From positions 7,679 through 71,678 of the IMG/VR virus record IMGVR_UViG_3300021968_000069: a stretch of 64,000 bases of DNA; one strand, 5' to 3'. Source of the DNA: a virus. Taxonomy: Duplodnaviria; Caudoviricetes. This document shows, piece after piece, positions 1 to 64,000 of the stretch. The notes under the pieces were generated by a model. It was not told where the DNA came from and searched no databases. It saw nothing but the letters and a program-made list of their open reading frames with translations. Every line of letters starts with the position of its first letter. Position 1 is the first letter of the stretch. The position numbers were made by a program, and so were the translations under genes.

Positions 1-52
1 TTGAGGGCTTTCGCCATACTGGAGTTTATTTTACTGACACATGTTGACGTAT

Positions 53-82
53 CAAATGTAAATAAAATACTACATTTTGTAA
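53..82 (-). promoter_or_regulatory. Putative late promoter (TACATTTG -7 box with upstream TACA-N3-TGTA palindrome)
   Basis: Matches the Bacteroidota TAnnTTTG -7 consensus; 26 of 29 aligned positions identical to 34222-34250; an ATG at 17 starts an ORF that runs off the window. Confidence 0.55.
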
Positions 83-113
83 TATTTCAATAAAAGTGGG
101 AGGAAGTGGGAAT

Positions 114-545
114 TTAATTACCGAGCAGTTTCATTCCGTCACCTTCCAATATCATTTTTGATAAAGTCCGTCCGCTGGTATTCATTACCAAGTAAGCCAT
201 AAACACTTCCGGCAATGGTGCAAGCTCCGCATCAACGATGGCCAACTGTGCCTCAACCCAATCTTTTATGATGCGCCATGATACTCTGAATGCCTGCTCC
301 TCATTTCTAAGTTTGCCTGGTATATCACTATCGTTCTTAATAATATTCCAAACTCCTTTGTGGTTACATGGTAAAAGAAAATTCATTGGTATCCCTTTAT
401 AATCAATTGTGAAAGACAAGGCAACTGGTCTCGTTCCTTCATTTTTAATTGAGAAATGAGAAACTTTATGCTTGCTCATGATCTGTTGAATCTCGTTCAC
501 TGTTTTCCATGGATCGATACTTGTTGTATAGTTTAGTATTGGCAT
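114..545 (-). CDS. Hypothetical phage protein
   Basis: ORF track 114..593; start moved to MPILNYTT, directly after the stop of the upstream small ORF. Confidence 0.7.
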   Translation of the reverse strand: MPILNYTTSIDPWKTVNEIQQIMSKHKVSHFSIKNEGTRPVALSFTIDYKGIPMNFLLPCNHKGVWNIIKNDSDIPGKLRNEEQAFRVSWRIIKDWVEAQLAIVDAELAPLPEVFMAYLVMNTSGRTLSKMILEGDGMKLLGN

Positions 546-546
546 A

Positions 547-723
547 TCAAATGAATTTAATTTTCTTTCCTGTTGCATTCCATCCGGCGGCAAATGCAGA
601 CATTAAAATGTTTCTTCTGTAAAAAGCTTTTATACCTTTTGCTTTCAGCGCTTCGTCTGAATTTTTAAAGTCGTTGGTCCTTCTGTAATCCAACCAGGCT
701 TTTCGATAGTTTGTAATTGGCAT
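547..723 (-). CDS. Small hypothetical protein (58 aa, MPITNYRKAW...)
   Basis: Read by hand; below the track threshold; fills the gap in the operon. Confidence 0.6.
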   Translation of the reverse strand: MPITNYRKAWLDYRRTNDFKNSDEALKAKGIKAFYRRNILMSAFAAGWNATGKKIKFI

Positions 724-732
724 AGCAATTTT

Positions 733-954
733 TTAATCAACAAACCCAATGGGTTTTATTTTGGAAATATGTTTGAGTGTTACATAATTTTTCCCGTTAG
801 CAGGATCCTTCTCTGGCTTCGTACATTCAACATCAAGGAATACATGCAGGTAAACTCTATTGAACCGGGAAAAGTTTTCATGCTGCTCTTTGTTTAAAGC
901 AATGCCCCATCTGTTTTCGCCTAAATCGTATATGATGCCGCGGTTCTTTGACAT
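733..954 (-). CDS. Hypothetical protein
   Basis: ORF track; in operon. Confidence 0.65.
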   Translation of the reverse strand: MSKNRGIIYDLGENRWGIALNKEQHENFSRFNRVYLHVFLDVECTKPEKDPANGKNYVTLKHISKIKPIGFVD

Positions 955-1368
955 TTAAAAAAGTTTAGTTGTATATCTGAATCCCTGAAATCCTGATCGC
1001 TTTATTTTGAACGGTGCTTTTACAAAAGGACCAGCAAGAATGATGCGTGGCCATGTAATTACTTCTTTGCTCGACCATGAAACACCATCGCCATTATGAA
1101 TTGTCGTTTGTCCTTTTTCATAGCCACCATATACCAATCGATATCTTACCTGGTTGCAAACAATCACATACACATAAATTATATCATACTTTGGAGCGTT
1201 CTTGCATTTTTGTAACCAGCGGCCATCTTCGGTATTCATTTCTTTTTCGAAATAACGAATGAATGCGAGTAGCCCTCCCTTCTCTTTGATCAGATCTTTT
1301 CCCCAGGTGACTGCAATACCTTCCGGCAATATCGATGGATCCTTACTATATCCTTGCGCTGTGATCAT
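955..1368 (-). CDS. Hypothetical phage protein
   Basis: Start moved to MITAQG, which gives an ATGA overlap with the upstream gene. Confidence 0.65.
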   Translation of the reverse strand: MITAQGYSKDPSILPEGIAVTWGKDLIKEKGGLLAFIRYFEKEMNTEDGRWLQKCKNAPKYDIIYVYVIVCNQVRYRLVYGGYEKGQTTIHNGDGVSWSSKEVITWPRIILAGPFVKAPFKIKRSGFQGFRYTTKLF

Positions 1369-1979
1369 GATGGTTTTCCTGTTGTAGACAATACCTTGAA
1401 TTGAATTACCCACACAAAAGGATTTTCATTCCAGCTTTCTTCTCCGTTTATTTTTCTCCAAAGTGTTTCATATGAATGCACAGGTGAAGGACCGTACTTA
1501 TCTTTTGTATAGTGCTTCCAAACAATTCTTCCGTTGCCGCTTATTGATCTTTCAATTCCCTCCGCAATTGCATCCTCTTCTGTTATTTCATGCAACCGCT
1601 CAACCTTTATACTTAATATTTCATCCCAGATCCTAGCTGCTTCCTTCGGCATGAAAATGGACGGCTTCCATTTTATATTTCCGAAGTCATTATTATCAGC
1701 TTTAAAATCATAAGCTCCGCTTCCCAAATCACCTTCTATCCATCGCCATGTTTCTCTTGTCCAAAGAAGATCACCCGGCATCCATCTGCTATAATCATCA
1801 ATAAACCGATCTTTCCAGTTATGAATATCATATTGCTTTCTGTGCTTGCCATCAAAAACAAATCCACTGTCCTGATCAATGATCGGCTGAGGGTTGATTA
1901 TTCGTCTGGTCTTTGTTTTCGTGCCTTCAAGCTTTGCGATGACCATATCTGTACTGAATAAAATTGGATGCTCTTTCAT
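1365..1979 (-). CDS. ASCH/PUA-like phage protein
   Basis: PILFSTDMV...KTKTRRII, WKPSIFMP, VERLHEITEEDAIAEG and WNENPFVWVIQF motifs. Confidence 0.65.
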   Translation of the reverse strand: MKEHPILFSTDMVIAKLEGTKTKTRRIINPQPIIDQDSGFVFDGKHRKQYDIHNWKDRFIDDYSRWMPGDLLWTRETWRWIEGDLGSGAYDFKADNNDFGNIKWKPSIFMPKEAARIWDEILSIKVERLHEITEEDAIAEGIERSISGNGRIVWKHYTKDKYGPSPVHSYETLWRKINGEESWNENPFVWVIQFKVLSTTGKPS

Positions 1980-2401
1980 GCTATCATTTCATTTAAAGTT
2001 TTCAACACAGTTGTGTAGTTCAAAGCAGTAACCCGGATCACCTTCCACCCCAATGTTGTAGCCCGGTTATATTTATCAGAATCCTTTGTATAATGCCTGG
2101 CAGTATTGTGTCCGCTCTTTTCCATAAATATTCCTCCCTCATACTCGATCGCAATTTTTAATGCAGGTATGCAGTAATCGAATCGCCATCCGCGGTCACA
2201 GAACTTATATTCCTTTTCCAACGTCAGTGCCTTTTCATTACACCAATACTGCAGGTTCCAATCAAGCCAGATAATTGCTTTTGATTTTGGTTGTGGAATA
2301 GTTGGAGTGCCGGCAGGTTTCGTTCTTTGTGCAGCATTATAACTCCTGATCTTTTTATCAAAGAGTAACCCCTTTATTTGTTTTTCTGTCCAGTTTTGCA
2401 T
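1976..2401 (-). CDS. DUF559/Vsr-like PD-(D/E)xK endonuclease
   Basis: WRFDYCIP..KIAIEYEGG...H...DSDKYNRA...GWKVIR. Confidence 0.7.
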   Translation of the reverse strand: MQNWTEKQIKGLLFDKKIRSYNAAQRTKPAGTPTIPQPKSKAIIWLDWNLQYWCNEKALTLEKEYKFCDRGWRFDYCIPALKIAIEYEGGIFMEKSGHNTARHYTKDSDKYNRATTLGWKVIRVTALNYTTVLKTLNEMIA

Positions 2402-2410
2402 GATGATGTT

Positions 2411-3292
2411 TTAATATTTACCCCTTACGCTTTCACCTTTTATTTCAATCACATTGAAACATTGCTTTATCCGGTCAGTGATCCTCACACCATACTTTTC
2501 TTTTATCTGGTCAAATGTGAGATTGGTAGTTACATGCCGGTGAAAGAATGGAACCCGGGCCTCGTAAGCATCAAGTAGAATGTTTTCCATTACATTGATC
2601 GGTGTACCGTAATGCTTCGCCTGCATTGTTTCAGTTCCCAGATCATTATAGCAAATGCCGGTTTCTTCCTGGAAGAAATTGTCAAAGCTTTTTGCTTCTG
2701 GTTTTACGATCCTGCTGTAATGTGCAATATGATCGTCCCCGCTCTTAACATAGCCTGCAACTATTTTAGGACATTGAACCACACGATAGCAAAGCCTTTT
2801 ATTCCTGCTAAACATGATCATCATCAACGTCTTTCCGCAACCTGGATTACTCCACAACCAAAGGCCTTTTTGAAGTGAAAATTTTAAACCGGTGGTGTTG
2901 TATTCATTCGCTGCTAGTTCTTCAAACTCAGGAGCATTAGTGAAGTAAAGCGACAAAGCCGTGATCGCATTCTGCTGATATTTCAATGGCTCAAATACAA
3001 GGTCTGGTCTTCCTGTTTCACCACGAACTATCTCAGTTGCTCTTTTTTGAGCGAACGAATAGAGTTCATTCGGTGTCCACGGCCGCTGCCAATCATTCAT
3101 TTTTTCCTGCGCCAGTCTCTTCTTTCGCTGATCCTCCAGCACTGCATGTTTTTTTACCATTGCTTCTTTCAAAGCAAGTTCTTTCTCTTCTTCGGTCAGG
3201 TCCACAATCTCAAAGGGTACCGGCGCCTGCAGCTGTTCCGGTAATAGTTGCCCGATGTGTGTTATTTTGGCCAGTCTTTCTGTCGATATCAT
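2411..3292 (-). CDS. DnaC/IstB-like AAA+ ATPase (helicase loader)
   Basis: Walker A variant SNPGCGKT, YNDLGTE, TTNL, RITDRI; follows the initiator gene. Confidence 0.75.
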   Translation of the reverse strand: MISTERLAKITHIGQLLPEQLQAPVPFEIVDLTEEEKELALKEAMVKKHAVLEDQRKKRLAQEKMNDWQRPWTPNELYSFAQKRATEIVRGETGRPDLVFEPLKYQQNAITALSLYFTNAPEFEELAANEYNTTGLKFSLQKGLWLWSNPGCGKTLMMIMFSRNKRLCYRVVQCPKIVAGYVKSGDDHIAHYSRIVKPEAKSFDNFFQEETGICYNDLGTETMQAKHYGTPINVMENILLDAYEARVPFFHRHVTTNLTFDQIKEKYGVRITDRIKQCFNVIEIKGESVRGKY

Positions 3293-4004
3293 TTTTTTTC
3301 CAATTTGTTATAAAATTTGGTACCAGTGATGCAAAACTTTTTATTGGTGATCCATTCAAAAACCATCCAATGCTGTCATATTTATTGAAAAAAGTATCAG
3401 CCATTTCAGCCGTGCCGCCGGCATTCAAAAAAACTTCCTGAACTTTTTGTTTTTCAGGAACAACAGGTTTTCTGAATAAATTCGAATTACTCATATCAAT
3501 TTTTTCGTCCGGCGCGGAACTCCCTATCCTTTCCTTTTCTTTTTTTTCTTTACTTTCTTTATGTACTTCCTCCTGAGTTTTGCCTATTTCATCCGGAGGT
3601 TTTGCACTTTCTTCATGGAATAATTTTAAATTGTCCGGAATAAAAACATCCTTTCGTTTACACAGCCGGCATACAGTTATATACCTTTTTTGGATAGATA
3701 ATGAAGTGAGTGCTCTCTCGCTTGTAAATAGTTCTTTATTAAAAAGACCCACTGTACAGCAATAGTTCACTACTTCGGTTACGGTGTTTTCTTTCACCTT
3801 CAGGACATCGGCCACGTTAAAGGCAGTACTTTCGTCCCACACAATAAAACAGCCCTTGTCCCGGTATATCTCATTAAGTATAAAATCATAAATAGCAATT
3901 CCGGATACAGAAAAAGCATGAATGAGTCGCTTTACTTTCAGATCACTAAAGCGATCAGTTTCCAGGTTATAATATGCCAATCCAGTTTTTATATTTCTAG
4001 CCAT
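3210..4004 (-). CDS. Phage replication initiator (DUF4373-like N-terminus)
   Basis: GLAYYNLETD...GIAIYDFILNEIYRDKG...LTSLSIQKRY, charged linker, C-terminal helical domain. Confidence 0.75.
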   Translation of the reverse strand: MARNIKTGLAYYNLETDRFSDLKVKRLIHAFSVSGIAIYDFILNEIYRDKGCFIVWDESTAFNVADVLKVKENTVTEVVNYCCTVGLFNKELFTSERALTSLSIQKRYITVCRLCKRKDVFIPDNLKLFHEESAKPPDEIGKTQEEVHKESKEKKEKERIGSSAPDEKIDMSNSNLFRKPVVPEKQKVQEVFLNAGGTAEMADTFFNKYDSIGWFLNGSPIKSFASLVPNFITNWKKNDIDRKTGQNNTHRATITGTAAGAGTL

Positions 4005-4007
4005 TAA

Positions 4008-4637
4008 TTAATAATTTACGTTTCTCATTTTAGGATGTTGATATTGTACTCCAAGCCAATCAAAGAACTCCTGCTCGCTGGACCAAACAGGCGGCAACGT
4101 TGGCTTTGTTACCGATGCTTTAATACTCCACGTTGTTTTCCCTTCGGTGTTTTTAACGCCGTCACATTCATCCTGTAGCCGCAATCCATGTGATGTACCA
4201 CACCAGCCCATTTTTAACCATCCGGTAGCAATGACTTTATGAGAATAGTCAGCAGATCCAGTCCTGATAGCAAACTGGCGCCAATAATCATAAGGCATCG
4301 GCATAAACAGATCCAGTACAATTTTTTCAGGAAGAAGTATCTGCATCATTCTTCCTTCAGGCTTACCCTTTATTATCTTTCCTAATTCATTTACCGATTT
4401 TACAAAGTCGGGAGATATCACAGTTTTGCGGTCATCATTACCAAACAGATCAAGAGAACCAACCTTTACAGTTTTGGCCACACAAACAATTTCAATATCC
4501 TTTACTTCCGGTTTTTCTCTGCGGATGCTGCCCGCAATATTGATCACCTGGCAATTCGGAGTAATGATGGCCACGACCTTTTGAGCGATATGCAAGGCCA
4601 TTTTATGGGCGAACATTCTATATTGAACTTCTGACAT
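4008..4637 (-). CDS. Short DNA polymerase X-like nucleotidyltransferase
   Basis: IAGSIRREKPEVKDIEIV, LDLF and RTGSADYS motifs of the PolX palm/thumb. Confidence 0.75.
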   Translation of the reverse strand: MSEVQYRMFAHKMALHIAQKVVAIITPNCQVINIAGSIRREKPEVKDIEIVCVAKTVKVGSLDLFGNDDRKTVISPDFVKSVNELGKIIKGKPEGRMMQILLPEKIVLDLFMPMPYDYWRQFAIRTGSADYSHKVIATGWLKMGWCGTSHGLRLQDECDGVKNTEGKTTWSIKASVTKPTLPPVWSSEQEFFDWLGVQYQHPKMRNVNY

Positions 4638-4640
4638 AGA

Positions 4641-5045
4641 TTATAATTTCATCCACACACTCGCATTCGCTCCATGTGCTGTTGTGTTTTTAACTTTATC
4701 CTTTCTTACAAATTGGAAGTACTTATCCTTGCCCCACTTTGGAATAAATCCAAAAGCCCGATTACTTGGTGGCATATCCAGCAATCCCATATCCTTAACA
4801 TGCTTTCTAAAATCTTCGATCATAAATTCACTGCCGGCCTTCCTGTTTCTTCTTAACCATACCAGGAACAATTGCCAGCATAGTTTTGTCCATCCCTTTT
4901 CTTTTTTCTCTGCGGTTTCGATTGCAAGCGATAATCCAGCATCACCAAGCTTTTTTCCCGCAACCATATCAAAGACGATCGTAGGTTTTCTTACTTCGAT
5001 CGGTTGATCAAATAAGGATGGTTGATATGGTTTCGCTGCTCTCAA
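4641..5045 (-). CDS. Hypothetical protein
   Basis: ORF track; in operon. Confidence 0.65.
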   Translation of the reverse strand: MRAAKPYQPSLFDQPIEVRKPTIVFDMVAGKKLGDAGLSLAIETAEKKEKGWTKLCWQLFLVWLRRNRKAGSEFMIEDFRKHVKDMGLLDMPPSNRAFGFIPKWGKDKYFQFVRKDKVKNTTAHGANASVWMKL

Positions 5046-5047
5046 TT

Positions 5048-5512
5048 TTATTTCTTGGTGGTTGTTTTATCAATAGCAAGTCCTTCAGTGATTAAATTGA
5101 ATAAGTCAAAGCCTTTTGATAACAGGTAGCGAAATTCTTCAAACCCGAAAACCTCTTTTGCTACAGGAACATTTTTCTCTCTAATTGATTCGCCCCATGA
5201 CACAACGATTTCATTAAACCCGTTTCTGTAAGCCCGATATTCTCTTTTGTGTGGATGTTCGCCATACTGTTTCCATTCACTAATCTTTACAAGTTCAATC
5301 GCTTCTTCCTCTGTAATATCAGATAGAGGGCGAAGGACGGGCATGTAATCACCCAAATTTGTTCTGTAAGATTCACTCCCATTGATAACGGCGATACCAA
5401 AACTTGTGTGCGGAATTATTTCAGGAATCACAGACATGAGAATTACAAATCCTGTGTCACATCTCAATGTGCATCCAACGTATAAGTGTAAATAGTCTTT
5501 AATTTCTTTCAT
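5048..5512 (-). CDS. Hypothetical phage protein
   Basis: YLHLYVGC...PVLRPLSDITEEE...YLLSKGFDLFNLI. Confidence 0.65.
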   Translation of the reverse strand: MKEIKDYLHLYVGCTLRCDTGFVILMSVIPEIIPHTSFGIAVINGSESYRTNLGDYMPVLRPLSDITEEEAIELVKISEWKQYGEHPHKREYRAYRNGFNEIVVSWGESIREKNVPVAKEVFGFEEFRYLLSKGFDLFNLITEGLAIDKTTTKK

Positions 5513-5513
5513 T

Positions 5514-5750
5514 TTATTTTTTCTTTACATCAATAATTAACATATGTCTTGTACCAAATAATTCACTTGTGATATCGAAGGCCCGCCAGCTCACAACAGC
5601 ATAAACCATATCGCCGATCAGGAAATCTTTTATCCAACCACTCTTGATCTGCTCATATTTCCCTTTATCGAGCATCATCTGCTTTGCCTGGCTGGGCTCT
5701 GCTGGTCTGTCAACATTGAAAAGAACTAATTGGTATTGTACTGCCTCCAT
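5514..5750 (-). CDS. Hypothetical protein
   Basis: ORF track; in operon. Confidence 0.6.
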   Translation of the reverse strand: MEAVQYQLVLFNVDRPAEPSQAKQMMLDKGKYEQIKSGWIKDFLIGDMVYAVVSWRAFDITSELFGTRHMLIIDVKKK

Positions 5751-5752
5751 TA

Positions 5753-6271
5753 TTATTTTTCAGAATCTGATTTTGGTTTTTTGGTCCCATTCAATTGCTT
5801 ATGCATATCCAGACGTAAGCGTTCAATATTTATGATCTGCGTTACACTTTGACTGATAGCCGATGCCTGAGGTATAAATGCCGGACTGGTTTTTACCTTA
5901 TGAATATTTTCCCGTAATATCTTGACCAGCTCATCGGCAAGATTGTCTCCTTTTATTACATCAATAGGCACAAGCGCCTGGCTCTTTTCTTCAGTAGCAT
6001 AATCCAAATCGGACTGCTTAACCGTTACAACGGGTTCTTCTGTTATTTCTTTTTTTTCAACAACTGCAGTTTTGATAATTTCTATAAACCGGGGAAAAAA
6101 AGATTCTGCGTCGGTAAAATGTCTTTTGAATGTTTTGAGATTGGTTTTTAACTCGAATGTTTTATCAGATCCATTAACCTTGTAACTTGCTACAAGATGA
6201 GTTTGGTCTGCATAGGTGAAGGACTTACCCTTCATTGCTTCAAGTTTGTTTTGGATTTCCTGCGGTGTCAT
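5753..6271 (-). CDS. Hypothetical protein
   Basis: ORF track; in operon. Confidence 0.65.
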   Translation of the reverse strand: MTPQEIQNKLEAMKGKSFTYADQTHLVASYKVNGSDKTFELKTNLKTFKRHFTDAESFFPRFIEIIKTAVVEKKEITEEPVVTVKQSDLDYATEEKSQALVPIDVIKGDNLADELVKILRENIHKVKTSPAFIPQASAISQSVTQIINIERLRLDMHKQLNGTKKPKSDSEK

Positions 6272-7130
6272 TGATAGTTCTATTTAAAATGATAAGTTGA
6301 CGTTTTGCTTCAATTAATTTTTTGTTCTGTTTTAATTCAGGAATAAGATCCGGATGATTTTTACCTGCAATGGTCATGGCCACATATCCGTCTGACAAAT
6401 TCAAACTGCCTGAATTTCTTATTGCATTTTTCTTTTTTGATAGTAAGTACCAATTTGAAGGATCGCAATTAAGTGTGTCACCATCTTTACATGCCAGCAC
6501 ATGATCTTTAGGAACCGGACCTTTTACTTTTTCCCAATTGTATATCTGGAGCTCCTGCCACTTTCCCTTTGATATTCGGATATGCTTATGTGGCTTTTGA
6601 TCACGATCGTTACGATGCCGGATCCTAATGGCGCCATCATACAATGTAGTATGTGGTAATCCTCCTTTTTTAAATCTTGTTGCTTTTGTTTTTTCAATTT
6701 GTTCTTTACTCATGTATTCAGACTGCTTCAATCCTTTATTGTATGATATATTCCCTTTTTTTATTTGGGTTGATTTTATGAACTCTTCAACTATGTGACG
6801 GGGAGTTATAAGATTCAATTGGCGCTTCCTTGTCTTTACAAAAGTTTCTGATCTGCCGATGAGATTTGCTAGTGTGTTAACAGGAAGCAAAAGATATAAT
6901 TCGGTTATTAGGTAATCGACTTCAGGGGTAGATGATGTCCTTCGTCGATTCTTATCTGCCCGAAATTTTACTGATACTTCTTTTGGGACAACAAGACCAA
7001 ATCTTTTTTTAGCCCTATCACTAAGACCCTGAGATAATTTCAAAGCATTGTCCATGTCGTGGCCGGACATCAAGAGGTAGTTTTTCTTGATGAATTCAAT
7101 GTGTTTATCTGTCAATACCGAAACTCCCAT
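6240..7130 (-). CDS. HNH-like endonuclease domain protein
   Basis: FKKG-type repeats then KDGDTLNCDPSNW..LS...N; start moved to MGVSVL, just after the ParB stop. Confidence 0.65.
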   Translation of the reverse strand: MGVSVLTDKHIEFIKKNYLLMSGHDMDNALKLSQGLSDRAKKRFGLVVPKEVSVKFRADKNRRRTSSTPEVDYLITELYLLLPVNTLANLIGRSETFVKTRKRQLNLITPRHIVEEFIKSTQIKKGNISYNKGLKQSEYMSKEQIEKTKATRFKKGGLPHTTLYDGAIRIRHRNDRDQKPHKHIRISKGKWQELQIYNWEKVKGPVPKDHVLACKDGDTLNCDPSNWYLLSKKKNAIRNSGSLNLSDGYVAMTIAGKNHPDLIPELKQNKKLIEAKRQLIILNRTINDTAGNPKQT

Positions 7131-7131
7131 C

Positions 7132-8772
7132 TTATTTCTTTGCTGGTTTGGATTTTTTAACAGGCAATTCTTTCTTCTTTTCATTAAGATCGCTGATGCG
7201 CTTTTTAATTCTCTCATTCCTTTTATCCGCGATCAACTGCTGATCCTTTTCAATTGACTTGATGTCAATGCCGGCGTATTGTGCGATCAACCTCATACCG
7301 GTATCAGAAGTATTTACATCAGAAGCGAAATTTTTATTCAACCAATGATCAAAAGCAATTTCACGAACAAGGATGGCCAGCTGATCATCTGTAACCTTTG
7401 ACAGCTGCTTGAACATTTCTTCAGCATATCCCTTCCTGGAATAAGAGAATAGATCAAATCCTTTTATCTTAAACTTATTGTGAACAGCAAAACCAGAGCA
7501 CTCCTGCAGGAGAATGAATATCATGATGCCACGATCGACCGGCTGATGCTTCATAGCAAGAATGTCCTTTTTCTTTTTATCAACTTGTTCCAGGATGTCC
7601 TTGTGAACTTTATTCAGGTCTAGCTCTTTACTGCGCTTCTCACGATCATTGATGCGCTTGATTTCTTCGGTGATATCACCTGCAGTAAGCTTACCAGATT
7701 TTTCTTTTTCCTTTGTTGCGGTGGAGCTGCCGGCGCCACGATCACCAGCCTTACCAGGTAGATAGATGTCTTTGATCTTTCCAGCATCCCAACCATTGAG
7801 GAAAAATCCTTTTGCTTTTGTTCTGAACTTACTTCCGGACCAAGTGCTATCAGCGCAATCATCATCATCGATAAGCACCTTCACTTTCATCTTTTGTACA
7901 TATTCATTCACCGCTTTTGGAAACTCACGATATCGATCTCTCACCAAATGAACTTCGGGTTTTGTCTCAATGATCTCCTGCAGTTTTATAGTGAATGCTT
8001 TTGCAGACTTAGTGGAAAAACAATTTGAATCAAAGCAACGATCCGGAGTCTTTACATCAGCAAATAATAACTGATTGCAACCACTACGCTTTGGACAAGT
8101 TGTACAGGCACCAGCTTGCGGAAATAACGTTGCATCCTTTGTATCGAAAGATGCTTTTGAAAGATCACGGACAATGTTGCGCTCGATATGATCATTCATT
8201 TGAGAAACAGATCCAAAGTCTCGCTGATTTTTTATAACCTCTACCTGATCATTTGCGGTCAATCTTGCAAGGAGGATCGCATGACCGAGTAATAATTTAT
8301 TCTGTTTAAAAAGCTTTTGTGCAGTATCCGTAAGATCATTCAGTTTCAATCGTTGCGTCACAAACTCAGGCTTCTTTGCAAATCGTGCAGCGATCTCACC
8401 AACCGAATACTTTTTACTATCCATTAGTGATCGGAAAGCAACTGCCTCATCCATCGGATGTACATCTTTTCTCTGCAGGTTCTCGGTCACCTGGTATTCC
8501 AGGATCTGATCATCAGCAACCTTTTTAATGTTTGCGGGGATCGTTTCAAGTTTAGCAAGCTTCGCTGCAACATACCGGCGATGACCAAATATCAATTCAT
8601 AGTGACCGGGTTTATTATTTGGCCTTACAAGTATAGGCTGCATCACTCCATGTTTCAGGATGCTGTTCGATAGTTCAATGATATCGGGATCCTTTTCATT
8701 CACCGGTTCAACATCCCTGTAATTGGAAAGCATCTTGATATCAGTAATCGGGATAAATTTTAAATCATTCAT
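7132..8772 (-). CDS. ParB/Spo0J-family protein with long C-terminal extension
   Basis: ELSNSILKHGVMQPILVR, LIFGHRRY, ENLQRKDVHPMDEA, HTH, C..CP..SGC...C.D..CF. Confidence 0.85.
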   Translation of the reverse strand: MNDLKFIPITDIKMLSNYRDVEPVNEKDPDIIELSNSILKHGVMQPILVRPNNKPGHYELIFGHRRYVAAKLAKLETIPANIKKVADDQILEYQVTENLQRKDVHPMDEAVAFRSLMDSKKYSVGEIAARFAKKPEFVTQRLKLNDLTDTAQKLFKQNKLLLGHAILLARLTANDQVEVIKNQRDFGSVSQMNDHIERNIVRDLSKASFDTKDATLFPQAGACTTCPKRSGCNQLLFADVKTPDRCFDSNCFSTKSAKAFTIKLQEIIETKPEVHLVRDRYREFPKAVNEYVQKMKVKVLIDDDDCADSTWSGSKFRTKAKGFFLNGWDAGKIKDIYLPGKAGDRGAGSSTATKEKEKSGKLTAGDITEEIKRINDREKRSKELDLNKVHKDILEQVDKKKKDILAMKHQPVDRGIMIFILLQECSGFAVHNKFKIKGFDLFSYSRKGYAEEMFKQLSKVTDDQLAILVREIAFDHWLNKNFASDVNTSDTGMRLIAQYAGIDIKSIEKDQQLIADKRNERIKKRISDLNEKKKELPVKKSKPAKK

Positions 8773-8809
8773 GATATTATTTTTTTAAGATGAAAGCTTT
8801 TTTATCGTT

Positions 8810-9175
8810 TTACCAGATACCAGTTTTATCGTGTTCAAAAAATTCTGATTCCGGCATTTGTTTTTTGGCCCTTTCCATAAATTCAACTCCCACCATCTTT
8901 CCTATATCCCTCACCTGGTAATATTTTAAACCAAGGACTTTACAGATATCCCAATTGGTCATTACCGTGGCATTCGTTCTTACAAACTCCATTTGCTCGT
9001 CAGTATAATTGCTTCCTTTTTTCTTTATTGGAAGATTTAGTTCATTAGAATATCTCCAAATAGTAGTGGCACATAAACCAACTTTTTCCGACAGGTCATT
9101 TATGGAATATTTGCCTGGGCTTTTTGTAGTAAGCCTGATCAGTATTGGTAATTTTTTATAGATGATCCTTCTCAT
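8810..9175 (-). CDS. HTH-containing protein
   Basis: Two HTH-like segments (SINDLSEKVGLCATTIWRY; TNWDICKVLGL). Confidence 0.55.
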   Translation of the reverse strand: MRRIIYKKLPILIRLTTKSPGKYSINDLSEKVGLCATTIWRYSNELNLPIKKKGSNYTDEQMEFVRTNATVMTNWDICKVLGLKYYQVRDIGKMVGVEFMERAKKQMPESEFFEHDKTGIW

Positions 9176-9435
9176 ACAAGTGAGTCCTCCTCTATATTTT
9201 CAGGCCTATATCTTTTTTCCACTTCCAATTCTTTTGCTGTAAACACCCGGTTCCATGGGTTCACTATCTTGCTGGCAACAAGTGTTGCGTTCTCCATTGT
9301 TTTAAAATCCTGTGCATATGCAGGATCATCAGTAAGCTCAGCAACAAAGGATCCTTCCTTTCTTTTTACAGTATTACTTACAAACCTTTTGGGAGTAGTG
9401 TTGGCAGTGATGGCAATAATTTTTGGCATAAACAT
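9172..9435 (-). CDS. Hypothetical protein
   Basis: ORF track; overlaps the next gene by 4 nt. Confidence 0.6.
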   Translation of the reverse strand: MFMPKIIAITANTTPKRFVSNTVKRKEGSFVAELTDDPAYAQDFKTMENATLVASKIVNPWNRVFTAKELEVEKRYRPENIEEDSLV

Positions 9436-9453
9436 TTTTTTAAATTTTTAAAT

Positions 9454-9479
9454 AAGCACCCTGTAGAGACAGGGCGCTT
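9454..9479 (-). terminator. Hairpin AAGCGCCCTGT-CTCT-ACAGGGTGCTT followed by ATTT
   Basis: 11-bp stem; same CTGT-N4-ACAG core as at 18671, 18733 and 34602. Confidence 0.55.
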
Positions 9480-9509
9480 CCATTAAACCTTATCTTATGA
9501 AAATTGAAG

Positions 9510-9570
9510 TGGAGAGGGCCGGAATCGAACCGACATCGTCGCGTACGGTACACCATTATACCACCTCCCC
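9510..9570 (-). ncRNA. 61-nt tRNA-like element with a collapsed anticodon arm
   Basis: Acceptor GGGGAGG/CCTCTCC+A; D arm GTAT-AATGGT-GTAC; T arm GTCGG-TTCGATT-CCGGC; only CGT-ACGCG-ACG between the D and T arms. Confidence 0.75.
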
Positions 9571-9573
9571 GTA

Positions 9574-9660
9574 TTCACATCAACTGGACGCCAGCCTCAT
9601 CAGTCTGGTCTATTAAGGCAAGGCAAGGACCCCTACTTTAATTCCTCCAATCGATGTGAA
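9574..9660 (-). ncRNA. Candidate structured RNA closed by a 15-bp helix
   Basis: TTCACATCGATTGGA pairs with TCCAGTTGATGTGAA (two G-U pairs). Confidence 0.5.
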
Positions 9661-9675
9661 ACATTTTAAAGAACT
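9661..9675 (-). promoter_or_regulatory. boxA-like motif AGTTCTTTAAAATGT
   Basis: 14/15 identical to 18922-18936; both lie at a stop codon; resembles boxA (TGCTCTTTAACA). Confidence 0.4.
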
Positions 9676-10035
9676 TTAATAATCTCTTTCATCATTTTCT
9701 TCATGCTCACCAGATGGAACACGTTTTGTCGAACCTTCTAATAACAATGCATGATTCTTTTTCACGATCTCAGATATGTTCCATGATTCAATTGGCTTCA
9801 CCTGGATCTTTTCTGCCATGAACTTGCAAGTCTCTTCATCAACAGGATTGATGGAATAGATTGCTGCTGATCCGAAGAAGCGGGTGAATGCTGGTTGTGC
9901 AGTTGTTTCAGGTACATCAACCCGAAGCATATTTGTTCCTGCAATATTTTGCTCAGTGCATTTGCCAGCGATCTTTAAATGGCCGAATAACTCAACAATG
10001 CACCATAGATCGAATTTTTGTTCTGCTGTATTCAT
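9676..10035 (-). CDS. Conserved hypothetical phage protein
   Basis: WCIVELFGHLKIAG...LRVDVP...TRFFGSAAIYSI. Confidence 0.7.
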   Translation of the reverse strand: MNTAEQKFDLWCIVELFGHLKIAGKCTEQNIAGTNMLRVDVPETTAQPAFTRFFGSAAIYSINPVDEETCKFMAEKIQVKPIESWNISEIVKKNHALLLEGSTKRVPSGEHEENDERDY

Positions 10036-10040
10036 TGAAT

Positions 10041-11204
10041 TTAATTTTTACTGAATGTTACATCGGTCAGTTGCCTTCCATTATTCCAGATACTATAATC
10101 ACCACCATCTTTATGTATCTCCATCGTCTCGATCTTGCCAAACTTTTTTACATTACCTCCGAGGTCAACAACCCATCCTTCCTTTTTAGATCCATCTTCG
10201 AAAGTGTAAGGCCTCATTACACGACCAACCATTTGATAATACAATGCAAGGCTCATTGTGCTTCTTGCAAGCAGCATGCACTCAAGGCCCGGAAAATCAA
10301 AACCAGTTGTAAGTACTCCAACATTCACCACGCAGCGGATGGCACCTGACTTAAAATCAGCCAGTATCTTTTCCCTTTTTGATTTCTCGGTTTCGCCGGT
10401 GATCAGCACTGCGCCTGGTATGTATTGCATTGTTCTTCTCGCTTCATCAAGCAGCGAACAAAAAACAAGCAGGTTTCTTCGTTTACTCAGCATGTGGTTT
10501 GCCCACTTAGCTGTCAGCTTTTCAAAATTTATTTTGCGATAAAGGAACCTGAGTGAGTCTGCTGAGAAATCATTTCCTTGTTTATTAACCTGCAGCATAT
10601 TCCTGTCAATGGCATCTATGGAGAAATACTTTAGTGGCGCCAGGTGACCAGCATCGAACAATACGCTGTTGTTTATATAGTACAGCACATCACTGAATAC
10701 CCGCTGATCAGTGGTTGTTATCCATTCAAGCATGGATCCATCGAAAGTTGAGGTGAGCCTGTAAGGAGTAGCCGTTAATCCAAGCACCTTTGCATGTGAT
10801 ATTGAATCCAGGAAGTCTTTATACATTCCATTGCTGGCATTCACCAAATGACACTCATCAATAATTATATTCTTAAACTTATTGAACAAATGATGCTTGC
10901 TGGCCACACTCCCTATCGTTGCAAAAGTGATATCATCAACCATCTTGCTGCCGGCAGAAGCGCTGTAAATCCCTGCACGATAGCCATAGCTGGTAAACTT
11001 TGCAAAATTCTGCTCCAGTATCTCTTTAGATGGCTGAAATACGATCGACTTTCCTGAAAGGTTTTTGGCAATGTTGGCGATCACAACACTCTTGCCGGAT
11101 CCTGTTGGCAATATTTCAATAGCATGATACTTTCTATCATCATGAAAGAAGTCAACGGCTTTTCCTATTGCATCGGTTTGATATGGTCGTGGAGTGAATG
11201 ACAT
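10041..11204 (-). CDS. Superfamily II DEAD/DEAH helicase
   Basis: LPTGSGKS, IIDECH, GLTATP, VLTTGFDFP, QMVGRVMR. Confidence 0.92.
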   Translation of the reverse strand: MSFTPRPYQTDAIGKAVDFFHDDRKYHAIEILPTGSGKSVVIANIAKNLSGKSIVFQPSKEILEQNFAKFTSYGYRAGIYSASAGSKMVDDITFATIGSVASKHHLFNKFKNIIIDECHLVNASNGMYKDFLDSISHAKVLGLTATPYRLTSTFDGSMLEWITTTDQRVFSDVLYYINNSVLFDAGHLAPLKYFSIDAIDRNMLQVNKQGNDFSADSLRFLYRKINFEKLTAKWANHMLSKRRNLLVFCSLLDEARRTMQYIPGAVLITGETEKSKREKILADFKSGAIRCVVNVGVLTTGFDFPGLECMLLARSTMSLALYYQMVGRVMRPYTFEDGSKKEGWVVDLGGNVKKFGKIETMEIHKDGGDYSIWNNGRQLTDVTFSKN

Positions 11205-11827
11205 TATACTTCAGCTGATGCTAATTCGTTTTCCAGTACTTCATTTTTTTCACCTTGTTTGAAAAGATTTCCCTGGCCCTTATCATCCTTCTCTTCTTCA
11301 TCTTTTTTCACCGGCGTATAATTGCCTTCTTTATACAGTGCTACTTCTAATCGAGCATTGTCGCAAACTGTTTTAAGTTCATTGTACCATTTGTAAGAAG
11401 AAAGATTGTCAAGAGTGATCTCAGGACTTTTCAGCTCCATCCATCCACCAGCCGAACTCACATACTTTGTTCCCGTCAGCTTTACTGTTTCATAACCCTT
11501 TGTGCTTTTCATTTTGAACCCTGATACCCGGTACAGTTCTGATAGTTCATGCACATGTAGCGCACCTATATCTTCAATTTCAATTTTGCTGTGTTTGAAT
11601 ACTTCATCGATAACCGCCATGTGAGCATTGAATTTTGAAAAGGCATTTAACAGGCCATCTTTTACAATACCGGATCCTTCAACCTTGTGCTTATCGCCAA
11701 TCCCTATGCCTTCGATAACTTCATATGTGTAATTACAGAAGTCATCTTTTACCGATGCTTCAATGATGGAGAAGCTGCGACCAGTTGTAAGCTGCTCTTC
11801 ATTTTTTTTCTTTTTTCCTTTTGCCAT
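11204..11827 (-). CDS. Hypothetical protein
   Basis: ORF track; 1-nt overlap with the helicase gene. Confidence 0.7.
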   Translation of the reverse strand: MAKGKKKKNEEQLTTGRSFSIIEASVKDDFCNYTYEVIEGIGIGDKHKVEGSGIVKDGLLNAFSKFNAHMAVIDEVFKHSKIEIEDIGALHVHELSELYRVSGFKMKSTKGYETVKLTGTKYVSSAGGWMELKSPEITLDNLSSYKWYNELKTVCDNARLEVALYKEGNYTPVKKDEEEKDDKGQGNLFKQGEKNEVLENELASAEV

Positions 11828-11838
11828 TAGTTTGGTTT

Positions 11839-12135
11839 TTAAGTGAATTGATATCTTTCGTTAGTATTTGTGATAGTTGTTTTAAACGGAAATCCATCTT
11901 CAGGGACCTGTTTTATTGTTTCAATTAAAGTCTTGGAACTGCACCAAGTAATATGCATTTCACCATTGATCTCTATTTGCATGTCCAGTCTCAAACCACA
12001 TGACTCATATTTTGATGGAACGATTCGGTACTTATGAACAATGATCTCCCGATTTAAAAGCCGGCTTATCTTCATCTTATCCCCTGCAAATCCTGTTTCG
12101 GGAGTTGCAATTCCCATTTCTTTAAACTGCTTCAT
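11839..12135 (-). CDS. 98-aa protein overlapping the RT stop; possible DGR accessory factor
   Basis: 14-nt overlap with RT; function unknown. Confidence 0.6.
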   Translation of the reverse strand: MKQFKEMGIATPETGFAGDKMKISRLLNREIIVHKYRIVPSKYESCGLRLDMQIEINGEMHITWCSSKTLIETIKQVPEDGFPFKTTITNTNERYQFT

Positions 12136-13081
12136 GCAATAAGGTTTTTATTAAATGATTGCTATTACAATGTTTTGCCCAACCGAGATATGAAGCTATC
12201 GATGCGTCATTCCTGTTAATAGAGATCATGCGGGCAAAATTTTGCTTGATCGCTTTTCTCAATAGAGTGTACCAATGGAAAAATCTGTACCCAACAAAAT
12301 CAATTCCTCTTGAGTCAACAGGGAATATTTGCCAGTTACCTTTTACTTCTAACCGTAGTATGTCTGCCAGGTATTGTTTGATCTTAATGAACAGTAAATG
12401 AAGATGCTCTTTACTATCGGATAGTATCACCAGGTCATCAGCATAACGGAAGTAATACTTTACTCTGAGCACTTGTTTTATCCAATGATCAAAATATGTA
12501 AGGAAGAAATTGGCGAGATATTGGCTCAGGTAATTTCCGATCGGTAGCCCGGGTGCACTGTCAATTATTTCATCAAGCAACCAAAGAAGATCTTTGTCCT
12601 TAAACTTTCTTCTGAGCAATTGCTTCATTACATTATGGTCAATTGATGGATAGAATTTCCTGATATCCATTTTCAAACAATACTGAGTACTGTGATAATC
12701 TCTTAATGCTTTTTGAACGCCATAAGCAGCCGCATGAATTCCTTTACCTTTTATGCAGCTATAAGTATCTGTTGTAAATGTTGAAACAAAAACAGACTCC
12801 AATACATTCATAATAGCATGATGGGTGATGCGATCGGGGAAATAAGGAAGCCGGTATACCTCACGTTCCTTCGGTTCAAATACTTTAAAAACTGTATAGT
12901 CAGATGTCTGATAAGTTTTATTGACCAACTGATCATGAAGAGTCAAGAGGTTGGCATCCCTGTTACGATCGTGGACCTTAACACCATACTGCCAGGCTTT
13001 ACCTTTTCGGGCTTTATTATCAGCCTCGATCAGGTTTTCCATACTGCAGATCCTTTGATATATGTTTCCGATGCGTTTCAC
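12122..13081 (-). CDS. DGR reverse transcriptase
   Basis: DIRKFYPSI, GLPIGNYLSQ, YFRYADD; no maturase/X or endonuclease domain; likely GTG start (MKRIGN) at 13081. Confidence 0.95.
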   Translation of the reverse strand: MKRIGNIYQRICSMENLIEADNKARKGKAWQYGVKVHDRNRDANLLTLHDQLVNKTYQTSDYTVFKVFEPKEREVYRLPYFPDRITHHAIMNVLESVFVSTFTTDTYSCIKGKGIHAAAYGVQKALRDYHSTQYCLKMDIRKFYPSIDHNVMKQLLRRKFKDKDLLWLLDEIIDSAPGLPIGNYLSQYLANFFLTYFDHWIKQVLRVKYYFRYADDLVILSDSKEHLHLLFIKIKQYLADILRLEVKGNWQIFPVDSRGIDFVGYRFFHWYTLLRKAIKQNFARMISINRNDASIASYLGWAKHCNSNHLIKTLLHEAV

Positions 13082-13188
13082 TTGTCTCTTTGCTTTTAAA
13101 AACTGGTCTTCACTTATGTTACCAACCAATCTTAGTTATGAGTCATTTTTTGCCAAGAGGCAGGGTCTGCGCTGCTATTAAATCTTCA

Positions 13189-13263
13189 GCATAGGTGAGA
13201 GCTGACATTCGAATTCGAGTTCTGGTTATCGTAGTCGTTGTACGAGAGACTGGAACCTGAAGA
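13189..13263 (-). repeat. DGR template repeat (75 nt, 20 adenines)
   Basis: TCT TCA GGT TCC AGT CTC TCG TAC AAC GAC TAC GAT AAC CAG AAC TCG AAT TCG AAT GTC AGC TCT CAC CTA TGC; intergenic, just upstream of RT. Confidence 0.95.
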
Positions 13264-13295
13264 AGGCCGCTCAAGCAGCACACCACCCATTCCTG

Positions 13296-13661
13296 TTATT
13301 TCAACAGGAAATATTGCTCATACAATTTTATAAACTGAGTTCCCGCATACTTTGCTAACTCCGATGATTTAAAGCAAAGGCGAGAGCCGACACCCGAAAG
13401 CGAGAGCTGGTCATCGTAGCCGAAGCACGAGAGACCGGAACCCGAAGACATGTCAAACCATGGATAGTATTTCCACTCGCTCATGTTGGTCCAATCAGGT
13501 TTCCATCCATCGTTCAATGCTTCAGCAATGATCACAAGCTTTGCGTATGCAATCGTTGAATCCTGGTGATTCTTTGGCATTGCCTTTACATCAGGAAGAC
13601 ATTTTTTTGGATCAAGCTTCAGCTTCTTACAAGCAGCTTCAAATGTTTTGATCAGTGACAT
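13296..13661 (-). CDS. DGR target protein 1 (121 aa)
   Basis: Carries VR1 near the C-terminus (SSGSGLSCFGYDDQLSLSGVGSRLC). Confidence 0.92.
   Translation of the reverse strand: MSLIKTFEAACKKLKLDPKKCLPDVKAMPKNHQDSTIAYAKLVIIAEALNDGWKPDWTNMSEWKYYPWFDMSSGSGLSCFGYDDQLSLSGVGSRLCFKSSELAKYAGTQFIKLYEQYFLLK
13374..13448 (-). repeat. DGR variable repeat VR1
   Basis: 16 mismatches to TR, all at TR adenines (9 G, 5 T, 2 C). Confidence 0.95.
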
Positions 13662-13666
13662 TGTTA

Positions 13667-14134
13667 TTATTTAATGATGAAAAAATCTGTGTACTCTTTG
13701 ATAAATTGTTTACCTGCGTATTCAGCAAGCTCACGGCTTTTAAAGCAAAGGCGAGAGCCGACACTCGAACCCGAGTTCCGGCCACCGTAGCCGACGAACG
13801 AGAGACCGGAACCCGAAGACATGTCAAACCATGGATAGTATTTGTATTGACTGTCGTTCTTCCAGTCCGGTACCCATCCTTCATTTAAAACCTCAACAAT
13901 TACTTTTATGATCTTATATGCGATCTCATCAGGAGTGTCATTATCATTGATGATGCTTGAGATCGATATCCCTTTTATCTTAAATGCATCATCAGCTGCT
14001 TTCACCCGGTCCATAATATTTTTCGGAACAAAAGTTTCCTTCCCGAAGAGATTTGCTAATACTTTTTTTACATCATCGCAGCCGCTATTATAAGCTTTGA
14101 GTGCATTTTCTTTTGTGATCTGTAGATTTTCCAT
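13667..14134 (-). CDS. DGR target protein 2 (155 aa), paralogue of target 1
   Basis: Carries VR2 (SSGSGLSFVGYGGRNSGSSVGSRLC). Confidence 0.92.
   Translation of the reverse strand: MENLQITKENALKAYNSGCDDVKKVLANLFGKETFVPKNIMDRVKAADDAFKIKGISISSIINDNDTPDEIAYKIIKVIVEVLNEGWVPDWKNDSQYKYYPWFDMSSGSGLSFVGYGGRNSGSSVGSRLCFKSRELAEYAGKQFIKEYTDFFIIK
13745..13819 (-). repeat. DGR variable repeat VR2
   Basis: 16 mismatches to TR, all at TR adenines (13 G, 3 T). Confidence 0.95.
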
Positions 14135-14144
14135 CAGTTAGTAT

Positions 14145-14885
14145 TTAAAAAGGTTTTTTATTAAAGGAGATATTCATTCCTGCATCAGCAACATGCACGG
14201 TCTTACCAGTTGCTTCTTCCACTTCACGTTTAAATCTCTTTGCATCACTATTGCCATCGCTTAAATGAATAAGAACAATATTGTTGACACTGCTGAGATC
14301 ATAAGCTTCTAATGTTTGCTTACAGGTTGCCAGGCTCATATGTGATGTGATCACCCGGTCACGCAGGAACTTTGGATTGGCCCCATCTGCTACACGCTGA
14401 TCAAGAATACCCTGGCAATAATTTGCTTCAATGATGACATTGTTTAGGCCTTTGAAATTGTATTCACAGTAATAACTATCGGTAAGGAACAGCACGGTAC
14501 CACATTCAGGATGACTTATCAAATAACCCACAGGATCCGCAGCATCATGCTTTACTTCAAATGCTTTTACCGTAAATGATCCAAGCTTGAATTCATAACC
14601 TTGCTTCACAGCTTTTGCCCGGTGATGTTTATCGGTACCCATGGCCATGTGAGTGGCAACTGTCGCCCAAACATTGATGCCAGCTCCCAATACATTACCA
14701 ACAGACTTACAATGGTCCTTGTGCTCATGAGTAACAATACAGCCAACGATCTTTGATATCTGGTAACCGATAGCTTGTTTTATTCTATCCCATTGCACAC
14801 CGCACTCAATGAGCAACGCCTCTTTGTCGTTTGACAGGATATAGGCGTTGCCGCTTGAGTTGCTATTGATGACGGTTAGTTGCAT
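14145..14885 (-). CDS. MBL-fold metallo-hydrolase (phage recombination module)
   Basis: SSGNAY, THEHKDH, HDAADP, FLTD, HMS, LIHLS. Confidence 0.88.
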   Translation of the reverse strand: MQLTVINSNSSGNAYILSNDKEALLIECGVQWDRIKQAIGYQISKIVGCIVTHEHKDHCKSVGNVLGAGINVWATVATHMAMGTDKHHRAKAVKQGYEFKLGSFTVKAFEVKHDAADPVGYLISHPECGTVLFLTDSYYCEYNFKGLNNVIIEANYCQGILDQRVADGANPKFLRDRVITSHMSLATCKQTLEAYDLSSVNNIVLIHLSDGNSDAKRFKREVEEATGKTVHVADAGMNISFNKKPF

Positions 14886-14886
14886 T

Positions 14887-15927
14887 TTAGAATGGAGCTT
14901 TCTTTTGTTCTGGTTCTTTTACTTCGCCTGTTTGCTTATCTACGTTTTCATTTTTATCAACAGGATCTTTGATCTCTTCTGCTTCTTCAAACTCCATTGT
15001 TTTTTTATTGGCATTGTCAGTGATCTCTGCTTTTACCTGGTTATCCCGGTACTCACTTTCTTTTAATATCAAAGCCAGGTAATTGCTATCGATCTTTTCC
15101 GAGTCGATGGTGATCGCATTGTAAGCAGCCCGGTAAATAGTTTTGTGAGCCATTTCATCATACCATCCTTCCACCTGTTCTTTGCCCCGCTTTACATTTT
15201 TTTGTTGAGCATCATCCCATTCCCATTTATCTTTTTCACCACCCCAAAACTCAGCTGATGCATACTCCGGTTTTCTTTTATCGATATCCTTTTTTGAAAA
15301 TACCTTTAGCCTATTCTTCTCTGGTGTTTTGAAGAAATTGTGATAATAAAATCCCCCGACTATTTCACCGCGATCAAAGTTTTCTGTCACTTCGAAAATG
15401 TAGCTTTCAACTTTGTTATTGTTATCCTTTTTTATTTGAACAAACTTGTCTTTCGCATACACCAGTTCCACCACCACTTCATCAGGCATATCAAGACCGT
15501 ATTTTTTGGCCTTCAGTTCAATACCCCGGTAACCAGGAATGAAAGTGATGTCATACTTACCGGTTGATTTATTCTTATATGGTATCGGGTTCAGTTGGTT
15601 TGGCTGAGTGGGATCAAGACCAACACTGGAGTAAATGATCACATCATTTGCCAGTTTTTGAATGTTCACGTTTTCCCAAATAAGGGGAGTGGGGTCAGCA
15701 TAACTTTTTTTCTGTTGCCGCTTTAATTCAGAATCTTTCAGCATCATATCAATCTTGATAAAGTAATTCTGGCAAAGCTTTTTTTGAAAAGAAGTGAGGT
15801 TCAGTTCGCCGCCATTGTTAGCAGAGAATTCACGCATCACCGCATTGGTGAATCTTTCAGAATGTGATGGTTGTTGTTTGGCAACCGCTGTGTCGGTCCC
15901 ATTAGGTGTTTTAATGTCTGTAGTCAT
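14887..15927 (-). CDS. RecT-family single-strand annealing protein
   Basis: GLDP...IPY, GYRGIEL, GEIVGGF, WYDEMAHKT; lies between the ATPase and MBL genes. Confidence 0.75.
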   Translation of the reverse strand: MTTDIKTPNGTDTAVAKQQPSHSERFTNAVMREFSANNGGELNLTSFQKKLCQNYFIKIDMMLKDSELKRQQKKSYADPTPLIWENVNIQKLANDVIIYSSVGLDPTQPNQLNPIPYKNKSTGKYDITFIPGYRGIELKAKKYGLDMPDEVVVELVYAKDKFVQIKKDNNNKVESYIFEVTENFDRGEIVGGFYYHNFFKTPEKNRLKVFSKKDIDKRKPEYASAEFWGGEKDKWEWDDAQQKNVKRGKEQVEGWYDEMAHKTIYRAAYNAITIDSEKIDSNYLALILKESEYRDNQVKAEITDNANKKTMEFEEAEEIKDPVDKNENVDKQTGEVKEPEQKKAPF

Positions 15928-15957
15928 AAATTATAATTTGAATTTTAATGATATTGT

Positions 15958-17967
15958 TTATGCGACCGCCGCCAATTGTGCAGCATTTTCAATTCTCAGT
16001 TTTTTATCCGGCGCTGAAACTATCAGGTTGATCAGCTGGCAATTTGTTTCCGGCAGCTTTACTACACTCTCTCTGTTATCAACCCATACCGGCGCCTGTA
16101 CTCCGTAATGATCAGAAAGAGTATTTATGATATCAAGACCAGCTTGAATCTTACCGGCTGTATTTGCATCAGAGTAAGGCACTCCATTCAGTAATGTGGT
16201 GCATGCTTCTACCTGGCCACCGTTGATCTGCTCTTCAAACATTTTAAACTGTACCAATTTGAAACGGCCATTGATACGGCTTTCCAGTGTATCCATTTTT
16301 GCCTTTGTAAATTGATCAATGGAATATTCAACACCTTCAAGGCTGGCCAGCTCCTGCGCCATGTTTTGTTCTTGCGCTTCCAGTTCTTTAATACGGGCCA
16401 GTTGTTTTTCACGCTGCTCTTTGGTTTGTAGTTCACGTTTCAGCTCATCCAGCCTGGTAGAAAGCTCTCTTTTGCGATTCAGCAGTTCAGTATTATCATC
16501 AGCTTTAAAAGGAGTGTTGATCTCTTCATTAAGCAAAGCAATCTTTTCATTGATGGCGATCCATTCTGTATTTGTTGCCACCGCTTTTTTTACCTGCTCG
16601 GCTTCATCAGCGGTTAATCTTGTATGCTCTTCGTCCAGGATAGCGATATCGGTCTGCAAAACTTCAATTTCACTTTTAAGTGAAACTCCTTTTAAAGTTG
16701 TATTAGCGATCTTTGAAGTCAGCACAAGTATTTCATCAGCCGCTTTTTTCCCTTGCGTAACTATTTCATCAAGTCTTTTTGACTTATCACTATTAAAGTT
16801 GGCCAGGAGGGTAGATTTTTTGGATTCAATATCTGAATCCTCAAATGCACGTTTGCAGGCGGGACAGTGGAAATCATTATCATTAAATACCAATTGTTCC
16901 TTATCTACATCTTCCCATTTTTTGGTGAGCTCCTGTTTATCAGCCTGGAGTCTTTCCAATTTTTTATTATCGATATCATAATCGCCCAGTAACCTGTTTC
17001 GCTCATCCAGTTTACTGCGGAGTGTGGCTTTTTTATCAATGATCACCTGCTCACGGTCACGACCAGTTTGTTGTACTTTATTTTTTTCTTCAAATTCTAT
17101 TTGCTGGTTGCGGGCACGATTATCACCCACCTCTTTTATTTTAGCAGTGATGGCAGCTTGGTGTTCCTTTGCTGCTTTTGTTTTATTCATCAGCAGGCTT
17201 TCCGTTGTGTCGAGGTTGGTAGCCGCATCATTTAGCAGGATCTCAATTTCTTTGTAATTCTTATCTTCTGGTAGTGCACGGTTTGCTTCTTCAATGCGGG
17301 AGGGTAGAAGCAGCAATTCATCTTTGAACTTTTTCTTCTTAGCAGAAATTTCTTTTTTGAATTCTTCAATTGTTTTTTTCTCCTGCAATGCTTTCACCAG
17401 TGGTTTAAATGATTCGTCATTGCCTGCGCCTATCTCATTAAGTACATCGATATCACTTATGGTACCAGCCATCTGCATTAGCACAGCACGGCGATCCTGC
17501 CATTTAAGATTATTGAAGTAAGTTGTATTGGTGATCAGCTTAAAAAGCCTTTCATCAACAAGGCCAGCGATCTTTGCCTGGTATTCTTCCTGCTTCATCG
17601 GTACGTCATTCCAGAAGTAACCGGTTTCATGACCTTTGAATTCTGACGTGGTAGCCCCTCTTGTCTTTACCCATTTTTCACGCAATGACCGGCGAAGAGT
17701 AATTTCATTTCCATCAACAACCAGTATCGCTTCCACTTCATGATCAAGATGGTGAAATGGTTGATTGTTCTCATCCAGCGTTTTTATTTCAAAATCTTTT
17801 CTGTCAGTACTGTCCTTACCGAAGAGCAACCAGAGAAAAGCATCCATCAATGTTGTTTTACCGGTAGCATTGTCACCAAGTATATTAGTCACGGAATCGA
17901 AAGCGATGGTGAGAGAGCGGATCCCTTTGAAGTTGGAGAGGGATAGTTTTTTGATTTCAATTTTCAT
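15958..17967 (-). CDS. Rad50/SbcC-like coiled-coil ATPase
   Basis: LSNFKGI, GDNATGKTT, coiled coil with central CPACKR hook, C-terminal VWVDNRE. Confidence 0.88.
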   Translation of the reverse strand: MKIEIKKLSLSNFKGIRSLTIAFDSVTNILGDNATGKTTLMDAFLWLLFGKDSTDRKDFEIKTLDENNQPFHHLDHEVEAILVVDGNEITLRRSLREKWVKTRGATTSEFKGHETGYFWNDVPMKQEEYQAKIAGLVDERLFKLITNTTYFNNLKWQDRRAVLMQMAGTISDIDVLNEIGAGNDESFKPLVKALQEKKTIEEFKKEISAKKKKFKDELLLLPSRIEEANRALPEDKNYKEIEILLNDAATNLDTTESLLMNKTKAAKEHQAAITAKIKEVGDNRARNQQIEFEEKNKVQQTGRDREQVIIDKKATLRSKLDERNRLLGDYDIDNKKLERLQADKQELTKKWEDVDKEQLVFNDNDFHCPACKRAFEDSDIESKKSTLLANFNSDKSKRLDEIVTQGKKAADEILVLTSKIANTTLKGVSLKSEIEVLQTDIAILDEEHTRLTADEAEQVKKAVATNTEWIAINEKIALLNEEINTPFKADDNTELLNRKRELSTRLDELKRELQTKEQREKQLARIKELEAQEQNMAQELASLEGVEYSIDQFTKAKMDTLESRINGRFKLVQFKMFEEQINGGQVEACTTLLNGVPYSDANTAGKIQAGLDIINTLSDHYGVQAPVWVDNRESVVKLPETNCQLINLIVSAPDKKLRIENAAQLAAVA

Positions 17968-18002
17968 ATCTTCGTTTTTTATTATTATAAAATCTCTTTA
18001 GG

Positions 18003-18028
18003 AGTCCCGCTGGCGGCGGGACTTTTTT
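18003..18028 (+). terminator. Rho-independent terminator
   Basis: AGTCCCGC-TGGCG-GCGGGACT followed by a T run on the plus strand. Confidence 0.6.
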
Positions 18029-18031
18029 ATT

Positions 18032-18286
18032 TTAAAAATTATCTGGCTTTCTTATCCAGACAATATCTTTCTTTTTATAAGGGACCACACAATTGCAACA
18101 CTCGGTTGTCAGTTTAACTCTTGGACTTGCAAGTGTTTTCATTTTAACTGTGGTAATTGAATCTGCTTTTTTAATACTTATGATCTTAACTTTTATTAGA
18201 TCCGGATTCTTTACCTGGTCAATTCCTGGCTGTGAATGGCACACAGCAGCCGTTAGTAAAATGGATATGGTAATGAGTAGTTTCAT
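18032..18286 (-). CDS. Small secreted protein
   Basis: Start moved to MKLLITISILLTAAVCHS/Q (signal peptide, cleavage before Gln); ATGA overlap. Confidence 0.6.
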   Translation of the reverse strand: MKLLITISILLTAAVCHSQPGIDQVKNPDLIKVKIISIKKADSITTVKMKTLASPRVKLTTECCNCVVPYKKKDIVWIRKPDNF

Positions 18287-18426
18287 TTGTTGAATGAGTT
18301 TTTGCGTTCCCATCTTGCCGGATCAGGACAACCACTTCTATTTGTTGTGGCACATGATGCAAGTATTGAAACAATCACTATGAATATTATCCACTTAATG
18401 ATTGATCTGTTGTTTTCTTTTTTCAT
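18283..18426 (-). CDS. 47-aa lipoprotein (ILAS-C ... SGCP)
   Basis: Read by hand: MKKENNRSIIKWIIFIVIVSILASCATTNRSGCPDPARWERKNSFNK. Confidence 0.65.
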   Translation of the reverse strand: MKKENNRSIIKWIIFIVIVSILASCATTNRSGCPDPARWERKNSFNK

Positions 18427-18553
18427 TTATCTTTTGATTTTTTATTATTAAATACACTATGAAGAAAGCCGCAACGATCACAAAACCCCACACTACATTG
18501 TCAAACCAATGGGGCTGATCTTCCCAATGCCCGTATTTGTCGTACATCATCAT
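18395..18553 (-). CDS. 52-aa single-TM protein
   Basis: Read by hand: MMMYDKYGHW...VVWGFVIVAAFFIVYLIIKNQK. Confidence 0.5.
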   Translation of the reverse strand: MMMYDKYGHWEDQPHWFDNVVWGFVIVAAFFIVYLIIKNQKINEKRKQQINH

Positions 18554-18573
18554 AAGTTTTTAAGTTTTTAAAT

Positions 18574-18600
18574 AAGCGGGACCCGAACCAAGTCCCGCTT
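18574..18600 (-). terminator. Hairpin AAGCGGGAC-N9-GTCCCGCTT
   Basis: Perfect 9-bp stem followed by ATTT. Confidence 0.55.
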
Positions 18601-18670
18601 TACAAGCCACCATCCCTCTTCCACCAAAGAGGCTCTTTATATTTTTATTCGAAACAACTTTTTAAAGTAC

Positions 18671-18692
18671 CCATCCTGTAGAAACAGGATGG
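18671..18692 (-). terminator. Hairpin CCATCCTGT-TTCT-ACAGGATGG
   Basis: Perfect 9-bp stem; member of the CTGT-N4-ACAG family. Confidence 0.5.
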
Positions 18693-18921
18693 CGTTTTAT
18701 CCACTTTATTTTTGGACTGGATGATCATGATCCGCTGTAAATACAGCAGTGTTATGATGAACCATTAACCAACTTTCAACTTAAAACAGAGTTTAAGAAC
18801 AGCGGCCGGAAAATCGGCAAGACCAACCGGACCGCTGTAAGCCTGCGTCATTCATTTGAAGTATTCTTTTAACCATACTTTATCCGAGATGATCACAAGC
18901 TGTTAGTTGCTACTATTCAGA

Positions 18922-18936
18922 ATATTTTAAAGAACT
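18922..18936 (-). promoter_or_regulatory. boxA-like motif AGTTCTTTAAAATAT
   Basis: 14/15 identical to 9661-9675. Confidence 0.4.
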
Positions 18937-19114
18937 ATTTTTTTATTATTATATCATCATCCATCCAATACATCATATCTGTATCATCCCACTTTTTTAT
19001 TTTCTCCTCTTTATTCCTGTGTTGCTTTATTATTACAAGCATTGCAAGAGTTACAAGAAATGCCATTCCAAAAAGTGAAATCAAAATGAACTGAGTTAGT
19101 GTGATGGTTATCAT
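18935..19114 (-). CDS. 59-aa single-TM protein
   Basis: Read by hand: MITITLTQFILISLFGMAFLVTLAMLVIIKQHRNK... Confidence 0.55.
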   Translation of the reverse strand: MITITLTQFILISLFGMAFLVTLAMLVIIKQHRNKEEKIKKWDDTDMMYWMDDDIIIKK

Positions 19115-19119
19115 TGGAT

Positions 19120-19260
19120 CTAATTTTTGAGTGCTATAAAGTTTTCATACTTCGCAATTGCTTTTTTCATCTGGTCCCATGTAAAGAACTTCTCACCGTT
19201 TGCCATTGCCCATTGTTTGATGGGAGCCAGGTATGCGATTGCTGAATAAGTTATGTTCAT
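19120..19260 (-). CDS. 46-aa hypothetical protein
   Basis: Read by hand; ATGA overlap with the upstream gene. Confidence 0.55.
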   Translation of the reverse strand: MNITYSAIAYLAPIKQWAMANGEKFFTWDQMKKAIAKYENFIALKN

Positions 19261-19460
19261 GCTGCTCTTAATTTTTTTCTGTATAGATCTTTACGCTCTG
19301 CTTTTTGAGCATTTCTTTTTTTCCCAGCTGGGCTGTCAACTTTCTGTTCCAGCCCGGCCAGGAAGTCCCTGATCTCTTTAACCGGGACCATATCTGAGGC
19401 TAAGGTGTTTCCAAGGCACCGCAGCTTCTTAATGTCGTTATCTGAAAAATCTACTAACAT
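19257..19460 (-). CDS. Small hypothetical early protein
   Basis: ORF track. Confidence 0.6.
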   Translation of the reverse strand: MLVDFSDNDIKKLRCLGNTLASDMVPVKEIRDFLAGLEQKVDSPAGKKRNAQKAERKDLYRKKLRAA

Positions 19461-19524
19461 GTATTGTATTATTACATTTTGTAAAATTCCACTAATCGGG
19501 TATTGACATCGGATATTTACGATA

Positions 19525-19767
19525 CTATCTTTGCTCCTCTTTACTTATCGACTCATCTTCAGTATCCTTCTCCAATAGATCCTCTGGTTCTTTACCCAAA
19601 TGAGTAGCTACCAATGTCACTATGCTATACTGATTAAGACCGGCACCATTGCGCTCCAATGTTTTTGGAAGAGAAATGGGTTTAATGTTTAAAGCATCAG
19701 CCACGAGTCCGAAAAGGGTAGAATCTGCATTTATCTGGTCGAGTATCTCTTGTTTAAACTTTGCCAT
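19525..19767 (-). CDS. Cro-like transcriptional regulator
   Basis: Small HTH-like protein divergent from the repressor. Confidence 0.6.
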   Translation of the reverse strand: MAKFKQEILDQINADSTLFGLVADALNIKPISLPKTLERNGAGLNQYSIVTLVATHLGKEPEDLLEKDTEDESISKEEQR

Positions 19768-19815
19768 ATCCTTGTGAATTCGTTATTTTTAAAGTGTCTT
19801 GACGTATTGACAAGA

Positions 19816-19848
19816 CAAATGTATGGATATTTGTATGGTGATTCCAAA
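19816..19848 (-). promoter_or_regulatory. Early leftward sigmaA-type promoter
   Basis: TTTG-N21-TACATTTG fits the Bacteroides -33/-7 consensus; flanked by inverted repeats TGTCTTG-N9-CAAGACA and TGGTGA-N11-TCACCA (candidate operators). Confidence 0.7.
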
Positions 19849-19880
19849 TATTTCACCACATTTTTTTAAAGAATTTTTTT

Positions 19881-20474
19881 GTGAGTATGTATCAGATTGA
19901 TTGGCAAAAGGTTGGTGAGAGGCTACAAGAATTACAGAAAGCCCTTAATATTAAATCAAGCAGACAATTTGCACTTGCTCTTGATATAAATGGGAAGACT
20001 GGAGATCCAAGTTATATGGCGAAAGCGGAGAAAGGATCTACTCTAAGTGATTCCTACATTACAGCCATTGAAACAAAATTTAATGTTAACGCGGATTGGC
20101 TAAAAACAGGACATGGTGAAATGTTTGGTAAATCACCAAAAAAAGTTCCACATGGAACAAGTAGGGTGAATGAGGACCAGGCAGACTATGCGTGGAAGGA
20201 TAAATACATAGCCGTTATTGAAAAAGAAAAAGAAAGACTTGAAAAGGAAAATGAACGGCTAGAAAATAACCTGGAACTCAGCTTAGGTGAGTTAAGGCAT
20301 AACATTTTGCTTTCAAGAGCAATAGCGGAGACAACTCAGGAGCTGATCGTGGAATACCTGGAGAAAGGAAATAAGAAGAAGATCGTTGAGTTAATCGATA
20401 CCGTAGGCACAAAGAACCTCGAGAGATATCAGAAACTGAAAGAAGAGGGCAATTTTGCTTACGTGGGCAAGTAG
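19881..20474 (+). CDS. CI-like XRE repressor (no S24 peptidase domain; coiled-coil C-terminus)
   Basis: GERLQELQKAL...RQFALAL...FNVNADWLKTGHGEMF. Confidence 0.8.
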   Translation: MSMYQIDWQKVGERLQELQKALNIKSSRQFALALDINGKTGDPSYMAKAEKGSTLSDSYITAIETKFNVNADWLKTGHGEMFGKSPKKVPHGTSRVNEDQADYAWKDKYIAVIEKEKERLEKENERLENNLELSLGELRHNILLSRAIAETTQELIVEYLEKGNKKKIVELIDTVGTKNLERYQKLKEEGNFAYVGK

Positions 20475-20658
20475 TGCATGGTGAAGTTTTGGGTGGTGTG
20501 TTCGTTGTCATTTTTCGTGCTTTACAGTGTTATTGAGCTTAGTTTAAATCCGAATCTAATGGTGTAATGAAGATAAAGGAATTGGAAAGTGTATTCCAAA
20601 AATATTAGTAGAAAAATTTGTTAACAGCGATAGAATATTAATAACCAAAATATTATCT

Positions 20659-21081
20659 ATGTCTTGGTCTCCAGTTTTAATGCTTGCATTTATTCTCCTT
20701 TTAATTTCAGGTTGTACCGACCAGAAGAAATACAACTTGAAGATCTATTCAAAGCATACTGATACCAAAGAAGAAAAAGAGGAGATAAGAAAGCTGACAT
20801 CAATTAATGATTCTTCAGCATACAAAAGAGCATGTGAAGAATACTGGATATTAAAGTCAGCTAAGATGACGGTTTATAAAAAGACTGAATTCCCGGATTA
20901 CATACCATTCTATTTTTCGCTTGAAAGAGATAATGGATCTAGTGTTAGCTATTCAAAAGAAGAAGCTGAAAGACTGACGCAGGAGATCGTTGATTATTTT
21001 AAGAATAAAGTAATGCCTGGCATCGATACAATTACTCCTTATTCAAAATTACCAAAATCAGAACCGCCAAAAATTTATTGA
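20659..21081 (+). CDS. Lipoprotein
   Basis: Hydrophobic leader ending LISG-C. Confidence 0.7.
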   Translation: MSWSPVLMLAFILLLISGCTDQKKYNLKIYSKHTDTKEEKEEIRKLTSINDSSAYKRACEEYWILKSAKMTVYKKTEFPDYIPFYFSLERDNGSSVSYSKEEAERLTQEIVDYFKNKVMPGIDTITPYSKLPKSEPPKIY

Positions 21082-21476
21082 TTATGAGAACTGCTTTACT
21101 AATACTCATAATATTCTGTTCTTGCTCCCAGAATCAAAATCAGCAAAGCAATAATGATATTCTCATTAACAAAACCTGGAAAACATATTCATACACCAGC
21201 AATGGCACAGCTGATCCGGTGGTCGTTGCCTCACAACCTACATTTCAATTCAGGTCCGACAATAAAATGTATTTCTCACAGATCAATCCTGTATATCGGG
21301 ATACTCTCAATTTTGTTTTTATAAATGATAACAATATCAAACTTACAAAACCGTGGGTAAGTGCAACATCACAGGGCAATTTAAAAATTGACAGGCTTAC
21401 AGAAAATGATTTTGATTTCACATTAACAGACAACCAGACTTCTGATATTGATGTTTACAAAACAACTAAGCAATAA
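21078..21476 (+). CDS. Lipoprotein, lipocalin-like
   Basis: IFCS-C lipobox; LINKTWK motif; beta-rich. Confidence 0.65.
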   Translation: MIMRTALLILIIFCSCSQNQNQQSNNDILINKTWKTYSYTSNGTADPVVVASQPTFQFRSDNKMYFSQINPVYRDTLNFVFINDNNIKLTKPWVSATSQGNLKIDRLTENDFDFTLTDNQTSDIDVYKTTKQ

Positions 21477-21790
21477 TGGCAAAGAAGTTATTCATAGCAG
21501 ATGAACGCATGCTGCAGCTAATGGAATGGGCAATCCAAAAAGGTATTGTAGAAACCGAAACAGAGTATTGGGAAAAAATAAAATTTGGAAGGACCAGCAT
21601 CAGTAATGTAAAGCAGGGCACCCAGGGATTCAGGAATTATCACATCCTGAATGCATGTAAGCTCACTGGCACCAGCGCTGATTATATTTTTGGCTTCACA
21701 AACAGCATGAGTCGAAGGCCTCCTGTGAAAGCAATTGACCTATTAAAACAAGCTGTTTCCGCTGTGGAGCATGAGATTAAGTCCAAATGA
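21476..21790 (+). CDS. XRE-like HTH protein next to attP
   Basis: RTSISNVKQG...HILNACKLTGTSADYIF. Confidence 0.65.
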   Translation: MAKKLFIADERMLQLMEWAIQKGIVETETEYWEKIKFGRTSISNVKQGTQGFRNYHILNACKLTGTSADYIFGFTNSMSRRPPVKAIDLLKQAVSAVEHEIKSK

Positions 21791-21795
21791 AAAAA

Positions 21796-21984
21796 TACAC
21801 AGCACCGTACACAAACCAACCCTATGAATACACAAAAAGCATTGAAGTACACAGTAATGACATTGATAATCAATTGTATTTATTGCTAAGGTAGAATCTC
21901 GTACGGGCTACAAGGGTTTATAAATAGTTGATTGCAAGGTCTATCCAAGGCACCAATGCTTTAACGTACACAAGTGAGTACACA
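21796..21984 (+). other. Putative intact attP
   Basis: tRNA-3'-end-like core 21894-21913; six TACACA direct repeats; IHF consensus AATCAACTATTTA (minus strand, 21921-21933). Confidence 0.7.
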
Positions 21985-21996
21985 AAAACATTGGTT

Positions 21997-23166
21997 ATGA
22001 CACTCGATCAACCTTCGAAACTTTACACAGAGCCGAAGATATCTCCGGCCGAACCTGAATCATCACACATGTCCATTAACTGGTATGTATGGTTCAGGTT
22101 TTTTGATGCTACAACCGGAAAGTGGCAGCAAATCCGCTACAAGAAAGGGATCAATGAATTCAAGAATTTCCGTGAACGGCTGGCTGAAGCCAATGCGCTG
22201 AAGCAGGCGCTTAAAGAAGAACTCCGTGATGGATGGAACCCACTTGTAAAGGACCGGTTACTTTCAATAAAGATCTACTCGATAGAAGATGCATTCAAAC
22301 ATATGATTGGTATAAAGGAGATGACGCTTAAAATTAAAACAAAATATGCCTACCGGTATATTACAAACCTTTTTTTAGAATGGCTGCGGTCAAAGGGGCT
22401 TAATGGACTTGCTATAAAAAGATTTACTCCGGGCCAGGCACAGGAATATATGGACTGGATGCTTATGAAAAAAAAGTATAGCGGCCGGACCTTCAATGAT
22501 CACCTGATCGTGCTACGTACATTTTTTAATTGCTTTATAGAACGTGACTGGATCCAGAAGAATGTTTTCCGATCGGTGAAAAGAAAAACGCAGGTGGTTG
22601 GAAGAAACCTTGCTTATACCGATAATGAAAAGAAGTTGCTGGAGCAAGAACTTTATAATAATGACAGGAGACTATATTTTTTTACCCAGATCATGTTTCA
22701 TTGCTTTATAAGACGAACAGAGAATGTTTCCTTGAAAATAAAACATATCGATCTATTAAATAGAACAATCGTAATACCTGGTGGGAATGCAAAAAACAAT
22801 CACCAGGAGAGTGTTGTTATCCCGGAAGGGTTGATACAGGTCTTAAAAGAAATGGAGCTGCATAGATATAACTCTGAAGATTATTTGTTCGGAAGAAAAT
22901 TATTAACGGGACCCATTCAATATAAAAATCCTGACTGGATCACTACAAGACATAAAAAATTTATTACCAAGTTGAATATAAAAGGAGAGAAGAACCTGTA
23001 CAGCTGGAAACATACCGGTGTCTGTGCTTATTACTATGCTACTGGAAAAGATCTCTTTTCTTTAATGCGGCAGCTGAGGCACCGGAATATATCTACAACG
23101 CAAATTTATTTGAAATCAATGGGCCTTATACAAAATGAAGCATTCAGAAATGCAATGGTTGCCTAA
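21997..23166 (+). CDS. int: Tyrosine recombinase / integrase
   Basis: CFIRRTE (R), AKN (K), YSWKHTG, QLRHRNISTTQIY (H, Y); start moved to MTLDQP, outside attP. Confidence 0.92.
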   Translation: MTLDQPSKLYTEPKISPAEPESSHMSINWYVWFRFFDATTGKWQQIRYKKGINEFKNFRERLAEANALKQALKEELRDGWNPLVKDRLLSIKIYSIEDAFKHMIGIKEMTLKIKTKYAYRYITNLFLEWLRSKGLNGLAIKRFTPGQAQEYMDWMLMKKKYSGRTFNDHLIVLRTFFNCFIERDWIQKNVFRSVKRKTQVVGRNLAYTDNEKKLLEQELYNNDRRLYFFTQIMFHCFIRRTENVSLKIKHIDLLNRTIVIPGGNAKNNHQESVVIPEGLIQVLKEMELHRYNSEDYLFGRKLLTGPIQYKNPDWITTRHKKFITKLNIKGEKNLYSWKHTGVCAYYYATGKDLFSLMRQLRHRNISTTQIYLKSMGLIQNEAFRNAMVA

Positions 23167-23885
23167 ATTTTTTTTTCACACGGATGGGCATCCGGAAGAA
23201 TCTCATTCAAAAATTCAATCATTGGTTCATTCATTGCATCATCGCTAGTGGAAAAGTATTTACAACCAATCAACTGTCTTCGAATCGCTGCTATTGTTTT
23301 TGAGTGATGAAATTTTTTCTCCCGCTCAGTTGGTTCACCTTCTATTCGAAGGGTATTAGCATACAATGATTTTGAAATAAATGATTTTGGCCGATCCCAA
23401 TCATATAATGCCATTACTTCGATATACTTCTGCTTATCATAAAGGATCGGGAAGTGTACATTGAAAAACTTTGTTGGTAGTTGCTTTTCCAGTAACGCAT
23501 CGTTTGTTACGGTTACATATGCCCTATACTTACTATCGTGAGCCAACCACTGTAAGGGTTCTTTAAAAGTTCCATAGCAATAAAACGGAAGCTCAGCAGC
23601 ATTATAATCGTGCAGCAAAATATAATCATCACTGGCGCATATGAAAGGATCACTTACTTCCGGCTGCCGGCAGGCTGCCAGGATCTTTTCATAAATATTC
23701 CGTGCCTGGTTAAAGCCGTGAATGTTCCCCATTGGAATAATGGTTACATCTTTGAAGATGCCGGGATCATCACCTACGATAAAAACTTTACCAATTCCTG
23801 AAACATGTTTTTGAAAGGATCGGAGTGAATAGCGGATCTCGTTTGTATTACTGCCGGCAGTGTATAAATAAACAAGATCGATCAT
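23163..23885 (-). CDS. Stealth-like hexose-phosphotransferase
   Basis: IDLVY, EIRYSLRS, SDDY, HFPILYDK, FSTSDD correspond to Stealth conserved regions. Confidence 0.7.
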   Translation of the reverse strand: MIDLVYLYTAGSNTNEIRYSLRSFQKHVSGIGKVFIVGDDPGIFKDVTIIPMGNIHGFNQARNIYEKILAACRQPEVSDPFICASDDYILLHDYNAAELPFYCYGTFKEPLQWLAHDSKYRAYVTVTNDALLEKQLPTKFFNVHFPILYDKQKYIEVMALYDWDRPKSFISKSLYANTLRIEGEPTEREKKFHHSKTIAAIRRQLIGCKYFSTSDDAMNEPMIEFLNEILPDAHPCEKKI

Positions 23886-24433
23886 ATAATGCCGAGGAGT
23901 TCTTTGCGGTTATTATTGAATTGATCCCAGCTCATATTAGTAATGAAGCCGGGTTCTATTTTTTTATCTTTGTATTTAATAACACCACAACCACAGTCAA
24001 AATCTTTACAGTAGGAAAGAACATCTGGATACTTTATTCTGAAACCTACAAATGCCCTCCATACGTCGCCGTACCAGATCTTGTGTTGGCGGGGCACCAG
24101 TTGATCCTTTTCGGTTGGTGGATTACAATCATGTAGAACAATAAACCCTTTAGGATTCAAAACCCGCATGCTGTTAATGATATCTTTCTCCACCTGTTTT
24201 GCTGTGTGATCTCCATCGATGAATATGATATCAAACTTCCTATTGTCCCAGTCAAAAAAAACATCTGATGTGCATTGATGTGTAGCCTCTGCCTTTGGAT
24301 CCGGATCCACACTTACTTTTACTTTTGCTTCTATCTTATTAAAGTTGTTTGCCGCTTTTTGCATACCGATCTCCAGGTAAGAATTAAGGCCATGAGTATT
24401 AATAAGCATGTTGATCAACTCAGTCCTTGTCAT
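23882..24433 (-). CDS. Class I SAM methyltransferase (Methyltransf_24-like)
   Basis: YLEIG, FDIIFIDGDH, GFIVLHDC. Confidence 0.85.
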   Translation of the reverse strand: MTRTELINMLINTHGLNSYLEIGMQKAANNFNKIEAKVKVSVDPDPKAEATHQCTSDVFFDWDNRKFDIIFIDGDHTAKQVEKDIINSMRVLNPKGFIVLHDCNPPTEKDQLVPRQHKIWYGDVWRAFVGFRIKYPDVLSYCKDFDCGCGVIKYKDKKIEPGFITNMSWDQFNNNRKELLGII

Positions 24434-25080
24434 ATTGTTTCTGGTTTTCTGTTATGTATATGTGGAATATGAATGAATTCATTATTATTCCTGTAATCCC
24501 AATCGATCACATGAAATGATGGCTGGCGCCATGCTGCATAAGCAAAAGCGATCTGGTCACGGCTGCTGTATAATTGGACTTGCTGGTACCATAAATCACA
24601 GAGATCGATCGCCTGCTGATTCATTTTACGCATCAACACTCCGGATGCAATAAGGCCATTGTGTTTTGGTAAACCACTTTGCCTGTAATTGAAGACTTGC
24701 TTTCTTAATAATATCTCAGAATCTTTTCCACGATTAGCACAAATCCTTGCTTCCTGGTATGCACAGTTGCGAACCGGGTGGCCCACACAGGTCATTGGCT
24801 CTTTGAACCGTGTCCACCATTCATTAAGATCTGTATTGATAACAAAGCTGGCATCGATCCACATACTAAACTCCGTATCGATATACCGATGGAACATGAT
24901 CTTATAAAAGCGGGCTGTCCTTGCTGCACCTTCCGGTTTCATTTCGCGATGTTCTATCTTCCAGACTTTACTTTTTAATGGCTGATCGGTAAAGCATATA
25001 TACTGCCACCCGGGAGTAATAACCTTTGGTTCTTTGAGGTCATCGTAAGGACCGAATATGGCTGTGAAGATGGTTTTCAT
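24430..25080 (-). CDS. DUF616 / TOD1-MUCI70-like glycosyltransferase
   Basis: FTAIFGPYDDLKEP, WIDAS, SRDQIAF. Confidence 0.8.
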   Translation of the reverse strand: MKTIFTAIFGPYDDLKEPKVITPGWQYICFTDQPLKSKVWKIEHREMKPEGAARTARFYKIMFHRYIDTEFSMWIDASFVINTDLNEWWTRFKEPMTCVGHPVRNCAYQEARICANRGKDSEILLRKQVFNYRQSGLPKHNGLIASGVLMRKMNQQAIDLCDLWYQQVQLYSSRDQIAFAYAAWRQPSFHVIDWDYRNNNEFIHIPHIHNRKPETI

Positions 25081-25976
25081 GCTGCTTTCTTTTTTCTGTT
25101 ACGAGCAGCAATGCCAATATTTAATCTTCCTATCTCGGATTTTGGTTTTGAATTACCAATACCAATTAATCGTTTTGTTTCTTCGCTGTGTTGAACTCCG
25201 GTTTGTACTATAGAAATATTTTTATTCCTGGCTTTCCACATTTCTTCTGCCTTCTCAATACCGTGTTTTTGTACCCAAATATCTTTTGTACTCTTGCCGG
25301 CCATAGGGTTTGGCTTACCATACATACCATTATTCATTCCAGATGTAGCACATGAAAGACAAATGTTTTTCCCAATACCGCACATTGCCTTTGATTTCCC
25401 TCTTTTATTAAAAGGGTATCTTATTTTTATGGAGCAACCAGTATTTTGATTTGGGTTTGCACAATTGAACTCATAATATTTTGTGCCATCAAGTTCTACA
25501 ACGGTTATACCATCCGGCAATGGCTTATATCGTGGATTGTTTTCACCGGAAACATCTGCATGATTTTTACTGACCTTGCTCTTAATAATTTTAGCGATCT
25601 CCGGGCCATAAGTATTTTCAATTTTCCCAGACGAACGACCTCTACCACCTGAATGTATATTTGTTAAGCTTTCGTTTTTGTATTCAGATATGAAGTACTG
25701 TTCTTTTTCATAAGCAACAGATTCATCATTTGTATTGTATAGGATAACATATCCAATTGCCAACCCTGAGCTAATAATCAATTTGATTGTATTGGTCAAA
25801 TGCTTATTCCCAACGTATTTATTATTGTTTATAACCTTTCGCTCATGCTCAAATAACCTTTTGCCACATCCCTTGCCTATATAGAACATTTTTCCTGTAA
25901 TTGGATTTACTAATCCATAAACATAAAAAGCTCTATTAATAGAAGTCAAAGCTTCTTCAGCCGTTAACCAGGTCAT
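25077..25976 (-). CDS. GIY-YIG (LEM-3-like) homing endonuclease with NUMOD3-like tail
   Basis: FYVYGLVNP...FYIGKG...R..H; HSEETKRLIG. Confidence 0.8.
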   Translation of the reverse strand: MTWLTAEEALTSINRAFYVYGLVNPITGKMFYIGKGCGKRLFEHERKVINNNKYVGNKHLTNTIKLIISSGLAIGYVILYNTNDESVAYEKEQYFISEYKNESLTNIHSGGRGRSSGKIENTYGPEIAKIIKSKVSKNHADVSGENNPRYKPLPDGITVVELDGTKYYEFNCANPNQNTGCSIKIRYPFNKRGKSKAMCGIGKNICLSCATSGMNNGMYGKPNPMAGKSTKDIWVQKHGIEKAEEMWKARNKNISIVQTGVQHSEETKRLIGIGNSKPKSEIGRLNIGIAARNRKKKAA

Positions 25977-26958
25977 TTTGAAATTTTGATTTTAATAACT
26001 TATATCTCTGAGAAACCATTTCCGTCAATAGCTTTTGAAAACTCCAATCTGGTGTCCATCCAAGTGTTCTTTTTATTTTTGTGGAATCCCCCCTTAGGTA
26101 TTCCAATTCTTGGGGCCTTAAAAAACTTGTATTCTGTACAACATAGTCACGGTAGTCCAAACCCAATTCATCAAAGACCAATTCACACCATTGCCTTACA
26201 GAATGTGTTTCTCCGGTAGCAACTACGAAATCATCGGCCACATAATGATTAATGATTAAATGCATCGCCTTTACATAATCTCCAGAAAAGCCCCAGTCAC
26301 GAAATGAGTCGAGATTTCCAAGCTCAAGAACATCGCATAACCCAAGTTTTATTTTAATGGCACCATCTACAATTTTTGTAGTAACAAAATTGCTGCCTCT
26401 TCTCAGTGGGCTTTCATGATTAAAAAGAATACCGTTGCAAGCGTGAAGATTAAATGCATTACGATAATGCCGAACAATATTATAACCGAAAACTTTTGAA
26501 CATCCGTAAGGGCTCACCGGGTTCATTGGAGTCAATTCCCGTTGATAGCCATCAGCATCAACGCTACTTCCAAACATCTCTGAAGATGATGCTTGATAAA
26601 ATTTTGCTTTTGGACAAATCTTTCTATAAGCCTCCAGCATATTAAGAACACCGATCGCATTTACCTGGGCGGTGAATTGGGGGATTTCACTCGAGATCCT
26701 CACATGCGACATCGCTGCAAGATTATATATTTCATCAGGCATTACTTCAGTCATCACTTTTTCAATGGATCCGGCATCGGTTACATCGCCATAATATGTA
26801 GTTATTTTCTTACTTAAATGAGCAATCCTGCTTTCCTGGTGTTCGCTCACGCTATTACGCCTGATAACTCCAGATACCAAATAGCCTAATGATAAAAGGT
26901 GCTCTGATAGATAAGCTCCATCCTGTCCTGAAATTCCTGTGATTAAAGCGTGTTTCAT
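25957..26958 (-). CDS. gmd: GDP-mannose 4,6-dehydratase
   Basis: ALITGISGQDGAYL, YNLAAMSHV, YQASSSEMFG, SPYGCSK, GILFNHES, RDWG. Confidence 0.95.
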   Translation of the reverse strand: MKHALITGISGQDGAYLSEHLLSLGYLVSGVIRRNSVSEHQESRIAHLSKKITTYYGDVTDAGSIEKVMTEVMPDEIYNLAAMSHVRISSEIPQFTAQVNAIGVLNMLEAYRKICPKAKFYQASSSEMFGSSVDADGYQRELTPMNPVSPYGCSKVFGYNIVRHYRNAFNLHACNGILFNHESPLRRGSNFVTTKIVDGAIKIKLGLCDVLELGNLDSFRDWGFSGDYVKAMHLIINHYVADDFVVATGETHSVRQWCELVFDELGLDYRDYVVQNTSFLRPQELEYLRGDSTKIKRTLGWTPDWSFQKLLTEMVSQRYKLLKSKFQNDLVNG

Positions 26959-27500
26959 AATATAGCTACAAAGTTTTTAGGCTTACTGTTTAATGTGATC
27001 AATTCTTTTGGTTGTAAATATTTGATCGTTGCAATTACCATTTCATCATCCCAATCCTCGAACTGGATATATTTTATGTTGCGGATCATATCGCCACAGC
27101 CTTTTATAACATTCAGGTCGTAACCCTCAGTATCTATTTTTAAGAGATCGATCCGGGTTATGTTTTTATCTCTACAGTAATTTTCCACCGTATCGATGTT
27201 GATCGTGATTTCGTGGTGATCGGTACATTTTGGATCATCCCTTAAAAGGATGGACCCGTATGCAGGATGAAAGACTGAACTTGTTTTCTGATCACCGAGA
27301 CCGATATTATTAAAGTGAATTTTTGGCTTCCCTGATATTTTTTCAATCAGGCTGTTTCTTTGTACTGGGTCAAATAAATGCACTTCGATCCCGGGCTTTA
27401 ATTCATCGAAAACATTATCGTCCCTGCAGCCGACATCAAACACCACATTCAGCTTGTGAATGATGGATTGATAAAACGATATTTCTTCTTCACTGATCAT
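26955..27500 (-). CDS. FkbM-family methyltransferase
   Basis: VFDVG, LFDP, LLKIDTEGYD. Confidence 0.85.
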   Translation of the reverse strand: MISEEEISFYQSIIHKLNVVFDVGCRDDNVFDELKPGIEVHLFDPVQRNSLIEKISGKPKIHFNNIGLGDQKTSSVFHPAYGSILLRDDPKCTDHHEITINIDTVENYCRDKNITRIDLLKIDTEGYDLNVIKGCGDMIRNIKYIQFEDWDDEMVIATIKYLQPKELITLNSKPKNFVAIL

Positions 27501-28087
27501 AAATTTTTAAATATTTTCATTTGAGTAAGATCGGGCCAATCATTTACGGTCCATTGCCGAGGCTCTGTTCTTATTGCTTCTGGTAATTTCTTTAAGCCCA
27601 ATTCTGCGGTTTCTGGTGTCATGTAATAATGATATCCCATAGTATCAATATCCTGGTCTCTCCATGGTATTCCAGGCAACCGGCCATCGTAAGACATTTT
27701 CTTTAATTCAATAGCAGCTTCTTTGTTATCACAAAGGATCATTCCCCCTCTACCTAATGATAAATGCTTTTGATATTGGAAACTGATGCTCATGAATGTA
27801 CCGGGTATGTAACTGTTGGGCTTCCATAAAACAGCAGCATCAATGATTTGCGGAGTTAAATAATAATAATCTTTCCAGTCAATGTCTTTCCAAGTAAGAT
27901 CAATGTTCAATTTGTTGGCTAACATTGGGACGGACAAATATGTCCGTTTCGGTGAAAAGAAATTTTTGATATTGAGAATCCGAAGACATAATTCCATTCC
28001 GTGGGTGGCACTGTCAACACAAATACCAAAGGGGACTCCAAAAAACTCCGATATTTTATTTTCAAATTCTGATACTATTTTATTCAT
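27497..28087 (-). CDS. Short DegT/DnrJ/EryC1/StrS aminotransferase
   Basis: SATHGMELCL, IDAA, SFQYQKHLSLGRGGMI, GYHYYM; only 196 aa. Confidence 0.8.
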   Translation of the reverse strand: MNKIVSEFENKISEFFGVPFGICVDSATHGMELCLRILNIKNFFSPKRTYLSVPMLANKLNIDLTWKDIDWKDYYYLTPQIIDAAVLWKPNSYIPGTFMSISFQYQKHLSLGRGGMILCDNKEAAIELKKMSYDGRLPGIPWRDQDIDTMGYHYYMTPETAELGLKKLPEAIRTEPRQWTVNDWPDLTQMKIFKNL

Positions 28088-28815
28088 GCTACTTCTTTAT
28101 ATTTCCATTTAAATCCTTTAGACACTCTGTTTTCTCTACAAGCATTTGTAATGTTTGCCCTGCATCCCAATTTTATTTCTGCTTCAGCAATTGACGAGTA
28201 TTCCGCAACAAAATCTCCAGCAATAGTTAATTGAATTACAGCCTTTCGCTGTGTACTTATTACCGCTCCTTTTATACCTTTGTTCCACGGCAGCATCACT
28301 TTACGAAGTTTAGACCAAATCATTCTTTGTAATTCGGTTTTTGGTCGACCAGAGTTCTTTGTCGCTATAGCCCTCTTGTGTTCTTCGGAAATAGTTTGTT
28401 TTTCGTAAATCCTGCTTTTTTTTGTTGCAAGCTGTTTTGCAATAACATGTTTTGGCATTGGAATTCCCTTATTCCAAGCGGTAAGACCAGATGTCCTGTT
28501 TGCCACTTTACAAATATTAAATCGTGGGTTTAGAGTATCAATATAAAACTGCTCTCTCGATGTTAATTGATCTTTATTATCCACAAACTCGATTATCTGG
28601 AACAGCATATTTAATTCACCATATTTATTATATGCGTTTTGTAGCTTTTTGTTTTCGTGTATGTTATCTCTTAGCTTATTATAGTGAGTGTTTTTTCTTT
28701 GGCCAAATTTGGATGCAGATCCAACATAAATGCCACCATTGATAATACACTTTATTTGATAAATGCCAGATCGGTTATATAAACCATCAATTAATCTGAA
28801 TGGATTATATTTCAT
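28084..28815 (-). CDS. GIY-YIG homing endonuclease with NUMOD3/NUMOD1-like domains
   Basis: SGIYQI...IYVGSA; EQFYID; VIQLT..GDFVAEYSSIAEA. Confidence 0.85.
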   Translation of the reverse strand: MKYNPFRLIDGLYNRSGIYQIKCIINGGIYVGSASKFGQRKNTHYNKLRDNIHENKKLQNAYNKYGELNMLFQIIEFVDNKDQLTSREQFYIDTLNPRFNICKVANRTSGLTAWNKGIPMPKHVIAKQLATKKSRIYEKQTISEEHKRAIATKNSGRPKTELQRMIWSKLRKVMLPWNKGIKGAVISTQRKAVIQLTIAGDFVAEYSSIAEAEIKLGCRANITNACRENRVSKGFKWKYKEVA

Positions 28816-29438
28816 AAATTATTATTTTTAAATAAAACATTACCGAAGCTTTCGCCCCAATTATACATTGCCATCATTTCATAATAAGGCAAATGATTTT
28901 TAACTATAGCCAACAGATCATCAACATGCACCTGCCCTTCATACAATTCTTTTACCGCCGCTTCGATATATAAAAACCTTGTGACGGATAGGGTAGTAAG
29001 TCCACCAAGAATAAAATCCTTTTCAGATCCATTCAGATCTGCCCATATAAAATCAATTACCCGGCTTTCGCTGCGCTGCAGGTACCAGGTATCAAGTTTT
29101 TTACTTTTTACTTTTGTCACTTCATCAAACTCAACTGCGGGGAATAAATTCAAATGGCGCTTAGGTGGATGAATGGAATTACTCTGCGGATGATTGGATT
29201 GATAAAAATCTATTTCACCATTTACATTACTGAGTGCAAACCTGTGCAGGTGTAATCTTTTGTTTTGTCCATGCAATGATTCAAACAGGTCCTGTGAAAG
29301 AGGATCTGGTTCAAAACAATGAACATCACATTTTAATATTTCAGAAAGTTCTATGCTATCCTTTCCATCATAGCAGCCAACATCCAGTACAAAGGGATCT
29401 TGTTTATTAACCAGTGATTTTATTTGTTGCTTATTCAT
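28812..29438 (-). CDS. FkbM-family methyltransferase
   Basis: VLDVGCYDG, CFEPDP, IDFIWADLNGSE, LYEGQ. Confidence 0.85.
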   Translation of the reverse strand: MNKQQIKSLVNKQDPFVLDVGCYDGKDSIELSEILKCDVHCFEPDPLSQDLFESLHGQNKRLHLHRFALSNVNGEIDFYQSNHPQSNSIHPPKRHLNLFPAVEFDEVTKVKSKKLDTWYLQRSESRVIDFIWADLNGSEKDFILGGLTTLSVTRFLYIEAAVKELYEGQVHVDDLLAIVKNHLPYYEMMAMYNWGESFGNVLFKNNNL

Positions 29439-30469
29439 TGACAGATTTTTGTTAGTCTGTGAAACCTATCTTTTGTGATACCTTCTGCGGTATCTTCCCA
29501 ACCAAGTGCCACTAACTTTTTATAAAACGAATTACCAGTGTCAATCCACATGCTTACGTACTCACTTCGGTTTTCATAAAGGAATCTTTCCAGCGTTAAG
29601 AGCTGATAGTGTTCCTCCTCAATTTGCAGTTCGATAAATAGTTTGCCATCTGCTCGATAGGTTTTAAACGACCCCTTCACGACATCATCTTCAACAACAT
29701 CAAACCCGTTATCCTTAACAGCAAAAAGCATTTCAGATAAGAAATGTGAATCGGGTTGTGGTATTGAATCAGGCATGTCCCATTCATAAGTGAATGCCCG
29801 GTGAAATAAACACTGGTAAGGCACAAACAGAGTGTTGAAACCTTTGTGTTCAGAAAAATAACGGAGGTACCGGTCGAAATATGGAATTGAATATCGATCT
29901 GAATAATCAGAAATTGTCAAACCATTCTTTGTAAAGAGTTCAGCAAACATGCTTTGTTCCTGGCCATCCTCAATCCCGTTTTTATAGAATTTTGGATCGC
30001 AATTATCAGCCAATATTTTTCTGAACGCAGATGATTTAACGATGCCCTGATTTTGCTGCGGATGCAATGGATCTGTTTTCCTGAATCTTCCATATTTACC
30101 GCAGAGATAATCACAACCTTTTTCTTCCATCAACATAACAAGTAAAGTATCGAAGTGGTCAATATTTGGGATATAATCATCTTCAACAATTATGTAATGG
30201 GTGAAATAATTTTCGTATGTTTTGTAAGCAAATAAGAATTGTCCGTAGCTACGATCGTTTTCCGATCTATCTATAAGTGTAATATGTTTACGGATCTCTG
30301 GATCAATATTGTAAAACTCTTCATTATCGCTGCCCGCCGGCCGTACCACTGTGATCTGTGCAAGGTTGTGTTTGAGTTCAAACAATCTTTGCAGGTGTTT
30401 TTTTAAATACTCAGTGCTCGGGTTTCTCCTTATGCCGGACCAGGTTGCTATGACATAGTTGATCCTCAT
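29435..30469 (-). CDS. GT-A-fold glycosyltransferase-like protein
   Basis: SYGQF...YIIVEDDYI DxD-type motif. Confidence 0.6.
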   Translation of the reverse strand: MRINYVIATWSGIRRNPSTEYLKKHLQRLFELKHNLAQITVVRPAGSDNEEFYNIDPEIRKHITLIDRSENDRSYGQFLFAYKTYENYFTHYIIVEDDYIPNIDHFDTLLVMLMEEKGCDYLCGKYGRFRKTDPLHPQQNQGIVKSSAFRKILADNCDPKFYKNGIEDGQEQSMFAELFTKNGLTISDYSDRYSIPYFDRYLRYFSEHKGFNTLFVPYQCLFHRAFTYEWDMPDSIPQPDSHFLSEMLFAVKDNGFDVVEDDVVKGSFKTYRADGKLFIELQIEEEHYQLLTLERFLYENRSEYVSMWIDTGNSFYKKLVALGWEDTAEGITKDRFHRLTKICQ

Positions 30470-31029
30470 TTGGTAGCTTCCACGTTTAAGGATATTAAAA
30501 TATGCTTATCGGTAAAGTTGCCGGTCCTGATCGCTTCCGGATCATGTGGGAGATGTGCATGCGAATGGTCATCGATATGAGCATGCTCTGTTTGCCGCCA
30601 ATCATATTTGCGAATGTTTTTAAATCCAACATCAGTTAGCAAATCATGAAGGCTATCATAATCAAAAGTTGTTTTGTGATATATTTTGTGACCAGCCATT
30701 TCCATACGTCCGAATAAAGGACCAATTATATCTAACAATTTGAAATCTGCTGTTTCGTATGCGTACGATAGTGCTTCAAAGTCAGGAACAGCAATTCTAA
30801 GAATGCCGCCACGTTTTAAAACATTGTACCAACTCCATAAAAGTCCACTAGCTTCTATTAGGTCGAAATATTCCAGGAGATGTGAAGAATAAATTACATC
30901 TGCTGAATCTTGGTTTTGGCTCATTAACCATACATCAGAAGATTTTACGTGCGGATAATTTTCACCATCAATATGAATCCATTCTGGACCAAAGTCACGT
31001 TTGCCACAGCCAATATGATATTTGATCAT
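30466..31029 (-). CDS. SAM methyltransferase (Methyltransf_11-like)
   Basis: YHIGCG, IYSSHLLEY, LKRGGILRIAVPD. Confidence 0.85.
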   Translation of the reverse strand: MIKYHIGCGKRDFGPEWIHIDGENYPHVKSSDVWLMSQNQDSADVIYSSHLLEYFDLIEASGLLWSWYNVLKRGGILRIAVPDFEALSYAYETADFKLLDIIGPLFGRMEMAGHKIYHKTTFDYDSLHDLLTDVGFKNIRKYDWRQTEHAHIDDHSHAHLPHDPEAIRTGNFTDKHILISLNVEATK

Positions 31030-31718
31030 AAAATATTTTTTTCTTTCATTTCGGCAATTACGTTTTCATCGATACCATTCAGATCAAAAGCAAACAGATC
31101 TCTTTTTCTTACTCCTTCATTATGGGCTATTGGAGCACTAAACTTATCCAGTGCCAGGTTCACAAATTCATTCTCCGGATGATCGTATATTGTTCCTTTC
31201 AGATTTTCAAATTCCCATGGTGAGTGACCTGGCCATAACCATTTCAACAAAAACTTTTTATTCCAGATAGCGGGTTGAGTGCTGAGGTGATATGCAGAAA
31301 CGGGAGGAGTTTGAAATATTTCAGCACCATCAGCAAGTTGTCCGTAAAGTGTTGTGTAATGTTTAATGCTATCACAGGATAAAGAGATACGACCGATGTT
31401 TGCATTGTATTTCATTAAGCTCATAAGATCAGTAAGCCGCTGGTATTTTACATGATCCTTTAAAAAAGTATCCTCCATTAGCCAGATTATGTGATCATCC
31501 TGTTTTTCAAAATATTTGATAAGATCATCTGAGAAGAATGATGGACCTCGTTGCTCACCCATTGAGTGAAATGTGCAATATGATGGCAAATTCTTTGGCT
31601 CTTTGTAACCAACTAATTCAACTTCGCCACCCCAATATTTTTCAAATAGAAAAAAGAACACCGGGAGGATGTGATGATAACGGTCACTGGTTGTCACAAT
31701 AATTTTGAAATCACTCAT
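31026..31718 (-). CDS. Putative glycosyltransferase
   Basis: IWLMEDTFL, STQPAIWN, SPWEFE. Confidence 0.6.
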   Translation of the reverse strand: MSDFKIIVTTSDRYHHILPVFFFLFEKYWGGEVELVGYKEPKNLPSYCTFHSMGEQRGPSFFSDDLIKYFEKQDDHIIWLMEDTFLKDHVKYQRLTDLMSLMKYNANIGRISLSCDSIKHYTTLYGQLADGAEIFQTPPVSAYHLSTQPAIWNKKFLLKWLWPGHSPWEFENLKGTIYDHPENEFVNLALDKFSAPIAHNEGVRKRDLFAFDLNGIDENVIAEMKEKNIL

Positions 31719-32125
31719 AAAAAAACTTTATCCATTTTCTGTCCATAATAAGGCCCCGTTTTAAACTCTAAAATTCTACTGTTATCAGCTAATATTAAAT
31801 AGTTGTGTCCTCCCTGCAGGGTGAAACTTGCGTCACCGGCTTTAAGGATCGGCTCAGCCAATACACTATCATCAAGATCATAAAACGTGCATCTTACTTT
31901 ACCAACAATAACAACCCAGCTTTCCTGGGCGATCATTAGCAAGTCCTTTTGCTTCCAGATATGTTTATGAGGTTTAAAGGTGGTGCCGGCTTTTAAGTTG
32001 AGTGTAGAGCATTGGAGAAATTCTTCAGGATAAATAAGATCTTGTCTTCCTGGAACAAAGTCTTCCTTTCTTATTACAAAGTGTAAAAGAATTTCAGGAT
32101 CCCTTTTTGAATAGAATTTTTCCAT
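31715..32125 (-). CDS. Cupin-fold sugar isomerase-like protein (WbuC-like)
   Basis: FKPHKH, QESWVV, GGHNY, EFKTGPY. Confidence 0.7.
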   Translation of the reverse strand: MEKFYSKRDPEILLHFVIRKEDFVPGRQDLIYPEEFLQCSTLNLKAGTTFKPHKHIWKQKDLLMIAQESWVVIVGKVRCTFYDLDDSVLAEPILKAGDASFTLQGGHNYLILADNSRILEFKTGPYYGQKMDKVFL

Positions 32126-32901
32126 TATAGTTTATAAGTTTCATCAATAACATCCATTCCTCTTCCTTGTCCTCTTGTTCGCTTCCCTGCAAACGAATCA
32201 AAGATGCTCCCGATATCCATTGATATACCACCATGATCTCTAAACCAGTTATTATAAATTTTACCAACAACACCGGCGCCAACAAGACACAGATTTCCTT
32301 TAACAGGAATTGTTGTTACCCATTTCTTTATTTCATTATACTGATCAGGAAAATGTGGAGGACCATCATACCCGGATGTGTAATACATTTCGGGAGCAAT
32401 GATGAATGAATACACATTTTTTATTCTGTAACGTCTTTTAAACGCTTCATCAAGTTGCCGGCATGAGATATAACAAAGTGTATCTATGCCAGTGAGCAGT
32501 TGATCGTAATAACCTTTATCAAGAAAATGAGAATGGACGTCGATGTTGGTGATCTCTTTTTTAGCCAGGTACTCAGCACCAACTGCTGTATTTAATATTG
32601 AGCCTGATCTGTGCCAGTAACTGTTCGGATCATTCATGTGCCTGTTTATAACAGGAATGCCGATTATATCTGCCTCTCTGTATGCTTGTATTAAATTTTG
32701 TCGGATACTTGTGATCTCATTATGAGCCGGAATATGACCCAGCAATTTTCTAAGAATGAAATGAAGGCTACCATGATCATTAAATCCGTTCAAAACCATG
32801 GCCTCACCATCGCCATATCTTACAATTGATAAAGGATCCTTTTCGTTAAGGCAATTTATCAGCCGTTCAAATACTTTATCCATGGTAAGATTTACTTCCA
32901 T
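32125..32901 (-). CDS. GT-D-fold glycosyltransferase-like protein
   Basis: SIVRYGDGE, LVGAG..GK, DIGSIFD. Confidence 0.75.
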   Translation of the reverse strand: MEVNLTMDKVFERLINCLNEKDPLSIVRYGDGEAMVLNGFNDHGSLHFILRKLLGHIPAHNEITSIRQNLIQAYREADIIGIPVINRHMNDPNSYWHRSGSILNTAVGAEYLAKKEITNIDVHSHFLDKGYYDQLLTGIDTLCYISCRQLDEAFKRRYRIKNVYSFIIAPEMYYTSGYDGPPHFPDQYNEIKKWVTTIPVKGNLCLVGAGVVGKIYNNWFRDHGGISMDIGSIFDSFAGKRTRGQGRGMDVIDETYKL

Positions 32902-33665
32902 CAGTATAAATATTCCCTCAAAAATTTTGTGTGATTAAATAAAACTATCTGCCCCTTGTGGGTTAGATAATCTCCTTCTTCTATGTCCGTATCAATAAAC
33001 CAGGATGCATTTTGAAAAGTGTTGCCAAGATCTATCACATTAAAATCCTTTGCATAAAAACTAAGTAGCCATTGGCCCGCAGCATGGTGATCAAAATTTT
33101 GAATCATCCTATCGATATCACCAATATATTTTTGACTAAGTTGTCTATATGTTTCTGCTCTTGCAATTACGATACCTGAGCAATACAAAGGAATTGCACC
33201 CCATCTTCCTGGAAACTCACGATTGATTTTTAAGTAATTTCTTTTGGGACGCAACCGAAAAAATTCTTCCCGGAGAGTCATCACTGGTTTGGCAGATGCT
33301 GATAATGCAATTTCGCCTTGTTTTAAATCAGCTAATATCTTTTTTTCCGAGGGGCTCATTGTTCGCTGCATGATCATATCAACATCAGTTTGCAGGATAA
33401 GCTCATCCGGAGTAAAAGAAAAATAATTAAAGAAATCACCGCCTTCACAGCAAATAAAAAAGTCGCGGTTTGCCGGCCATCCCCGGCGATAACTTGGTAG
33501 ATCTTCAGCCTCACAGGTAGCATAGTACCATTCCTTAACTTTCTCTTTTGGGTCAAAATCAATGCACAGGACGCAAACCCGGTCTTTCCAGTTCTTACGC
33601 AATGATTCAAAGAAATCTTTTCCCCTGTGATAATACTCTTCATTGCAGCAGATAACGATCGTCAT
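32901..33665 (-). CDS. Putative GT-A glycosyltransferase (GT8-like)
   Basis: QTDVDMIMQR, YCSGIV, QWLL, FNH. Confidence 0.55.
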   Translation of the reverse strand: MTIVICCNEEYYHRGKDFFESLRKNWKDRVCVLCIDFDPKEKVKEWYYATCEAEDLPSYRRGWPANRDFFICCEGGDFFNYFSFTPDELILQTDVDMIMQRTMSPSEKKILADLKQGEIALSASAKPVMTLREEFFRLRPKRNYLKINREFPGRWGAIPLYCSGIVIARAETYRQLSQKYIGDIDRMIQNFDHHAAGQWLLSFYAKDFNVIDLGNTFQNASWFIDTDIEEGDYLTHKGQIVLFNHTKFLREYLY

Positions 33666-34204
33666 GTTTGTAAATGTTTTTTATCAGCAATGCCATTCAT
33701 AAGCCGGTAAGTGTGCCATATATAAAGACCATCCATTCTTAAAATTTGTAAACCATCGGCCCGGATCATGCGGCCGTAATGGGTATCTACCCCAAGCGCC
33801 TTGCCGGTATCAGGGAATGGTGTTTTGTTCCATGTCTTTTTACTGACCACCATCAGGAAGCCGCTGATATCACGATCGATGACTGTTGTTTGAAAAAGGA
33901 GATTCTTTTGTTCTTCAGCATATTTTATGTGTGTCCTCATATCACTATCTTCATCTACGGCACAGAGAAGCAACTGCCCTTTGCTGAGCGGACTTACCCG
34001 GTTAGTAAAACAAGTGAGGATCCCTGCTTCGGGATTGCGGTAAACATATTCTTGGATAATCGTGCCGGCATCGGGAGTAAGAAAGCAAGTATCGATATCG
34101 CAAAGGCAGGCGGCATCGTCTTCCGGGAGCATTGCCATTGCGTCATTATACGCCTTTCCAAGATTTTTGTCGTTGCGGTATGGTTTAAGGATGTGTACCT
34201 GCAT
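33662..34204 (-). CDS. Small GT2-like glycosyltransferase
   Basis: PYRNDKNLGKAYN, CLCDIDTCF, GLYIWHTYR. Confidence 0.65.
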   Translation of the reverse strand: MQVHILKPYRNDKNLGKAYNDAMAMLPEDDAACLCDIDTCFLTPDAGTIIQEYVYRNPEAGILTCFTNRVSPLSKGQLLLCAVDEDSDMRTHIKYAEEQKNLLFQTTVIDRDISGFLMVVSKKTWNKTPFPDTGKALGVDTHYGRMIRADGLQILRMDGLYIWHTYRLMNGIADKKHLQT

Positions 34205-34221
34205 TTGGCTGCTATCGTTGC

Positions 34222-34250
34222 CAAATGTAATAAAATATTACAATTTGTAG
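34222..34250 (-). promoter_or_regulatory. Putative late promoter of the glycan operon
   Basis: TACATTTG plus TACA-N3-TGTA; near copy of 53-82. Confidence 0.6.
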
Positions 34251-34287
34251 TGAAATACTAATTAACTTGAAATAACGGAATTGGTTT

Positions 34288-34295
34288 TACATTTG
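34288..34295 (+). promoter_or_regulatory. -7 box (TACATTTG) of the divergent plus-strand gene
   Basis: TAnnTTTG 4 nt before ATG 34300; CTTG 18 nt upstream. Confidence 0.5.
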
Positions 34296-34299
34296 TGGA

Positions 34300-34599
34300 A
34301 TGAGAAATTCAGCCATTTTGTTTTTCGGCTTTGCAGCAATGTTGACTGCCGGATTACTTACAAAACCGAAGCAATTAACACCTCTTGAAAAGAAATACAT
34401 TTCGATGTCAGATTCAATGACCTACTATTACCAAAAAAGACACTGCTACTTTGCATGCGGCAATACTGACAGCGCCTATCAAGTTGAAAAAATATATTGG
34501 TATTATCGAGATAACGTTGTTAACCTCCAAAGAATATTATTTGATTCTCTTACTCCAAATGGTCAGGCAGAAGAAAAAATGAGCTGTGATTGTAAATAA
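34300..34599 (+). CDS. Secreted or membrane-anchored hypothetical protein (moron-like)
   Basis: N-terminal hydrophobic segment; opposite strand with its own promoter and terminator. Confidence 0.55.
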   Translation: MRNSAILFFGFAAMLTAGLLTKPKQLTPLEKKYISMSDSMTYYYQKRHCYFACGNTDSAYQVEKIYWYYRDNVVNLQRILFDSLTPNGQAEEKMSCDCK

Positions 34600-34601
34600 T
34601 A

Positions 34602-34627
34602 AGTCCCGCTGTAGAAACAGCAGGACT
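34602..34627. terminator. Bidirectional terminator hairpin AGTCCCGCTGT-AGAA-ACAGCAGGACT
   Basis: Lies between convergent genes; member of the CTGT-N4-ACAG family. Confidence 0.65.
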
Positions 34628-34653
34628 AACGATTGCTTGCCATATGAAAAGAG

Positions 34654-34938
34654 TTAACGATTTCCTTCACTAATTGAAAATGATCCTCCATCCCATCCTT
34701 CACACTTTAAGTGTTCATGAAATCCGCATCCAAGATTATCGCCTTCTTTATCCTTGTCTCTATGAAAAAACGATGCGTTTATTTCGCCACGGTCATTTAT
34801 CGAATGTCTTCCAAGGCCAAAAGGATGGCCACATTTGCAAATGATTATTGGCTTCAGCTTTCTTCCATCAGTTGTTTCCGTAGGTTGCCAACAGGGATAA
34901 TTGCTCCAATCTTCATTTGCTTTAGGAATAGATATCAT
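34654..34938 (-). CDS. Cys/His-rich hypothetical protein
   Basis: CKCGH...H...H...CGFH. Confidence 0.6.
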   Translation of the reverse strand: MISIPKANEDWSNYPCWQPTETTDGRKLKPIIICKCGHPFGLGRHSINDRGEINASFFHRDKDKEGDNLGCGFHEHLKCEGWDGGSFSISEGNR

Positions 34939-35492
34939 GCTTCGTTTGTTGATACCACTCCCTCACTGTTCAATACATATCGCTTTGCACTTGCCGGGAT
35001 ACCGGTGGCATAATATCTTCTTACTCCAAGTACCCTGTCTTTATCAAATTCGGCGATAGATACTTTATTTCCCTGGTTGCCGCCGATGCCAATTAGATTA
35101 CCTGCTTTGGTAAAGCCTATGAGGATAAATACATGACCGCCACCGGGTCGTTCGATGATCACTACATCACCAAGCAATGCATCTTCCAATTTCACGGACT
35201 GACCCCAGTTCAACATATATTTTGCACGGAGTAAATTGTATTTATCTCCTTTATAATCTACGATCGGTTTGCCATTGATCCTGATAAGATGATTTATAAA
35301 GAGAGCACACCAGGAAGTATCATCGTTGGTGTAAATATTAGATACACCAAGTCCTCTTGCCATTTCCATGATCACAGGATTGGATGCGGCGCCAGGAATT
35401 TCTTTTACTCCCAAATATTGCAGGGCCGCGGCAAGCATTTTCGGTAAGACACCGATCTCATCTAAAAACTTGTATTGAGTAGGCAAGTTCAT
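34935..35492 (-). CDS. Endolysin, NlpC/P60-CHAP-like (TIGR02594-type)
   Basis: LGVKEIPG..SNP.I, DDTSWCALF, GGGHV, GGNQGNKVS. Confidence 0.85.
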   Translation of the reverse strand: MNLPTQYKFLDEIGVLPKMLAAALQYLGVKEIPGAASNPVIMEMARGLGVSNIYTNDDTSWCALFINHLIRINGKPIVDYKGDKYNLLRAKYMLNWGQSVKLEDALLGDVVIIERPGGGHVFILIGFTKAGNLIGIGGNQGNKVSIAEFDKDRVLGVRRYYATGIPASAKRYVLNSEGVVSTNEA

Positions 35493-35740
35493 TTCTTTTG
35501 TTTTTTTGGTTTTCTGGCAACTGTGGTACCAGTAGATTTATTTACTATAAATTCATCCACCCAAACTTTCACGCTGCCAACTCTTTTAAAAGTTAAGCCG
35601 CTTGAATCCGATGTAAATACATAGGCCATCAAACCGCCTGATCTTCTCCACTTGGTTTGCTTGGTATAAACTACTTTACTTCTTTTAGAAAGTCTGAATT
35701 TTGACTGGTCTGGAAGTTTTGCAAGTGTTGTCTGTTTCAT
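35489..35740 (-). CDS. Basic hypothetical protein
   Basis: ORF track; 4-nt overlaps on both sides. Confidence 0.6.
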   Translation of the reverse strand: MKQTTLAKLPDQSKFRLSKRSKVVYTKQTKWRRSGGLMAYVFTSDSSGLTFKRVGSVKVWVDEFIVNKSTGTTVARKPKKQKK

Positions 35741-36165
35741 AAAATGAATTTTAAAACATTAATAATAACTATGAGTGCTGTGAGTATGATCGCTTTCCAT
35801 TCACCGGCACGGCTGCCAAATATTTTCTTTAGCATTCTATCGAGCGTTGCATCTTGTCCCAGGTAATCCCAATTCTTATAAGTGCCAAGATTCAACCATA
35901 TATCAAACAGCAGCCAGTAATAAAAGGCACTGAGCACTCCGGATATTATACACCACCAAATAGAATGATAACTTAATAATCCAAGCGATATACACAGCGC
36001 CACAGCTGCTGCCTGCAGCCATGCGTTTGTATGAAAGGGATCTTCATAAGGATTTGGCGTAGGCACATATTCACGCATTGCATTAACAGCAGGAGCATGG
36101 TGCCACGCTGTAAACCTGATATATAACACCATCAACAATTGTGATATGGCCCATGATAATATCAT
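35737..36165 (-). CDS. Multi-TM membrane protein
   Basis: Three to four hydrophobic segments. Confidence 0.65.
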   Translation of the reverse strand: MILSWAISQLLMVLYIRFTAWHHAPAVNAMREYVPTPNPYEDPFHTNAWLQAAAVALCISLGLLSYHSIWWCIISGVLSAFYYWLLFDIWLNLGTYKNWDYLGQDATLDRMLKKIFGSRAGEWKAIILTALIVIINVLKFIL

Positions 36166-36464
36166 ACAAAAAATAATAGTACTGCTATCATACAGATAAT
36201 GCCAATGACCCGGATTATTCCTTTCTGAGGGTCCCTGATGACTTTTCCTAGATAGCCGGTGAGAAATAAACAGAAGCCAACAAGCCCGATCAATGCAACT
36301 GTATCAAAAAACCAGTTCCATGGGTGTACGGCTTCCCATAATGTTTCACTACTATACTGGTCCTTATTTACATGCGGGTTGATCACGAACATAAAAAGTA
36401 ATGTGATCAAAAGAATGAAACCAACGGTTGCTCTAAGTATCAACTTTTGTGTTTTGTCTGACAT
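36162..36464 (-). CDS. 3-TM membrane protein (holin candidate)
   Basis: Three hydrophobic segments; in the lysis cassette. Confidence 0.55.
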   Translation of the reverse strand: MSDKTQKLILRATVGFILLITLLFMFVINPHVNKDQYSSETLWEAVHPWNWFFDTVALIGLVGFCLFLTGYLGKVIRDPQKGIIRVIGIICMIAVLLFFV

Positions 36465-36487
36465 AAAATTTATTTTTTGTTAGTAAA

Positions 36488-36883
36488 TCATTTTGTAAAA
36501 TATAAATAAGCCAAACCAGCAGTGATCATTACACCGCCTGCTGTTCGGACAAATAATTTTCGTTTATACCGACGGATCTCTTTCTCTTTTCCCTTGATAG
36601 CAGTCTCCAGTATTGTACGTTCATCTTTCATCAGTACAAGTTGCCTTTCATAACTACCTACCGTTGCTGTGTCCTTGTCTTTGTATTGCTTTACCATCTC
36701 TTCATACCCGGCAATTCGCTGGTTAAGCAGCAATACCTGTTCATCCAATACTTTCTTTTGTTCAGCAGCTGTCAATATTCTTCTAAGTGCAACATTGGAA
36801 ACAGTCGTGCTATCTGTATCCCTCAACTGCCCGTCTGAGTTCATCGTCGCTAAGATTGCTAACAGTAACAGGAATTTTTTCAT
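36488..36883 (-). CDS. Spanin-like coiled-coil protein with signal peptide and C-terminal TM
   Basis: MKKFLLLLAILATMNSDG/Q, coiled coil, C-terminal GGVMITAGLAYLYF. Confidence 0.55.
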   Translation of the reverse strand: MKKFLLLLAILATMNSDGQLRDTDSTTVSNVALRRILTAAEQKKVLDEQVLLLNQRIAGYEEMVKQYKDKDTATVGSYERQLVLMKDERTILETAIKGKEKEIRRYKRKLFVRTAGGVMITAGLAYLYFTK

Positions 36884-37148
36884 ATCTGATCGTATTAGTT
36901 TTGACCTTGATTTGTAAAACAGAATCTTTTTCATGTAGTTCTTGTATTGCATCTTCCTTCCATTGACGGTAAACGTCCCTTTCCCTGATGACGGCCTGAA
37001 TTGTTTCGTCCTTTGCTTTTATCAGCTCTTTATAATCAATACCTGTTTTTGGTCTTGATAAAAAAGTGAATGCAATAATTATTGCAGCAAAAACAAGTAT
37101 GCCTGCAATAATCCACATCTTTTTATTTGTCGGGTTCATCGGTATCAT
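36810..37148 (-). CDS. i-spanin-like protein (N-terminal TM + coiled coil)
   Basis: WIIAGILVFAAIIIAFTFL; start moved to 37148 (ATGA overlap). Confidence 0.55.
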   Translation of the reverse strand: MIPMNPTNKKMWIIAGILVFAAIIIAFTFLSRPKTGIDYKELIKAKDETIQAVIRERDVYRQWKEDAIQELHEKDSVLQIKVKTNTIRYEKIPVTVSNLSDDELRRAVEGYR

Positions 37149-37489
37149 TTTGTTTCTTTTTCGTGCAGACCCTTCCAATATCCGTCCCAGCTGTGTTGCC
37201 AGTATAATGCACCCTCAACTTTGTGGTCCGTCTTTTCATTTTCTTCACGCTGGACCGTGTATTGACGTGTAACTCTTTCTTCCAGGTTCTGAACTCTCTC
37301 CTGCAAGATCTTTAGATCTTCTGCATCAGCCTTGGTTGCCGTTTTCTTCCAATTATCTTCCGTCTTAAACCAGAAAAGAGTAACAGCTATCAGTCCGGAC
37401 ATTGCCATAAGAAAAGTTTGTGGTGTTAGTAATGAACTATACCACTTGGTTGTCGTTGTCGTCGTTGTTTTAATTGGCTGTTGCATCAT
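37145..37489 (-). CDS. Single-TM coiled-coil protein (lysis cassette)
   Basis: One TM followed by a coiled coil. Confidence 0.6.
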   Translation of the reverse strand: MMQQPIKTTTTTTTKWYSSLLTPQTFLMAMSGLIAVTLFWFKTEDNWKKTATKADAEDLKILQERVQNLEERVTRQYTVQREENEKTDHKVEGALYWQHSWDGYWKGLHEKETK

Positions 37490-37749
37490 TCAACTCCAGC
37501 TTTTTTCATTTCAATAGCACTATCAGCTTTATCAACATCGGATTTATCCTTTGATGAACCGAAATAATAACTTGCTACAGCTCCAAGAACAGCAAGTACA
37601 ATTCCAGCAGCTACATTCAATACAGAATCGTTACCCTCCGGTATTTTAATAAAAAGCAGGGAGAACAAGAATCCGAAACCGCCAACAACGATCAGCATTG
37701 CTATAATGCTTCTTACATTCTTTGCAAACAGGTCAAAAAACTTACTCAT
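37486..37749 (-). CDS. 2-TM holin-like protein
   Basis: Two TMs, then YYFGSS and a charged tail. Confidence 0.65.
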   Translation of the reverse strand: MSKFFDLFAKNVRSIIAMLIVVGGFGFLFSLLFIKIPEGNDSVLNVAAGIVLAVLGAVASYYFGSSKDKSDVDKADSAIEMKKAGVE

Positions 37750-37949
37750 AATGACGAATTTTTATTGTGTGAATCGGGTTTCTTTTTTAAAATATCATGA
37801 AGAGAAATTGAAAGCATAATAAGTCCAATGAATATCATGCAGCCACCAGAAACTTCGCCAATGCTTTTTGCCTTGCTTGTGATCTGAAGCGAAAACCCCG
37901 CAATCACAAGGGCAACAGCAACGGCAATTGGTTTTTTATTCATTTTCAT
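37746..37949 (-). CDS. 2-TM small membrane protein
   Basis: Two hydrophobic segments. Confidence 0.55.
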   Translation of the reverse strand: MKMNKKPIAVAVALVIAGFSLQITSKAKSIGEVSGGCMIFIGLIMLSISLHDILKKKPDSHNKNSSL

Positions 37950-38155
37950 TTTACAAGACTTATAAAGTCCTTGATTGACAATAACCCAAAAATTACAGCG
38001 CCGATCGCAACGCCAATAGCAATTCCTTTCACCAGGGAAAGGATCTTGTCGATCTTAGTATTTAGCTCCTCCCAGTTTCCCTTCAATTCTTCAACATCTT
38101 TCTTGAGTCTTTGAAACTCGGAGTATTGCTGTGGTGTCATTGCCATTGATTGCAT
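37946..38155 (-). CDS. XhlA-like coiled-coil + C-terminal TM protein
   Basis: Coiled coil then GIAIGVAIGAVIFGLL. Confidence 0.55.
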   Translation of the reverse strand: MQSMAMTPQQYSEFQRLKKDVEELKGNWEELNTKIDKILSLVKGIAIGVAIGAVIFGLLSIKDFISLVK

Positions 38156-38161
38156 GAATTT

Positions 38162-40477
38162 TTATTTTTTCTTCACTTGAATATTCTTCTCATTACTATA
38201 TCCCACCTGTCCATTAGATAAAACAACTTTAAGCCGGTATGAATACTGGCCGGGTGTTGGAATATTATTATCAGCGTATGGACTTGTTGGATAATTTGCT
38301 ATTGATGCAAAAGGACTGCTCCCTTTTCTTCTTTCCAGCTGCGTTAATGAAATGGTGCCGGTAGATGAATAACTAAATACCAGGGTGACCTGTGATGCTC
38401 CTGTGGATGATCCATTAAGACTTGCCGTTATGGTATAAGTTGGGGGCGGCGGTGGTGGCGGAGTGATCAGAGTAGTTCCCGATATTGTTTCACTTGCTAA
38501 TGAAACATTGCCTGCCGCATCTTTTGCTGTATAGAAAAATTCATACGTTGTTCCTTCTGATAAATTATTGAACGATTCAGATAGATTGGTTGATGTTCGT
38601 TGCAGCCAGCTTCCGCCTGATGCTCTCCAATTCACTTCATAACTAACTATGCCAACATTATCACTTGCTCCTGCATGATTGAATGTGAGTGAAGATGTAG
38701 TTGCATTGGTTACTGTCGGAGTGCCATTAAGTGTTGGGGCTTGGGTATCTGGAGCAGGAGGTAGTACCGGTACTGTATCTCCCAATGTAAATCTTATATG
38801 ATTGCTTGTATCAGAATAATTACCGAACAGATCATAATACCTGCACCAAATATCATAAGCTCTTATTGGCATCCCGGTAATACCGCCTGGAAAGTAGGTG
38901 CCCCATGTCCAACTAGCACCATCTAAATAAACTATTGCACCTGCCACAGCTTCTCCCGGAAGTGAGGGATCAGCAGTTACATAAAAATAACCTTCGCCAT
39001 TTGCATTTACTCCGTATCCCGGCGATTGATTAAGCCCACCGTACAATCTAAAATTAACTGGTCTTGACGGAGGCGTATTGTCAATGGGCCACGGATGGCA
39101 TTCTCTACCTGGTTGTATTACAGGAGTTGAAACAAAAAATATTGGATCGTTTAAATTTAAAACACCTCCTGACTGACAAAATTCAGTTAAGGAAGGAACT
39201 TTAGTTACCGAAGCGATCAACGCTGCTTTTATCTGTACGAATGTCCAATCAGGATGTGCGGCTCTTATTAATGCTGCTGCACCTGATACTTGCGGAGTAG
39301 CCATTGATGTACCTGATTTTTCTCCGTAACCAGAACCACTTGTACTTGTTGGTATGGTTGATAAAATACCGGTACCAGGCGCAAATAAACAAACTGTTGT
39401 TTTACCAATATCGCTGAATGATGCCCTGTTGTTACTCCAATCGCTTGCCCCAACTGCCATTACATTTGGACATACTTTTATGTAGTTTGCCGGGTAGAAA
39501 TCATTCACATCATTATCCAATGCTGAATTTCCTGCGGCTGCTATAAATCCTATATCGGCTGCGGCTGCTCTATCGATCGCATCTTTCATTCCTTCTGATG
39601 GGCCACCGCCACCCCATGAATTTGATGAATGAGAAATTTTTAACTCAGGATGTAACAATTTCAATCCTGTTAAGTAATCCATTGCCTTTATAGCGTTATC
39701 AATATAACCTCCACCGCCTCCTAAGAAGGGACAAGCAATCATCGTTACATAAGGGCTTACACCGATAACTCCTTTTTGATTGCCTCCTCTCGCACCGATC
39801 GTTCCTGCAACGTGAGTGCCGTGTGATAATGACGGACCTAAGTAAATATTGTTGCTGTTGATCACAAAATTGTACCCGTTCATATCATCTATGTAGCCAT
39901 TGCCGTCATCATCAATTCCGTTCTCTGTTTCGTAGGGGTTGTTCCATATCTGATCTTTTAGATCCTCATGGCAATTAAGTAATGGCTCATCGATAATACC
40001 AACGATCACCGACGTACTACCGTAGTTACCGTGTGCAAAAGCATCCGCTTGATGAATAGCTGATGCGGCCCATAGTTGATTATATAAAGGGTCATCAGGA
40101 ATGCTTTGTGTATATACAGCCCAATTCTTTTCGGCATAAACAACACCTGGATTTTTCCTCAACTCATTAATAATATTATCTTCTTTCCCCGGCTGTGCGA
40201 TCATTTTGTAAAAACCATTATCACCCTTACGCTGCATTGCTTTTGTATAGATGTGCTTTGCACTTGCAGATATTTTATTCAATGAGTTATTGTCTCTTAA
40301 CTTAAACAATACTACCCCCGGTTCGAAAGATGGTTTCTTAGCAGTCCCTTCATTAAAGAATTCGTATTTTTTTTCTTCCACCACTTTTGACTGTGGAATA
40401 TCGCTCCAATCTTCTTTTGCTTTGTTACAGGAAAAGAAGCAGAGAATAATAAGGGTTGTTAGTAATAGGTTTTTCAT
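38162..40477 (-). CDS. Lipoprotein subtilisin-family (S8) serine protease with FN3/Ig C-terminal domains
   Basis: CFFS-C lipobox; catalytic triad motifs GIIDE, HGTHVAGTIGA, SGTSMATP; DTQAP...SYEV FN3; poly-Pro linker. Confidence 0.92.
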   Translation of the reverse strand: MKNLLLTTLIILCFFSCNKAKEDWSDIPQSKVVEEKKYEFFNEGTAKKPSFEPGVVLFKLRDNNSLNKISASAKHIYTKAMQRKGDNGFYKMIAQPGKEDNIINELRKNPGVVYAEKNWAVYTQSIPDDPLYNQLWAASAIHQADAFAHGNYGSTSVIVGIIDEPLLNCHEDLKDQIWNNPYETENGIDDDGNGYIDDMNGYNFVINSNNIYLGPSLSHGTHVAGTIGARGGNQKGVIGVSPYVTMIACPFLGGGGGYIDNAIKAMDYLTGLKLLHPELKISHSSNSWGGGGPSEGMKDAIDRAAAADIGFIAAAGNSALDNDVNDFYPANYIKVCPNVMAVGASDWSNNRASFSDIGKTTVCLFAPGTGILSTIPTSTSGSGYGEKSGTSMATPQVSGAAALIRAAHPDWTFVQIKAALIASVTKVPSLTEFCQSGGVLNLNDPIFFVSTPVIQPGRECHPWPIDNTPPSRPVNFRLYGGLNQSPGYGVNANGEGYFYVTADPSLPGEAVAGAIVYLDGASWTWGTYFPGGITGMPIRAYDIWCRYYDLFGNYSDTSNHIRFTLGDTVPVLPPAPDTQAPTLNGTPTVTNATTSSLTFNHAGASDNVGIVSYEVNWRASGGSWLQRTSTNLSESFNNLSEGTTYEFFYTAKDAAGNVSLASETISGTTLITPPPPPPPTYTITASLNGSSTGASQVTLVFSYSSTGTISLTQLERRKGSSPFASIANYPTSPYADNNIPTPGQYSYRLKVVLSNGQVGYSNEKNIQVKKK

Positions 40478-40644
40478 TGTTTGGATATTGGTTGTTCTTT
40501 TAAAGAAGCAAGTTTATCAATAGAATCTTTTTTGGCCTGCTCAATACGAGCTGCCTTTATAAATCCATCGGGTGGATCCTTCCAATCGTTGCAGGAAATA
40601 AGGAACAGCGAAACAAGCACAATGAGTAGTAGGATCTTTTTCAT
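40474..40644 (-). CDS. 56-aa lipoprotein
   Basis: Read by hand: MKKILLLIVLVSLFLIS-CNDWKDPP...; ATGA overlap with the S8 gene. Confidence 0.65.
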   Translation of the reverse strand: MKKILLLIVLVSLFLISCNDWKDPPDGFIKAARIEQAKKDSIDKLASLKEQPISKQ

Positions 40645-40662
40645 GATATTGAGATTTTATTT

Positions 40663-41481
40663 TTAATTTCTGAGTGTAGTAAAAATTACTGTTGTATCAT
40701 TTTGCATTACTCCTAATGAATTGAGTCCGATCCACCACATCGGATGAACAGCAGTAAGTGATGAGCCCATTATGGGGGCCCAACCGATTTCACCTGGGGC
40801 ATTACCCCAATTATATTCACTTATCTTAACTCCATTTTCCCATATTGATTGGTGTCTAAGTCCTAGAGTGTGACCGCATTCGTGGCTGCTTTCATCACTG
40901 ACGTTCTTTAAACTATATCCTAGCAATGCAGTGAATACAAAACATGGTGAATCGTCAAACCAACCAAATGAATTTAAGTATGCCACTCCACCGACACTAT
41001 TGCCATACCATTCATTAGATCTGGTGATAATGCATCTTCTTCTTTTATTCTGCGGATAGGTATTAAAAACTGCTTCATCGGTTGTTACAGTTATTGTAGG
41101 AAAAACTGAATAATGAGATCTTACTGTATCAAGTACCAACTGCTGCTGCTCTTCTGTTAATCCTGAAGAGTCACAAGGAATATCACCACTCACATTCCAC
41201 ACTGTGCCGGATAAATTATGGCCATCAAAATCTAAAAGGATGCATCCGTTGTGAGTTATTACAGGCGGCGGTTCTCCTGGTCTTTTTCTTTTGGCAACCG
41301 TAATGTCATTGACCTTTTTATCCATTTCAGGATTCTCTAATACCACGTCAATAAGATGCTTTGTAGTATCAACTTTTACAATGTCCGGCTTTGGTGTTTT
41401 GTCGTCTTTCGGCTGACCACTGAAATCGCAACCAAATAAGGCTGCTGAAATTATCAATATTGGAATTATAAGTTTTTTCAT
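40663..41481 (-). CDS. Lipoprotein metzincin zinc metallopeptidase
   Basis: ALFG-C lipobox; HECGHTLGLRH (HExxHxxGxxH) and a downstream IMG Met-turn. Confidence 0.85.
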   Translation of the reverse strand: MKKLIIPILIISAALFGCDFSGQPKDDKTPKPDIVKVDTTKHLIDVVLENPEMDKKVNDITVAKRKRPGEPPPVITHNGCILLDFDGHNLSGTVWNVSGDIPCDSSGLTEEQQQLVLDTVRSHYSVFPTITVTTDEAVFNTYPQNKRRRCIITRSNEWYGNSVGGVAYLNSFGWFDDSPCFVFTALLGYSLKNVSDESSHECGHTLGLRHQSIWENGVKISEYNWGNAPGEIGWAPIMGSSLTAVHPMWWIGLNSLGVMQNDTTVIFTTLRN

Positions 41482-41491
41482 CGTTTAGTTT

Positions 41492-41779
41492 TTATAATAT
41501 TGGTTTTTTAATTTGTTGAGTAAATTCACTTCCATATCCCTTTAATCCTCCCAGCTCGATGTATGCCTGGAATGTCCACTGACCAACAACGTCAATATCA
41601 CCGTTGGCTACATTATAAATAAGGTTTGTACCAGATACAGATGCATTCCAATAACCTTCTGTTCCACCAGGCTTTTTATATAATATCCTTGTTACCTCTG
41701 CGGAAGCAAGGTCATCGTAGTGAGTTTTGGCAACTATTGAGAAAAGGCTCTGTGTTTTAAAAATCGACATGACTCTCAA
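41492..41779 (-). CDS. Small structural protein (BppU N-terminal-like)
   Basis: YKKPGGTEG.W.A...LIY....GDIDVVGQWTFQAYI. Confidence 0.55.
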   Translation of the reverse strand: MRVMSIFKTQSLFSIVAKTHYDDLASAEVTRILYKKPGGTEGYWNASVSGTNLIYNVANGDIDVVGQWTFQAYIELGGLKGYGSEFTQQIKKPIL

Positions 41780-43496
41780 AATTTAATTCTGTTACTATTT
41801 TCGATTCAAACGTCAACTCCCATCCTTCAAAATGACTATCAAATTCTAAGGCTTTATTGATAATGCTTTCTCCAACCATCTCATGATCTATTTCAGATTC
41901 AAACACTATACTGGTGGCAATGGCGCTACAGATAATAATTTGCACACGTTTGAAAATGGTAATAGCATCTGATAAAGTGATCGTATCTGAAAGCGTTACA
42001 TCCAATTCGCTTTGAAGGCTCGCTGTTATTTCATCTGCCAGTGTGATGTTATCTGTAAATGATCTTATATATTCTTTTATAGTACTTACCAGGTCTGAAA
42101 GACTCACGGTATCCGTAACAACCTTACCTGTTGCTTTGAATATGGCATCTGAAATACTTGCTGTGTCAGATAGTTGTTTGGTGAACGACTTACTTATTTG
42201 GTCAGTTGAGGTTGTTTGATCGGCAACAACTTTGACTATTGTTTTAAAAATTAGATCAGTGACGGAAATTTCATCTGAAAGTGTTAAATCGTAATCTATA
42301 GGACCGCCGCCGCCTGTAGTAAGGTCAACATCAATCGCATCTGTTAATGTGATAATATCAGTAACAACTTTTGTAATACTTTTTACCAATGCATCACTCA
42401 GTGTAATTCCCTCAACCATTGCTTTTGTAACTGCCTTACTGATCGCATCTGATAAAGTAATTGAATCCGACTTTGCAAGGAAAACACTCTTTACAATGGC
42501 ATCTGCAGCAGTAATTGAATCTGATTTATTAAGGCCGCATGTTTTTGCAATAGTATCAGACAGGGTAAGTGTATCACTGAAGGTCCTGTTAAATGCAATT
42601 GTTAAACTGATCGCATCGGAAAGAGATGTAATGTCACCCTTATTAATGCCGATCGCTTTTGAAATAGCGTCAGTAAGAGTGACCATATCTGAAAGCTCCA
42701 GCAATATTATTTTTAAAATATCGATAGCATCGGACAGTGTAATTGAATCACTTTTAACCAGGCCAATCGCTTTTGAAACCGCATCTGAAAGGTTTAAACT
42801 GTCAGCTTTATTTAACGAAAGATTTTTTACAATGGAGTCTGTAAGTGTGATCGTATCTGACTTGCTTAATGTTATACTTTTTGTAATAGCATCAGTCAGC
42901 GTTAATGAATCCGACTTATGAAGAGCAACTGCAAGGACTATTGCATCTGATAGTGTAATTGTATCAGAAAACGACCTCAGATAAGTTACCGTAAGAGAAA
43001 TGATATCAGACAACGTAAGTGAATCACTTTTTTTTAATCCTATACCTTTTACAATAGCATCACCGAGTGTTTCACTATCGGATTTAAACAGTACGGTTGC
43101 AATCACCTTGGCATCAGACAGTGTTATTGTATCAGCCTTATTAAGAGTGATCGCTTTTATAATAGCATCAGTAAGACTAATGGTATCACTTTTAAAAAGG
43201 CCAGCAGTTTTTACAATTGCATCTGAAAGAGTTTCAGTGTCGGATTTTTTGAGTGTCGGACTTAAAACATTTGCATCACTCAGTGTAACAGTATCCGACT
43301 TACTAAGTGTTAGCGCTTTGACAATGGCATCGGATAAAGTGATTGTATCAGCAAGGGCCCTGTTAAAAACTTTTGTAAGGCTGGCGGCATCTGACAATGT
43401 TATAGTATCGGCAAAGTTTTGGGCAAAGTTTGTTGGATAAAACACAATTCGTGTTATATGCGGTTTAATCGGATATGATCTTCCGTGCCTTGCCAT
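41757..43496 (-). CDS. Repeat-rich putative virion appendage protein (about 26 repeats of 18-20 aa)
   Basis: Consensus DTITLSDAIVK.I.L.KS. Confidence 0.75.
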   Translation of the reverse strand: MARHGRSYPIKPHITRIVFYPTNFAQNFADTITLSDAASLTKVFNRALADTITLSDAIVKALTLSKSDTVTLSDANVLSPTLKKSDTETLSDAIVKTAGLFKSDTISLTDAIIKAITLNKADTITLSDAKVIATVLFKSDSETLGDAIVKGIGLKKSDSLTLSDIISLTVTYLRSFSDTITLSDAIVLAVALHKSDSLTLTDAITKSITLSKSDTITLTDSIVKNLSLNKADSLNLSDAVSKAIGLVKSDSITLSDAIDILKIILLELSDMVTLTDAISKAIGINKGDITSLSDAISLTIAFNRTFSDTLTLSDTIAKTCGLNKSDSITAADAIVKSVFLAKSDSITLSDAISKAVTKAMVEGITLSDALVKSITKVVTDIITLTDAIDVDLTTGGGGPIDYDLTLSDEISVTDLIFKTIVKVVADQTTSTDQISKSFTKQLSDTASISDAIFKATGKVVTDTVSLSDLVSTIKEYIRSFTDNITLADEITASLQSELDVTLSDTITLSDAITIFKRVQIIICSAIATSIVFESEIDHEMVGESIINKALEFDSHFEGWELTFESKIVTELNFESHVDF

Positions 43497-44713
43497 TAAT
43501 AATAAGCTGCTCTTTTTACAGATTGGTTAATGTTTACTATTTTATTGGGAATAGCGGCTATTTCTTGAAACTCTGCTTCTATCATTGCACTAGCCCACCA
43601 AGGATCTGGGGCTGCATCACTTGTAAAGCATCTCATTCTGACATTATTGAAATTTCCATTGCCACTTAATGTCCATACACTTGCAGCGCTTGGAGGATCA
43701 CTATAAAATTTTCTTGCGTAAGCTGCGGTTGTTCCTGGTGCTGTTGTTGTATTAAGAACATCATCAAGTGAACCGTTATCGTTTAGTGCAATTCTTAAAT
43801 TATGTGTTCCTGCTGCTGATGAAGCATGAGCAACAATCGCTTCTACTGCTCTTGGAGCATTTGTTGGTGTGCTTATTCCTGGCGCTGGTCCTAATACCAC
43901 TTCAACATAATCTGTTGCATTAGGAGGTGCAATAAGATTTATATATTCTGATACCACTCCTGATTTTAATGGAACGTCATCTATTAACTGAAAAGCTGTT
44001 GTTGTTGAATTAATAATATCTGTACCTGTTGCACTTCTTTCAAAATCATTTGCCCCCGCCACATTATGCGTACCATCTGAAGTAGGTACAAAGTGGTTTA
44101 CATATCCTGCACCTAATGGATAATCGACAATTGTATTTGAGGCTAGAAAATCATCGAAGAAAACATCTGCAGTAATCGAACCAGTACGTAAGTTCACGCC
44201 AAAAACAAAATTTGTTGGAGTTGCTGCCGCTCTAACCTGAGTAGCAGGATTTGATAATTGAACCCCGTCTACTTTTCCATCATAAGTCCAAGGATTAGCT
44301 GAAGAATTTACATAAAGTTCTACTCTATACCATACACCAGTAGTTACACTTACTCCTCCAGAAATAATTGAAGTGCCTCCAGCTGTTTCATTCCCGACAT
44401 CTATTTTACTTGTACTCTGTTTAAATCCTAATCCAACTTTTATTGTGCCATCTGTTACATAAAGTAAAAGACAGTCTGCGCTAGGAAGTGTTGCAAAGTT
44501 GATATAGCATCTAATTATCCATTTATCAGATGCTGTCAATGTAATTGTTGTTGCTATATGTCCCGTAGAAACTGCAGTTGGATTAAATCTATGACTTCTT
44601 GCGCCGCTTCTAACAGTAGAAGTAGAGTAAGAGCCCTGAGTAGAAGCTATGTGTAGGCTAGAACTAGTAACTCCGCATTCAAATCCACAACAAAATACTG
44701 GGGCAATTGGCAT
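43496..44713 (-). CDS. Lectin/LamG-like beta-sandwich putative virion protein
   Basis: Beta-rich, Thr/Ser/Gly-rich; VTTGVWYRVELY...FFDDF. Confidence 0.55.
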   Translation of the reverse strand: MPIAPVFCCGFECGVTSSSLHIASTQGSYSTSTVRSGARSHRFNPTAVSTGHIATTITLTASDKWIIRCYINFATLPSADCLLLYVTDGTIKVGLGFKQSTSKIDVGNETAGGTSIISGGVSVTTGVWYRVELYVNSSANPWTYDGKVDGVQLSNPATQVRAAATPTNFVFGVNLRTGSITADVFFDDFLASNTIVDYPLGAGYVNHFVPTSDGTHNVAGANDFERSATGTDIINSTTTAFQLIDDVPLKSGVVSEYINLIAPPNATDYVEVVLGPAPGISTPTNAPRAVEAIVAHASSAAGTHNLRIALNDNGSLDDVLNTTTAPGTTAAYARKFYSDPPSAASVWTLSGNGNFNNVRMRCFTSDAAPDPWWASAMIEAEFQEIAAIPNKIVNINQSVKRAAYY

Positions 44714-44716
44714 AAA

Positions 44717-45238
44717 TTATACTTCAAATATTATATAGCAGATACAGTTTACAGCAGCTCCGGCCTTTACCCTTATTCTAAGAAAATCAGCCGCCTTCCA
44801 ACATGGTTCTAAACCCAATGCAAATTGTTTTATATACTGGTTTGTTGGGGCGACAAACTGTACATCATAAAGTTTGGTAGCGGTAATTGTCCCTTCTGCT
44901 GAAGCTGTATATCCTGATTCATCCCCGGCCGCTGTAAATGCCAGGGGGAAATCATCTGTAACCGCTCCCGCATTAGGATCTCCGATATTGAAAATATCAG
45001 CAGCTACAAATTCAGTGATCGTTGCCGCAACAGTGCCAGTGGAAAGTAACTCTACTTCTATTGGTGTTGCAGCCGCCGATCCGTCAAACGAAATACCCCA
45101 TTCTTTAATCTTACCTACCTGGTTAGTAGAACCACCAAGTTTTAATTGCAGCATTGTTTTTAAACCTGTTCCTGTAGTTACGGCCACAAAAGAGACAGTT
45201 GTAGGAGCTGGCCCATTAAATACTTGATAAAGTCCCAT
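44717..45238 (-). CDS. Putative structural protein
   Basis: Beta-rich; in the appendage module. Confidence 0.55.
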   Translation of the reverse strand: MGLYQVFNGPAPTTVSFVAVTTGTGLKTMLQLKLGGSTNQVGKIKEWGISFDGSAAATPIEVELLSTGTVAATITEFVAADIFNIGDPNAGAVTDDFPLAFTAAGDESGYTASAEGTITATKLYDVQFVAPTNQYIKQFALGLEPCWKAADFLRIRVKAGAAVNCICYIIFEV

Positions 45239-45255
45239 AGTTTATTTTCCTCCTA

Positions 45256-45702
45256 TTAAGCGAACGTCAATGTCCATGAAATTGAAAGCGTATCAGCAGC
45301 ACCTTTGTTCACGACAGAAAAAGATGCACTCATCCACATATTTACTGTGTTTGCTGTAACTACATCAAATACTCCTGCTTCTGTAATGGCTCCAGTGCCA
45401 TCACCAGCTGCCCAATCACCAACCATTGTGACAACTGCTCCAGATCTTGTTTTGCTTGTTAGAGCATTACGATCTATTTCTGTCCCCAGCAATGTTGCTG
45501 CCGGAGATCCGGTACCGATAGCCATATGGGTTGGTTTGCCGAGGGTTGGTGAACCGATGATCTGATCAGCGGCGCCGTTCTTTCCGGCTGTTGTTACAGT
45601 GTTAAACACATTTCTTTCCTCCTTGATGTTACCTTTTTCATCACGAAGGACAAGGTGCATGTGCCATTTTGTTTTGCTTCTTGAGTTCAATTTTGTTTTC
45701 AT
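45256..45702 (-). CDS. Putative tail/appendage structural protein
   Basis: NTVTTAGKN, HMAIGTG, GAITEAGVF, DTLSISWTLTF. Confidence 0.6.
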   Translation of the reverse strand: MKTKLNSRSKTKWHMHLVLRDEKGNIKEERNVFNTVTTAGKNGAADQIIGSPTLGKPTHMAIGTGSPAATLLGTEIDRNALTSKTRSGAVVTMVGDWAAGDGTGAITEAGVFDVVTANTVNMWMSASFSVVNKGAADTLSISWTLTFA

Positions 45703-45718
45703 GACTATACTTTATTTT

Positions 45719-45943
45719 TTAATTATTAATATTTTTTATATCACCTGCAGCCAGGAAATTGGCAGCTGTTTTTTCTATGAGTAAAATTTTATCCCCTTTG
45801 TTATATTGCCTGCCGTGTTTATACATGCCCCCCTCAGCCACCACCTCATATTCCTTCTTCTCAAATGAAATTGGATTTACATTCGATGGACCTACCCTGT
45901 CATTGGATTTTATCTTCTCATTAAATTCTAACTTGTGGTGCAT
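45719..45943 (-). CDS. Small hypothetical late protein
   Basis: ORF track. Confidence 0.6.
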   Translation of the reverse strand: MHHKLEFNEKIKSNDRVGPSNVNPISFEKKEYEVVAEGGMYKHGRQYNKGDKILLIEKTAANFLAAGDIKNINN

Positions 45944-45969
45944 GATTTTTATTTATTAGTTTTAAAAAA

Positions 45970-46236
45970 CTACCATTTACCGATAGGACAAGATTCATCA
46001 ACTACTAAGCTTTTTTCAACACAAGGACATTTACACTGCGTACAAAAAAGATCATGACCAACAACTGCTTCATCATTTACAAAATGAAAAACACGTTTTG
46101 CTTTTGCATGATCACAAAAGCGGCAAACCTTCAACCGCATTTCAGAGAGCTTTGCTTCTGCTGTACTGATCGGTATTAATCCAAGCACTTTGCACCAGCC
46201 TTTTAATATGTGAATGAGCTTTTTCATTCGCAGCAC
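45970..46236 (-). CDS. Cys-rich zinc-finger-like protein
   Basis: CRFC, CTQCKCPC, CPIGKW. Confidence 0.6.
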   Translation of the reverse strand: MLRMKKLIHILKGWCKVLGLIPISTAEAKLSEMRLKVCRFCDHAKAKRVFHFVNDEAVVGHDLFCTQCKCPCVEKSLVVDESCPIGKW

Positions 46237-46928
46237 CTGGTTGTTTCGTCATCATCATAAATACCAAGTATCAAATCCGTTCTTCTTTTATAGGGAACTC
46301 CATCAGCATTGCAATCGCAATACTTTTCATACAAAGTATATTTGGTTGAATCCGCTTTTTGTTGTTTACAGAGCCATAGATGCATGCTTTCACGAAGTGG
46401 GTCGATACGCATCATGTGCTTTTTATCCATTGCCCATTTCATAGTGCGCAGATCAGGAGATACAACTCCTGTTGACATTGGGCCTGCTGGCGGTGCTTTA
46501 TGATGTACTCCTTCAGTTCCTAATTGAACGAAACCTTCAGGATATGCAACCAGGATGACCACTTCGGCAATCAACTTCCAAAGATGTTCTGTCCAGAGTG
46601 TTTTATTTTCTGTACTGAGATATTCATATGCATTTACGATCATGCCCTCTTCTAATTTCACATCCTGTGCATCGGTTGGCAATGAAGCCTGAATAAGTGT
46701 CTGCTGGGCAGCTTTATTTGTATCGGTAATAAGAAGGTTCTTTTCAACCACCAATGCCCGGTAAAAATCATAACCGAGTGCAACACGGATAATGCCTTCT
46801 TCGGCAATGATGATATTACTATCAATCATTCTTGGATCAATGGTGTGGCCGGTAGGTGCATGAAATATCACTTCATCGGTAGTGATCAGCACGTTTCTTT
46901 TTAATGGATTTACTCTATACATTGCCAC
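46224..46928 (-). CDS. Putative head-tail connector
   Basis: Helical protein directly downstream of the portal gene. Confidence 0.45.
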   Translation of the reverse strand: MAMYRVNPLKRNVLITTDEVIFHAPTGHTIDPRMIDSNIIIAEEGIIRVALGYDFYRALVVEKNLLITDTNKAAQQTLIQASLPTDAQDVKLEEGMIVNAYEYLSTENKTLWTEHLWKLIAEVVILVAYPEGFVQLGTEGVHHKAPPAGPMSTGVVSPDLRTMKWAMDKKHMMRIDPLRESMHLWLCKQQKADSTKYTLYEKYCDCNADGVPYKRRTDLILGIYDDDETTRCCE

Positions 46929-48312
46929 CTCCTTTATCTACAGGTGCATTCTCTGGCTTAGTGGCTTTCATATACACGCCTTTCATAGTAGGATCTTCCG
47001 GCAAGTTCTTGGCGGTACGAACTTCATTTACCTGTACAGCAGGAGTAATATCAACATCGGTTAAACCGGAAATATCAATTGAGTTCTTGATACGGATATC
47101 AAATTGTTCAAGCCCGAAGCCCATCCATGCGTCAGCAATTTTTAAAATTGTGTTCCATACTTCGTCCATGATATCTCGCTGTGCGGGCAGGATGACCGTT
47201 TTTAATTTATGCTCGATCACTTTTGTAATGAAGCCGGATCCTTTACCAAGTGTGGAAGGATTAAGAACTCCCATAAGCACCGCATCCCAATCATTGCCCA
47301 TTATTATTTTCTGGCTCCACAGTTCATCAGATTCTTTATAGCTTCCATCACGTTCCGTATCCAGTTTATGCAGATCACTGCCTTCAATTCCTTCTTCACT
47401 GGCAACAACAAATACCCTGGCTCTTTTACCATCACCGGTATGTGTGCTGATGATCCTCTTACCTATTTTATCTGCTTCTTCCTGGCCAAGGTTTCCTTTG
47501 AGTGCAAGCACTGCAGAGGCTACCATTCCATTTTCAAATTCATCAAGATTATACCTGGCGCCTTTGTATTCCAGTACTTCAGATATCATCGTGGCTATGT
47601 TGGATGGCAACCCATAATGTGGCAAACCGGTAATGGGGTTCTTATACCATATCAATGTGCGCTGAGTGGATGGATCATCTTTATCCTTCTGCCAGTTTTC
47701 TTTCTCTGTATTGTTAGGATTATAGATCGGAAGTTTCTTACTTTTTTTTATTTGATCAGCAGTGGCAACAAAATTCTCCCGCATGAAAAGTTTTGATTGT
47801 ACGGCATATTGAACAATATCATTATCATCAGGCTTGCCCAACCTCCACTCCAGGAAAGAATGCACATATGCAAACAATTTCTTTTCACCACCAACAGTAA
47901 AGCGGACCAATTCAATAGGTACGTTACCATAGGTAAAGAAATCTTCAAATATATTTTTGGTGAGCTTTGTTGCCGATTGATTTTTCAGATTCATCGACCT
48001 GCACCACTCCAAAAACTCTTTTGGAAGTTCTACGTCTTTTTTGGATGACTCGAAGCCATCACCAGCGCAGTAATCTTTTTTTGTAATGATGCATTGATTT
48101 GCTGTAGGGCTCAAGAGCCTTGCTTCAATTAAGTTCCTGGCAAAATCATCTTTTGGGGGTAGAAACGGGAGGTAGGCTGATTGATGAACGATTGAGAATA
48201 CTTCACTTCCGTATTTAAATGGAATAGGATTGGTAGCATCAATAACTACTTTATTGCTGACCCTTGGTTTTTTTTGTTTACCATTAAGCTTGATTTGCTG
48301 ACTCCCTTGCAT
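46915..48312 (-). CDS. Portal protein
   Basis: SPTANQCI..K...AGDG; D..TYGN; YGLP; FENG...S; 465 aa in the head module. Confidence 0.75.
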   Translation of the reverse strand: MQGSQQIKLNGKQKKPRVSNKVVIDATNPIPFKYGSEVFSIVHQSAYLPFLPPKDDFARNLIEARLLSPTANQCIITKKDYCAGDGFESSKKDVELPKEFLEWCRSMNLKNQSATKLTKNIFEDFFTYGNVPIELVRFTVGGEKKLFAYVHSFLEWRLGKPDDNDIVQYAVQSKLFMRENFVATADQIKKSKKLPIYNPNNTEKENWQKDKDDPSTQRTLIWYKNPITGLPHYGLPSNIATMISEVLEYKGARYNLDEFENGMVASAVLALKGNLGQEEADKIGKRIISTHTGDGKRARVFVVASEEGIEGSDLHKLDTERDGSYKESDELWSQKIIMGNDWDAVLMGVLNPSTLGKGSGFITKVIEHKLKTVILPAQRDIMDEVWNTILKIADAWMGFGLEQFDIRIKNSIDISGLTDVDITPAVQVNEVRTAKNLPEDPTMKGVYMKATKPENAPVDKGGGNV

Positions 48313-48336
48313 TCCATTTCAGTTGATCGATTTTAT

Positions 48337-48693
48337 TTAGTTGGAGGTAGTGCCATATGGCTCCACATCTTTTGGTTCTTTGAGATCTTTATTTGGATCC
48401 TCATTATTCTGCTCGATATCCGGTCTTTGTTCTTTTCTTTCTTTATTAGGATCTTCTTTTGAATGATCTTCTGCAACCGGTGCATCCTTTTTTAGTGCTG
48501 CGTCTGTCCGGGCTTTTTTTAAAACTGATAATTCAGGAAGAAATTCAAAAAGACGGATAAGGTTTTGGTTGTTACTCTCGAGTGCTATTATTGCCAGGTC
48601 ATCTATATCATCCCTTTTATACAAAGGGGCTGCAGTTTTTCCAAACGCAACCCGTTTATTTAAATAGATATTTTTGATCTTCGATAATGGCAT
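48337..48693 (-). CDS. Hypothetical late protein
   Basis: ORF track. Confidence 0.6.
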   Translation of the reverse strand: MPLSKIKNIYLNKRVAFGKTAAPLYKRDDIDDLAIIALESNNQNLIRLFEFLPELSVLKKARTDAALKKDAPVAEDHSKEDPNKERKEQRPDIEQNNEDPNKDLKEPKDVEPYGTTSN

Positions 48694-48705
48694 GCAAGAA
48701 TATTA

Positions 48706-49296
48706 TTAAGCTGATCCACCAGACTGCATCAACAATTCAATTGATGACCACAAACCTGAATACTCATACAAGTTGCGTGAGTATGATCCTTTCAGGTGAA
48801 TGTTGGCTCCATTGAAATCATCAAACAATTTTCCACTTCCGCCTTCTGAACCATCCTGCTTCAATGTGAATTTTGTGATAGCCGAAGCATTCACATATTT
48901 TTCACCGGCAACAAATATTTTTCCATTGTTCATCCGCATGATGAGACCAATACCGCAGCAACAACCAGCTGCATCGAGTGCTGCCTGGAATACGGTGAGC
49001 TCCTGGCTGTTCTCAGGTAACTGGAAGATGAACTCATGCTCATACTTAACAGAGCAACCAGTAACCGATTGTGTGAATGTCCACTCGGCTTCATTCTCCT
49101 GGAAGCTGATAGCGAAGATGGATATACCATCCACACCATCTCGCTCCGCTACAGCGGAGTATTTTTGTGCTGAGCCACTAACATCGTCTGCTTTTGTAAA
49201 GTCCAGGTCATTGGGATCAAAGATGGCTAGGTCAGAGATACCGCCTGTTACTCCACCGCAGGATCTTACATATGGTTTTAATGAAACACAGAGCAT
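48706..49296 (-). CDS. Putative major tail (tube) protein
   Basis: C....GGISDL; beta-rich; follows the capsid gene. Confidence 0.5.
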   Translation of the reverse strand: MLCVSLKPYVRSCGGVTGGISDLAIFDPNDLDFTKADDVSGSAQKYSAVAERDGVDGISIFAISFQENEAEWTFTQSVTGCSVKYEHEFIFQLPENSQELTVFQAALDAAGCCCGIGLIMRMNNGKIFVAGEKYVNASAITKFTLKQDGSEGGSGKLFDDFNGANIHLKGSYSRNLYEYSGLWSSIELLMQSGGSA

Positions 49297-49325
49297 AGTT
49301 TTATATTAAAAAGGTTAGTAATTCG

Positions 49326-49352
49326 AATTTGAAATTTGAGATCTGAAATTTT
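49326..49352. repeat. 27-bp direct repeat copy A (flanks the capsid gene)
   Basis: aatttgaaatttgagatctgaaatttt; 26/27 identical to 50406-50432. Confidence 0.8.
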
Positions 49353-49357
49353 AAATC

Positions 49358-50392
49358 CTACCAGCTTGTCATTGATACCACCACGAACTCAGGCAATGCG
49401 ATCTGCGTACCTGCTTTTAAAAAGAGGCGGTAATACCACTTCATATCTTTTTTCTCATACCATACTTCAAGTGCAGTATGTCCATCTTCTCCTTCGCCAT
49501 AAGAAGTATCAGTTGCAAAAACGAAATTGTGACGGATAGTAAGCACAGCTGCATAACCTACAGAACCTTTTATCTGCGTGATCACTGGCGTCCATGTTGG
49601 TTCCACCAACACAGGGATACCTTTGAATGCGAGTTGTTTTTTTGAATGACCGTTCTCGATCAGATCAATATACCCGCCGCCTGTAGCTGCGGTAACTGTG
49701 AGGTAATCGATATATCCTTGTGCAATTTCTTTGCTTACATAAAAGGCTTTCTCAGTATCCATCCAGTTATACATGAGCACCGGTTGTGCATCGTATAATT
49801 GTTTCAGCAGATCATACGCTGCTTGTGGACCACCGGAATCACTGAAACTTTCGCCATCAGCAATTGCGAAGTTTTGGCCGGATGGGATCATACCGTTGTC
49901 GATATATTTTCCGATCCATTTAAATACACCATCAAATACATTTGTGCTGTAGGCATCAGTTGCCAGTGTTACACGATCCACATCACCGAAATAGGCATTG
50001 GTGGTGATATCGGCATTTACAGCTTGCTGGAAATAGGGGAGAATCTTGTTTCCGAAAAGTGGATCTTTTGCACGCCAATCTTTCAATGCTCCCTGGTAAA
50101 ATTCATTGCGGCAGAACTGGGTGGCGCCATATATCTCTTCCGTAGTTATGCTACGGGTAGTGGCACCAAACACTTTTTTATAGATAATATCACACGATGC
50201 ATCTCTGCGCTGCATGATATTCTGCGCCCTGCGGATATCAATGATCGGCCGCTTGGTAGGCACATTATCCATCAGGGAAAACTCATTGAGTGAACCCTGG
50301 AAAGGGAACCCTGCAGGCACTATGTCTGCGAATGCAGGATGAATAACGGCCTCATGAAAGGCCAGGCTATCGAGTGAAAAGGTTTCGAACAT
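49358..50392 (-). CDS. Major capsid protein
   Basis: 344 aa downstream of the protease and decoration genes; TNAYFGD, VFDG, HK97-like size and context. Confidence 0.75.
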   Translation of the reverse strand: MFETFSLDSLAFHEAVIHPAFADIVPAGFPFQGSLNEFSLMDNVPTKRPIIDIRRAQNIMQRRDASCDIIYKKVFGATTRSITTEEIYGATQFCRNEFYQGALKDWRAKDPLFGNKILPYFQQAVNADITTNAYFGDVDRVTLATDAYSTNVFDGVFKWIGKYIDNGMIPSGQNFAIADGESFSDSGGPQAAYDLLKQLYDAQPVLMYNWMDTEKAFYVSKEIAQGYIDYLTVTAATGGGYIDLIENGHSKKQLAFKGIPVLVEPTWTPVITQIKGSVGYAAVLTIRHNFVFATDTSYGEGEDGHTALEVWYEKKDMKWYYRLFLKAGTQIALPEFVVVSMTSW

Positions 50393-50405
50393 TGTATTAA
50401 TTTTA

Positions 50406-50432
50406 AATTTGAAATTTGAGATCTAAAATTTT
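50406..50432. repeat. 27-bp direct repeat copy B
   Basis: aatttgaaatttgagatctaaaatttt. Confidence 0.8.
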
Positions 50433-50440
50433 TTCGTTCT

Positions 50441-50872
50441 TTATAAGCTTGCTCCCGGGCTTGCTTGTCTTTGTTTATCCCAGCTACCGAGTGAACCAGC
50501 TGCGCCGATATCATATGCACCGCCATCGGCTACCACCTGGCCAAGACCAGAAGGATCAACGCCAACAACTGTTGCGGTAATGTCAAGTGGTTTTGACCTG
50601 TTGAGGCTGGATACATCGATCGTTGTGGTATGATCACCAGCACTGTCACTTCCATCAGGATTTTCGATCTCATCATTTACCTGACCGCCGAACTTATCAT
50701 GCACACGTACATGAATGCGATTCAGCGAATGACCACTCGGAAATACAGAGGCATCGGTTACATCTATTTCTGCAGCGGCTGCATCATAGACATAATTAAC
50801 ACCAGGGACGAAATCAGAAGGCTGGTCGCCGCGGTAATCAAGAAGGTTGCTGTTATCAATTGCGTTTGCCAT
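50441..50872 (-). CDS. Putative head decoration protein
   Basis: Beta-rich; between the protease and capsid genes. Confidence 0.45.
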   Translation of the reverse strand: MANAIDNSNLLDYRGDQPSDFVPGVNYVYDAAAAEIDVTDASVFPSGHSLNRIHVRVHDKFGGQVNDEIENPDGSDSAGDHTTTIDVSSLNRSKPLDITATVVGVDPSGLGQVVADGGAYDIGAAGSLGSWDKQRQASPGASL

Positions 50873-50907
50873 TACGATTTATTTAAAAGATTTTTGAATA
50901 AATTTTA

Positions 50908-52068
50908 TTAGTTGAACTTGCCATACACTTTATCCACGATCTCATTCTTTTGTGCCTGGCTTTTATTTCCTTTCATATTGGTGATATCCAATTCCAATTC
51001 TTCATTCTTCTTTTTCAATCCTGCATTTACTGTTTCCAGTGCAGTGATCTTTCCGCTCATGTCTGCGGTAAGTGCATCCACTGCTACTTTTACAGCAGCT
51101 TCGATCGCTGTTTTACCAGCGCCATCCTTACTGAAATCAACTGCAGCGGTTACTGCATTTGTTACTTGTAATGCAATTGCATCGTTCACCGGCTTGCTTG
51201 CAACCACATCATTTACTTTATTGCTGATCGTGGTTTCAATTTCATCAGCCAGCTTATCGAAGGGAGCTGTTACTGCGTCTGCTATCTGGTTGGTGATACT
51301 TACTGCCGGATCAGTTGAAGGCTTTACACCTTTGATCGCATTGACGATTTCGGTAAAGAATTTTTTCATTTCTTCTAATTGATTTTGAAAGAATGTTTTT
51401 GAGTCATCGGGTTCATTTGCGGGCTTCATCTGTGCTCTGATCTGTGCAGGAATGTTTTTGTAAAAGTTTTGATCAAGACGAGCTGCGATCTGAACATTTT
51501 CGGCGCCGTTGAAAGTTTCATCTGCGAAACCTTGTGCAACAGCATCCTCACCTGTCATCCAGTAATCACCGTTTGCGATCAACGCATTGATAGCTTCTAC
51601 GGTTTTTCCTGTTCGCTGCGAGTAGATATCTACAATCTGGCTTGTGTACAGGTCCACGAGGTCGGCACCATGGCGCAAATCCTCAGAGTTTCCCCAACAT
51701 CCGCCTTCTGCCCTGTGTATTACCATAAAGGCATTCTTGGCGATCCGGAGTTTGCCTTTGTTGGCTGCCATAGCGATCACCGAAGCAATAGACCCAGCTA
51801 AGCCGATGATCTCAACTTCCACTTTTGCATCACAGCGTTTGAGGAAATTGTAAATGGACATTCCAATTTGAGCATCTCCACCTTCGCTATCAATTATACA
51901 TTTGATGCGTGAAGGCTTGTAGAAATTTACTTTGTCAATGATCTCCTGCACTTTGGAGCTAAAGCCCATGTACCAGTCGTAAGTGTCTGCAATGACATCC
52001 AGGAAATACAGTTCTAAAGTGTTTGATTCTGCCTGGTTACGAATGGCTATAAACCTTTTTTTCTCCAT
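50908..52068 (-). CDS. ClpP-like head maturation protease with scaffold-like C-terminus
   Basis: IDSEGGD, GLAGSIASVIAMA, MVIHRA, YWMTGEDAVAQGFAD; coiled-coil tail. Confidence 0.9.
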   Translation of the reverse strand: MEKKRFIAIRNQAESNTLELYFLDVIADTYDWYMGFSSKVQEIIDKVNFYKPSRIKCIIDSEGGDAQIGMSIYNFLKRCDAKVEVEIIGLAGSIASVIAMAANKGKLRIAKNAFMVIHRAEGGCWGNSEDLRHGADLVDLYTSQIVDIYSQRTGKTVEAINALIANGDYWMTGEDAVAQGFADETFNGAENVQIAARLDQNFYKNIPAQIRAQMKPANEPDDSKTFFQNQLEEMKKFFTEIVNAIKGVKPSTDPAVSITNQIADAVTAPFDKLADEIETTISNKVNDVVASKPVNDAIALQVTNAVTAAVDFSKDGAGKTAIEAAVKVAVDALTADMSGKITALETVNAGLKKKNEELELDITNMKGNKSQAQKNEIVDKVYGKFN

Positions 52069-52148
52069 TGCGATGTAAAACTGTATGTAAAAACTGACCT
52101 TTTGTAGTGTTTTACTACCTGCCTGTCTGAAAAATTCAGAGGAAATCT

Positions 52149-52156
52149 TATATTTG
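52149..52156 (+). promoter_or_regulatory. -7 box TATATTTG of the plus-strand gene pair
   Basis: TAnnTTTG; TCTG 19 nt upstream. Confidence 0.45.
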
Positions 52157-52162
52157 GCTTAT

Positions 52163-52534
52163 ATGGTTAGACTTGACAACCCAAGATTTCTTCTCTTTAT
52201 TGAACCAAAAAAGGAACAGAGATCTGTTGTTGCAATCAAAGATGAATTTGTTGATGTAATGAAACTTGCATTTGAAAGATCGGTAAGGGGAGTTTCTAAT
52301 TATGCAAGAGTAGATGAAGCACCAAATTTTAGACCAGGCAGCGGTAAGATGGGAGTACATAAAACAGAATGCGGACAAAGGTCAAGCACCAATGATTACT
52401 TACTAGAAAACGGGATGATCACCAATAGCCTTTGCGTTTTTTATTTAGAATATTATCGTGAGGCAATCCCTGAGTCTGAAATGAAAAAGGTTATTGAGTT
52501 GATTCACTTTTACAGATCAAAAAATATGATATGA
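52163..52534 (+). CDS. Hypothetical protein (moron-like)
   Basis: GVHKTECG..SS..DY.LENG..TNSL motif; start probably MVRLDN. Confidence 0.65.
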   Translation: MVRLDNPRFLLFIEPKKEQRSVVAIKDEFVDVMKLAFERSVRGVSNYARVDEAPNFRPGSGKMGVHKTECGQRSSTNDYLLENGMITNSLCVFYLEYYREAIPESEMKKVIELIHFYRSKNMI

Positions 52535-52815
52535 GTTTATGTAATACATTTACTGCACAAAACAAAGAATGTGGCTCCATATCAGGAGGGATAATTTCAG
52601 TGGAGTTTATTTATGTTTCTATTGAGGATTATTTAGAAATGCTGCCTGATAAAGTAGTAGGAGAATATTTGGTTTACTATTATAGAAGAAAAAATAAGTT
52701 CTTCTTTAGAAGTGAAAAGAATGAAAAAGTTTCAGTTATTACCTCCGCTCTTGGATGGCAGACAATTTCTCGTAATTTAAAAAGAGGACAGAAATTTCTT
52801 ATGAAGGCAAATTAG
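52531..52815 (+). CDS. Hypothetical protein (moron-like)
   Basis: ATGA-coupled to the previous gene. Confidence 0.5.
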   Translation: MSLCNTFTAQNKECGSISGGIISVEFIYVSIEDYLEMLPDKVVGEYLVYYYRRKNKFFFRSEKNEKVSVITSALGWQTISRNLKRGQKFLMKAN

Positions 52816-53011
52816 ACTCACACTTCCCACACCCATACTCCGCCTGATTTTTTGTAATACCAAGCTTATTCTGAATTTCTCCGTAAGATTTTTTATCTCG
52901 CCTGAGAAGGCAAATTTTTGCAGAGATAAGAGCATCCTCACCAACGAGTGCAACAAACTGTTTCCAGTTCATCAGTGCTATCTCTTGAAGTTTTTTATCG
53001 AGATCGGTCAT
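52799..53011 (-). CDS. Small HTH protein
   Basis: KSYGEIQNKLGITKNQAEY; start moved to MTDLDK (ATGA overlap). Confidence 0.6.
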   Translation of the reverse strand: MTDLDKKLQEIALMNWKQFVALVGEDALISAKICLLRRDKKSYGEIQNKLGITKNQAEYGCGKCESNLPS

Positions 53012-53127
53012 AGGTTGGACAGCCATTCAAAAAGTTTTATAATTCCGATAACCAAAGAAACTATAACTACAATGATCACTCCCATTATCAATCTTCCTGT
53101 TACATCATTGCTTCTATAATCTTTCAT
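53008..53127 (-). CDS. 39-aa single-TM protein
   Basis: Read by hand; ATGA overlaps at both ends. Confidence 0.55.
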   Translation of the reverse strand: MKDYRSNDVTGRLIMGVIIVVIVSLVIGIIKLFEWLSNL

Positions 53128-56100
53128 AATGTGCCGATATTACTTTGCTTCACTTGTTTTTTTTGTGCATTGGTTACACTGCTGGTAACCTGCTCCACTT
53201 GTAAACGATCTATCCTTCTATCTGTTGCCTCAGTTCTTTCAATGATCGCATCTTTAAATTCATTAAGATCGTCTTTTGTTATTCCTCCTCCATTATTGAT
53301 CAGCGTTGATCCACCCGGTATTAATACAGGTGGTTGCAATATATCCCCGATCACTCCACCACTTGCAAATTTCGCCTGCTTTGCTCCTTTGGCAAAACTT
53401 TTTCCACCACCGATCTCATTTATCATTGACGCAATTTGCTTATTGGTACCGGTGAATGTTCTTACCCTGTTATCGATAGCAGATCTTTTATTGATGATGA
53501 ACAGCTCCTGGTTCTCTGCTTCGTAATTAAAAGGAATGCCTCCTTGTGCATGTGAACGGCCTATTGCCTGTCCGCCGCGTTTTGTAAGATGTTCACCTTT
53601 CGCAAATTTCTCCCGGTTGATCTCTGCAGTACGTAATGCATACCGGCCGAGTGCAAGTGCCGCTAATATTCCATACATGATAGCACCAGCTGCACCGAAT
53701 GTAAATGCATTGGCAGGATTTGCAGCTGCTGATGCAGCAATGTTAGCAAGCTCTGTTGCTAATGCGATCTTTGCTTCCGCTTTTTTTGATTTTTTCAGTT
53801 GCTCACCTGCTTCACGTTCTGCTTTTCTTTTCCTGGCTGCAAATTCTTTATCTATTGCTTCCAGTTCTTCCTGTGATTGTGCTCTTGATTCTACCTGCTT
53901 TTTTTCCAACTCCAATCTATCCAATTGCAATTGCAGGTTTTCATTAATGCGGTCACGTTCTGCATCAAAGTAACTATTCATTGCATCCGCGGCCAATGAA
54001 AATGTTTGTGAGATCGTTTCACCCAGCAATTGTGCTTCGGCGCTCTGATCTGCAAATCCGAATGCTTTTGCTAATCGTTCGGATAATAACTTTTGTGTTT
54101 CACCTGATGATGGAAGATCAATACCAACAGCGGAGAGGTCAATATTTACTTCGCCAAGATCTGATTTCTTTTTTTCCAGTTCTGCCTTCTTCTCAAGGAA
54201 TAGTTTTTCAGATACCAGGCCTTTTTCATACTGCTTTTTTATTTCCTCAAACTCAATTACCAGTTGTGCAAGCTCACTGCTGACGATCGTTTTATTATGG
54301 ATCTTTGCCAGCTTCTCAAGTGCCTTCTGCCTTTGCGAAGCAGTAAGCTTATCATTATTTAAAATCGCCTGGCGAAGCTTTTCATAATTAGCTATGATCT
54401 CTGAGCGTTGTTTCTCTCCTGCATCAGCAATATCCGTTAAACGAGAAGCAGCAATTGCTTTCTGATCTGCCAGTATCTGTTCTTTTGTTTTACGGATATC
54501 ATCGGCAGATTCTTTTGTATTGGTGAGAGAGTTTTGCGCCAATTGCTTTTCCAGCTTATCAATATCGGTATTGAACTGCTCCTGTAATGCAAGTATCTTG
54601 TTATCGGAATCAAGCTTTGCCTGCGCCCTTGCAGTGGCAGATGCTGTTGGATCCTGCTCCACAACTGCAGCTTCCAATCTTATGTTAGCAATATCCTGCT
54701 CCAGTTGTTTCTTTAATGTTTTGCTACGGAGATCAAATATTTTATTATTGGTATCCTGTTCATTAGTAATCTTCTCAAGATTGAGTTCGGCTATTTGTTT
54801 TCTTTCTTCCGCATTGGCGCCTTTTAGTAATTTTAGCTTTGCATCAATTGCTTCCCTGTTTATTCGTAAAACGGTCAGTAAATAATTTTCTTCCTCAATT
54901 TGTTGTTGTTGAAACCTAATTTTGATATCAGCAAGTTGTTTATCACGTAGTGCTTCTATATCTTTAAAATCATCTTTCTGTTCTCCGGTTAATCGTGAAC
55001 CACGATCGCTACCAGCTTGTTCTTTTTTCCCGAGCAGGCTATCTAGTTTTTTCTGCAATTGACTTCTCTCAGCAATCTTCTTTTTCAATTCGGCTTGAGT
55101 GCCCTGGAATTTATCTATTTCTTTATCTAGATTTGCAATGTCCTCTTTCAATTTAGAAATATCAACTTCAAAAGCCTGCTTTGCGCCGGCACCTGATTCT
55201 AAAAATTTATCGACAAGCTTATCAGACTTTTCCTGAATATCAACAAAGGCCTGAAAGTTTTTGACCCTCAATTCTTCCTCTTTATTTAATGCATCAAGTA
55301 ATTTTGGAAAATCAAATCGTGCTGTTCCTATTAAAACCTGCCCCTCTGTTACTTTATCTGTGCTTGCATCCCTTTTAATTTGCTTTAGTTCTCCCCTCGG
55401 AGCTGCGGCCGCTCTTTTTACACCGGGAATATTAAATAATTGTTGAACCTGGGCATCGGTAAATTTATCTAAATCAACAGCTCCGTTATTTACTGCAGCG
55501 CCGGATTCTATGATCTGGCGGACTAGTGAGATCTCATCAATTTTTGTTTTTGCCTCGGCGGTCAGCTTGGCGGAAGCTTGTGCTCTTGCGTTTAATTTTA
55601 TCGCTGCAGTCACATCGCCGTATGCTTTTTCTAATTCTTTTAGATCGATAACATTATCTTTCATTACCGAACTGAAGCGTGCATTTGTTTTTATCAACTC
55701 ATCAACAGCCTTTCTTTTTGTATCGGCTGATGTGGCTGCACTTTTAATAATAGCAACCCATGAATCTATTTTTGAAATTTGATCTGCATAACTTTTTACT
55801 GCTTCATTATTCACGGCAGTCAGTGCCCGCATTCTTCTAATATTATCAGTTATTGCTTCTTCCGTTCTACCCATCGCTTTTGAAAGGCCGAGAAATGCAG
55901 TACCAAGAAGAGCCACAATCGTTAATATGATCCCTAGCGGACCGGTGGTCGCTGTTAATGTAATTCCAAATACTCTTAGTGATGCAGTAACAACTTGAAG
56001 GACTCCATTAAGCAAAAACAGCGCAACGTTATATGCAAGCTGTGCAACTCTAAGTAAGTTTAATAAAATAAGATTTGCACCAATACCCAAATTATAAAGT

Positions 56101-58043
56101 ATTAATTGTGCCCTGAGTGATATGAGTGTAACATTCTGTGCAACCCATGCCACAGTTAATAAAGTAACCAGTGAAATTATTATTGGAAGGTTGCCGATGA
56201 TCACAATTAATATTGATGAGATGGCACCAAGTATTACCTGGAATGTTTTACTGGCAAAAAAATCAGAGAAGACTTTATTCAGCTTATCCATTTGTGCCGC
56301 CAGGTTGGTATTCTTTTTAGCAAATGCATCAGTGATTGCACCAGTTTCTGTTATGGTTGCACCTGCTCTTTTTATTCTTTCCCTGAATACATCTGCCTTA
56401 CCACCAAGTGTTGCAATGATCGTGGTTACACGACCAGCATCAAGCCCAGCATCTGCAAGCGTTTTTGCAAACTCTTCCACATCACCTTTACCTGCCACTA
56501 ATCCTTCAGATACTTTTAATAATGCTTCGATCGGGCTTTCAGTAAGAAGCGTTTTAAATTCATCATTGGCAATGCCTGCTATTTTTGCAAACTTCTCAAC
56601 ATCAGTGGCAAGTTTGGGAATGATCTTTACAAGTGTGGTGCTTGATACCTCGGCGCTTTGTTTGAATTCTTCAAAGCCGGCACCAAGACCAAGTATTTCC
56701 GGAAGCGTAACGTTTGATATTTGTTTCAGACCGGCCATCCTTCCTGAGAAATCTGTAAGGAAGGGAACAGATGCCACTGTTTCATTTGCCAATGCACGAA
56801 TGGAGTTACCAATTTTTAAAATACGATCGCCGGTAATTTCTCCATCTTCAAAAAATATATTTATCAGCTTCGCAAATGTTTCTGTGCCCTGCTCAATGGA
56901 TCCAAAGTCTTTACCAAATGCAACTTTTGTTTTATCGATGGCCTCGGTAACAGCAAGAATATTATCTGCTGTTACGCCTGCTTTCAGTGCTACGTTTGCG
57001 ATCTCCTGTAAGCCGATAAGCGATGTACGTGTATCAATATTTTTTAAAGATTCATTCAGCCTGTCTGCTTCATCGGCTGTTTGCCCGAGTTGAATTTGCA
57101 GATCAGTGGTGGCATCAGAAGAAAGTTTTGCATCGGCAATACCTTGTTGGGCTTTACCAATGATGGCGGCAATACCAACAAACTGGAATGCGAATGATGC
57201 CAGTTGTCCCTTCACTGCTTTGAATCCATTGCCAATGGCGGTTGATACCTGGTTGCCTACATCACCGGTGCCGCGGAGATCCGTTTTTAACCGCGAAAGT
57301 TCAGTATCCAATTTTATAACTTCATTGCGGTTCTCGATCATCTGCAGTTCTATACTCTCTGTTGATTTACCGGCTGCTTTTGTTTCTAAAAGTTCTTTTT
57401 GTAATGTATTAAATGCTGTATTTAAACTATTCAAATGTTGCTCTGACCGGGTAACTTGCCCGGCAACCAGGTCATCCAATCCCATTCTTTTAAATGCCTG
57501 CACGATGCCGGTTGTATATTCTCCAACCAGTGTTGAATCTTTTGCAAACTGCCTTCTGAATTCCTGCTCGGCGGCTGTGAGTTGTTTTAATTTAGCAACG
57601 GCCTGGTCAATAGATAATGATTCTCCCTGGAAGTTTATTAATGCAGTTCCTTTTTGATTTTTTGTAATAAGCAGTTGATTGAGTTCTCTTATTTGCTGAC
57701 GGATCCTTACAATAGATCCTTCTTCGGTAAGGTTGCCATCAATTTTTGCTTTTTGTAAACGGAGTTCTTCCGCTCTTGCAATGTTGCCAGCCTTTTGTTC
57801 ATTGATCATCTGCTGCCTTTCCACCCGTAGTTGCTGTTCCTGGATCTTTAACTTAGCAATTTCATCGGTGAATTTTTTTATCTCGGCTGTATCGTTGGTG
57901 TTTAATATTTTTCCTTCCGCAGCTTTCTTTGCATTCTTGATATCAACAAAACCTTTTTCAATAGCAGTAAGCTGCTTATCCACTGTATCGAAACCGAGAG
58001 TGGAGAGTTTATATATTTTGGTTACTTGTCCTTGTGTTGCCAT
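53124..58043 (-). CDS. Tape measure protein
   Basis: 1639 aa, coiled-coil, central hydrophobic block, FAKG/FASGG motifs near the C-terminus. Confidence 0.9.
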   Translation of the reverse strand: MATQGQVTKIYKLSTLGFDTVDKQLTAIEKGFVDIKNAKKAAEGKILNTNDTAEIKKFTDEIAKLKIQEQQLRVERQQMINEQKAGNIARAEELRLQKAKIDGNLTEEGSIVRIRQQIRELNQLLITKNQKGTALINFQGESLSIDQAVAKLKQLTAAEQEFRRQFAKDSTLVGEYTTGIVQAFKRMGLDDLVAGQVTRSEQHLNSLNTAFNTLQKELLETKAAGKSTESIELQMIENRNEVIKLDTELSRLKTDLRGTGDVGNQVSTAIGNGFKAVKGQLASFAFQFVGIAAIIGKAQQGIADAKLSSDATTDLQIQLGQTADEADRLNESLKNIDTRTSLIGLQEIANVALKAGVTADNILAVTEAIDKTKVAFGKDFGSIEQGTETFAKLINIFFEDGEITGDRILKIGNSIRALANETVASVPFLTDFSGRMAGLKQISNVTLPEILGLGAGFEEFKQSAEVSSTTLVKIIPKLATDVEKFAKIAGIANDEFKTLLTESPIEALLKVSEGLVAGKGDVEEFAKTLADAGLDAGRVTTIIATLGGKADVFRERIKRAGATITETGAITDAFAKKNTNLAAQMDKLNKVFSDFFASKTFQVILGAISSILIVIIGNLPIIISLVTLLTVAWVAQNVTLISLRAQLILYNLGIGANLILLNLLRVAQLAYNVALFLLNGVLQVVTASLRVFGITLTATTGPLGIILTIVALLGTAFLGLSKAMGRTEEAITDNIRRMRALTAVNNEAVKSYADQISKIDSWVAIIKSAATSADTKRKAVDELIKTNARFSSVMKDNVIDLKELEKAYGDVTAAIKLNARAQASAKLTAEAKTKIDEISLVRQIIESGAAVNNGAVDLDKFTDAQVQQLFNIPGVKRAAAAPRGELKQIKRDASTDKVTEGQVLIGTARFDFPKLLDALNKEEELRVKNFQAFVDIQEKSDKLVDKFLESGAGAKQAFEVDISKLKEDIANLDKEIDKFQGTQAELKKKIAERSQLQKKLDSLLGKKEQAGSDRGSRLTGEQKDDFKDIEALRDKQLADIKIRFQQQQIEEENYLLTVLRINREAIDAKLKLLKGANAEERKQIAELNLEKITNEQDTNNKIFDLRSKTLKKQLEQDIANIRLEAAVVEQDPTASATARAQAKLDSDNKILALQEQFNTDIDKLEKQLAQNSLTNTKESADDIRKTKEQILADQKAIAASRLTDIADAGEKQRSEIIANYEKLRQAILNNDKLTASQRQKALEKLAKIHNKTIVSSELAQLVIEFEEIKKQYEKGLVSEKLFLEKKAELEKKKSDLGEVNIDLSAVGIDLPSSGETQKLLSERLAKAFGFADQSAEAQLLGETISQTFSLAADAMNSYFDAERDRINENLQLQLDRLELEKKQVESRAQSQEELEAIDKEFAARKRKAEREAGEQLKKSKKAEAKIALATELANIAASAAANPANAFTFGAAGAIMYGILAALALGRYALRTAEINREKFAKGEHLTKRGGQAIGRSHAQGGIPFNYEAENQELFIINKRSAIDNRVRTFTGTNKQIASMINEIGGGKSFAKGAKQAKFASGGVIGDILQPPVLIPGGSTLINNGGGITKDDLNEFKDAIIERTEATDRRIDRLQVEQVTSSVTNAQKKQVKQSNIGTL

Positions 58044-58054
58044 AGAATATTAAT

Positions 58055-59596
58055 TTATAGTTTTACCCATGCGCCGTTTTCATAACAGTGTATTCCTATT
58101 GCAGCAAATGTTCCATTTGTGGAATCAACAAAGACCAGCATTCCTTCGGCTGGTGTAATAGCACTTGCGGCTGTTGCTGTTATTGGTCTTAACTTAACTG
58201 AACCATTCCCCGCTAATGTTAATAGATCAACTGTTGCAGCATTAAATACCCCATTTAATATCATTGATGATTCTCTTGAAGCATGGGTGGCCACTGCCCA
58301 TTTTGAAATTATTTGATTAGCAAGAATATCATTAGTTGTTGTAGTTGCAAGTTTATAATCAATAGATGCCCCTATACCATTTGCTCCATTTCCCGTAGTT
58401 TGTCTCAATAATTCAATCATAGTTGCCACTGAACTATTTGAAGCATTGGTAGTAAGCCCGGCTAATGCACTACCTGATGTACTAAATCCTTGTACACCAT
58501 ACCCGGTTGAGCTATTACCCCTTACTCCCACACCACTTGTTGATGCGGTGGCATATACTCCATACCCTGTACTAGGTCCCTCTGCATTTAAGGCAATTCC
58601 ATTTCCATTAGATTGTGCTAAAACACCATATCCTGTTGATCCATTAGAACCAATTACACCAGCCGAAGACCCGCCAAGAGTTGATGTTGTAGTACCATAT
58701 ACGCCAAAATTTACATTTGTTCCACCCGTGGCAATTCCATAAACACCAACATTGCTGGAAGAACCACCTGCATGTGTATTAGATGAAAATATACCCCATG
58801 TTGTTTGACCTGATGCACTGTTTGTTCCACTTAATGAAACATTTATTCCTTTCTGAAGATTACTTGCTGCTGCTGTGGAAGTGGAAGTGATGCTAAATGC
58901 GGAAGAACCTGCAAGAGAGTTGGCTGTTATATTAAGTGTTTTATCTGCTGCTGTTAGGTACCTGTCACTAAGTAAAGTGGCAGGAGTTCCTACGGGACCA
59001 AATAATTGAACATTAGTTGCTGTTGACATCGATAACCCATTATCAGCCGTTACACTTCCGCCACCAGTTGCAACCTCGATTAAATTTCCACCTGCATCAA
59101 CAGCAAGATTAAATAATGCTGTGCCAGAATGATTGCCATATCCATAACCGGGTAAAACAATTCCTTCAGGGGCCTGTAGTTTAATCTTATTAGTAGTATC
59201 ATCAATTTCAAGATAGGTATAGGAAAGACCGCTATCACTTCCCGGTACCGGTACTGCTCCCAATTGATACAATCCGTTTGCAGGATCTACCAGGAATTGA
59301 TTGTTGCCCTGCTGAGTAATTGCAAAACTATATGCTCCTGCAAGGTTGAAGCTCCTGTTCTCAGTAGCAGTATCATCTTCACCGGCCACACCAAATCTTT
59401 CTGCAGATCCGGTATCTGGTCCTGTATCAACATCGGATGGTGTTTCTATTGGGAAACCCGTTGGTGCTGGTGATGATCCGATCTCTTCTTCCACCACGCC
59501 AAATGATGCACGAAGATCTGATGACAAGCCCAGCAGCCTGGCATACTGTATGTCAAACTTATCATTGCTTTTATCTGGATATATATTATCAGGCAT
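58055..59596 (-). CDS. Tail fibre/spike-like protein
   Basis: GVYG/GVxG beta-solenoid-type repeats; C-terminal YENGAWVKL. Confidence 0.6.
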   Translation of the reverse strand: MPDNIYPDKSNDKFDIQYARLLGLSSDLRASFGVVEEEIGSSPAPTGFPIETPSDVDTGPDTGSAERFGVAGEDDTATENRSFNLAGAYSFAITQQGNNQFLVDPANGLYQLGAVPVPGSDSGLSYTYLEIDDTTNKIKLQAPEGIVLPGYGYGNHSGTALFNLAVDAGGNLIEVATGGGSVTADNGLSMSTATNVQLFGPVGTPATLLSDRYLTAADKTLNITANSLAGSSAFSITSTSTAAASNLQKGINVSLSGTNSASGQTTWGIFSSNTHAGGSSSNVGVYGIATGGTNVNFGVYGTTTSTLGGSSAGVIGSNGSTGYGVLAQSNGNGIALNAEGPSTGYGVYATASTSGVGVRGNSSTGYGVQGFSTSGSALAGLTTNASNSSVATMIELLRQTTGNGANGIGASIDYKLATTTTNDILANQIISKWAVATHASRESSMILNGVFNAATVDLLTLAGNGSVKLRPITATAASAITPAEGMLVFVDSTNGTFAAIGIHCYENGAWVKL

Positions 59597-61811
59597 TGGT
59601 GATCGGGCTCCATTTTCGTAAAAGACATTGTGTTGATTCTTCTTTCAATGGTTTGTAATCGTTTATTTCCACCAGCTCCCACCGCTGGCCATGCCAAATG
59701 ATATGCTCCCTATGCAGGAAATTGGTAGCGTCCATATTATTTAACTTGAACCAGGTTGTCTCGTATTCACCATTGCGCATAATAGCAAGACGCTGGTGAT
59801 AAAATCTTCTTACCAATCCCTTACCAATTACAGGTGATGGATCAGGACCGATGGATTCATCTGCATAAGATAAAATGGGATCATCTTCGCCACCCGGCCT
59901 GTAGTTCACCGCAAACATGAAAGGAAATGTTGACCGGATCTCGCCATCGAATATCCAGCCCACATTTGAAATAAGTCCTTTGTAGTAGGCACTCTTTGGC
60001 TCAAAAGTATTTTGTGCTTCATCACGGGATGTGTTGGATATGTTCTCCGGTATCAGTGTCATCATTTGCGGGTAATCGTCTGCATCGCTGCCAAAGCCGG
60101 TCCACTGCTTTACATCATAATGCATGACAGCAGAGAAGAAACGATTCACAATTTCTTTCTTACCTGCTTTGAAGCGATCGGGAAAAACATATTTACCAAC
60201 AGCCAGTTTATTAAGATTGCGGTCCTGTACAGTTTTTAATACGCCATCGTTATTGTCTTGTTTATAGGTGAAATAAAGTTCACGTTCCGACTCACTGAAA
60301 AGATCCATCCTTGAATCTTTGGATATATCCTGTTTCTCTTCCCAATCAAGTGAAGCGCCGTTAAAATATCCTCCTGTCTTTACCGAGAAATCATTAGTGA
60401 GTGAGTAAGGGTGCGACGGCTCCATGTACACAACCTTGTTGATAGGATCTGTTTGTATTTGAATATTGAATTCATCTACAACGCCACCAAGAAATTCAAG
60501 GAACTTATGCTTTTTAAAACCAGTATAGTTTGCAAAATCTATCAATCCCCCCAATGGTATGCGGAAATAATCCAATTCAAATGCATCGATGCGGCCGTGA
60601 ATGCGGGCAATGCCAAGGCTGCTCTTTCTTGTATGCAGGTAAACTTTTGCAGTTATGGTATCTCCAGGGTCCACCACTGCAGAAAAGAAATCTTCTATGG
60701 GTCCGGTGAAATCACGACGGCCGATAACAGGTGCATCAAGCTCTAACAAAAGAGTTCCGTTACCATTATCGCTGACATCATTTATAATTCTTACTCCGTT
60801 TTTAAACCATTGTATGCGGAGCTCTACAACACTGTTAGCAGTAGCAACAGCCGTTACAAATATGTTGAATGAAAAATGAGCTTCTAATGCTCCATAGTTA
60901 AATGCCGGCAGGTAGGTCCATGTCATATCCGGATTGGAGTAACTATAAACTCCATTGTTATCAAAGGCGCCATCGATCGTATCGTTACTGGCCATTACAT
61001 CCCAGTAGCCGGTGAAATCAACATTTAGCTTATCAACCGTCTGCGTTCCTTTGGCAAGGAAATCGAGAGTGTTTAACCTGGTACCTTCCGAGAAAAGAAA
61101 ATTTCCCCATGTCCATGGCATAACTTGCCTGCGGAAATATTCAGTATCCAGGAAATCAGATTGTACTTTATAACCAAGCGATTTGAATGCACGTTGAATG
61201 ATCCAGTACTTTGATAATGCAGGCCGCATGTATTCCGGCTTCATGTTTCGGTCCCGTTGCGGATCCCCAACGGATGGAAAATAATCATCCATCGGCTGGC
61301 CATAGCGTACTGGTGCAAACACAAAAGGAAGATCTTCATCAGTACCATCATACTGCCAGCTGTCAATGATCTTTTGTTTGGTAAATGCAAACTGGATGTC
61401 TTTTAAAAAATCAAACAGCGTTGATTCTTTCATGTCAATGATCCAGTCGGCATTGTTACCATAAAAATTAAACTTGTATTCTTTAGGAAACCTGTTGTGT
61501 GTTGCTGATTCTAAAAATGCTTTACCGATCAGCAGCTCATACCCGTTGGCTTCGATATATGCATTGCGGTTGCTGCGGAATATTTCCCCGGTTGTCATAT
61601 CCACCACATCGGGATTTCCAAAAGCATTAGCGATCCTTTGATTGTTGGTAGTTGCAGGAACGACGATATCAAATGCTTCGCTTGATTTTTTTCTTTGAAA
61701 CTCTTCAGGGTCCTCCAACTTGTAACTAATGGAAAGAGGAAGATCTTCCAGTGAGGGAAGATCCAGTTGCTGATCATCTATTGCAAGGCGTATATATTTT
61801 GCGAGTGGCAT
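59589..61811 (-). CDS. Tail (hub/baseplate-like) protein
   Basis: 740 aa; S..F.VPATTNN, FNIQIQTD...VYMEP pattern; tail module. Confidence 0.6.
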   Translation of the reverse strand: MPLAKYIRLAIDDQQLDLPSLEDLPLSISYKLEDPEEFQRKKSSEAFDIVVPATTNNQRIANAFGNPDVVDMTTGEIFRSNRNAYIEANGYELLIGKAFLESATHNRFPKEYKFNFYGNNADWIIDMKESTLFDFLKDIQFAFTKQKIIDSWQYDGTDEDLPFVFAPVRYGQPMDDYFPSVGDPQRDRNMKPEYMRPALSKYWIIQRAFKSLGYKVQSDFLDTEYFRRQVMPWTWGNFLFSEGTRLNTLDFLAKGTQTVDKLNVDFTGYWDVMASNDTIDGAFDNNGVYSYSNPDMTWTYLPAFNYGALEAHFSFNIFVTAVATANSVVELRIQWFKNGVRIINDVSDNGNGTLLLELDAPVIGRRDFTGPIEDFFSAVVDPGDTITAKVYLHTRKSSLGIARIHGRIDAFELDYFRIPLGGLIDFANYTGFKKHKFLEFLGGVVDEFNIQIQTDPINKVVYMEPSHPYSLTNDFSVKTGGYFNGASLDWEEKQDISKDSRMDLFSESERELYFTYKQDNNDGVLKTVQDRNLNKLAVGKYVFPDRFKAGKKEIVNRFFSAVMHYDVKQWTGFGSDADDYPQMMTLIPENISNTSRDEAQNTFEPKSAYYKGLISNVGWIFDGEIRSTFPFMFAVNYRPGGEDDPILSYADESIGPDPSPVIGKGLVRRFYHQRLAIMRNGEYETTWFKLNNMDATNFLHREHIIWHGQRWELVEINDYKPLKEESTQCLLRKWSPITNA

Positions 61812-61814
61812 TTA

Positions 61815-62015
61815 TTAATTTGATCGCTTAAAGTGTGATTCTATTTTTATACATATTGCATGAACTTTACTTACTTGATCATCCTTACACTCTATTTTAA
61901 TGGATGTAGTTTCTTCAACAAATGGAAATAATTCATATTTATACCCTTCCCTATCAAGTTCTTTTTTGAATCTTTCCAACTTATAATTATCACAAACAAT
62001 TGCAACCTTTTTCAT
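61815..62015 (-). CDS. Small hypothetical protein
   Basis: ORF track. Confidence 0.55.
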   Translation of the reverse strand: MKKVAIVCDNYKLERFKKELDREGYKYELFPFVEETTSIKIECKDDQVSKVHAICIKIESHFKRSN

Positions 62016-62515
62016 GAGCCGACTAATTCATTTGTTCCTTTCCAAACAAATTCTCCTACTGGCAAATGTTTATTGCATCCACAACAGAAAGTAGCGCCAT
62101 AGAATTTTGGATCTCTTGCATATGTTTCTGACAATGCTTGGCCCATCTTGGTAACCGTCCAACAACCACCAGCATATTCTTTTCTATCTCTCATTGCATC
62201 GACTTCATCTTGTGTCAAGAATTTACCAGTCAACGGACTTCTATCGGCAGGATATTTTAAAAAAGCGGCATATCCATTTTCTTTTGTGTAGTTTGTTTTA
62301 CAATAATCACTCATATCAGCAACAGCAATTTCAAGTGGTATAATTTCCCCAGTCTCTACCTTTCTACCTTGATGAATATATGAATCCCGGTATGGTCTTA
62401 CAAAACCTTTTGCTCGTTCTTCATCAGACAGTACAAGGTAAATATCATGCTGCCCGGTTACATTCTTTTGAGCTTCTTTAAGCCTTGGATCATTGGGATC
62501 TGTTGTTAGTGACAT
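62012..62515 (-). CDS. Putative Zn-binding hypothetical phage protein
   Basis: LSDEERAKGFVRP...ETYARDPKFYGATFCCGC..H. Confidence 0.65.
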   Translation of the reverse strand: MSLTTDPNDPRLKEAQKNVTGQHDIYLVLSDEERAKGFVRPYRDSYIHQGRKVETGEIIPLEIAVADMSDYCKTNYTKENGYAAFLKYPADRSPLTGKFLTQDEVDAMRDRKEYAGGCWTVTKMGQALSETYARDPKFYGATFCCGCNKHLPVGEFVWKGTNELVGS

Positions 62516-62520
62516 ATATT

Positions 62521-63096
62521 TTAATTTCTAATTACAAACTTCTCATGGCTCAGGCTGAATTCCAGCGTTAGTTCATAAATGAACCGGTCATTCTCTTTTA
62601 TCTTTTCAAATTTTTTATCCAGGATAACGATCGGGATAAAATTATCATCCTGCCCCTGCGTTCCTTCCCATTGTATCCATGCTATTGGTGAATCGAGGAT
62701 CTCATCGAGCCATTGCTTGTCTTCTTCGCTATATTCATTATTACTTACTTTGTAAGTATCATTGCTCTTTACATTGAAGCGGCCGATCCCATGCTCTGGT
62801 TTTTCTAAAGGATATTGGAGCGGCTTTTCAAAGTCAGATGATTTTGATTCATGTTCCTGCGTTAGTAATTTAAAATTGATGGCATCGATGGCGCCAAGGC
62901 CATTTAAAAAGTTTACTCGTATTCGTTCCTCATCACAGCATCCGCAGCACTGTATATTCATAGGAGAAGTGGCGATCACATCACCATTGTTGTCTTTTAC
63001 TTCCACATAATATTTAGCTACATTATTAAAGTCCACAAGGGGAAATAATGTTTCCAGGTTCTTTGGTCCGTTCGGTATATAATATGCTTTAGCCAT
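62521..63096 (-). CDS. Putative tail protein
   Basis: FLNGLGAID..NF, WL.EILDSP; tail module. Confidence 0.55.
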   Translation of the reverse strand: MAKAYYIPNGPKNLETLFPLVDFNNVAKYYVEVKDNNGDVIATSPMNIQCCGCCDEERIRVNFLNGLGAIDAINFKLLTQEHESKSSDFEKPLQYPLEKPEHGIGRFNVKSNDTYKVSNNEYSEEDKQWLDEILDSPIAWIQWEGTQGQDDNFIPIVILDKKFEKIKENDRFIYELTLEFSLSHEKFVIRN

Positions 63097-63105
63097 GGTT
63101 TTAAT

Positions 63106-63999
63106 TTAAGATCCGGTACAAACTATTGCTACGTCTACAGCATCACTTTGTAAATTATCAGGGTCCGCAGGACCAGCTTCAAGCCTTAAAGTGTATGAAT
63201 GCCCTGCTACCGGTTCAAATGTTATAGTGCCCAATGTTGCCGTGTTAAGTGGCGGCGCTCCCCATGGTCCACCATAGTTTGCAAAGCCTCTCCATCCTGT
63301 TGTTTCAAGTACATTACCGTTATCATAAAGAGTGATCCTGTTGGGTCTTTCATGTACATCCCAGTTAAGGTTCACTTCGTCGGCGCCTTCCACGTCTAAA
63401 GCGAATACACCAAGTTGTGTAAATTCATAAGAAGGAGTGCTGGCGCTGATCGTATCACCGCAACCGTATGTAACCAGGTTCACATTGATGGTATCTGATA
63501 CATCAACATCATTTGCAGCGCTGCAATTTGATACAGTGAAACTGACAGTTATCCCGGTGCCTGCATTTGCTATTGCTGGTGTTCCTCCAACATGAATGGT
63601 GCTGCCAATAACTTCAATGGTCATCCAGGAAGGCTTTACCACATCGCTTAGACTAAATGGTGCAGTGCCGAGTAATGTAATATCGAAATCATATTCTTCA
63701 TCTACTTCTGCATCAGGAAATGTTGGGGCACCGCCACTAATGCTTACCGGTGTGCAGGATGATGCAGCAACAACATCTATTGTATCATCAAAGCTTACAT
63801 CTCCGCCCCAAGTTCCGCTACTGCTTGGACTACCGGATCCATGACCGGCACAATTCTGTATATCGAAACCAACGGCGATATCGGTACCAACATCTCCACC
63901 TGTTGGTGTACCGGAAAAGCTTACCGTAGTGCCACTGATCGATATTGTCATCCATGCTGGTTTCACTACACTGCCAAGCTCGAATGGTCCTGTGCCCGC
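63106..63999 (-). CDS. Ig-like repeat tail protein (5'-truncated by the window end)
   Basis: Repeated GT.PF....VVKP.WMTI...GTP units; frame stays open to the window edge. Confidence 0.7.
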   Translation of the reverse strand, partial: AGTGPFELGSVVKPAWMTISISGTTVSFSGTPTGGDVGTDIAVGFDIQNCAGHGSGSPSSSGTWGGDVSFDDTIDVVAASSCTPVSISGGAPTFPDAEVDEEYDFDITLLGTAPFSLSDVVKPSWMTIEVIGSTIHVGGTPAIANAGTGITVSFTVSNCSAANDVDVSDTINVNLVTYGCGDTISASTPSYEFTQLGVFALDVEGADEVNLNWDVHERPNRITLYDNGNVLETTGWRGFANYGGPWGAPPLNTATLGTITFEPVAGHSYTLRLEAGPADPDNLQSDAVDVAIVCTGS

Positions 64000-64000
64000 C

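Follow-up and report, generated by a model that had tools for sequence, protein, structure and literature searches.

The window, by which we mean the whole 64-kb stretch of DNA analyzed here, belongs to an IMG/VR contig of 71,678 bp that is estimated to be 75% complete. It carries a DGR with two tandem target genes, each containing a variable repeat (VR), followed by a template repeat (TR), a reverse transcriptase (RT), and a 98-aa ORF, here called O98, set within a run of recombination and replication genes (Table 1). Target 1 starts 5 nt past target 2, and RecT, the MBL-fold hydrolase, and the targets form a tight operon with gaps of 1-10 nt. Over the operon as a whole, neighboring genes are separated by 1-30 nt except for the 166-nt interval that holds the TR, and a terminator scan gave no terminator-like site between the same-strand genes. 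Neither a promoter nor a terminator that sets the targets apart from the operon was found, with the reservation that the sigma-70 scan is uninformative for Bacteroidota. The preliminary description had placed the targets between RecT/MBL/Rad50-like genes and the helicase of an early operon, and the Pfam matches to an SMC/SbcC-like ATPase, RecT, and MBL upstream and to a ResIII helicase downstream agree with these neighbors. The targets, in the interval between MBL and RT, lie outside the tail module; the late genes, among them those for tape measure and protease, are found at 38-62 kb. An integrase at 21928-23166 identifies the element as temperate.

Table 1. Genes and repeats of the DGR cassette and of the surrounding operon, in window coordinates
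Feature	Coordinates	Strand	Basis or remark
SMC/SbcC-like ATPase	17967..15958	minus	Pfam match
RecT	15927..14887	minus	Pfam match
MBL-fold hydrolase	14885..14145	minus	Pfam match; ends 10 nt ahead of target 2
Target 2, 155 aa (P0002), long paralogue	14134..13667	minus	ORF and translation
VR2, internal to target 2, codons 106-130	13819..13744	minus	TR comparison
Target 1, 121 aa (P0001), short paralogue	13661..13296	minus	ORF and translation
VR1, internal to target 1	13448..13373	minus	TR comparison
TR, 76 nt, non-coding, between target 1 and RT	13263..13188	minus	
DGR RT, 335 aa, TTG start	13129..12122	minus	RVT_1 3.5e-17; phrog_1423 2.8e-123
O98, 98-aa basic ORF, 14-nt overlap with the RT stop	12135..11839	minus	predicted OB fold
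207-aa ORF, no assigned function	11827..11204	minus	
ResIII/DEAD helicase	11204..10041	minus	Pfam match

Comparison of the repeats gave the pattern of adenine mutagenesis. VR1 differs from the TR at 16 positions, 16/16 of which are TR adenines, and the same counts apply to VR2. With 20 A in the TR, the hypergeometric chance that all 16 mismatches fall on A positions is 4.5e-13 per VR. These 32/32 mismatches uphold the earlier report of two VRs diversified at adenines only. The 20 A and the five AAY codons attributed to the TR were likewise found, while the repeat measures 76 nt and not the 75 nt given at first. Read in frame, the TR is SSGSSLSYNDYDNQNSNSNVSSHLC. We then searched with a pattern in which N stood for each A of the TR and up to three mismatches were permitted. 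Three sites only, the TR, VR1, and VR2, were matched, whether the window or all 71,678 bp of the record was scanned, and 100 shuffles of the window gave 0 matches. The proposed absence of a VR from the tail genes thus holds for the window and, in this full-record scan, for the 71.7-kb record (75% complete). The predicted RNA fold of the TR region is of ordinary stability (z -0.65).

The number of peptides accessible to each target had been put at 5e10. This value is reproduced by the codon count (15^5 x 4^8, or 4.98e10), but it is an upper bound only, because in the 53 relatives compared three A-containing codons, AGT, AGC, and CAC, invariably yield Gly, Gly, and Arg. The ten codons that vary give an effective repertoire of 15^5 x 4^5, or 7.8e8 peptides per target. 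By column entropy over the 53 relatives, the hypervariable residues of target 2 are 113-120, 122, and 124. For analysis of the homing end, we anchored an alignment of 139 distinct TR/VR pairs at the 3' end. Over the final ~16 nt, each TR adenine nearly always corresponds to one fixed VR base (for example G in 45/47, G in 37/40, and T in 45/51), and from ~19 nt upstream of the 3' end all four bases are found at TR adenines, retained A included. The fixed 3' end looks like the IMH/IMH* asymmetry; selection for the invariant Gly-Ser-Arg-Leu gives an identical picture.

The RT shares 33% identity with BPP-1 Brt across 310 aa (E 2e-51), and its translation contains a YADD box and the sequence LPIGNYLSQ, which is of the IGxxxSQ type. 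Evidence on activity came from locus L090, which encodes a target 2 with 94% protein identity to that of the window. At the DNA level the two genes differ at 10/468 positions; nine of these lie in the VR, all at TR adenines, and a single one lies in the other 392 nt. That 9 of the 10 differences are at VR positions matching TR adenines points to a footprint of recent homing. Judged by its sequence, the DGR is complete, functional, and recently active. The adenine-only mismatches, the Brt-like RT, and the L090 comparison all bear out the preliminary description of a DGR that has both small paralogues as its targets.

The BPP-1 system, with the order mtd-avd-TR-brt, is alike in its homologous RT, in adenine-specific mutagenesis, in the placement of the TR upstream of the RT, and in what may be a fixed VR 3' end. 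The window differs from BPP-1 in that its target is not a tail fiber and has no profile similarity to Mtd, the VR is internal and not C-terminal, there are two tandem targets, and a putative OB-fold ORF lies past the RT, with no Avd. The absence of Avd is no bar to membership among the DGRs, since DGRs without avd are described in Wu et al. 2018 (PMC5758913), together with two-target DGRs (13%) and classes of internal VR without a recognizable motif.

Target 2 belongs to a large family. At least 1418 relatives were counted among 90%-identity clusters, and with an E cutoff of 1e-3 a profile of 53 relatives matched 5058 clusters defined at 50% identity. A length of 150-165 aa is found in nearly all members. 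Some are tandem fusions of 250-350 aa, and a search limited to longer proteins returned only four forms, all of them tandem fusions. More than 441 relatives are present in IMG/VR, and we fetched 80 loci, to which loci from contig look-ups were added. An RT with 52-71% identity lies directly downstream of the targets in 76/84 loci, and commonly a long target comes first, followed by a short target, the TR, the RT, and an ORF of ~100 aa. The number of targets is one, three, or four in some loci, and remote targets occur in L042, L065, and L075. Every target copy from the 76 loci (155/155) pairs with a TR that lies past the last target and ahead of the RT, and 2140/2231 (96%) of the TR/VR mismatches in these related loci are at TR adenines. 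The hosts are Chitinophagaceae, Flavobacterium, Chryseobacterium, Elizabethkingia, Dyadobacter, Pedobacter, Alistipes, Prevotella, and Ignavibacteria, and many family members reside in prophages of sequenced Bacteroidota.

Several related loci have lost parts of the cassette. In L004 and L005 (~80% nucleotide identity), both targets and the TR are kept, and the RT and the 98-aa ORF are lost. The TR of these loci has two non-adenine changes, both mirrored in their own VRs, which differ from their TR at adenines only (17 and 13 positions). L040 and L069 also keep a TR with the RT absent, and in L049, L072, and L074 the targets are present with the TR gone as well. Such losses would fit a cassette that is a selfish or decaying passenger, in which the targets are mere homing sites with no selected binding function. 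The same losses imply, however, that the targets outlive the retroelement, and their intactness once the RT is gone speaks for an independent function. Across thousands of clusters the scaffold shows strong conservation, with seven invariant residues (A72, N84, K98, G126, R128, L129, and F144), and the pairing of a long with a short target is conserved too. In addition, the A-containing codons that encode Gly, Gly, and Arg return every time to the same residue, which needs either selection or a fixed homing end. In view of this conservation we regard a passenger without function as highly improbable.

The two targets were then compared with each other and with known proteins. They share 52% identity, and the extra part of target 2 is an N-terminal helical hairpin of ~35 aa. 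Their sole family match is to phrog_11581, of unknown function (1.6e-28 for target 2 and 1.3e-30 for target 1), beside which there is a weak match to phrog_232, annotated 'baseplate wedge' (E 1.3e-4). Scans of both targets and of O98 with Pfam, NCBIfam, and PADLOC gave no match, and the targets did not match known defense-system proteins. No signal peptide was detected in the targets or their relatives, and no hydrophobic or TM segment was present, with a maximum 19-residue Kyte-Doolittle mean of 1.51 over 53 relatives; the original view of the targets as proteins lacking both features is therefore sustained. The relatives are mildly acidic, with a median pI of 5.4.

In the AF2 model of target 2 (pLDDT 85, pTM 0.72), five to seven helices are accompanied by a long, irregular, aromatic-rich stretch (NEGWxPDW...KYYPWF) that is confidently placed, while the pLDDT of the VR loop is <50. 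The variable codons form one loop, flanked by the conserved KYYPWF and VGSRLCF. In both targets 25 residues, modeled as two helices, follow the VR, which is thus not at the extreme C-terminus. Foldseek against the PDB returned nothing below E 1 for this model. With VIA-align against 48,161 chains, the best Z for the model, whose VR loop is poorly modeled, was 3.5, and no C-type lectin or Ig protein was among the matches listed. The BFVD fold search retrieved only uncharacterized phage proteins, crAss-like ones included, and the ESM Atlas only unnamed clusters. At the profile level, the family found nothing below E 0.08 among PDB sequences, and hhalign of the target family with Mtd gave a probability of 0.2. 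The DGR variable proteins Mtd, TvpA, and TaqVP have the C-type lectin fold. A CLec-like fold had been expected for the targets as well, and this was not recovered from the AF2 model, in which the VR loop is poorly modeled. Since in relatives one TR also serves an Mtd-like tail protein, the targets might still be a reduced variant of the C-type lectin. In Wu et al. (PMC5758913), an Ig fold is tentatively given to some internal-VR classes, whereas the target model obtained here is helical.

The placement of the targets with replication genes, first described for the window, recurs among the relatives in at least five different replication modules. In one type of context RecT and MBL are upstream and DnaB is downstream, and in a second, from a Muricauda prophage, the cassette is found with a primase and methylases. 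A third type, from Epilithonimonas, has YqaJ/HNH upstream and a helicase and a methylase downstream. The remaining two have DUF4406 upstream and a 997-aa protein downstream, and a PDDEXK nuclease with an ssDNA-binding protein upstream and PolA downstream. Over 67 non-redundant loci, 220/242 adjacent ORFs are co-directional with the cassette. We also assigned PHROG families to 150 larger neighbors within 4 kb of the cassette in 45 loci. The commonest were helicase, ATPase, DNA methyltransferases, MuB-like, annealing protein, and HNH families, and no tail fiber was among the top 25 neighbor families of these 45 loci. Terminase, head-protease, and neck families lie near the cassette in a few loci. 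Replication and recombination genes thus consistently surround the cassette and run in its direction, and this is an addition to the earlier catalogue of the family.

That catalogue is the work of Roux et al. 2021 (PMC8144416), in which the family appears as PC_00007, classed as 'Phage_other' and assigned to DGR clade 1 with FCB hosts, with a VR relative position of 0.65-0.8. We judged membership of PC_00007 by motif and visible similarity. The family signature KYYPWF...GSRLCFK is present in catalogue entries 2585424986/7, 2588220293/4, 2596883267/8, and 2576065990/1, all of them PC_00007, and the window has in common with PC_00007 this signature, the adjacent long and short pairs beside the RT, and the same VR relative position. 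The RT cluster to which the family belongs bears the name of the Wu entry t122 (PMC8144416). In Supplementary Note 8, Roux et al. treat PC_00007 as non-structural or unknown, with 1.6% predicted structural by PhANNs, and they warn that it might be an unrecognized structural protein (PMC8144416). Their paper deals with PC_00007 without reference to fold, genomic context, accessory gene, or function (PMC8144416), and the context and accessory analyses are new here.

A related target was described by Benler et al. 2021 (PMC8008677), who found a second DGR target of Quimbyvirus outside the structural module, amid methyltransferase and tRNA-ligase genes. They proposed that this target, sited among defense and counter-defense genes, takes part in phage-host conflict (PMC8008677). 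The premise of the preliminary description that tail fibers were the only known targets is outdated by this report and by PC_00007 (PMC8008677; PMC8144416). Both the family and the Quimbyvirus-type target are already known in kind, and the window is a further member.

Homologues were also sought in cultured phages. A tblastn search with target 2 gave one weak hit, and a gut-type relative was used as the query instead. This identified homologues in Phocaeicola phage PV4-TP1 and in the Bacteroides phages BI-TP1, LoVEphage, BT-TP2, and Versailles. In PV4-TP1, gp58 matches the family profile (hhalign 99.6%) and has methyltransferase and tRNA-ligase genes as neighbors; equated by this gene context, gp58 is the probable counterpart of the Quimbyvirus target. 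It carries a remote VR of the TR at 22772-22878, with 15/15 mismatches at TR adenines. The primary target of this TR is gp23, an Mtd_N-like tail protein. Similarity between gp58 and gp23 is limited to the VR segment of ~40 aa, which is 58% identical, and hhalign found no relation between the family and the PV4-TP1 tail protein outside the VR. The Versailles homologue (ON453897) aligns with the family at 99.4%. It follows SbcC-like, RecT, MBL, and NinB genes in an order that matches the window, and its VR matches two sites by an RT ~43 kb away, beside another target. Since the position in the recombination module is kept with a local or a remote RT, it appears to be tied to the role of the protein and not to the retroelement. 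That one TR serves a tail protein and a family member suggests that the variable segment is structurally compatible with a C-type-lectin-type binding face. In PV4-TP1, and probably in Quimbyvirus, a DGR whose primary target is an Mtd-like tail protein has the family member as a second, remote target, with a VR of ~40 aa. In contrast, the DGR of the window has two in-cassette family targets only, a VR of 25 aa, and no tail target in 71.7 kb.

To our knowledge, what is known of the function of phage DGRs comes nearly all from receptor-binding tail proteins, and the shared TRs raise the alternative that the targets are small virion adhesins or receptor-binding adaptors, located at the tail tip or as decoration and encoded outside the structural module, with the DGR used for host-range switching as in BPP-1. 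In PV4-TP1 and Versailles one TR is used for a family member as well as for an Mtd_N-like tail protein, with the ~40-aa segment in common, which favors this alternative and implies that the variable segment is interchangeable with that of a receptor-binding protein. The weak 'baseplate wedge' match, the 'tail protein' label in ON453897, and the caution of Roux et al. about an unrecognized structural protein (PMC8144416) point in the same direction. However, the similarity to the tail protein ends at the VR, and the label of the Versailles homologue is an automatic HHpred/PHROG transfer. The genes are in replication and recombination operons of many phages, away from tail genes, the PhANNs prediction classes few members of the cluster as structural (PMC8144416), and proteins of only 121-155 aa offer no recognized attachment domain. 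On balance, a virion adhesin seems unlikely.

We favor as somewhat probable that the targets are small, soluble, non-virion variable binding proteins that act inside the cell. This reading, inferred from context, is consistent with the location of the genes in an operon with RecT, MBL, and helicase that has no internal terminator-like site, with their placement among replication genes across module types and the lack of tail fibers among the top 25 neighbor families, and with the Versailles member, which holds the SbcC/RecT/MBL place with its RT far off. It also agrees with the low structural fraction of PC_00007 (PMC8144416), with the restriction of longer forms to tandem fusions, and with the lack of a TM segment or signal peptide. 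On the other side, the TR of PV4-TP1 and of Versailles diversifies tail protein and family member alike, and the PHROG match and the Versailles label noted above, as well as the terminase, head-protease, and neck neighbors in a few loci, count against an intracellular role. The target model, with its low-confidence VR loop, matched no known fold and gives no functional pointer. Moreover, a missing signal peptide is equally usual for virion proteins. The first interpretation is thus supported in part: on contextual grounds the targets may be cytoplasmic, and they may engage host defense or regulatory proteins as suggested there.

An intracellular protein could also serve the lysogen. According to this alternative, the prophage would express the targets, and these would be variable sensors or decoys that protect the lysogen through superinfection exclusion or anti-phage defense, and not a counter-defense of the phage itself. 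The integrase, the many relatives in Bacteroidota prophages, and the location of the Quimbyvirus counterpart amid defense and counter-defense genes (PMC8008677) are in line with such a role. The genes are found, however, well inside the leftward early operon, together with replication genes, no promoter or terminator was found that sets the targets apart, and no match to known defense-system proteins was obtained. Replication genes are normally repressed in a lysogen. We consider a role in the lysogen quite improbable, less so than a passenger cassette and more so than a virion adhesin.

The sequence marks the cassette as a recently active DGR of a Bacteroidota-phage lineage, and its mechanics follow from the sequence as well. 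The RT copies TR RNA with random bases opposite adenines, and the mutagenized cDNA replaces a 60-nt stretch inside each target gene, while the 3' 16 nt probably serve as the fixed homing end. In this way ten codons in each target are randomized, for up to ~8e8 peptides each. On the preferred reading, that of non-virion binding proteins, the targets would share their transcription with the recombination and replication genes. Their likeliest use would be in phage-host or phage-phage conflict, where they might, for example, bind proteins of the host or of a prophage that vary, either at an early stage of infection or following induction. If the targets are intracellular, they would represent the first programmed hypervariation aimed at intracellular partners, and they would offer a natural minimal scaffold for the evolution of binders. 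Thousands of small non-tail targets of Bacteroidota phages have been catalogued and never explained, and the window presents the cleanest form, a DGR that serves only small non-tail targets inside a recombination operon. Cultured models with homologues of the DGR targets are Versailles, an inducible prophage of B. caecimuris, which is a species of the OMM12 consortium, and PV4-TP1.

The ORF downstream of the RT, as a candidate OB-fold replacement of Avd, is a separate question for DGR biochemistry. Avd is a basic four-helix-bundle pentamer. O98 and its relatives are basic (median pI 8.9), O98 did not align with BPP-1 Avd, and no Pfam match to Avd was found in the ORFs neighboring the RT. The AF2 model of O98 (pLDDT 88) shows five strands and a single helix, which lies between the third and the fourth strand. 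Its best fold match is the OB domain of RuvBL2 (Z 6.9, rmsd 3.1 over 68 residues), followed by SSBs and PriB with Z of 5-6. Because these Z values are moderate, assignment of the predicted structure to the OB fold class is no more than likely. We infer that O98 is a candidate nucleic-acid-binding accessory protein, a role drawn from its position and fold only; as a basic OB-fold protein coupled to the RT, it would take over the accessory function of Avd. Our literature search did not find DGR, Avd, and OB fold mentioned together. A fuller and more tentative proposal, which we hold to be possible although doubtful, is that PC_00007 constitutes an intracellular antibody-like repertoire in which a minimal scaffold, not recognizable as a C-type lectin, with one DGR-retuned loop binds and neutralizes rapidly varying proteins of the host or of rival phages early in infection, with a new OB-fold accessory in place of Avd. 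In most related loci O98 follows the RT, with a mean column identity of 62% over 20 loci, and a divergent homologue is also found past the RT in a distant RT subclade.

Three relatives, L004, L040 and L069, have lost the DGR reverse transcriptase (RT) while retaining the template repeat (TR) and intact targets. The 98-aa ORF that follows the RT in the window is also gone from L004 and L040. In L069 this ORF is present immediately 3' of the TR, a layout that reads as if the RT by itself had been cut out. The 98-aa ORF is kept throughout the lineage, with a divergent form in a distant RT subclade, and its product is a candidate stand-in for Avd, the accessory protein of the Bordetella phage BPP-1 DGR. 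For the adjacent 207-aa ORF of the window no family match was found, and weak relatives occupy the same place in only two fetched loci (L014 and L023).

Loci L042, L065 and L075 carry additional copies of the target family 2-6 kb from the cassette. These copies still match the TR except at adenine positions and are remote targets inside the same early region.

The window SMC/SbcC-like ATPase matches the PADLOC model of the Lamassu protein LmuB at 2.2e-21 over almost its whole length; a recombination protein of the phage SbcC/Rad50 type is the likelier identity, given the surrounding genes. The MBL-fold hydrolase resembles the anti-Pycsar Apyc1 family weakly (E 4.7e-4), and its score of 20 bits stays below the cut-off of 50. 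In L004, L090 and Bacteroides phage Versailles, too, this gene comes before the family member.

The Versailles homologue carries the label 'tail protein' despite its place after SbcC-like, RecT, MBL and NinB genes; a weak PHROG match was probably over-extended in assigning that label. The family gene of Bacteroides phage BT-TP2 is unannotated and seems to be divided between both ends of the linear record, the start point of which probably cuts through it.

Coordinates of cassette neighbours and of family loci in relatives
Feature	Location	Strand	Remark
SMC/SbcC-like ATPase	window 15958-17967	-	
MBL-fold hydrolase	window 14145-14885	-	adjoins targets
98-aa basic protein, predicted OB fold	window 11839-12135	-	translationally coupled to DGR RT
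207-aa ORF	window 11204-11827	-	between OB-fold ORF and helicase
Relative without RT	L004:10001-11650 (ENA ERZ28614469 scaffold_70)		
Versailles family homologue	ON453897.1 10181-10762 (L172:6944-7525)		annotated 'tail protein'
BT-TP2 family gene	PQ571279.1 44949-45155 and 1-297 (L091)		adjoins lysogeny genes

Follow-up and report, generated by a model that had tools for sequence, protein, structure and literature searches.

The minus strand of the window (the whole stretch of 64,000 nucleotides analysed here, from a temperate phage of soil Bacteroidota) carries an operon of 16 ORFs that begins at 34204 and ends at 23163; 14 of them encode predicted soluble carbohydrate enzymes, and the other two are inserted genes for GIY-YIG homing endonucleases. 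We consider virion glycosylation the best reading of this operon, with a probability of roughly 0.45 as judged from gene content and context. Since the same gene set lies beside head or packaging genes in unrelated phages, sugar-coating of the particle appears to be its most likely use. Our analysis supports three elements of this reading. The cassette is a self-contained glycan assembly line without an exporter, and phages conserve it as a set. Its links to late, head or packaging genes come from the likeness of its promoter to another, from its positions in the phage loci L132 and L046 and in Cellulophaga phages, and from its presence in virulent phages.

The layout of the genes (g1 to g16, Table 1) agreed with the original prediction of 14 carbohydrate genes, four of them for methyltransferases (here identified as two FkbM, one Methyltransf_24 and one weak class-I match), with two interspersed homing endonucleases and overlaps mostly through ATGA: the overlap was 4 nt at 11 of the 15 junctions, 1 nt at two and 20 nt at one. 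The maximum Kyte-Doolittle value over all 19-residue windows of the operon proteins was 1.44; as none reached the threshold of 1.6, no transmembrane segment is predicted, in line with the claim that all products are soluble and that a membrane component is missing. All 14 enzyme ORFs were intact and equal in length to those of relatives. The stop codons of g16 and the integrase overlap, tail to tail. The repressor, lipoprotein and integrase genes, expected to be expressed in the lysogen, are on the strand opposite the operon, an arrangement that favours a virion role. The earlier emphasis on a ‘late strand’ was uninformative, because early genes also occupy the minus strand.

Table 1. Features of the glycan operon and associated elements (window coordinates).
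Feature	Position	Strand	Evidence or remark
Intrinsic-terminator-like hairpin	34602..34627	-	11-bp stem, 6 GC pairs, T-rich tail
Operon promoter	34222..34250	-	Bacteroidota-type -7 box TACATTTG, palindrome TACAAATTGTA before box
Sister promoter, same palindrome and -7 box	55..82	-	directly ahead of 169-aa TerS-sized ORF, then TerL
Third and last genomic copy of palindrome TACAWWWTGTA	19473..19483		immunity region
g1, minimal GT-A-type glycosyltransferase, 180 aa	33662..34204	-	phrog_14179 glycosyltransferase, E 8e-30
g2, possible GT8-like transferase, 254 aa	32901..33665	-	language-model lead only
g3, GT-D-fold glycosyltransferase, 258 aa	32125..32901	-	PF22882, E 1.4e-13, above cut-off
g4, WbuC-like cupin, 136 aa, first gene of sugar module	31715..32125	-	TIGR04366, E 1.4e-8, below cut-off
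g5, virus-only family, possible GT-A-like transferase, 230 aa	31026..31718	-	GT2 lead only
g6, class-I SAM methyltransferase, 187 aa, sugar module	30466..31029	-	weak Methyltransf_23/_11 matches
g7, GT-A glycosyltransferase, 344 aa	29435..30469	-	invariant E96-D97-D98; AF2 model; Foldseek
g8, FkbM-type methyltransferase, 208 aa	28812..29438	-	PF05050, E 1.7e-11
g9, free-standing GIY-YIG homing endonuclease, between g8 and g10	28084..28815	-	PF01541, E 1e-10
g10, miniature DegT-type PLP enzyme, 196 aa, sugar module	27497..28087	-	PF01041, E 1e-15
g11, FkbM-type methyltransferase, 181 aa	26955..27500	-	PF05050, E 1.7e-10
g12, GDP-mannose 4,6-dehydratase (Gmd), 333 aa, sugar module	25957..26958	-	PF16363, E 1e-106
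g13, second free-standing GIY-YIG homing endonuclease, between g12 and g14	25077..25976	-	PF22945, E 6e-8
g14, TOD1/MUCI70 (DUF616) glycosyltransferase-like, 216 aa	24430..25080	-	PF04765, E 3e-15
g15, Methyltransf_24 methyltransferase, 183 aa	23882..24433	-	PF13578, E 2e-11
g16, Stealth-CR2-like, 240 aa	23163..23885	-	PF11380, 24.6 bits, below cut-off 39.4

The operon promoter lies 17 nt ahead of the g1 ATG. The predicted sharing of its motif with a second putative late promoter proved real, as 26 of 29 bases are identical in the element before the TerS-sized ORF and TerL, both of which lie immediately outside the window, on its left side. The remaining copy of the palindrome lies 12 nt ahead of a 67-aa early ORF; about 0.5 copies per genome are expected by chance, as estimated from base composition. 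The likeness of the operon and terminase promoters indicates a shared regulator and says nothing on the timing of expression. The hairpin, the best terminator-like site of the region, ends the lysis gene block that precedes the operon. An equivalent hairpin with a T-run, and an element similar to the operon promoter ahead of the operon, were seen in the two closest cassette-bearing relatives (L002 and L003). In all three phages the cassette adjoins the integrase behind the terminator, a classic site for a conversion moron, which counts against the virion reading.

Four genes (g4, g6, g10 and g12) form a sugar module. The assignment of g12 as Gmd was upheld, with a further match to PDB 1rpn (E 4e-88). 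That of g4 as a cupin held in part, since a match to the WbuC model exists but scores 34.6 bits, below the cut-off of 42; the protein is probably a keto-sugar isomerase or epimerase. Copies of g4 (47-60% identity) were found in 17 loci, with the methyltransferase, miniature DegT (miniDegT) and Gmd genes almost always adjacent, and copies of g6 (34-61% identity) in 16 loci, most with miniDegT directly adjacent. The gene predicted to encode a DegT aminotransferase, g10, does belong to the DegT family, but as a miniature and not the full enzyme. MiniDegT is a large, real family that retains the PLP Asp and Lys, comprising at least 8000 clusters (90% identity) of ∼196 aa, and 403 clusters at 50% identity (E ≤ 1e-10); residues D83, S102 and F103 do not vary, and conservation of K107 is 90% or more. 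Top PDB profile matches of g10 include perosamine synthetase (E 2e-19), with K107 aligned to the Schiff-base Lys, and a scan of 185,579 species genomes found miniDegT in only 17. GDP-perosamine, the product proposed originally, is a possible product but one option among others, because the PLP enzyme is a 196-aa miniature whose conserved module also includes a cupin and a methyltransferase.

The endonucleases g9 and g13 showed only marginal similarity to each other. g9 is missing at the corresponding junction in L002, L003, L132 and L043, and g13 is missing from relatives. The two are probably selfish insertions targeting the well-conserved neighbourhood of miniDegT and Gmd.

Among the candidate transferases, the GT-D and DUF616 assignments of g3 and g14 were borne out. 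g3 also matched NF040628 (E 7e-12, 45.3 bits), below the curated cut-off of 75, and has copies in five loci (44-54% identity). Of four genes originally called GT-A-like, the call stood for g1 and g7, while g2 and g5 are language-model leads. g1 has an invariant DxD motif (D36-x-D38) and H164 among eight homologues. No family match in Pfam, PHROG or NCBIfam was obtained for g7; it has 48 homologues and an invariant EDD motif, and its AF2 model (pLDDT 85) adopts a GT-A fold followed by a variable C-terminal domain of ∼100 aa. Foldseek neighbours of g7 included GfsA, TarP, B3GalT5 and RmlT (prob 1.0), and also giant-virus and phage GTs; TarP is a wall-teichoic-acid enzyme, a neighbour that speaks against a virion role. 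A pattern scan of the 185,579 species genomes found no g7. g2 had no match in Pfam, PHROG, NCBIfam or PDB, and its Atlas neighbours were 100% viral, one cluster carrying a GT8 label on 20% of members as a lead; it was not found in L002, L003, L045, L046 or L132, and is the sole cassette gene missing from relatives. g5, with no Pfam or PHROG match, gave a confident Atlas model (pTM 0.87), falls in clusters that are 81-100% viral with a GT2 lead on 25% of members, and accompanies the sugar module in L125-L127; it is possibly a GT-A-like transferase for the product of that module. The nearly 100% viral g2 and g5 families, and the absence or rarity of g7 and miniDegT in species genomes, fit a virion role. 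The Stealth-like match of g16 exists, although below its curated cut-off. This protein also matched phrog_7999 (E 8.5e-26), has relatives (26-27% identity) upstream of terminase in 42 actinophage records, and is possibly a sugar-1-phosphate transferase. None of the operon's transferases is similar to a GT known to initiate glycosylation of proteins, which counts against the virion reading.

The two related phages carry the gene set too, minus the endonucleases, and so do no fewer than three further phage backbones. These cassettes share the same 11-13 enzymes at 35-69% identity in shuffled gene order, and such co-travelling across backbones suggests one joint product. The L132 cassette runs straight into TerL, head protein and portal genes, all on one strand; that of L046 adjoins terminase, and elsewhere the cassette follows replication genes. 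Homologues of g15, g14 and g1 also occur in cultured Cellulophaga phages, flanked by the portal/MuF genes on one side and the protease/capsid genes on the other. g15 is 43.5% identical to gp41 of phi17:1, whose gene adjoins gp42; the N- and C-terminal halves of gp42, in the head module, are homologous to g14 and g1, respectively. TerL of our phage is 52% identical to that of phi17:1. The Cellulophaga phages with this three-domain subset have no lysogeny genes and form clear plaques (PMC11946311). The cupin–methyltransferase–miniDegT–Gmd core is also present, in the same order and at 43-58% identity, in a cellular genome (SAG contig L136, the sole cellular copy viewed in genomic context), together with an SDR, a WecA-type initiating transferase, Wzy_C, an Amj-like flippase, GT2, GT11 and a full-length DegT. 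The WecA-type, Wzy-type and flippase-like genes are missing from every phage copy, and none of the seven cassette copies encodes a multi-TM protein; this difference between phage and cellular loci favours the virion reading. In five complete relatives whose structural module and capsid are the same, Gmd, miniDegT and GT2 were not found, which indicates that the virion does not need the cassette. Its dispensability and integrase neighbour would also fit a conversion moron.

If the operon serves the virion, it would act as a phage-autonomous glycan factory, turned on together with packaging and structural genes, that assembles a methylated oligosaccharide within the cytoplasm, attached directly to at least one phage structural protein. 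Gmd would, as homology indicates, turn host GDP-mannose into GDP-4-keto-6-deoxymannose, from which the cupin, the miniature PLP enzyme and the class-I methyltransferase of the conserved four-gene module could make a modified GDP-6-deoxyhexose, probably amino and methylated. Up to seven different soluble transferases may then assemble the chain (GT-A g1, g7 and perhaps g2 and g5; GT-D g3; DUF616 g14; Stealth-like g16, which may contribute a sugar phosphate), and the two FkbM and one Methyltransf_24 enzymes could O-methylate it. The coat would be optional, and likely used to shield or tune the particle surface. An acceptor signature was looked for and not found: the capsid protein alignment showed no Ser/Thr extension or indel tracking cassette presence, and cassette-bearing relatives do not have the Ser/Thr-rich repeat protein (41757-43496). 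The exporter-less gene set, its conservation across phages and the ties to late and head genes partly support the virion interpretation of the original prediction, whereas an acceptor signature is wanting and the cassette is dispensable. The prediction's argument that the lack of an exporter implies a cytoplasmic acceptor does not follow, since soluble GTs build lipid-linked intermediates that leave by host exporters.

Remodelling of the host envelope is the strongest alternative, though we regard it as less likely. O-antigen and core transferases that do not initiate a chain are, as a rule, soluble, and soluble GTs working on the cytoplasmic side of the membrane make lipid A-core and undecaprenyl-linked intermediates, which the host exports. 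Soluble phage transferases could therefore use lipid A-core there as acceptor, or extend an undecaprenyl-linked intermediate that a host enzyme has begun; with a ligase or O-oligosaccharyltransferase, the MsbA, Wzx or ABC exporter of the host would then place an altered, methylated glycan at the surface, resulting in superinfection exclusion or keeping progeny from adsorbing to debris. The cassette’s place beside the integrase with its own terminator and promoter in three phages, its accessory nature, the working of the same sugar module in an ordinary cellular envelope locus, and the precedent of prophage TarP, which alters a host polymer without its own exporter, are all consistent with this. 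However, host flippases and polymerases are usually selective, and seven transferases with four methyltransferases amount to a whole chain, beyond a single decoration. The cassette or its subset also occurs in phages without lysogeny genes, within or abutting head and packaging modules, and such late timing suits surface turnover poorly; the match to the terminase promoter and the almost wholly viral transferase families argue in the same direction. The study that describes the GT of the Cellulophaga phages also names LPS modification among its possible roles (PMC11946311), in favour of an envelope target.

It is improbable that the glycan goes onto some cytoplasmic target outside the virion, either a non-structural host or phage protein (in take-over or anti-defence) or a small molecule. 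All enzymes are soluble without an exporter, a virion acceptor signature was not found, and a lytic-type context suits any function in the infected cell; nevertheless, we know of no precedent for a methylated chain placed by up to seven sugar-transferring enzymes on such a target, no aglycone-synthesis genes were found nearby, and head-module placement in several phages favours particle proteins. DNA, the other acceptor raised originally, is a most unlikely target: sugars on phage bases could counter restriction, the enzymes are soluble and lytic-phase, and phage DNA carrying as many as three sugars has been described (PMC13326640), but no ThyA-type (thymidylate-synthase-type) enzyme for hydroxylated or hydroxymethylated pyrimidines was found, nor a phage DNA polymerase among PHROG matches, the phage is temperate and host-replicated, and no known DNA glycan calls for nearly as many transferases and O-methyltransferases. 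Equally slim is the chance that the cassette is decaying cargo with no present function, for although it is accessory and invaded by two homing endonucleases, its enzyme ORFs are all (14/14) intact and of relatives’ lengths, stops and starts overlap, catalytic motifs are conserved and the set is retained across distant phages.

Virion glycosylation by virus-encoded enzymes has precedents. In chlorovirus PBCV-1, a virus-encoded Gmd and soluble GT and methyltransferase enzymes glycosylate the capsid. Its combination of Gmd with soluble transferases and sugar methyltransferases, and its methylated 6-deoxyhexose-containing capsid glycan made without the host secretory machinery, resemble what we propose; PBCV-1 is, however, a eukaryotic giant virus with N-linked glycans, and the only relationship seen is that g7 and giant-virus GTs are broadly alike in their GT-A fold. 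The lysogenic-conversion systems GtrABC of Shigella/Salmonella phages and TarP of S. aureus prophages resemble the operon in being phage-borne, integrase-adjacent, accessory and glycan-altering, and TarP is a soluble GT-A with the fold of g7. Each of them attaches just one sugar to a polymer that the host already makes, in contrast to the sugar pathway, four methyltransferases and as many as seven transferases here, and Gtr depends on membrane proteins of a kind that the operon does not encode. Cellular envelope loci such as L136 share the four-gene module but have membrane parts, unlike the phage cassette.

The temperate mycobacteriophages Che8 and Rita carry glycans on capsid proteins (PMC11256854), to which a shield role is ascribed (Freeman et al., 2023, as reported in PMC11256854 and PMC12582341). 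As described in these sources, they are temperate siphophages with an integrase and repressor, and have accessory phage-encoded soluble glycosyltransferases at one genome end. Their host belongs to another phylum, and the present cassette is far larger and predicted to make its own nucleotide sugar. Among actinophages, only the Stealth-like g16 has distant relatives, upstream of terminase. The Cellulophaga phages phi17:1, phi18:1 and phi12:1 (Helsingorvirus; PMC11946311) differ in being virulent and in having three domains only, two of them fused, without a sugar-synthesis module, and gp41 of phi17:1 carries a DNA methyltransferase annotation. They nevertheless share the host phylum of our phage, and the methyltransferase and GT pair of their head module is directly homologous to g15, g14 and g1.

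The virus record is 71,678 bp long, with the window covering its bases 7679-71678, and the duplication of bases 10-135 in its terminal 126 bases makes it probable that the assembly is complete and circular. Its source is a temperate tailed phage, the features of which are collected in the table below. The large terminase gene lies directly left of the window, and its product shows 52% identity to the terminase of Cellulophaga phage phi17:1. A host among the Bacteroidota would fit the TAnnTTTG -7 boxes, which we take to be the Bacteroidota promoter consensus, the relatedness to Flavobacteriia phages, and the taxonomic bins in which cassette-bearing contigs were found (Chitinophagaceae, Ferruginibacter and Sphingobacterium). 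The position of the tape-measure-like gene ahead of the protease and capsid genes is an unusual order for a siphophage, and was also seen in three relatives (G004, G005 and G008). Two of the three small genes between repressor and integrase are kept in the cassette-bearing relatives G002 and G003 (41-60% identity), and all three are candidate superinfection-exclusion or conversion genes.

Features of the phage genome and of the sequences compared with it
Feature	Sequence	Position	Strand	Remarks
Replication, recombination and DGR genes	Window	1-18000	-
Further palindrome copy	Window	19473-19483		Immunity region
CI-like repressor	Window	19881-20474	+	Lysogeny gene
Small gene	Window	20659-21081	+	Repressor-integrase interval, lysogeny strand; product with lipobox-like LLISGC
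Small gene	Window	21078-21476	+	Repressor-integrase interval, lysogeny strand
Small gene	Window	21476-21790	+	Repressor-integrase interval, lysogeny strand
Tyrosine integrase	Window	21928-23166	+	Lysogeny gene
Glycan operon (cassette)	Window	23163-34204	-	g1-g16
Operon promoter	Window	34222-34250		TAnnTTTG -7 box after palindrome TACAAATTGTA
99-aa ORF	Window	34300-34599	+	N-terminal signal-like hydrophobic segment, Cys-rich C-terminus; between lysis genes and operon promoter
Terminator	Window	34602-34627		11-bp stem; with small opposite-strand gene, parts operon from lysis genes
Structural, protease and lysis genes	Window	34654-64000	-
Ser/Thr-rich repeat protein	Window	41757-43496
Tape-measure-like protein	Window	53124-58043	-	1639 aa, about five hydrophobic segments; upstream of head protease and capsid genes
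g16 homologue	Mycobacterium phage Cheetobro (L001)	1286-1972
NUDIX hydrolase	L002	8426-8854		Extra cassette enzyme
HNH homing endonuclease	L045	14946-15518		Inside cassette
NDP-sugar epimerase/reductase	L046	4890-5705		Extra cassette enzyme
Sulfotransferase-like protein	L046	9308-9856		Extra cassette enzyme
HNH homing endonuclease	L046	11494-12009		Inside cassette
gp41	Cellulophaga phage phi17:1 (L155)	6540-7007
gp42	Cellulophaga phage phi17:1 (L155)	6989-8212

The operon is filled without gaps by 16 ORFs (g1-g16), with junction overlaps of 4 nt in eleven cases, 1 nt in two and 20 nt in one. No hydrophobic stretch of membrane-helix length and no predicted transmembrane (TM) segment was found in any of the 16, in agreement with the original prediction that all genes encode soluble products and overlap their neighbours. 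Profile searches identified g12 as Gmd (profile E 1e-106; PDB 1rpn, E 4e-88), together with four methyltransferases (two FkbM, one Methyltransf_24 and one weak class-I), a GT-D-like protein, a TOD1/MUCI70 (DUF616) protein, a DegT-like protein (g10) and two GIY-YIG endonucleases. The WbuC-type cupin match of g4 fell under the curated cut-off. For g16, CR2 alone of the Stealth regions CR1-CR4 matched (24.6 bits against a cut-off of 39.4), and its putative assignment as a Stealth hexose-1-phosphate transferase is a lead. Homologues of g16 with 26-27% identity were also seen in Mycobacterium phage Cheetobro and 41 other actinophage records, where they lie among small genes directly upstream of the terminase and are annotated as hypothetical.

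Four operon proteins (g1, g2, g5 and g7) had no Pfam match. In the first of these a DxD motif is invariant, and the protein matched a glycosyltransferase family of PHROG. An EDD motif is invariant in g7, whose model (pLDDT 85) showed a GT-A N-domain, with GfsA, TarP, B3GalT5 and RmlT as structural neighbours, and a C-domain without assignment; a PDB sequence search with g7 found nothing. Weak leads to GT8 and GT2 were obtained for g2 and g5, respectively, the clusters of both being ~100% viral, and the PDB sequence matches of g2 all had E ≥ 0.2 and were taken as chance. Of the four GT-A-like assignments proposed originally, those of g1 and g7 thus gained support, and g2 and g5 are weak leads. 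Given the profile results and the absence of BLAST-level paralogy among the 14 enzymes, the predicted tally of seven transferase-like proteins, four methyltransferases, three sugar enzymes and two endonucleases stands, with the caveat that g2 and g5 are weak leads and that the Stealth and cupin matches are sub-threshold. Matches among isolate phages were found neither by megablast with the operon nor by protein searches with g7 and g3; homologues of g7 are present on 65-73-kb Logan contigs.

The cassette was found in several other phages. Two soil contigs of 51-53 kb from IMG/VR (L002 and L003) show the same gene order, with 13 of the 14 enzymes present and g2 and the two endonucleases absent, and again have integrase and repressor genes after the cassette. 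Both are relatives of the present phage (capsid 74%, DGR reverse transcriptase 76% identical), and L002 has gained a NUDIX gene. Two further contigs carry the genes in shuffled order, with 11 placed after DnaB and primosome genes in L045, and 12 adjoining a divergent terminase in L046, along with an extra SDR and a sulfotransferase-like gene. Such added enzymes suggest different versions of the glycan. On the contig L132, placed in the bin of a Chitinophagaceae MAG, a primase-polymerase gene, 12 cassette genes, TerL, and genes for a head protein, portal and virion proteins follow one another on one strand, and the TerL ORF overlaps the final cassette gene. The Cellulophaga phages phi17:1, phi18:1 and phi12:1 encode a homologue of g15 (gp41, 43.5% identity) and a protein in which g14-like and g1-like domains are fused (gp42), and the two genes have the portal/MuF genes on one side and those for prohead protease and capsid on the other. 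Phage phi18:1 forms clear plaques and has no lysogeny genes, and its authors leave the function of the glycosyltransferase open (PMC11946311). In phi17:1, gp41 carries the annotation 'DNA methyltransferase'. It is a Methyltransf_24 homologue of g15 encoded next to the fused glycosyltransferase, and O-methylation of sugars is a more likely role for it than methylation of DNA.

Both g9 and g13 contain GIY-YIG domains by profile, their neighbouring genes are intact and full length, and the corresponding junctions are uninterrupted in L002, L003 and L132. We take the two to be putative free-standing GIY-YIG homing endonuclease genes, inserted between genes and absent from syntenic relatives. HNH homing endonucleases are inserted at other junctions within the cassettes of L045 and L046, and the conserved neighbourhood of g10 and Gmd seems to attract homing endonucleases.

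The DegT-like protein g10 (miniDegT) has 196 residues, against ~370 in canonical DegT, and lacks ~30 N-terminal residues, ~30 internal residues and the C-terminal domain, so that the two-domain DegT/DnrJ/EryC1 architecture (~360-400 aa) is not found. Splitting of a DegT gene by the GIY-YIG insertion was considered and rejected, as relatives without the upstream endonuclease encode a protein of the same length (64-67% identity) and nearly all of the family is short. The family comprises at least 8000 clusters of ~196 aa at the 90% identity level, and an exhaustive HMMER search (E ≤ 1e-10) gave 403 clusters at the 50% level, nearly all of 190-260 aa. Among 33 diverse members D83, S102, F103, G114 and G115 never vary, with K107 kept in at least 90% of them. 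Two stretches of the family profile matched solved sugar aminotransferases, with perosamine synthetase among the top PDB matches (E 2e-19) and K107 falling on the Schiff-base lysine; g10 thus retains both the PLP Schiff-base Lys (K107) and the pyridine-binding Asp (D83). The AF2 model of miniDegT (pLDDT 60) was too poor for use, and no fold search was made from it.

Although the family is abundant in metagenomes and highly conserved there, a pattern scan found miniDegT in only 17 of 185,579 species genomes, the majority of them MAGs or single-cell genomes. Most of the loci showed the fixed order cupin–MT187–miniDegT–Gmd, where MT187 is the methyltransferase g6, sometimes with g5 added. Gmd is clear, but the linkage of the truncated miniDegT to a cupin and a methyltransferase suggests that the sugar may be other than, or modified beyond, perosamine. 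The module also occurs in marine single-cell genomes of Prochlorococcus (L130, L131 and L135), on contigs that are either chromosomal islands or infecting-phage DNA, and of alphaproteobacteria (L136 and L137). In L136, a 380-kb contig, next after the module come an SDR, a WecA-type initiating transferase (7 TM), a Wzy_C protein (9 TM), a GT2 and an Amj-like flippase, with a GT11 and a full-length DegT nearby, and this is an ordinary export-dependent envelope locus. Comparison of L136, the one cellular locus examined in context, with the cassette copies indicates a sugar pathway common to cells and phages, with every membrane component missing from the phage copies; a search of seven of these found no multi-TM protein. 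Short DegT genes are also present in exporter-less glycosyltransferase clusters of Flavobacterium phage immuto and Synechococcus phage S-SCSM2R.

The operon promoter is identical at 26 of 29 bases to the promoter preceding a TerS-sized ORF and TerL, which bears out the predicted shared motif and shows that the two have a common regulatory element. This element would give late, lytic-phase expression. Genes expected to be active in the lysogen (repressor, a lipoprotein and integrase) lie on the strand opposite to the operon. An equivalent terminator and a similar promoter precede the cassette in L002 and L003. When G002 and G003 were searched by motif for another copy of the promoter, the matches were weak and are not trusted. 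The sole further copy of the palindrome in the genome has a Cro-like 80-aa gene on one side and a 67-aa early ORF on the other, and may be the binding site of a regulator of the terminase and glycan promoters. The 99-aa ORF has no family match and uses the same bidirectional terminator hairpin; its product may be a lysogen-expressed secreted moron.

Taken together, we tentatively read the operon as a virion glycosylation system, with a probability of roughly 0.45. This reading follows from the recurrence of the cassette, or a subset of it, within or abutting head and packaging modules, including TerL, from its presence in virulent phages, from a promoter resembling that of the terminase, from the restriction of the transferase families to viruses, and from systematic loss in the phages of those membrane components that lie beside the same sugar module in the examined cellular locus. 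A fuller proposal is offered more tentatively still: a portable, phage-specific set of ~13 genes may give Bacteroidota phages of soil and freshwater a virion coat of methylated glycan, whose GDP-sugar would come from a ~196-aa PLP enzyme. Several observations speak against a role in the virion. The cassette is dispensable, since five relatives (97-100% complete, with the same structural module and 66-70% identical capsids) lack miniDegT, Gmd and GT2. Alignment of the capsid proteins showed no Ser/Thr tail or indel tracking the cassette, and no acceptor signature. The Ser/Thr-rich repeat protein was rejected as an acceptor, being absent from the cassette-bearing G002 and G003.

Also counting against a role in the virion is the location of the cassette on the integrase side, where the stop of g16 overlaps that of the integrase (as in the neighbourhood of L002), with its own terminator and promoter, a setting typical of conversion morons. 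The operon could instead remodel the host envelope by way of host exporters. Lipid A-core and undecaprenyl-linked glycans are usually the work of soluble transferases at the cytoplasmic face, and host exporters move them; TarP is a prophage example. The original argument from a missing exporter to a cytoplasmic acceptor is therefore not safe. Envelope remodelling is the second most probable reading, somewhat behind virion glycosylation. The phage cassette itself has no initiating phosphoglycosyl transferase, flippase or ABC exporter, or polymerase or ligase; parts of this kind lie beside the module in L136. A cytoplasmic target of another kind is quite improbable. Phage DNA, also offered originally as an acceptor, is a very poor candidate, because no thymidylate-synthase-type enzyme (PF00303) was found in the 71.7-kb genome, with control genomes positive, and the machinery is far larger than that of known DNA glycans (PMC13326640). 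That the cassette is cargo without function is hardly credible.

If the fuller proposal is correct, virion glycosylation would no longer be confined to actinophages and giant viruses, and a new route to a nucleotide sugar would be defined. Were particles decorated by the cassette, sugar coats would be a widespread, exchangeable trait of environmental phages, affecting adsorption, stability, recognition by grazers and immune systems, and phage engineering. Two testable objects are at hand, namely the three-domain subset within the head module of cultured Cellulophaga phages, and the conserved four-gene GDP-sugar module with its minimal PLP enzyme, common to cells and viruses. Should the cassette instead alter the host surface by way of host exporters, its size would be unusual for a conversion system, and it would be a warning against equating 'no exporter' with 'cytoplasmic target'.

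To our knowledge, experiments have established glycosylated virions only in a few mycobacteriophages and in giant viruses. Chlorovirus capsids are glycosylated. The closest experimentally known systems are capsid glycosylation in the mycobacteriophages Che8 and Rita and in chloroviruses, the present cassette being known from its genes. Capsid glycans of Che8 and Rita are described in PMC11256854; of the cassette genes, g16 alone has relatives in actinophages, at another genomic position. GtrABC-type O-antigen conversion resembles our system in that the cassette adjoins the integrase in a temperate phage, but the membrane flippase GtrA, the bactoprenol transferase GtrB and GtrC were not found in it. 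The membrane parts of a Wzx/Wzy- or ABC-dependent polysaccharide locus were likewise not found in the cassette, whereas the cellular locus L136 has them. Specific to the present system are a defined 13-gene set spread across several phage backbones, a module of four genes that includes a miniature PLP enzyme, the contrast between cells and phages around that module, and the link to a cultured model phage.
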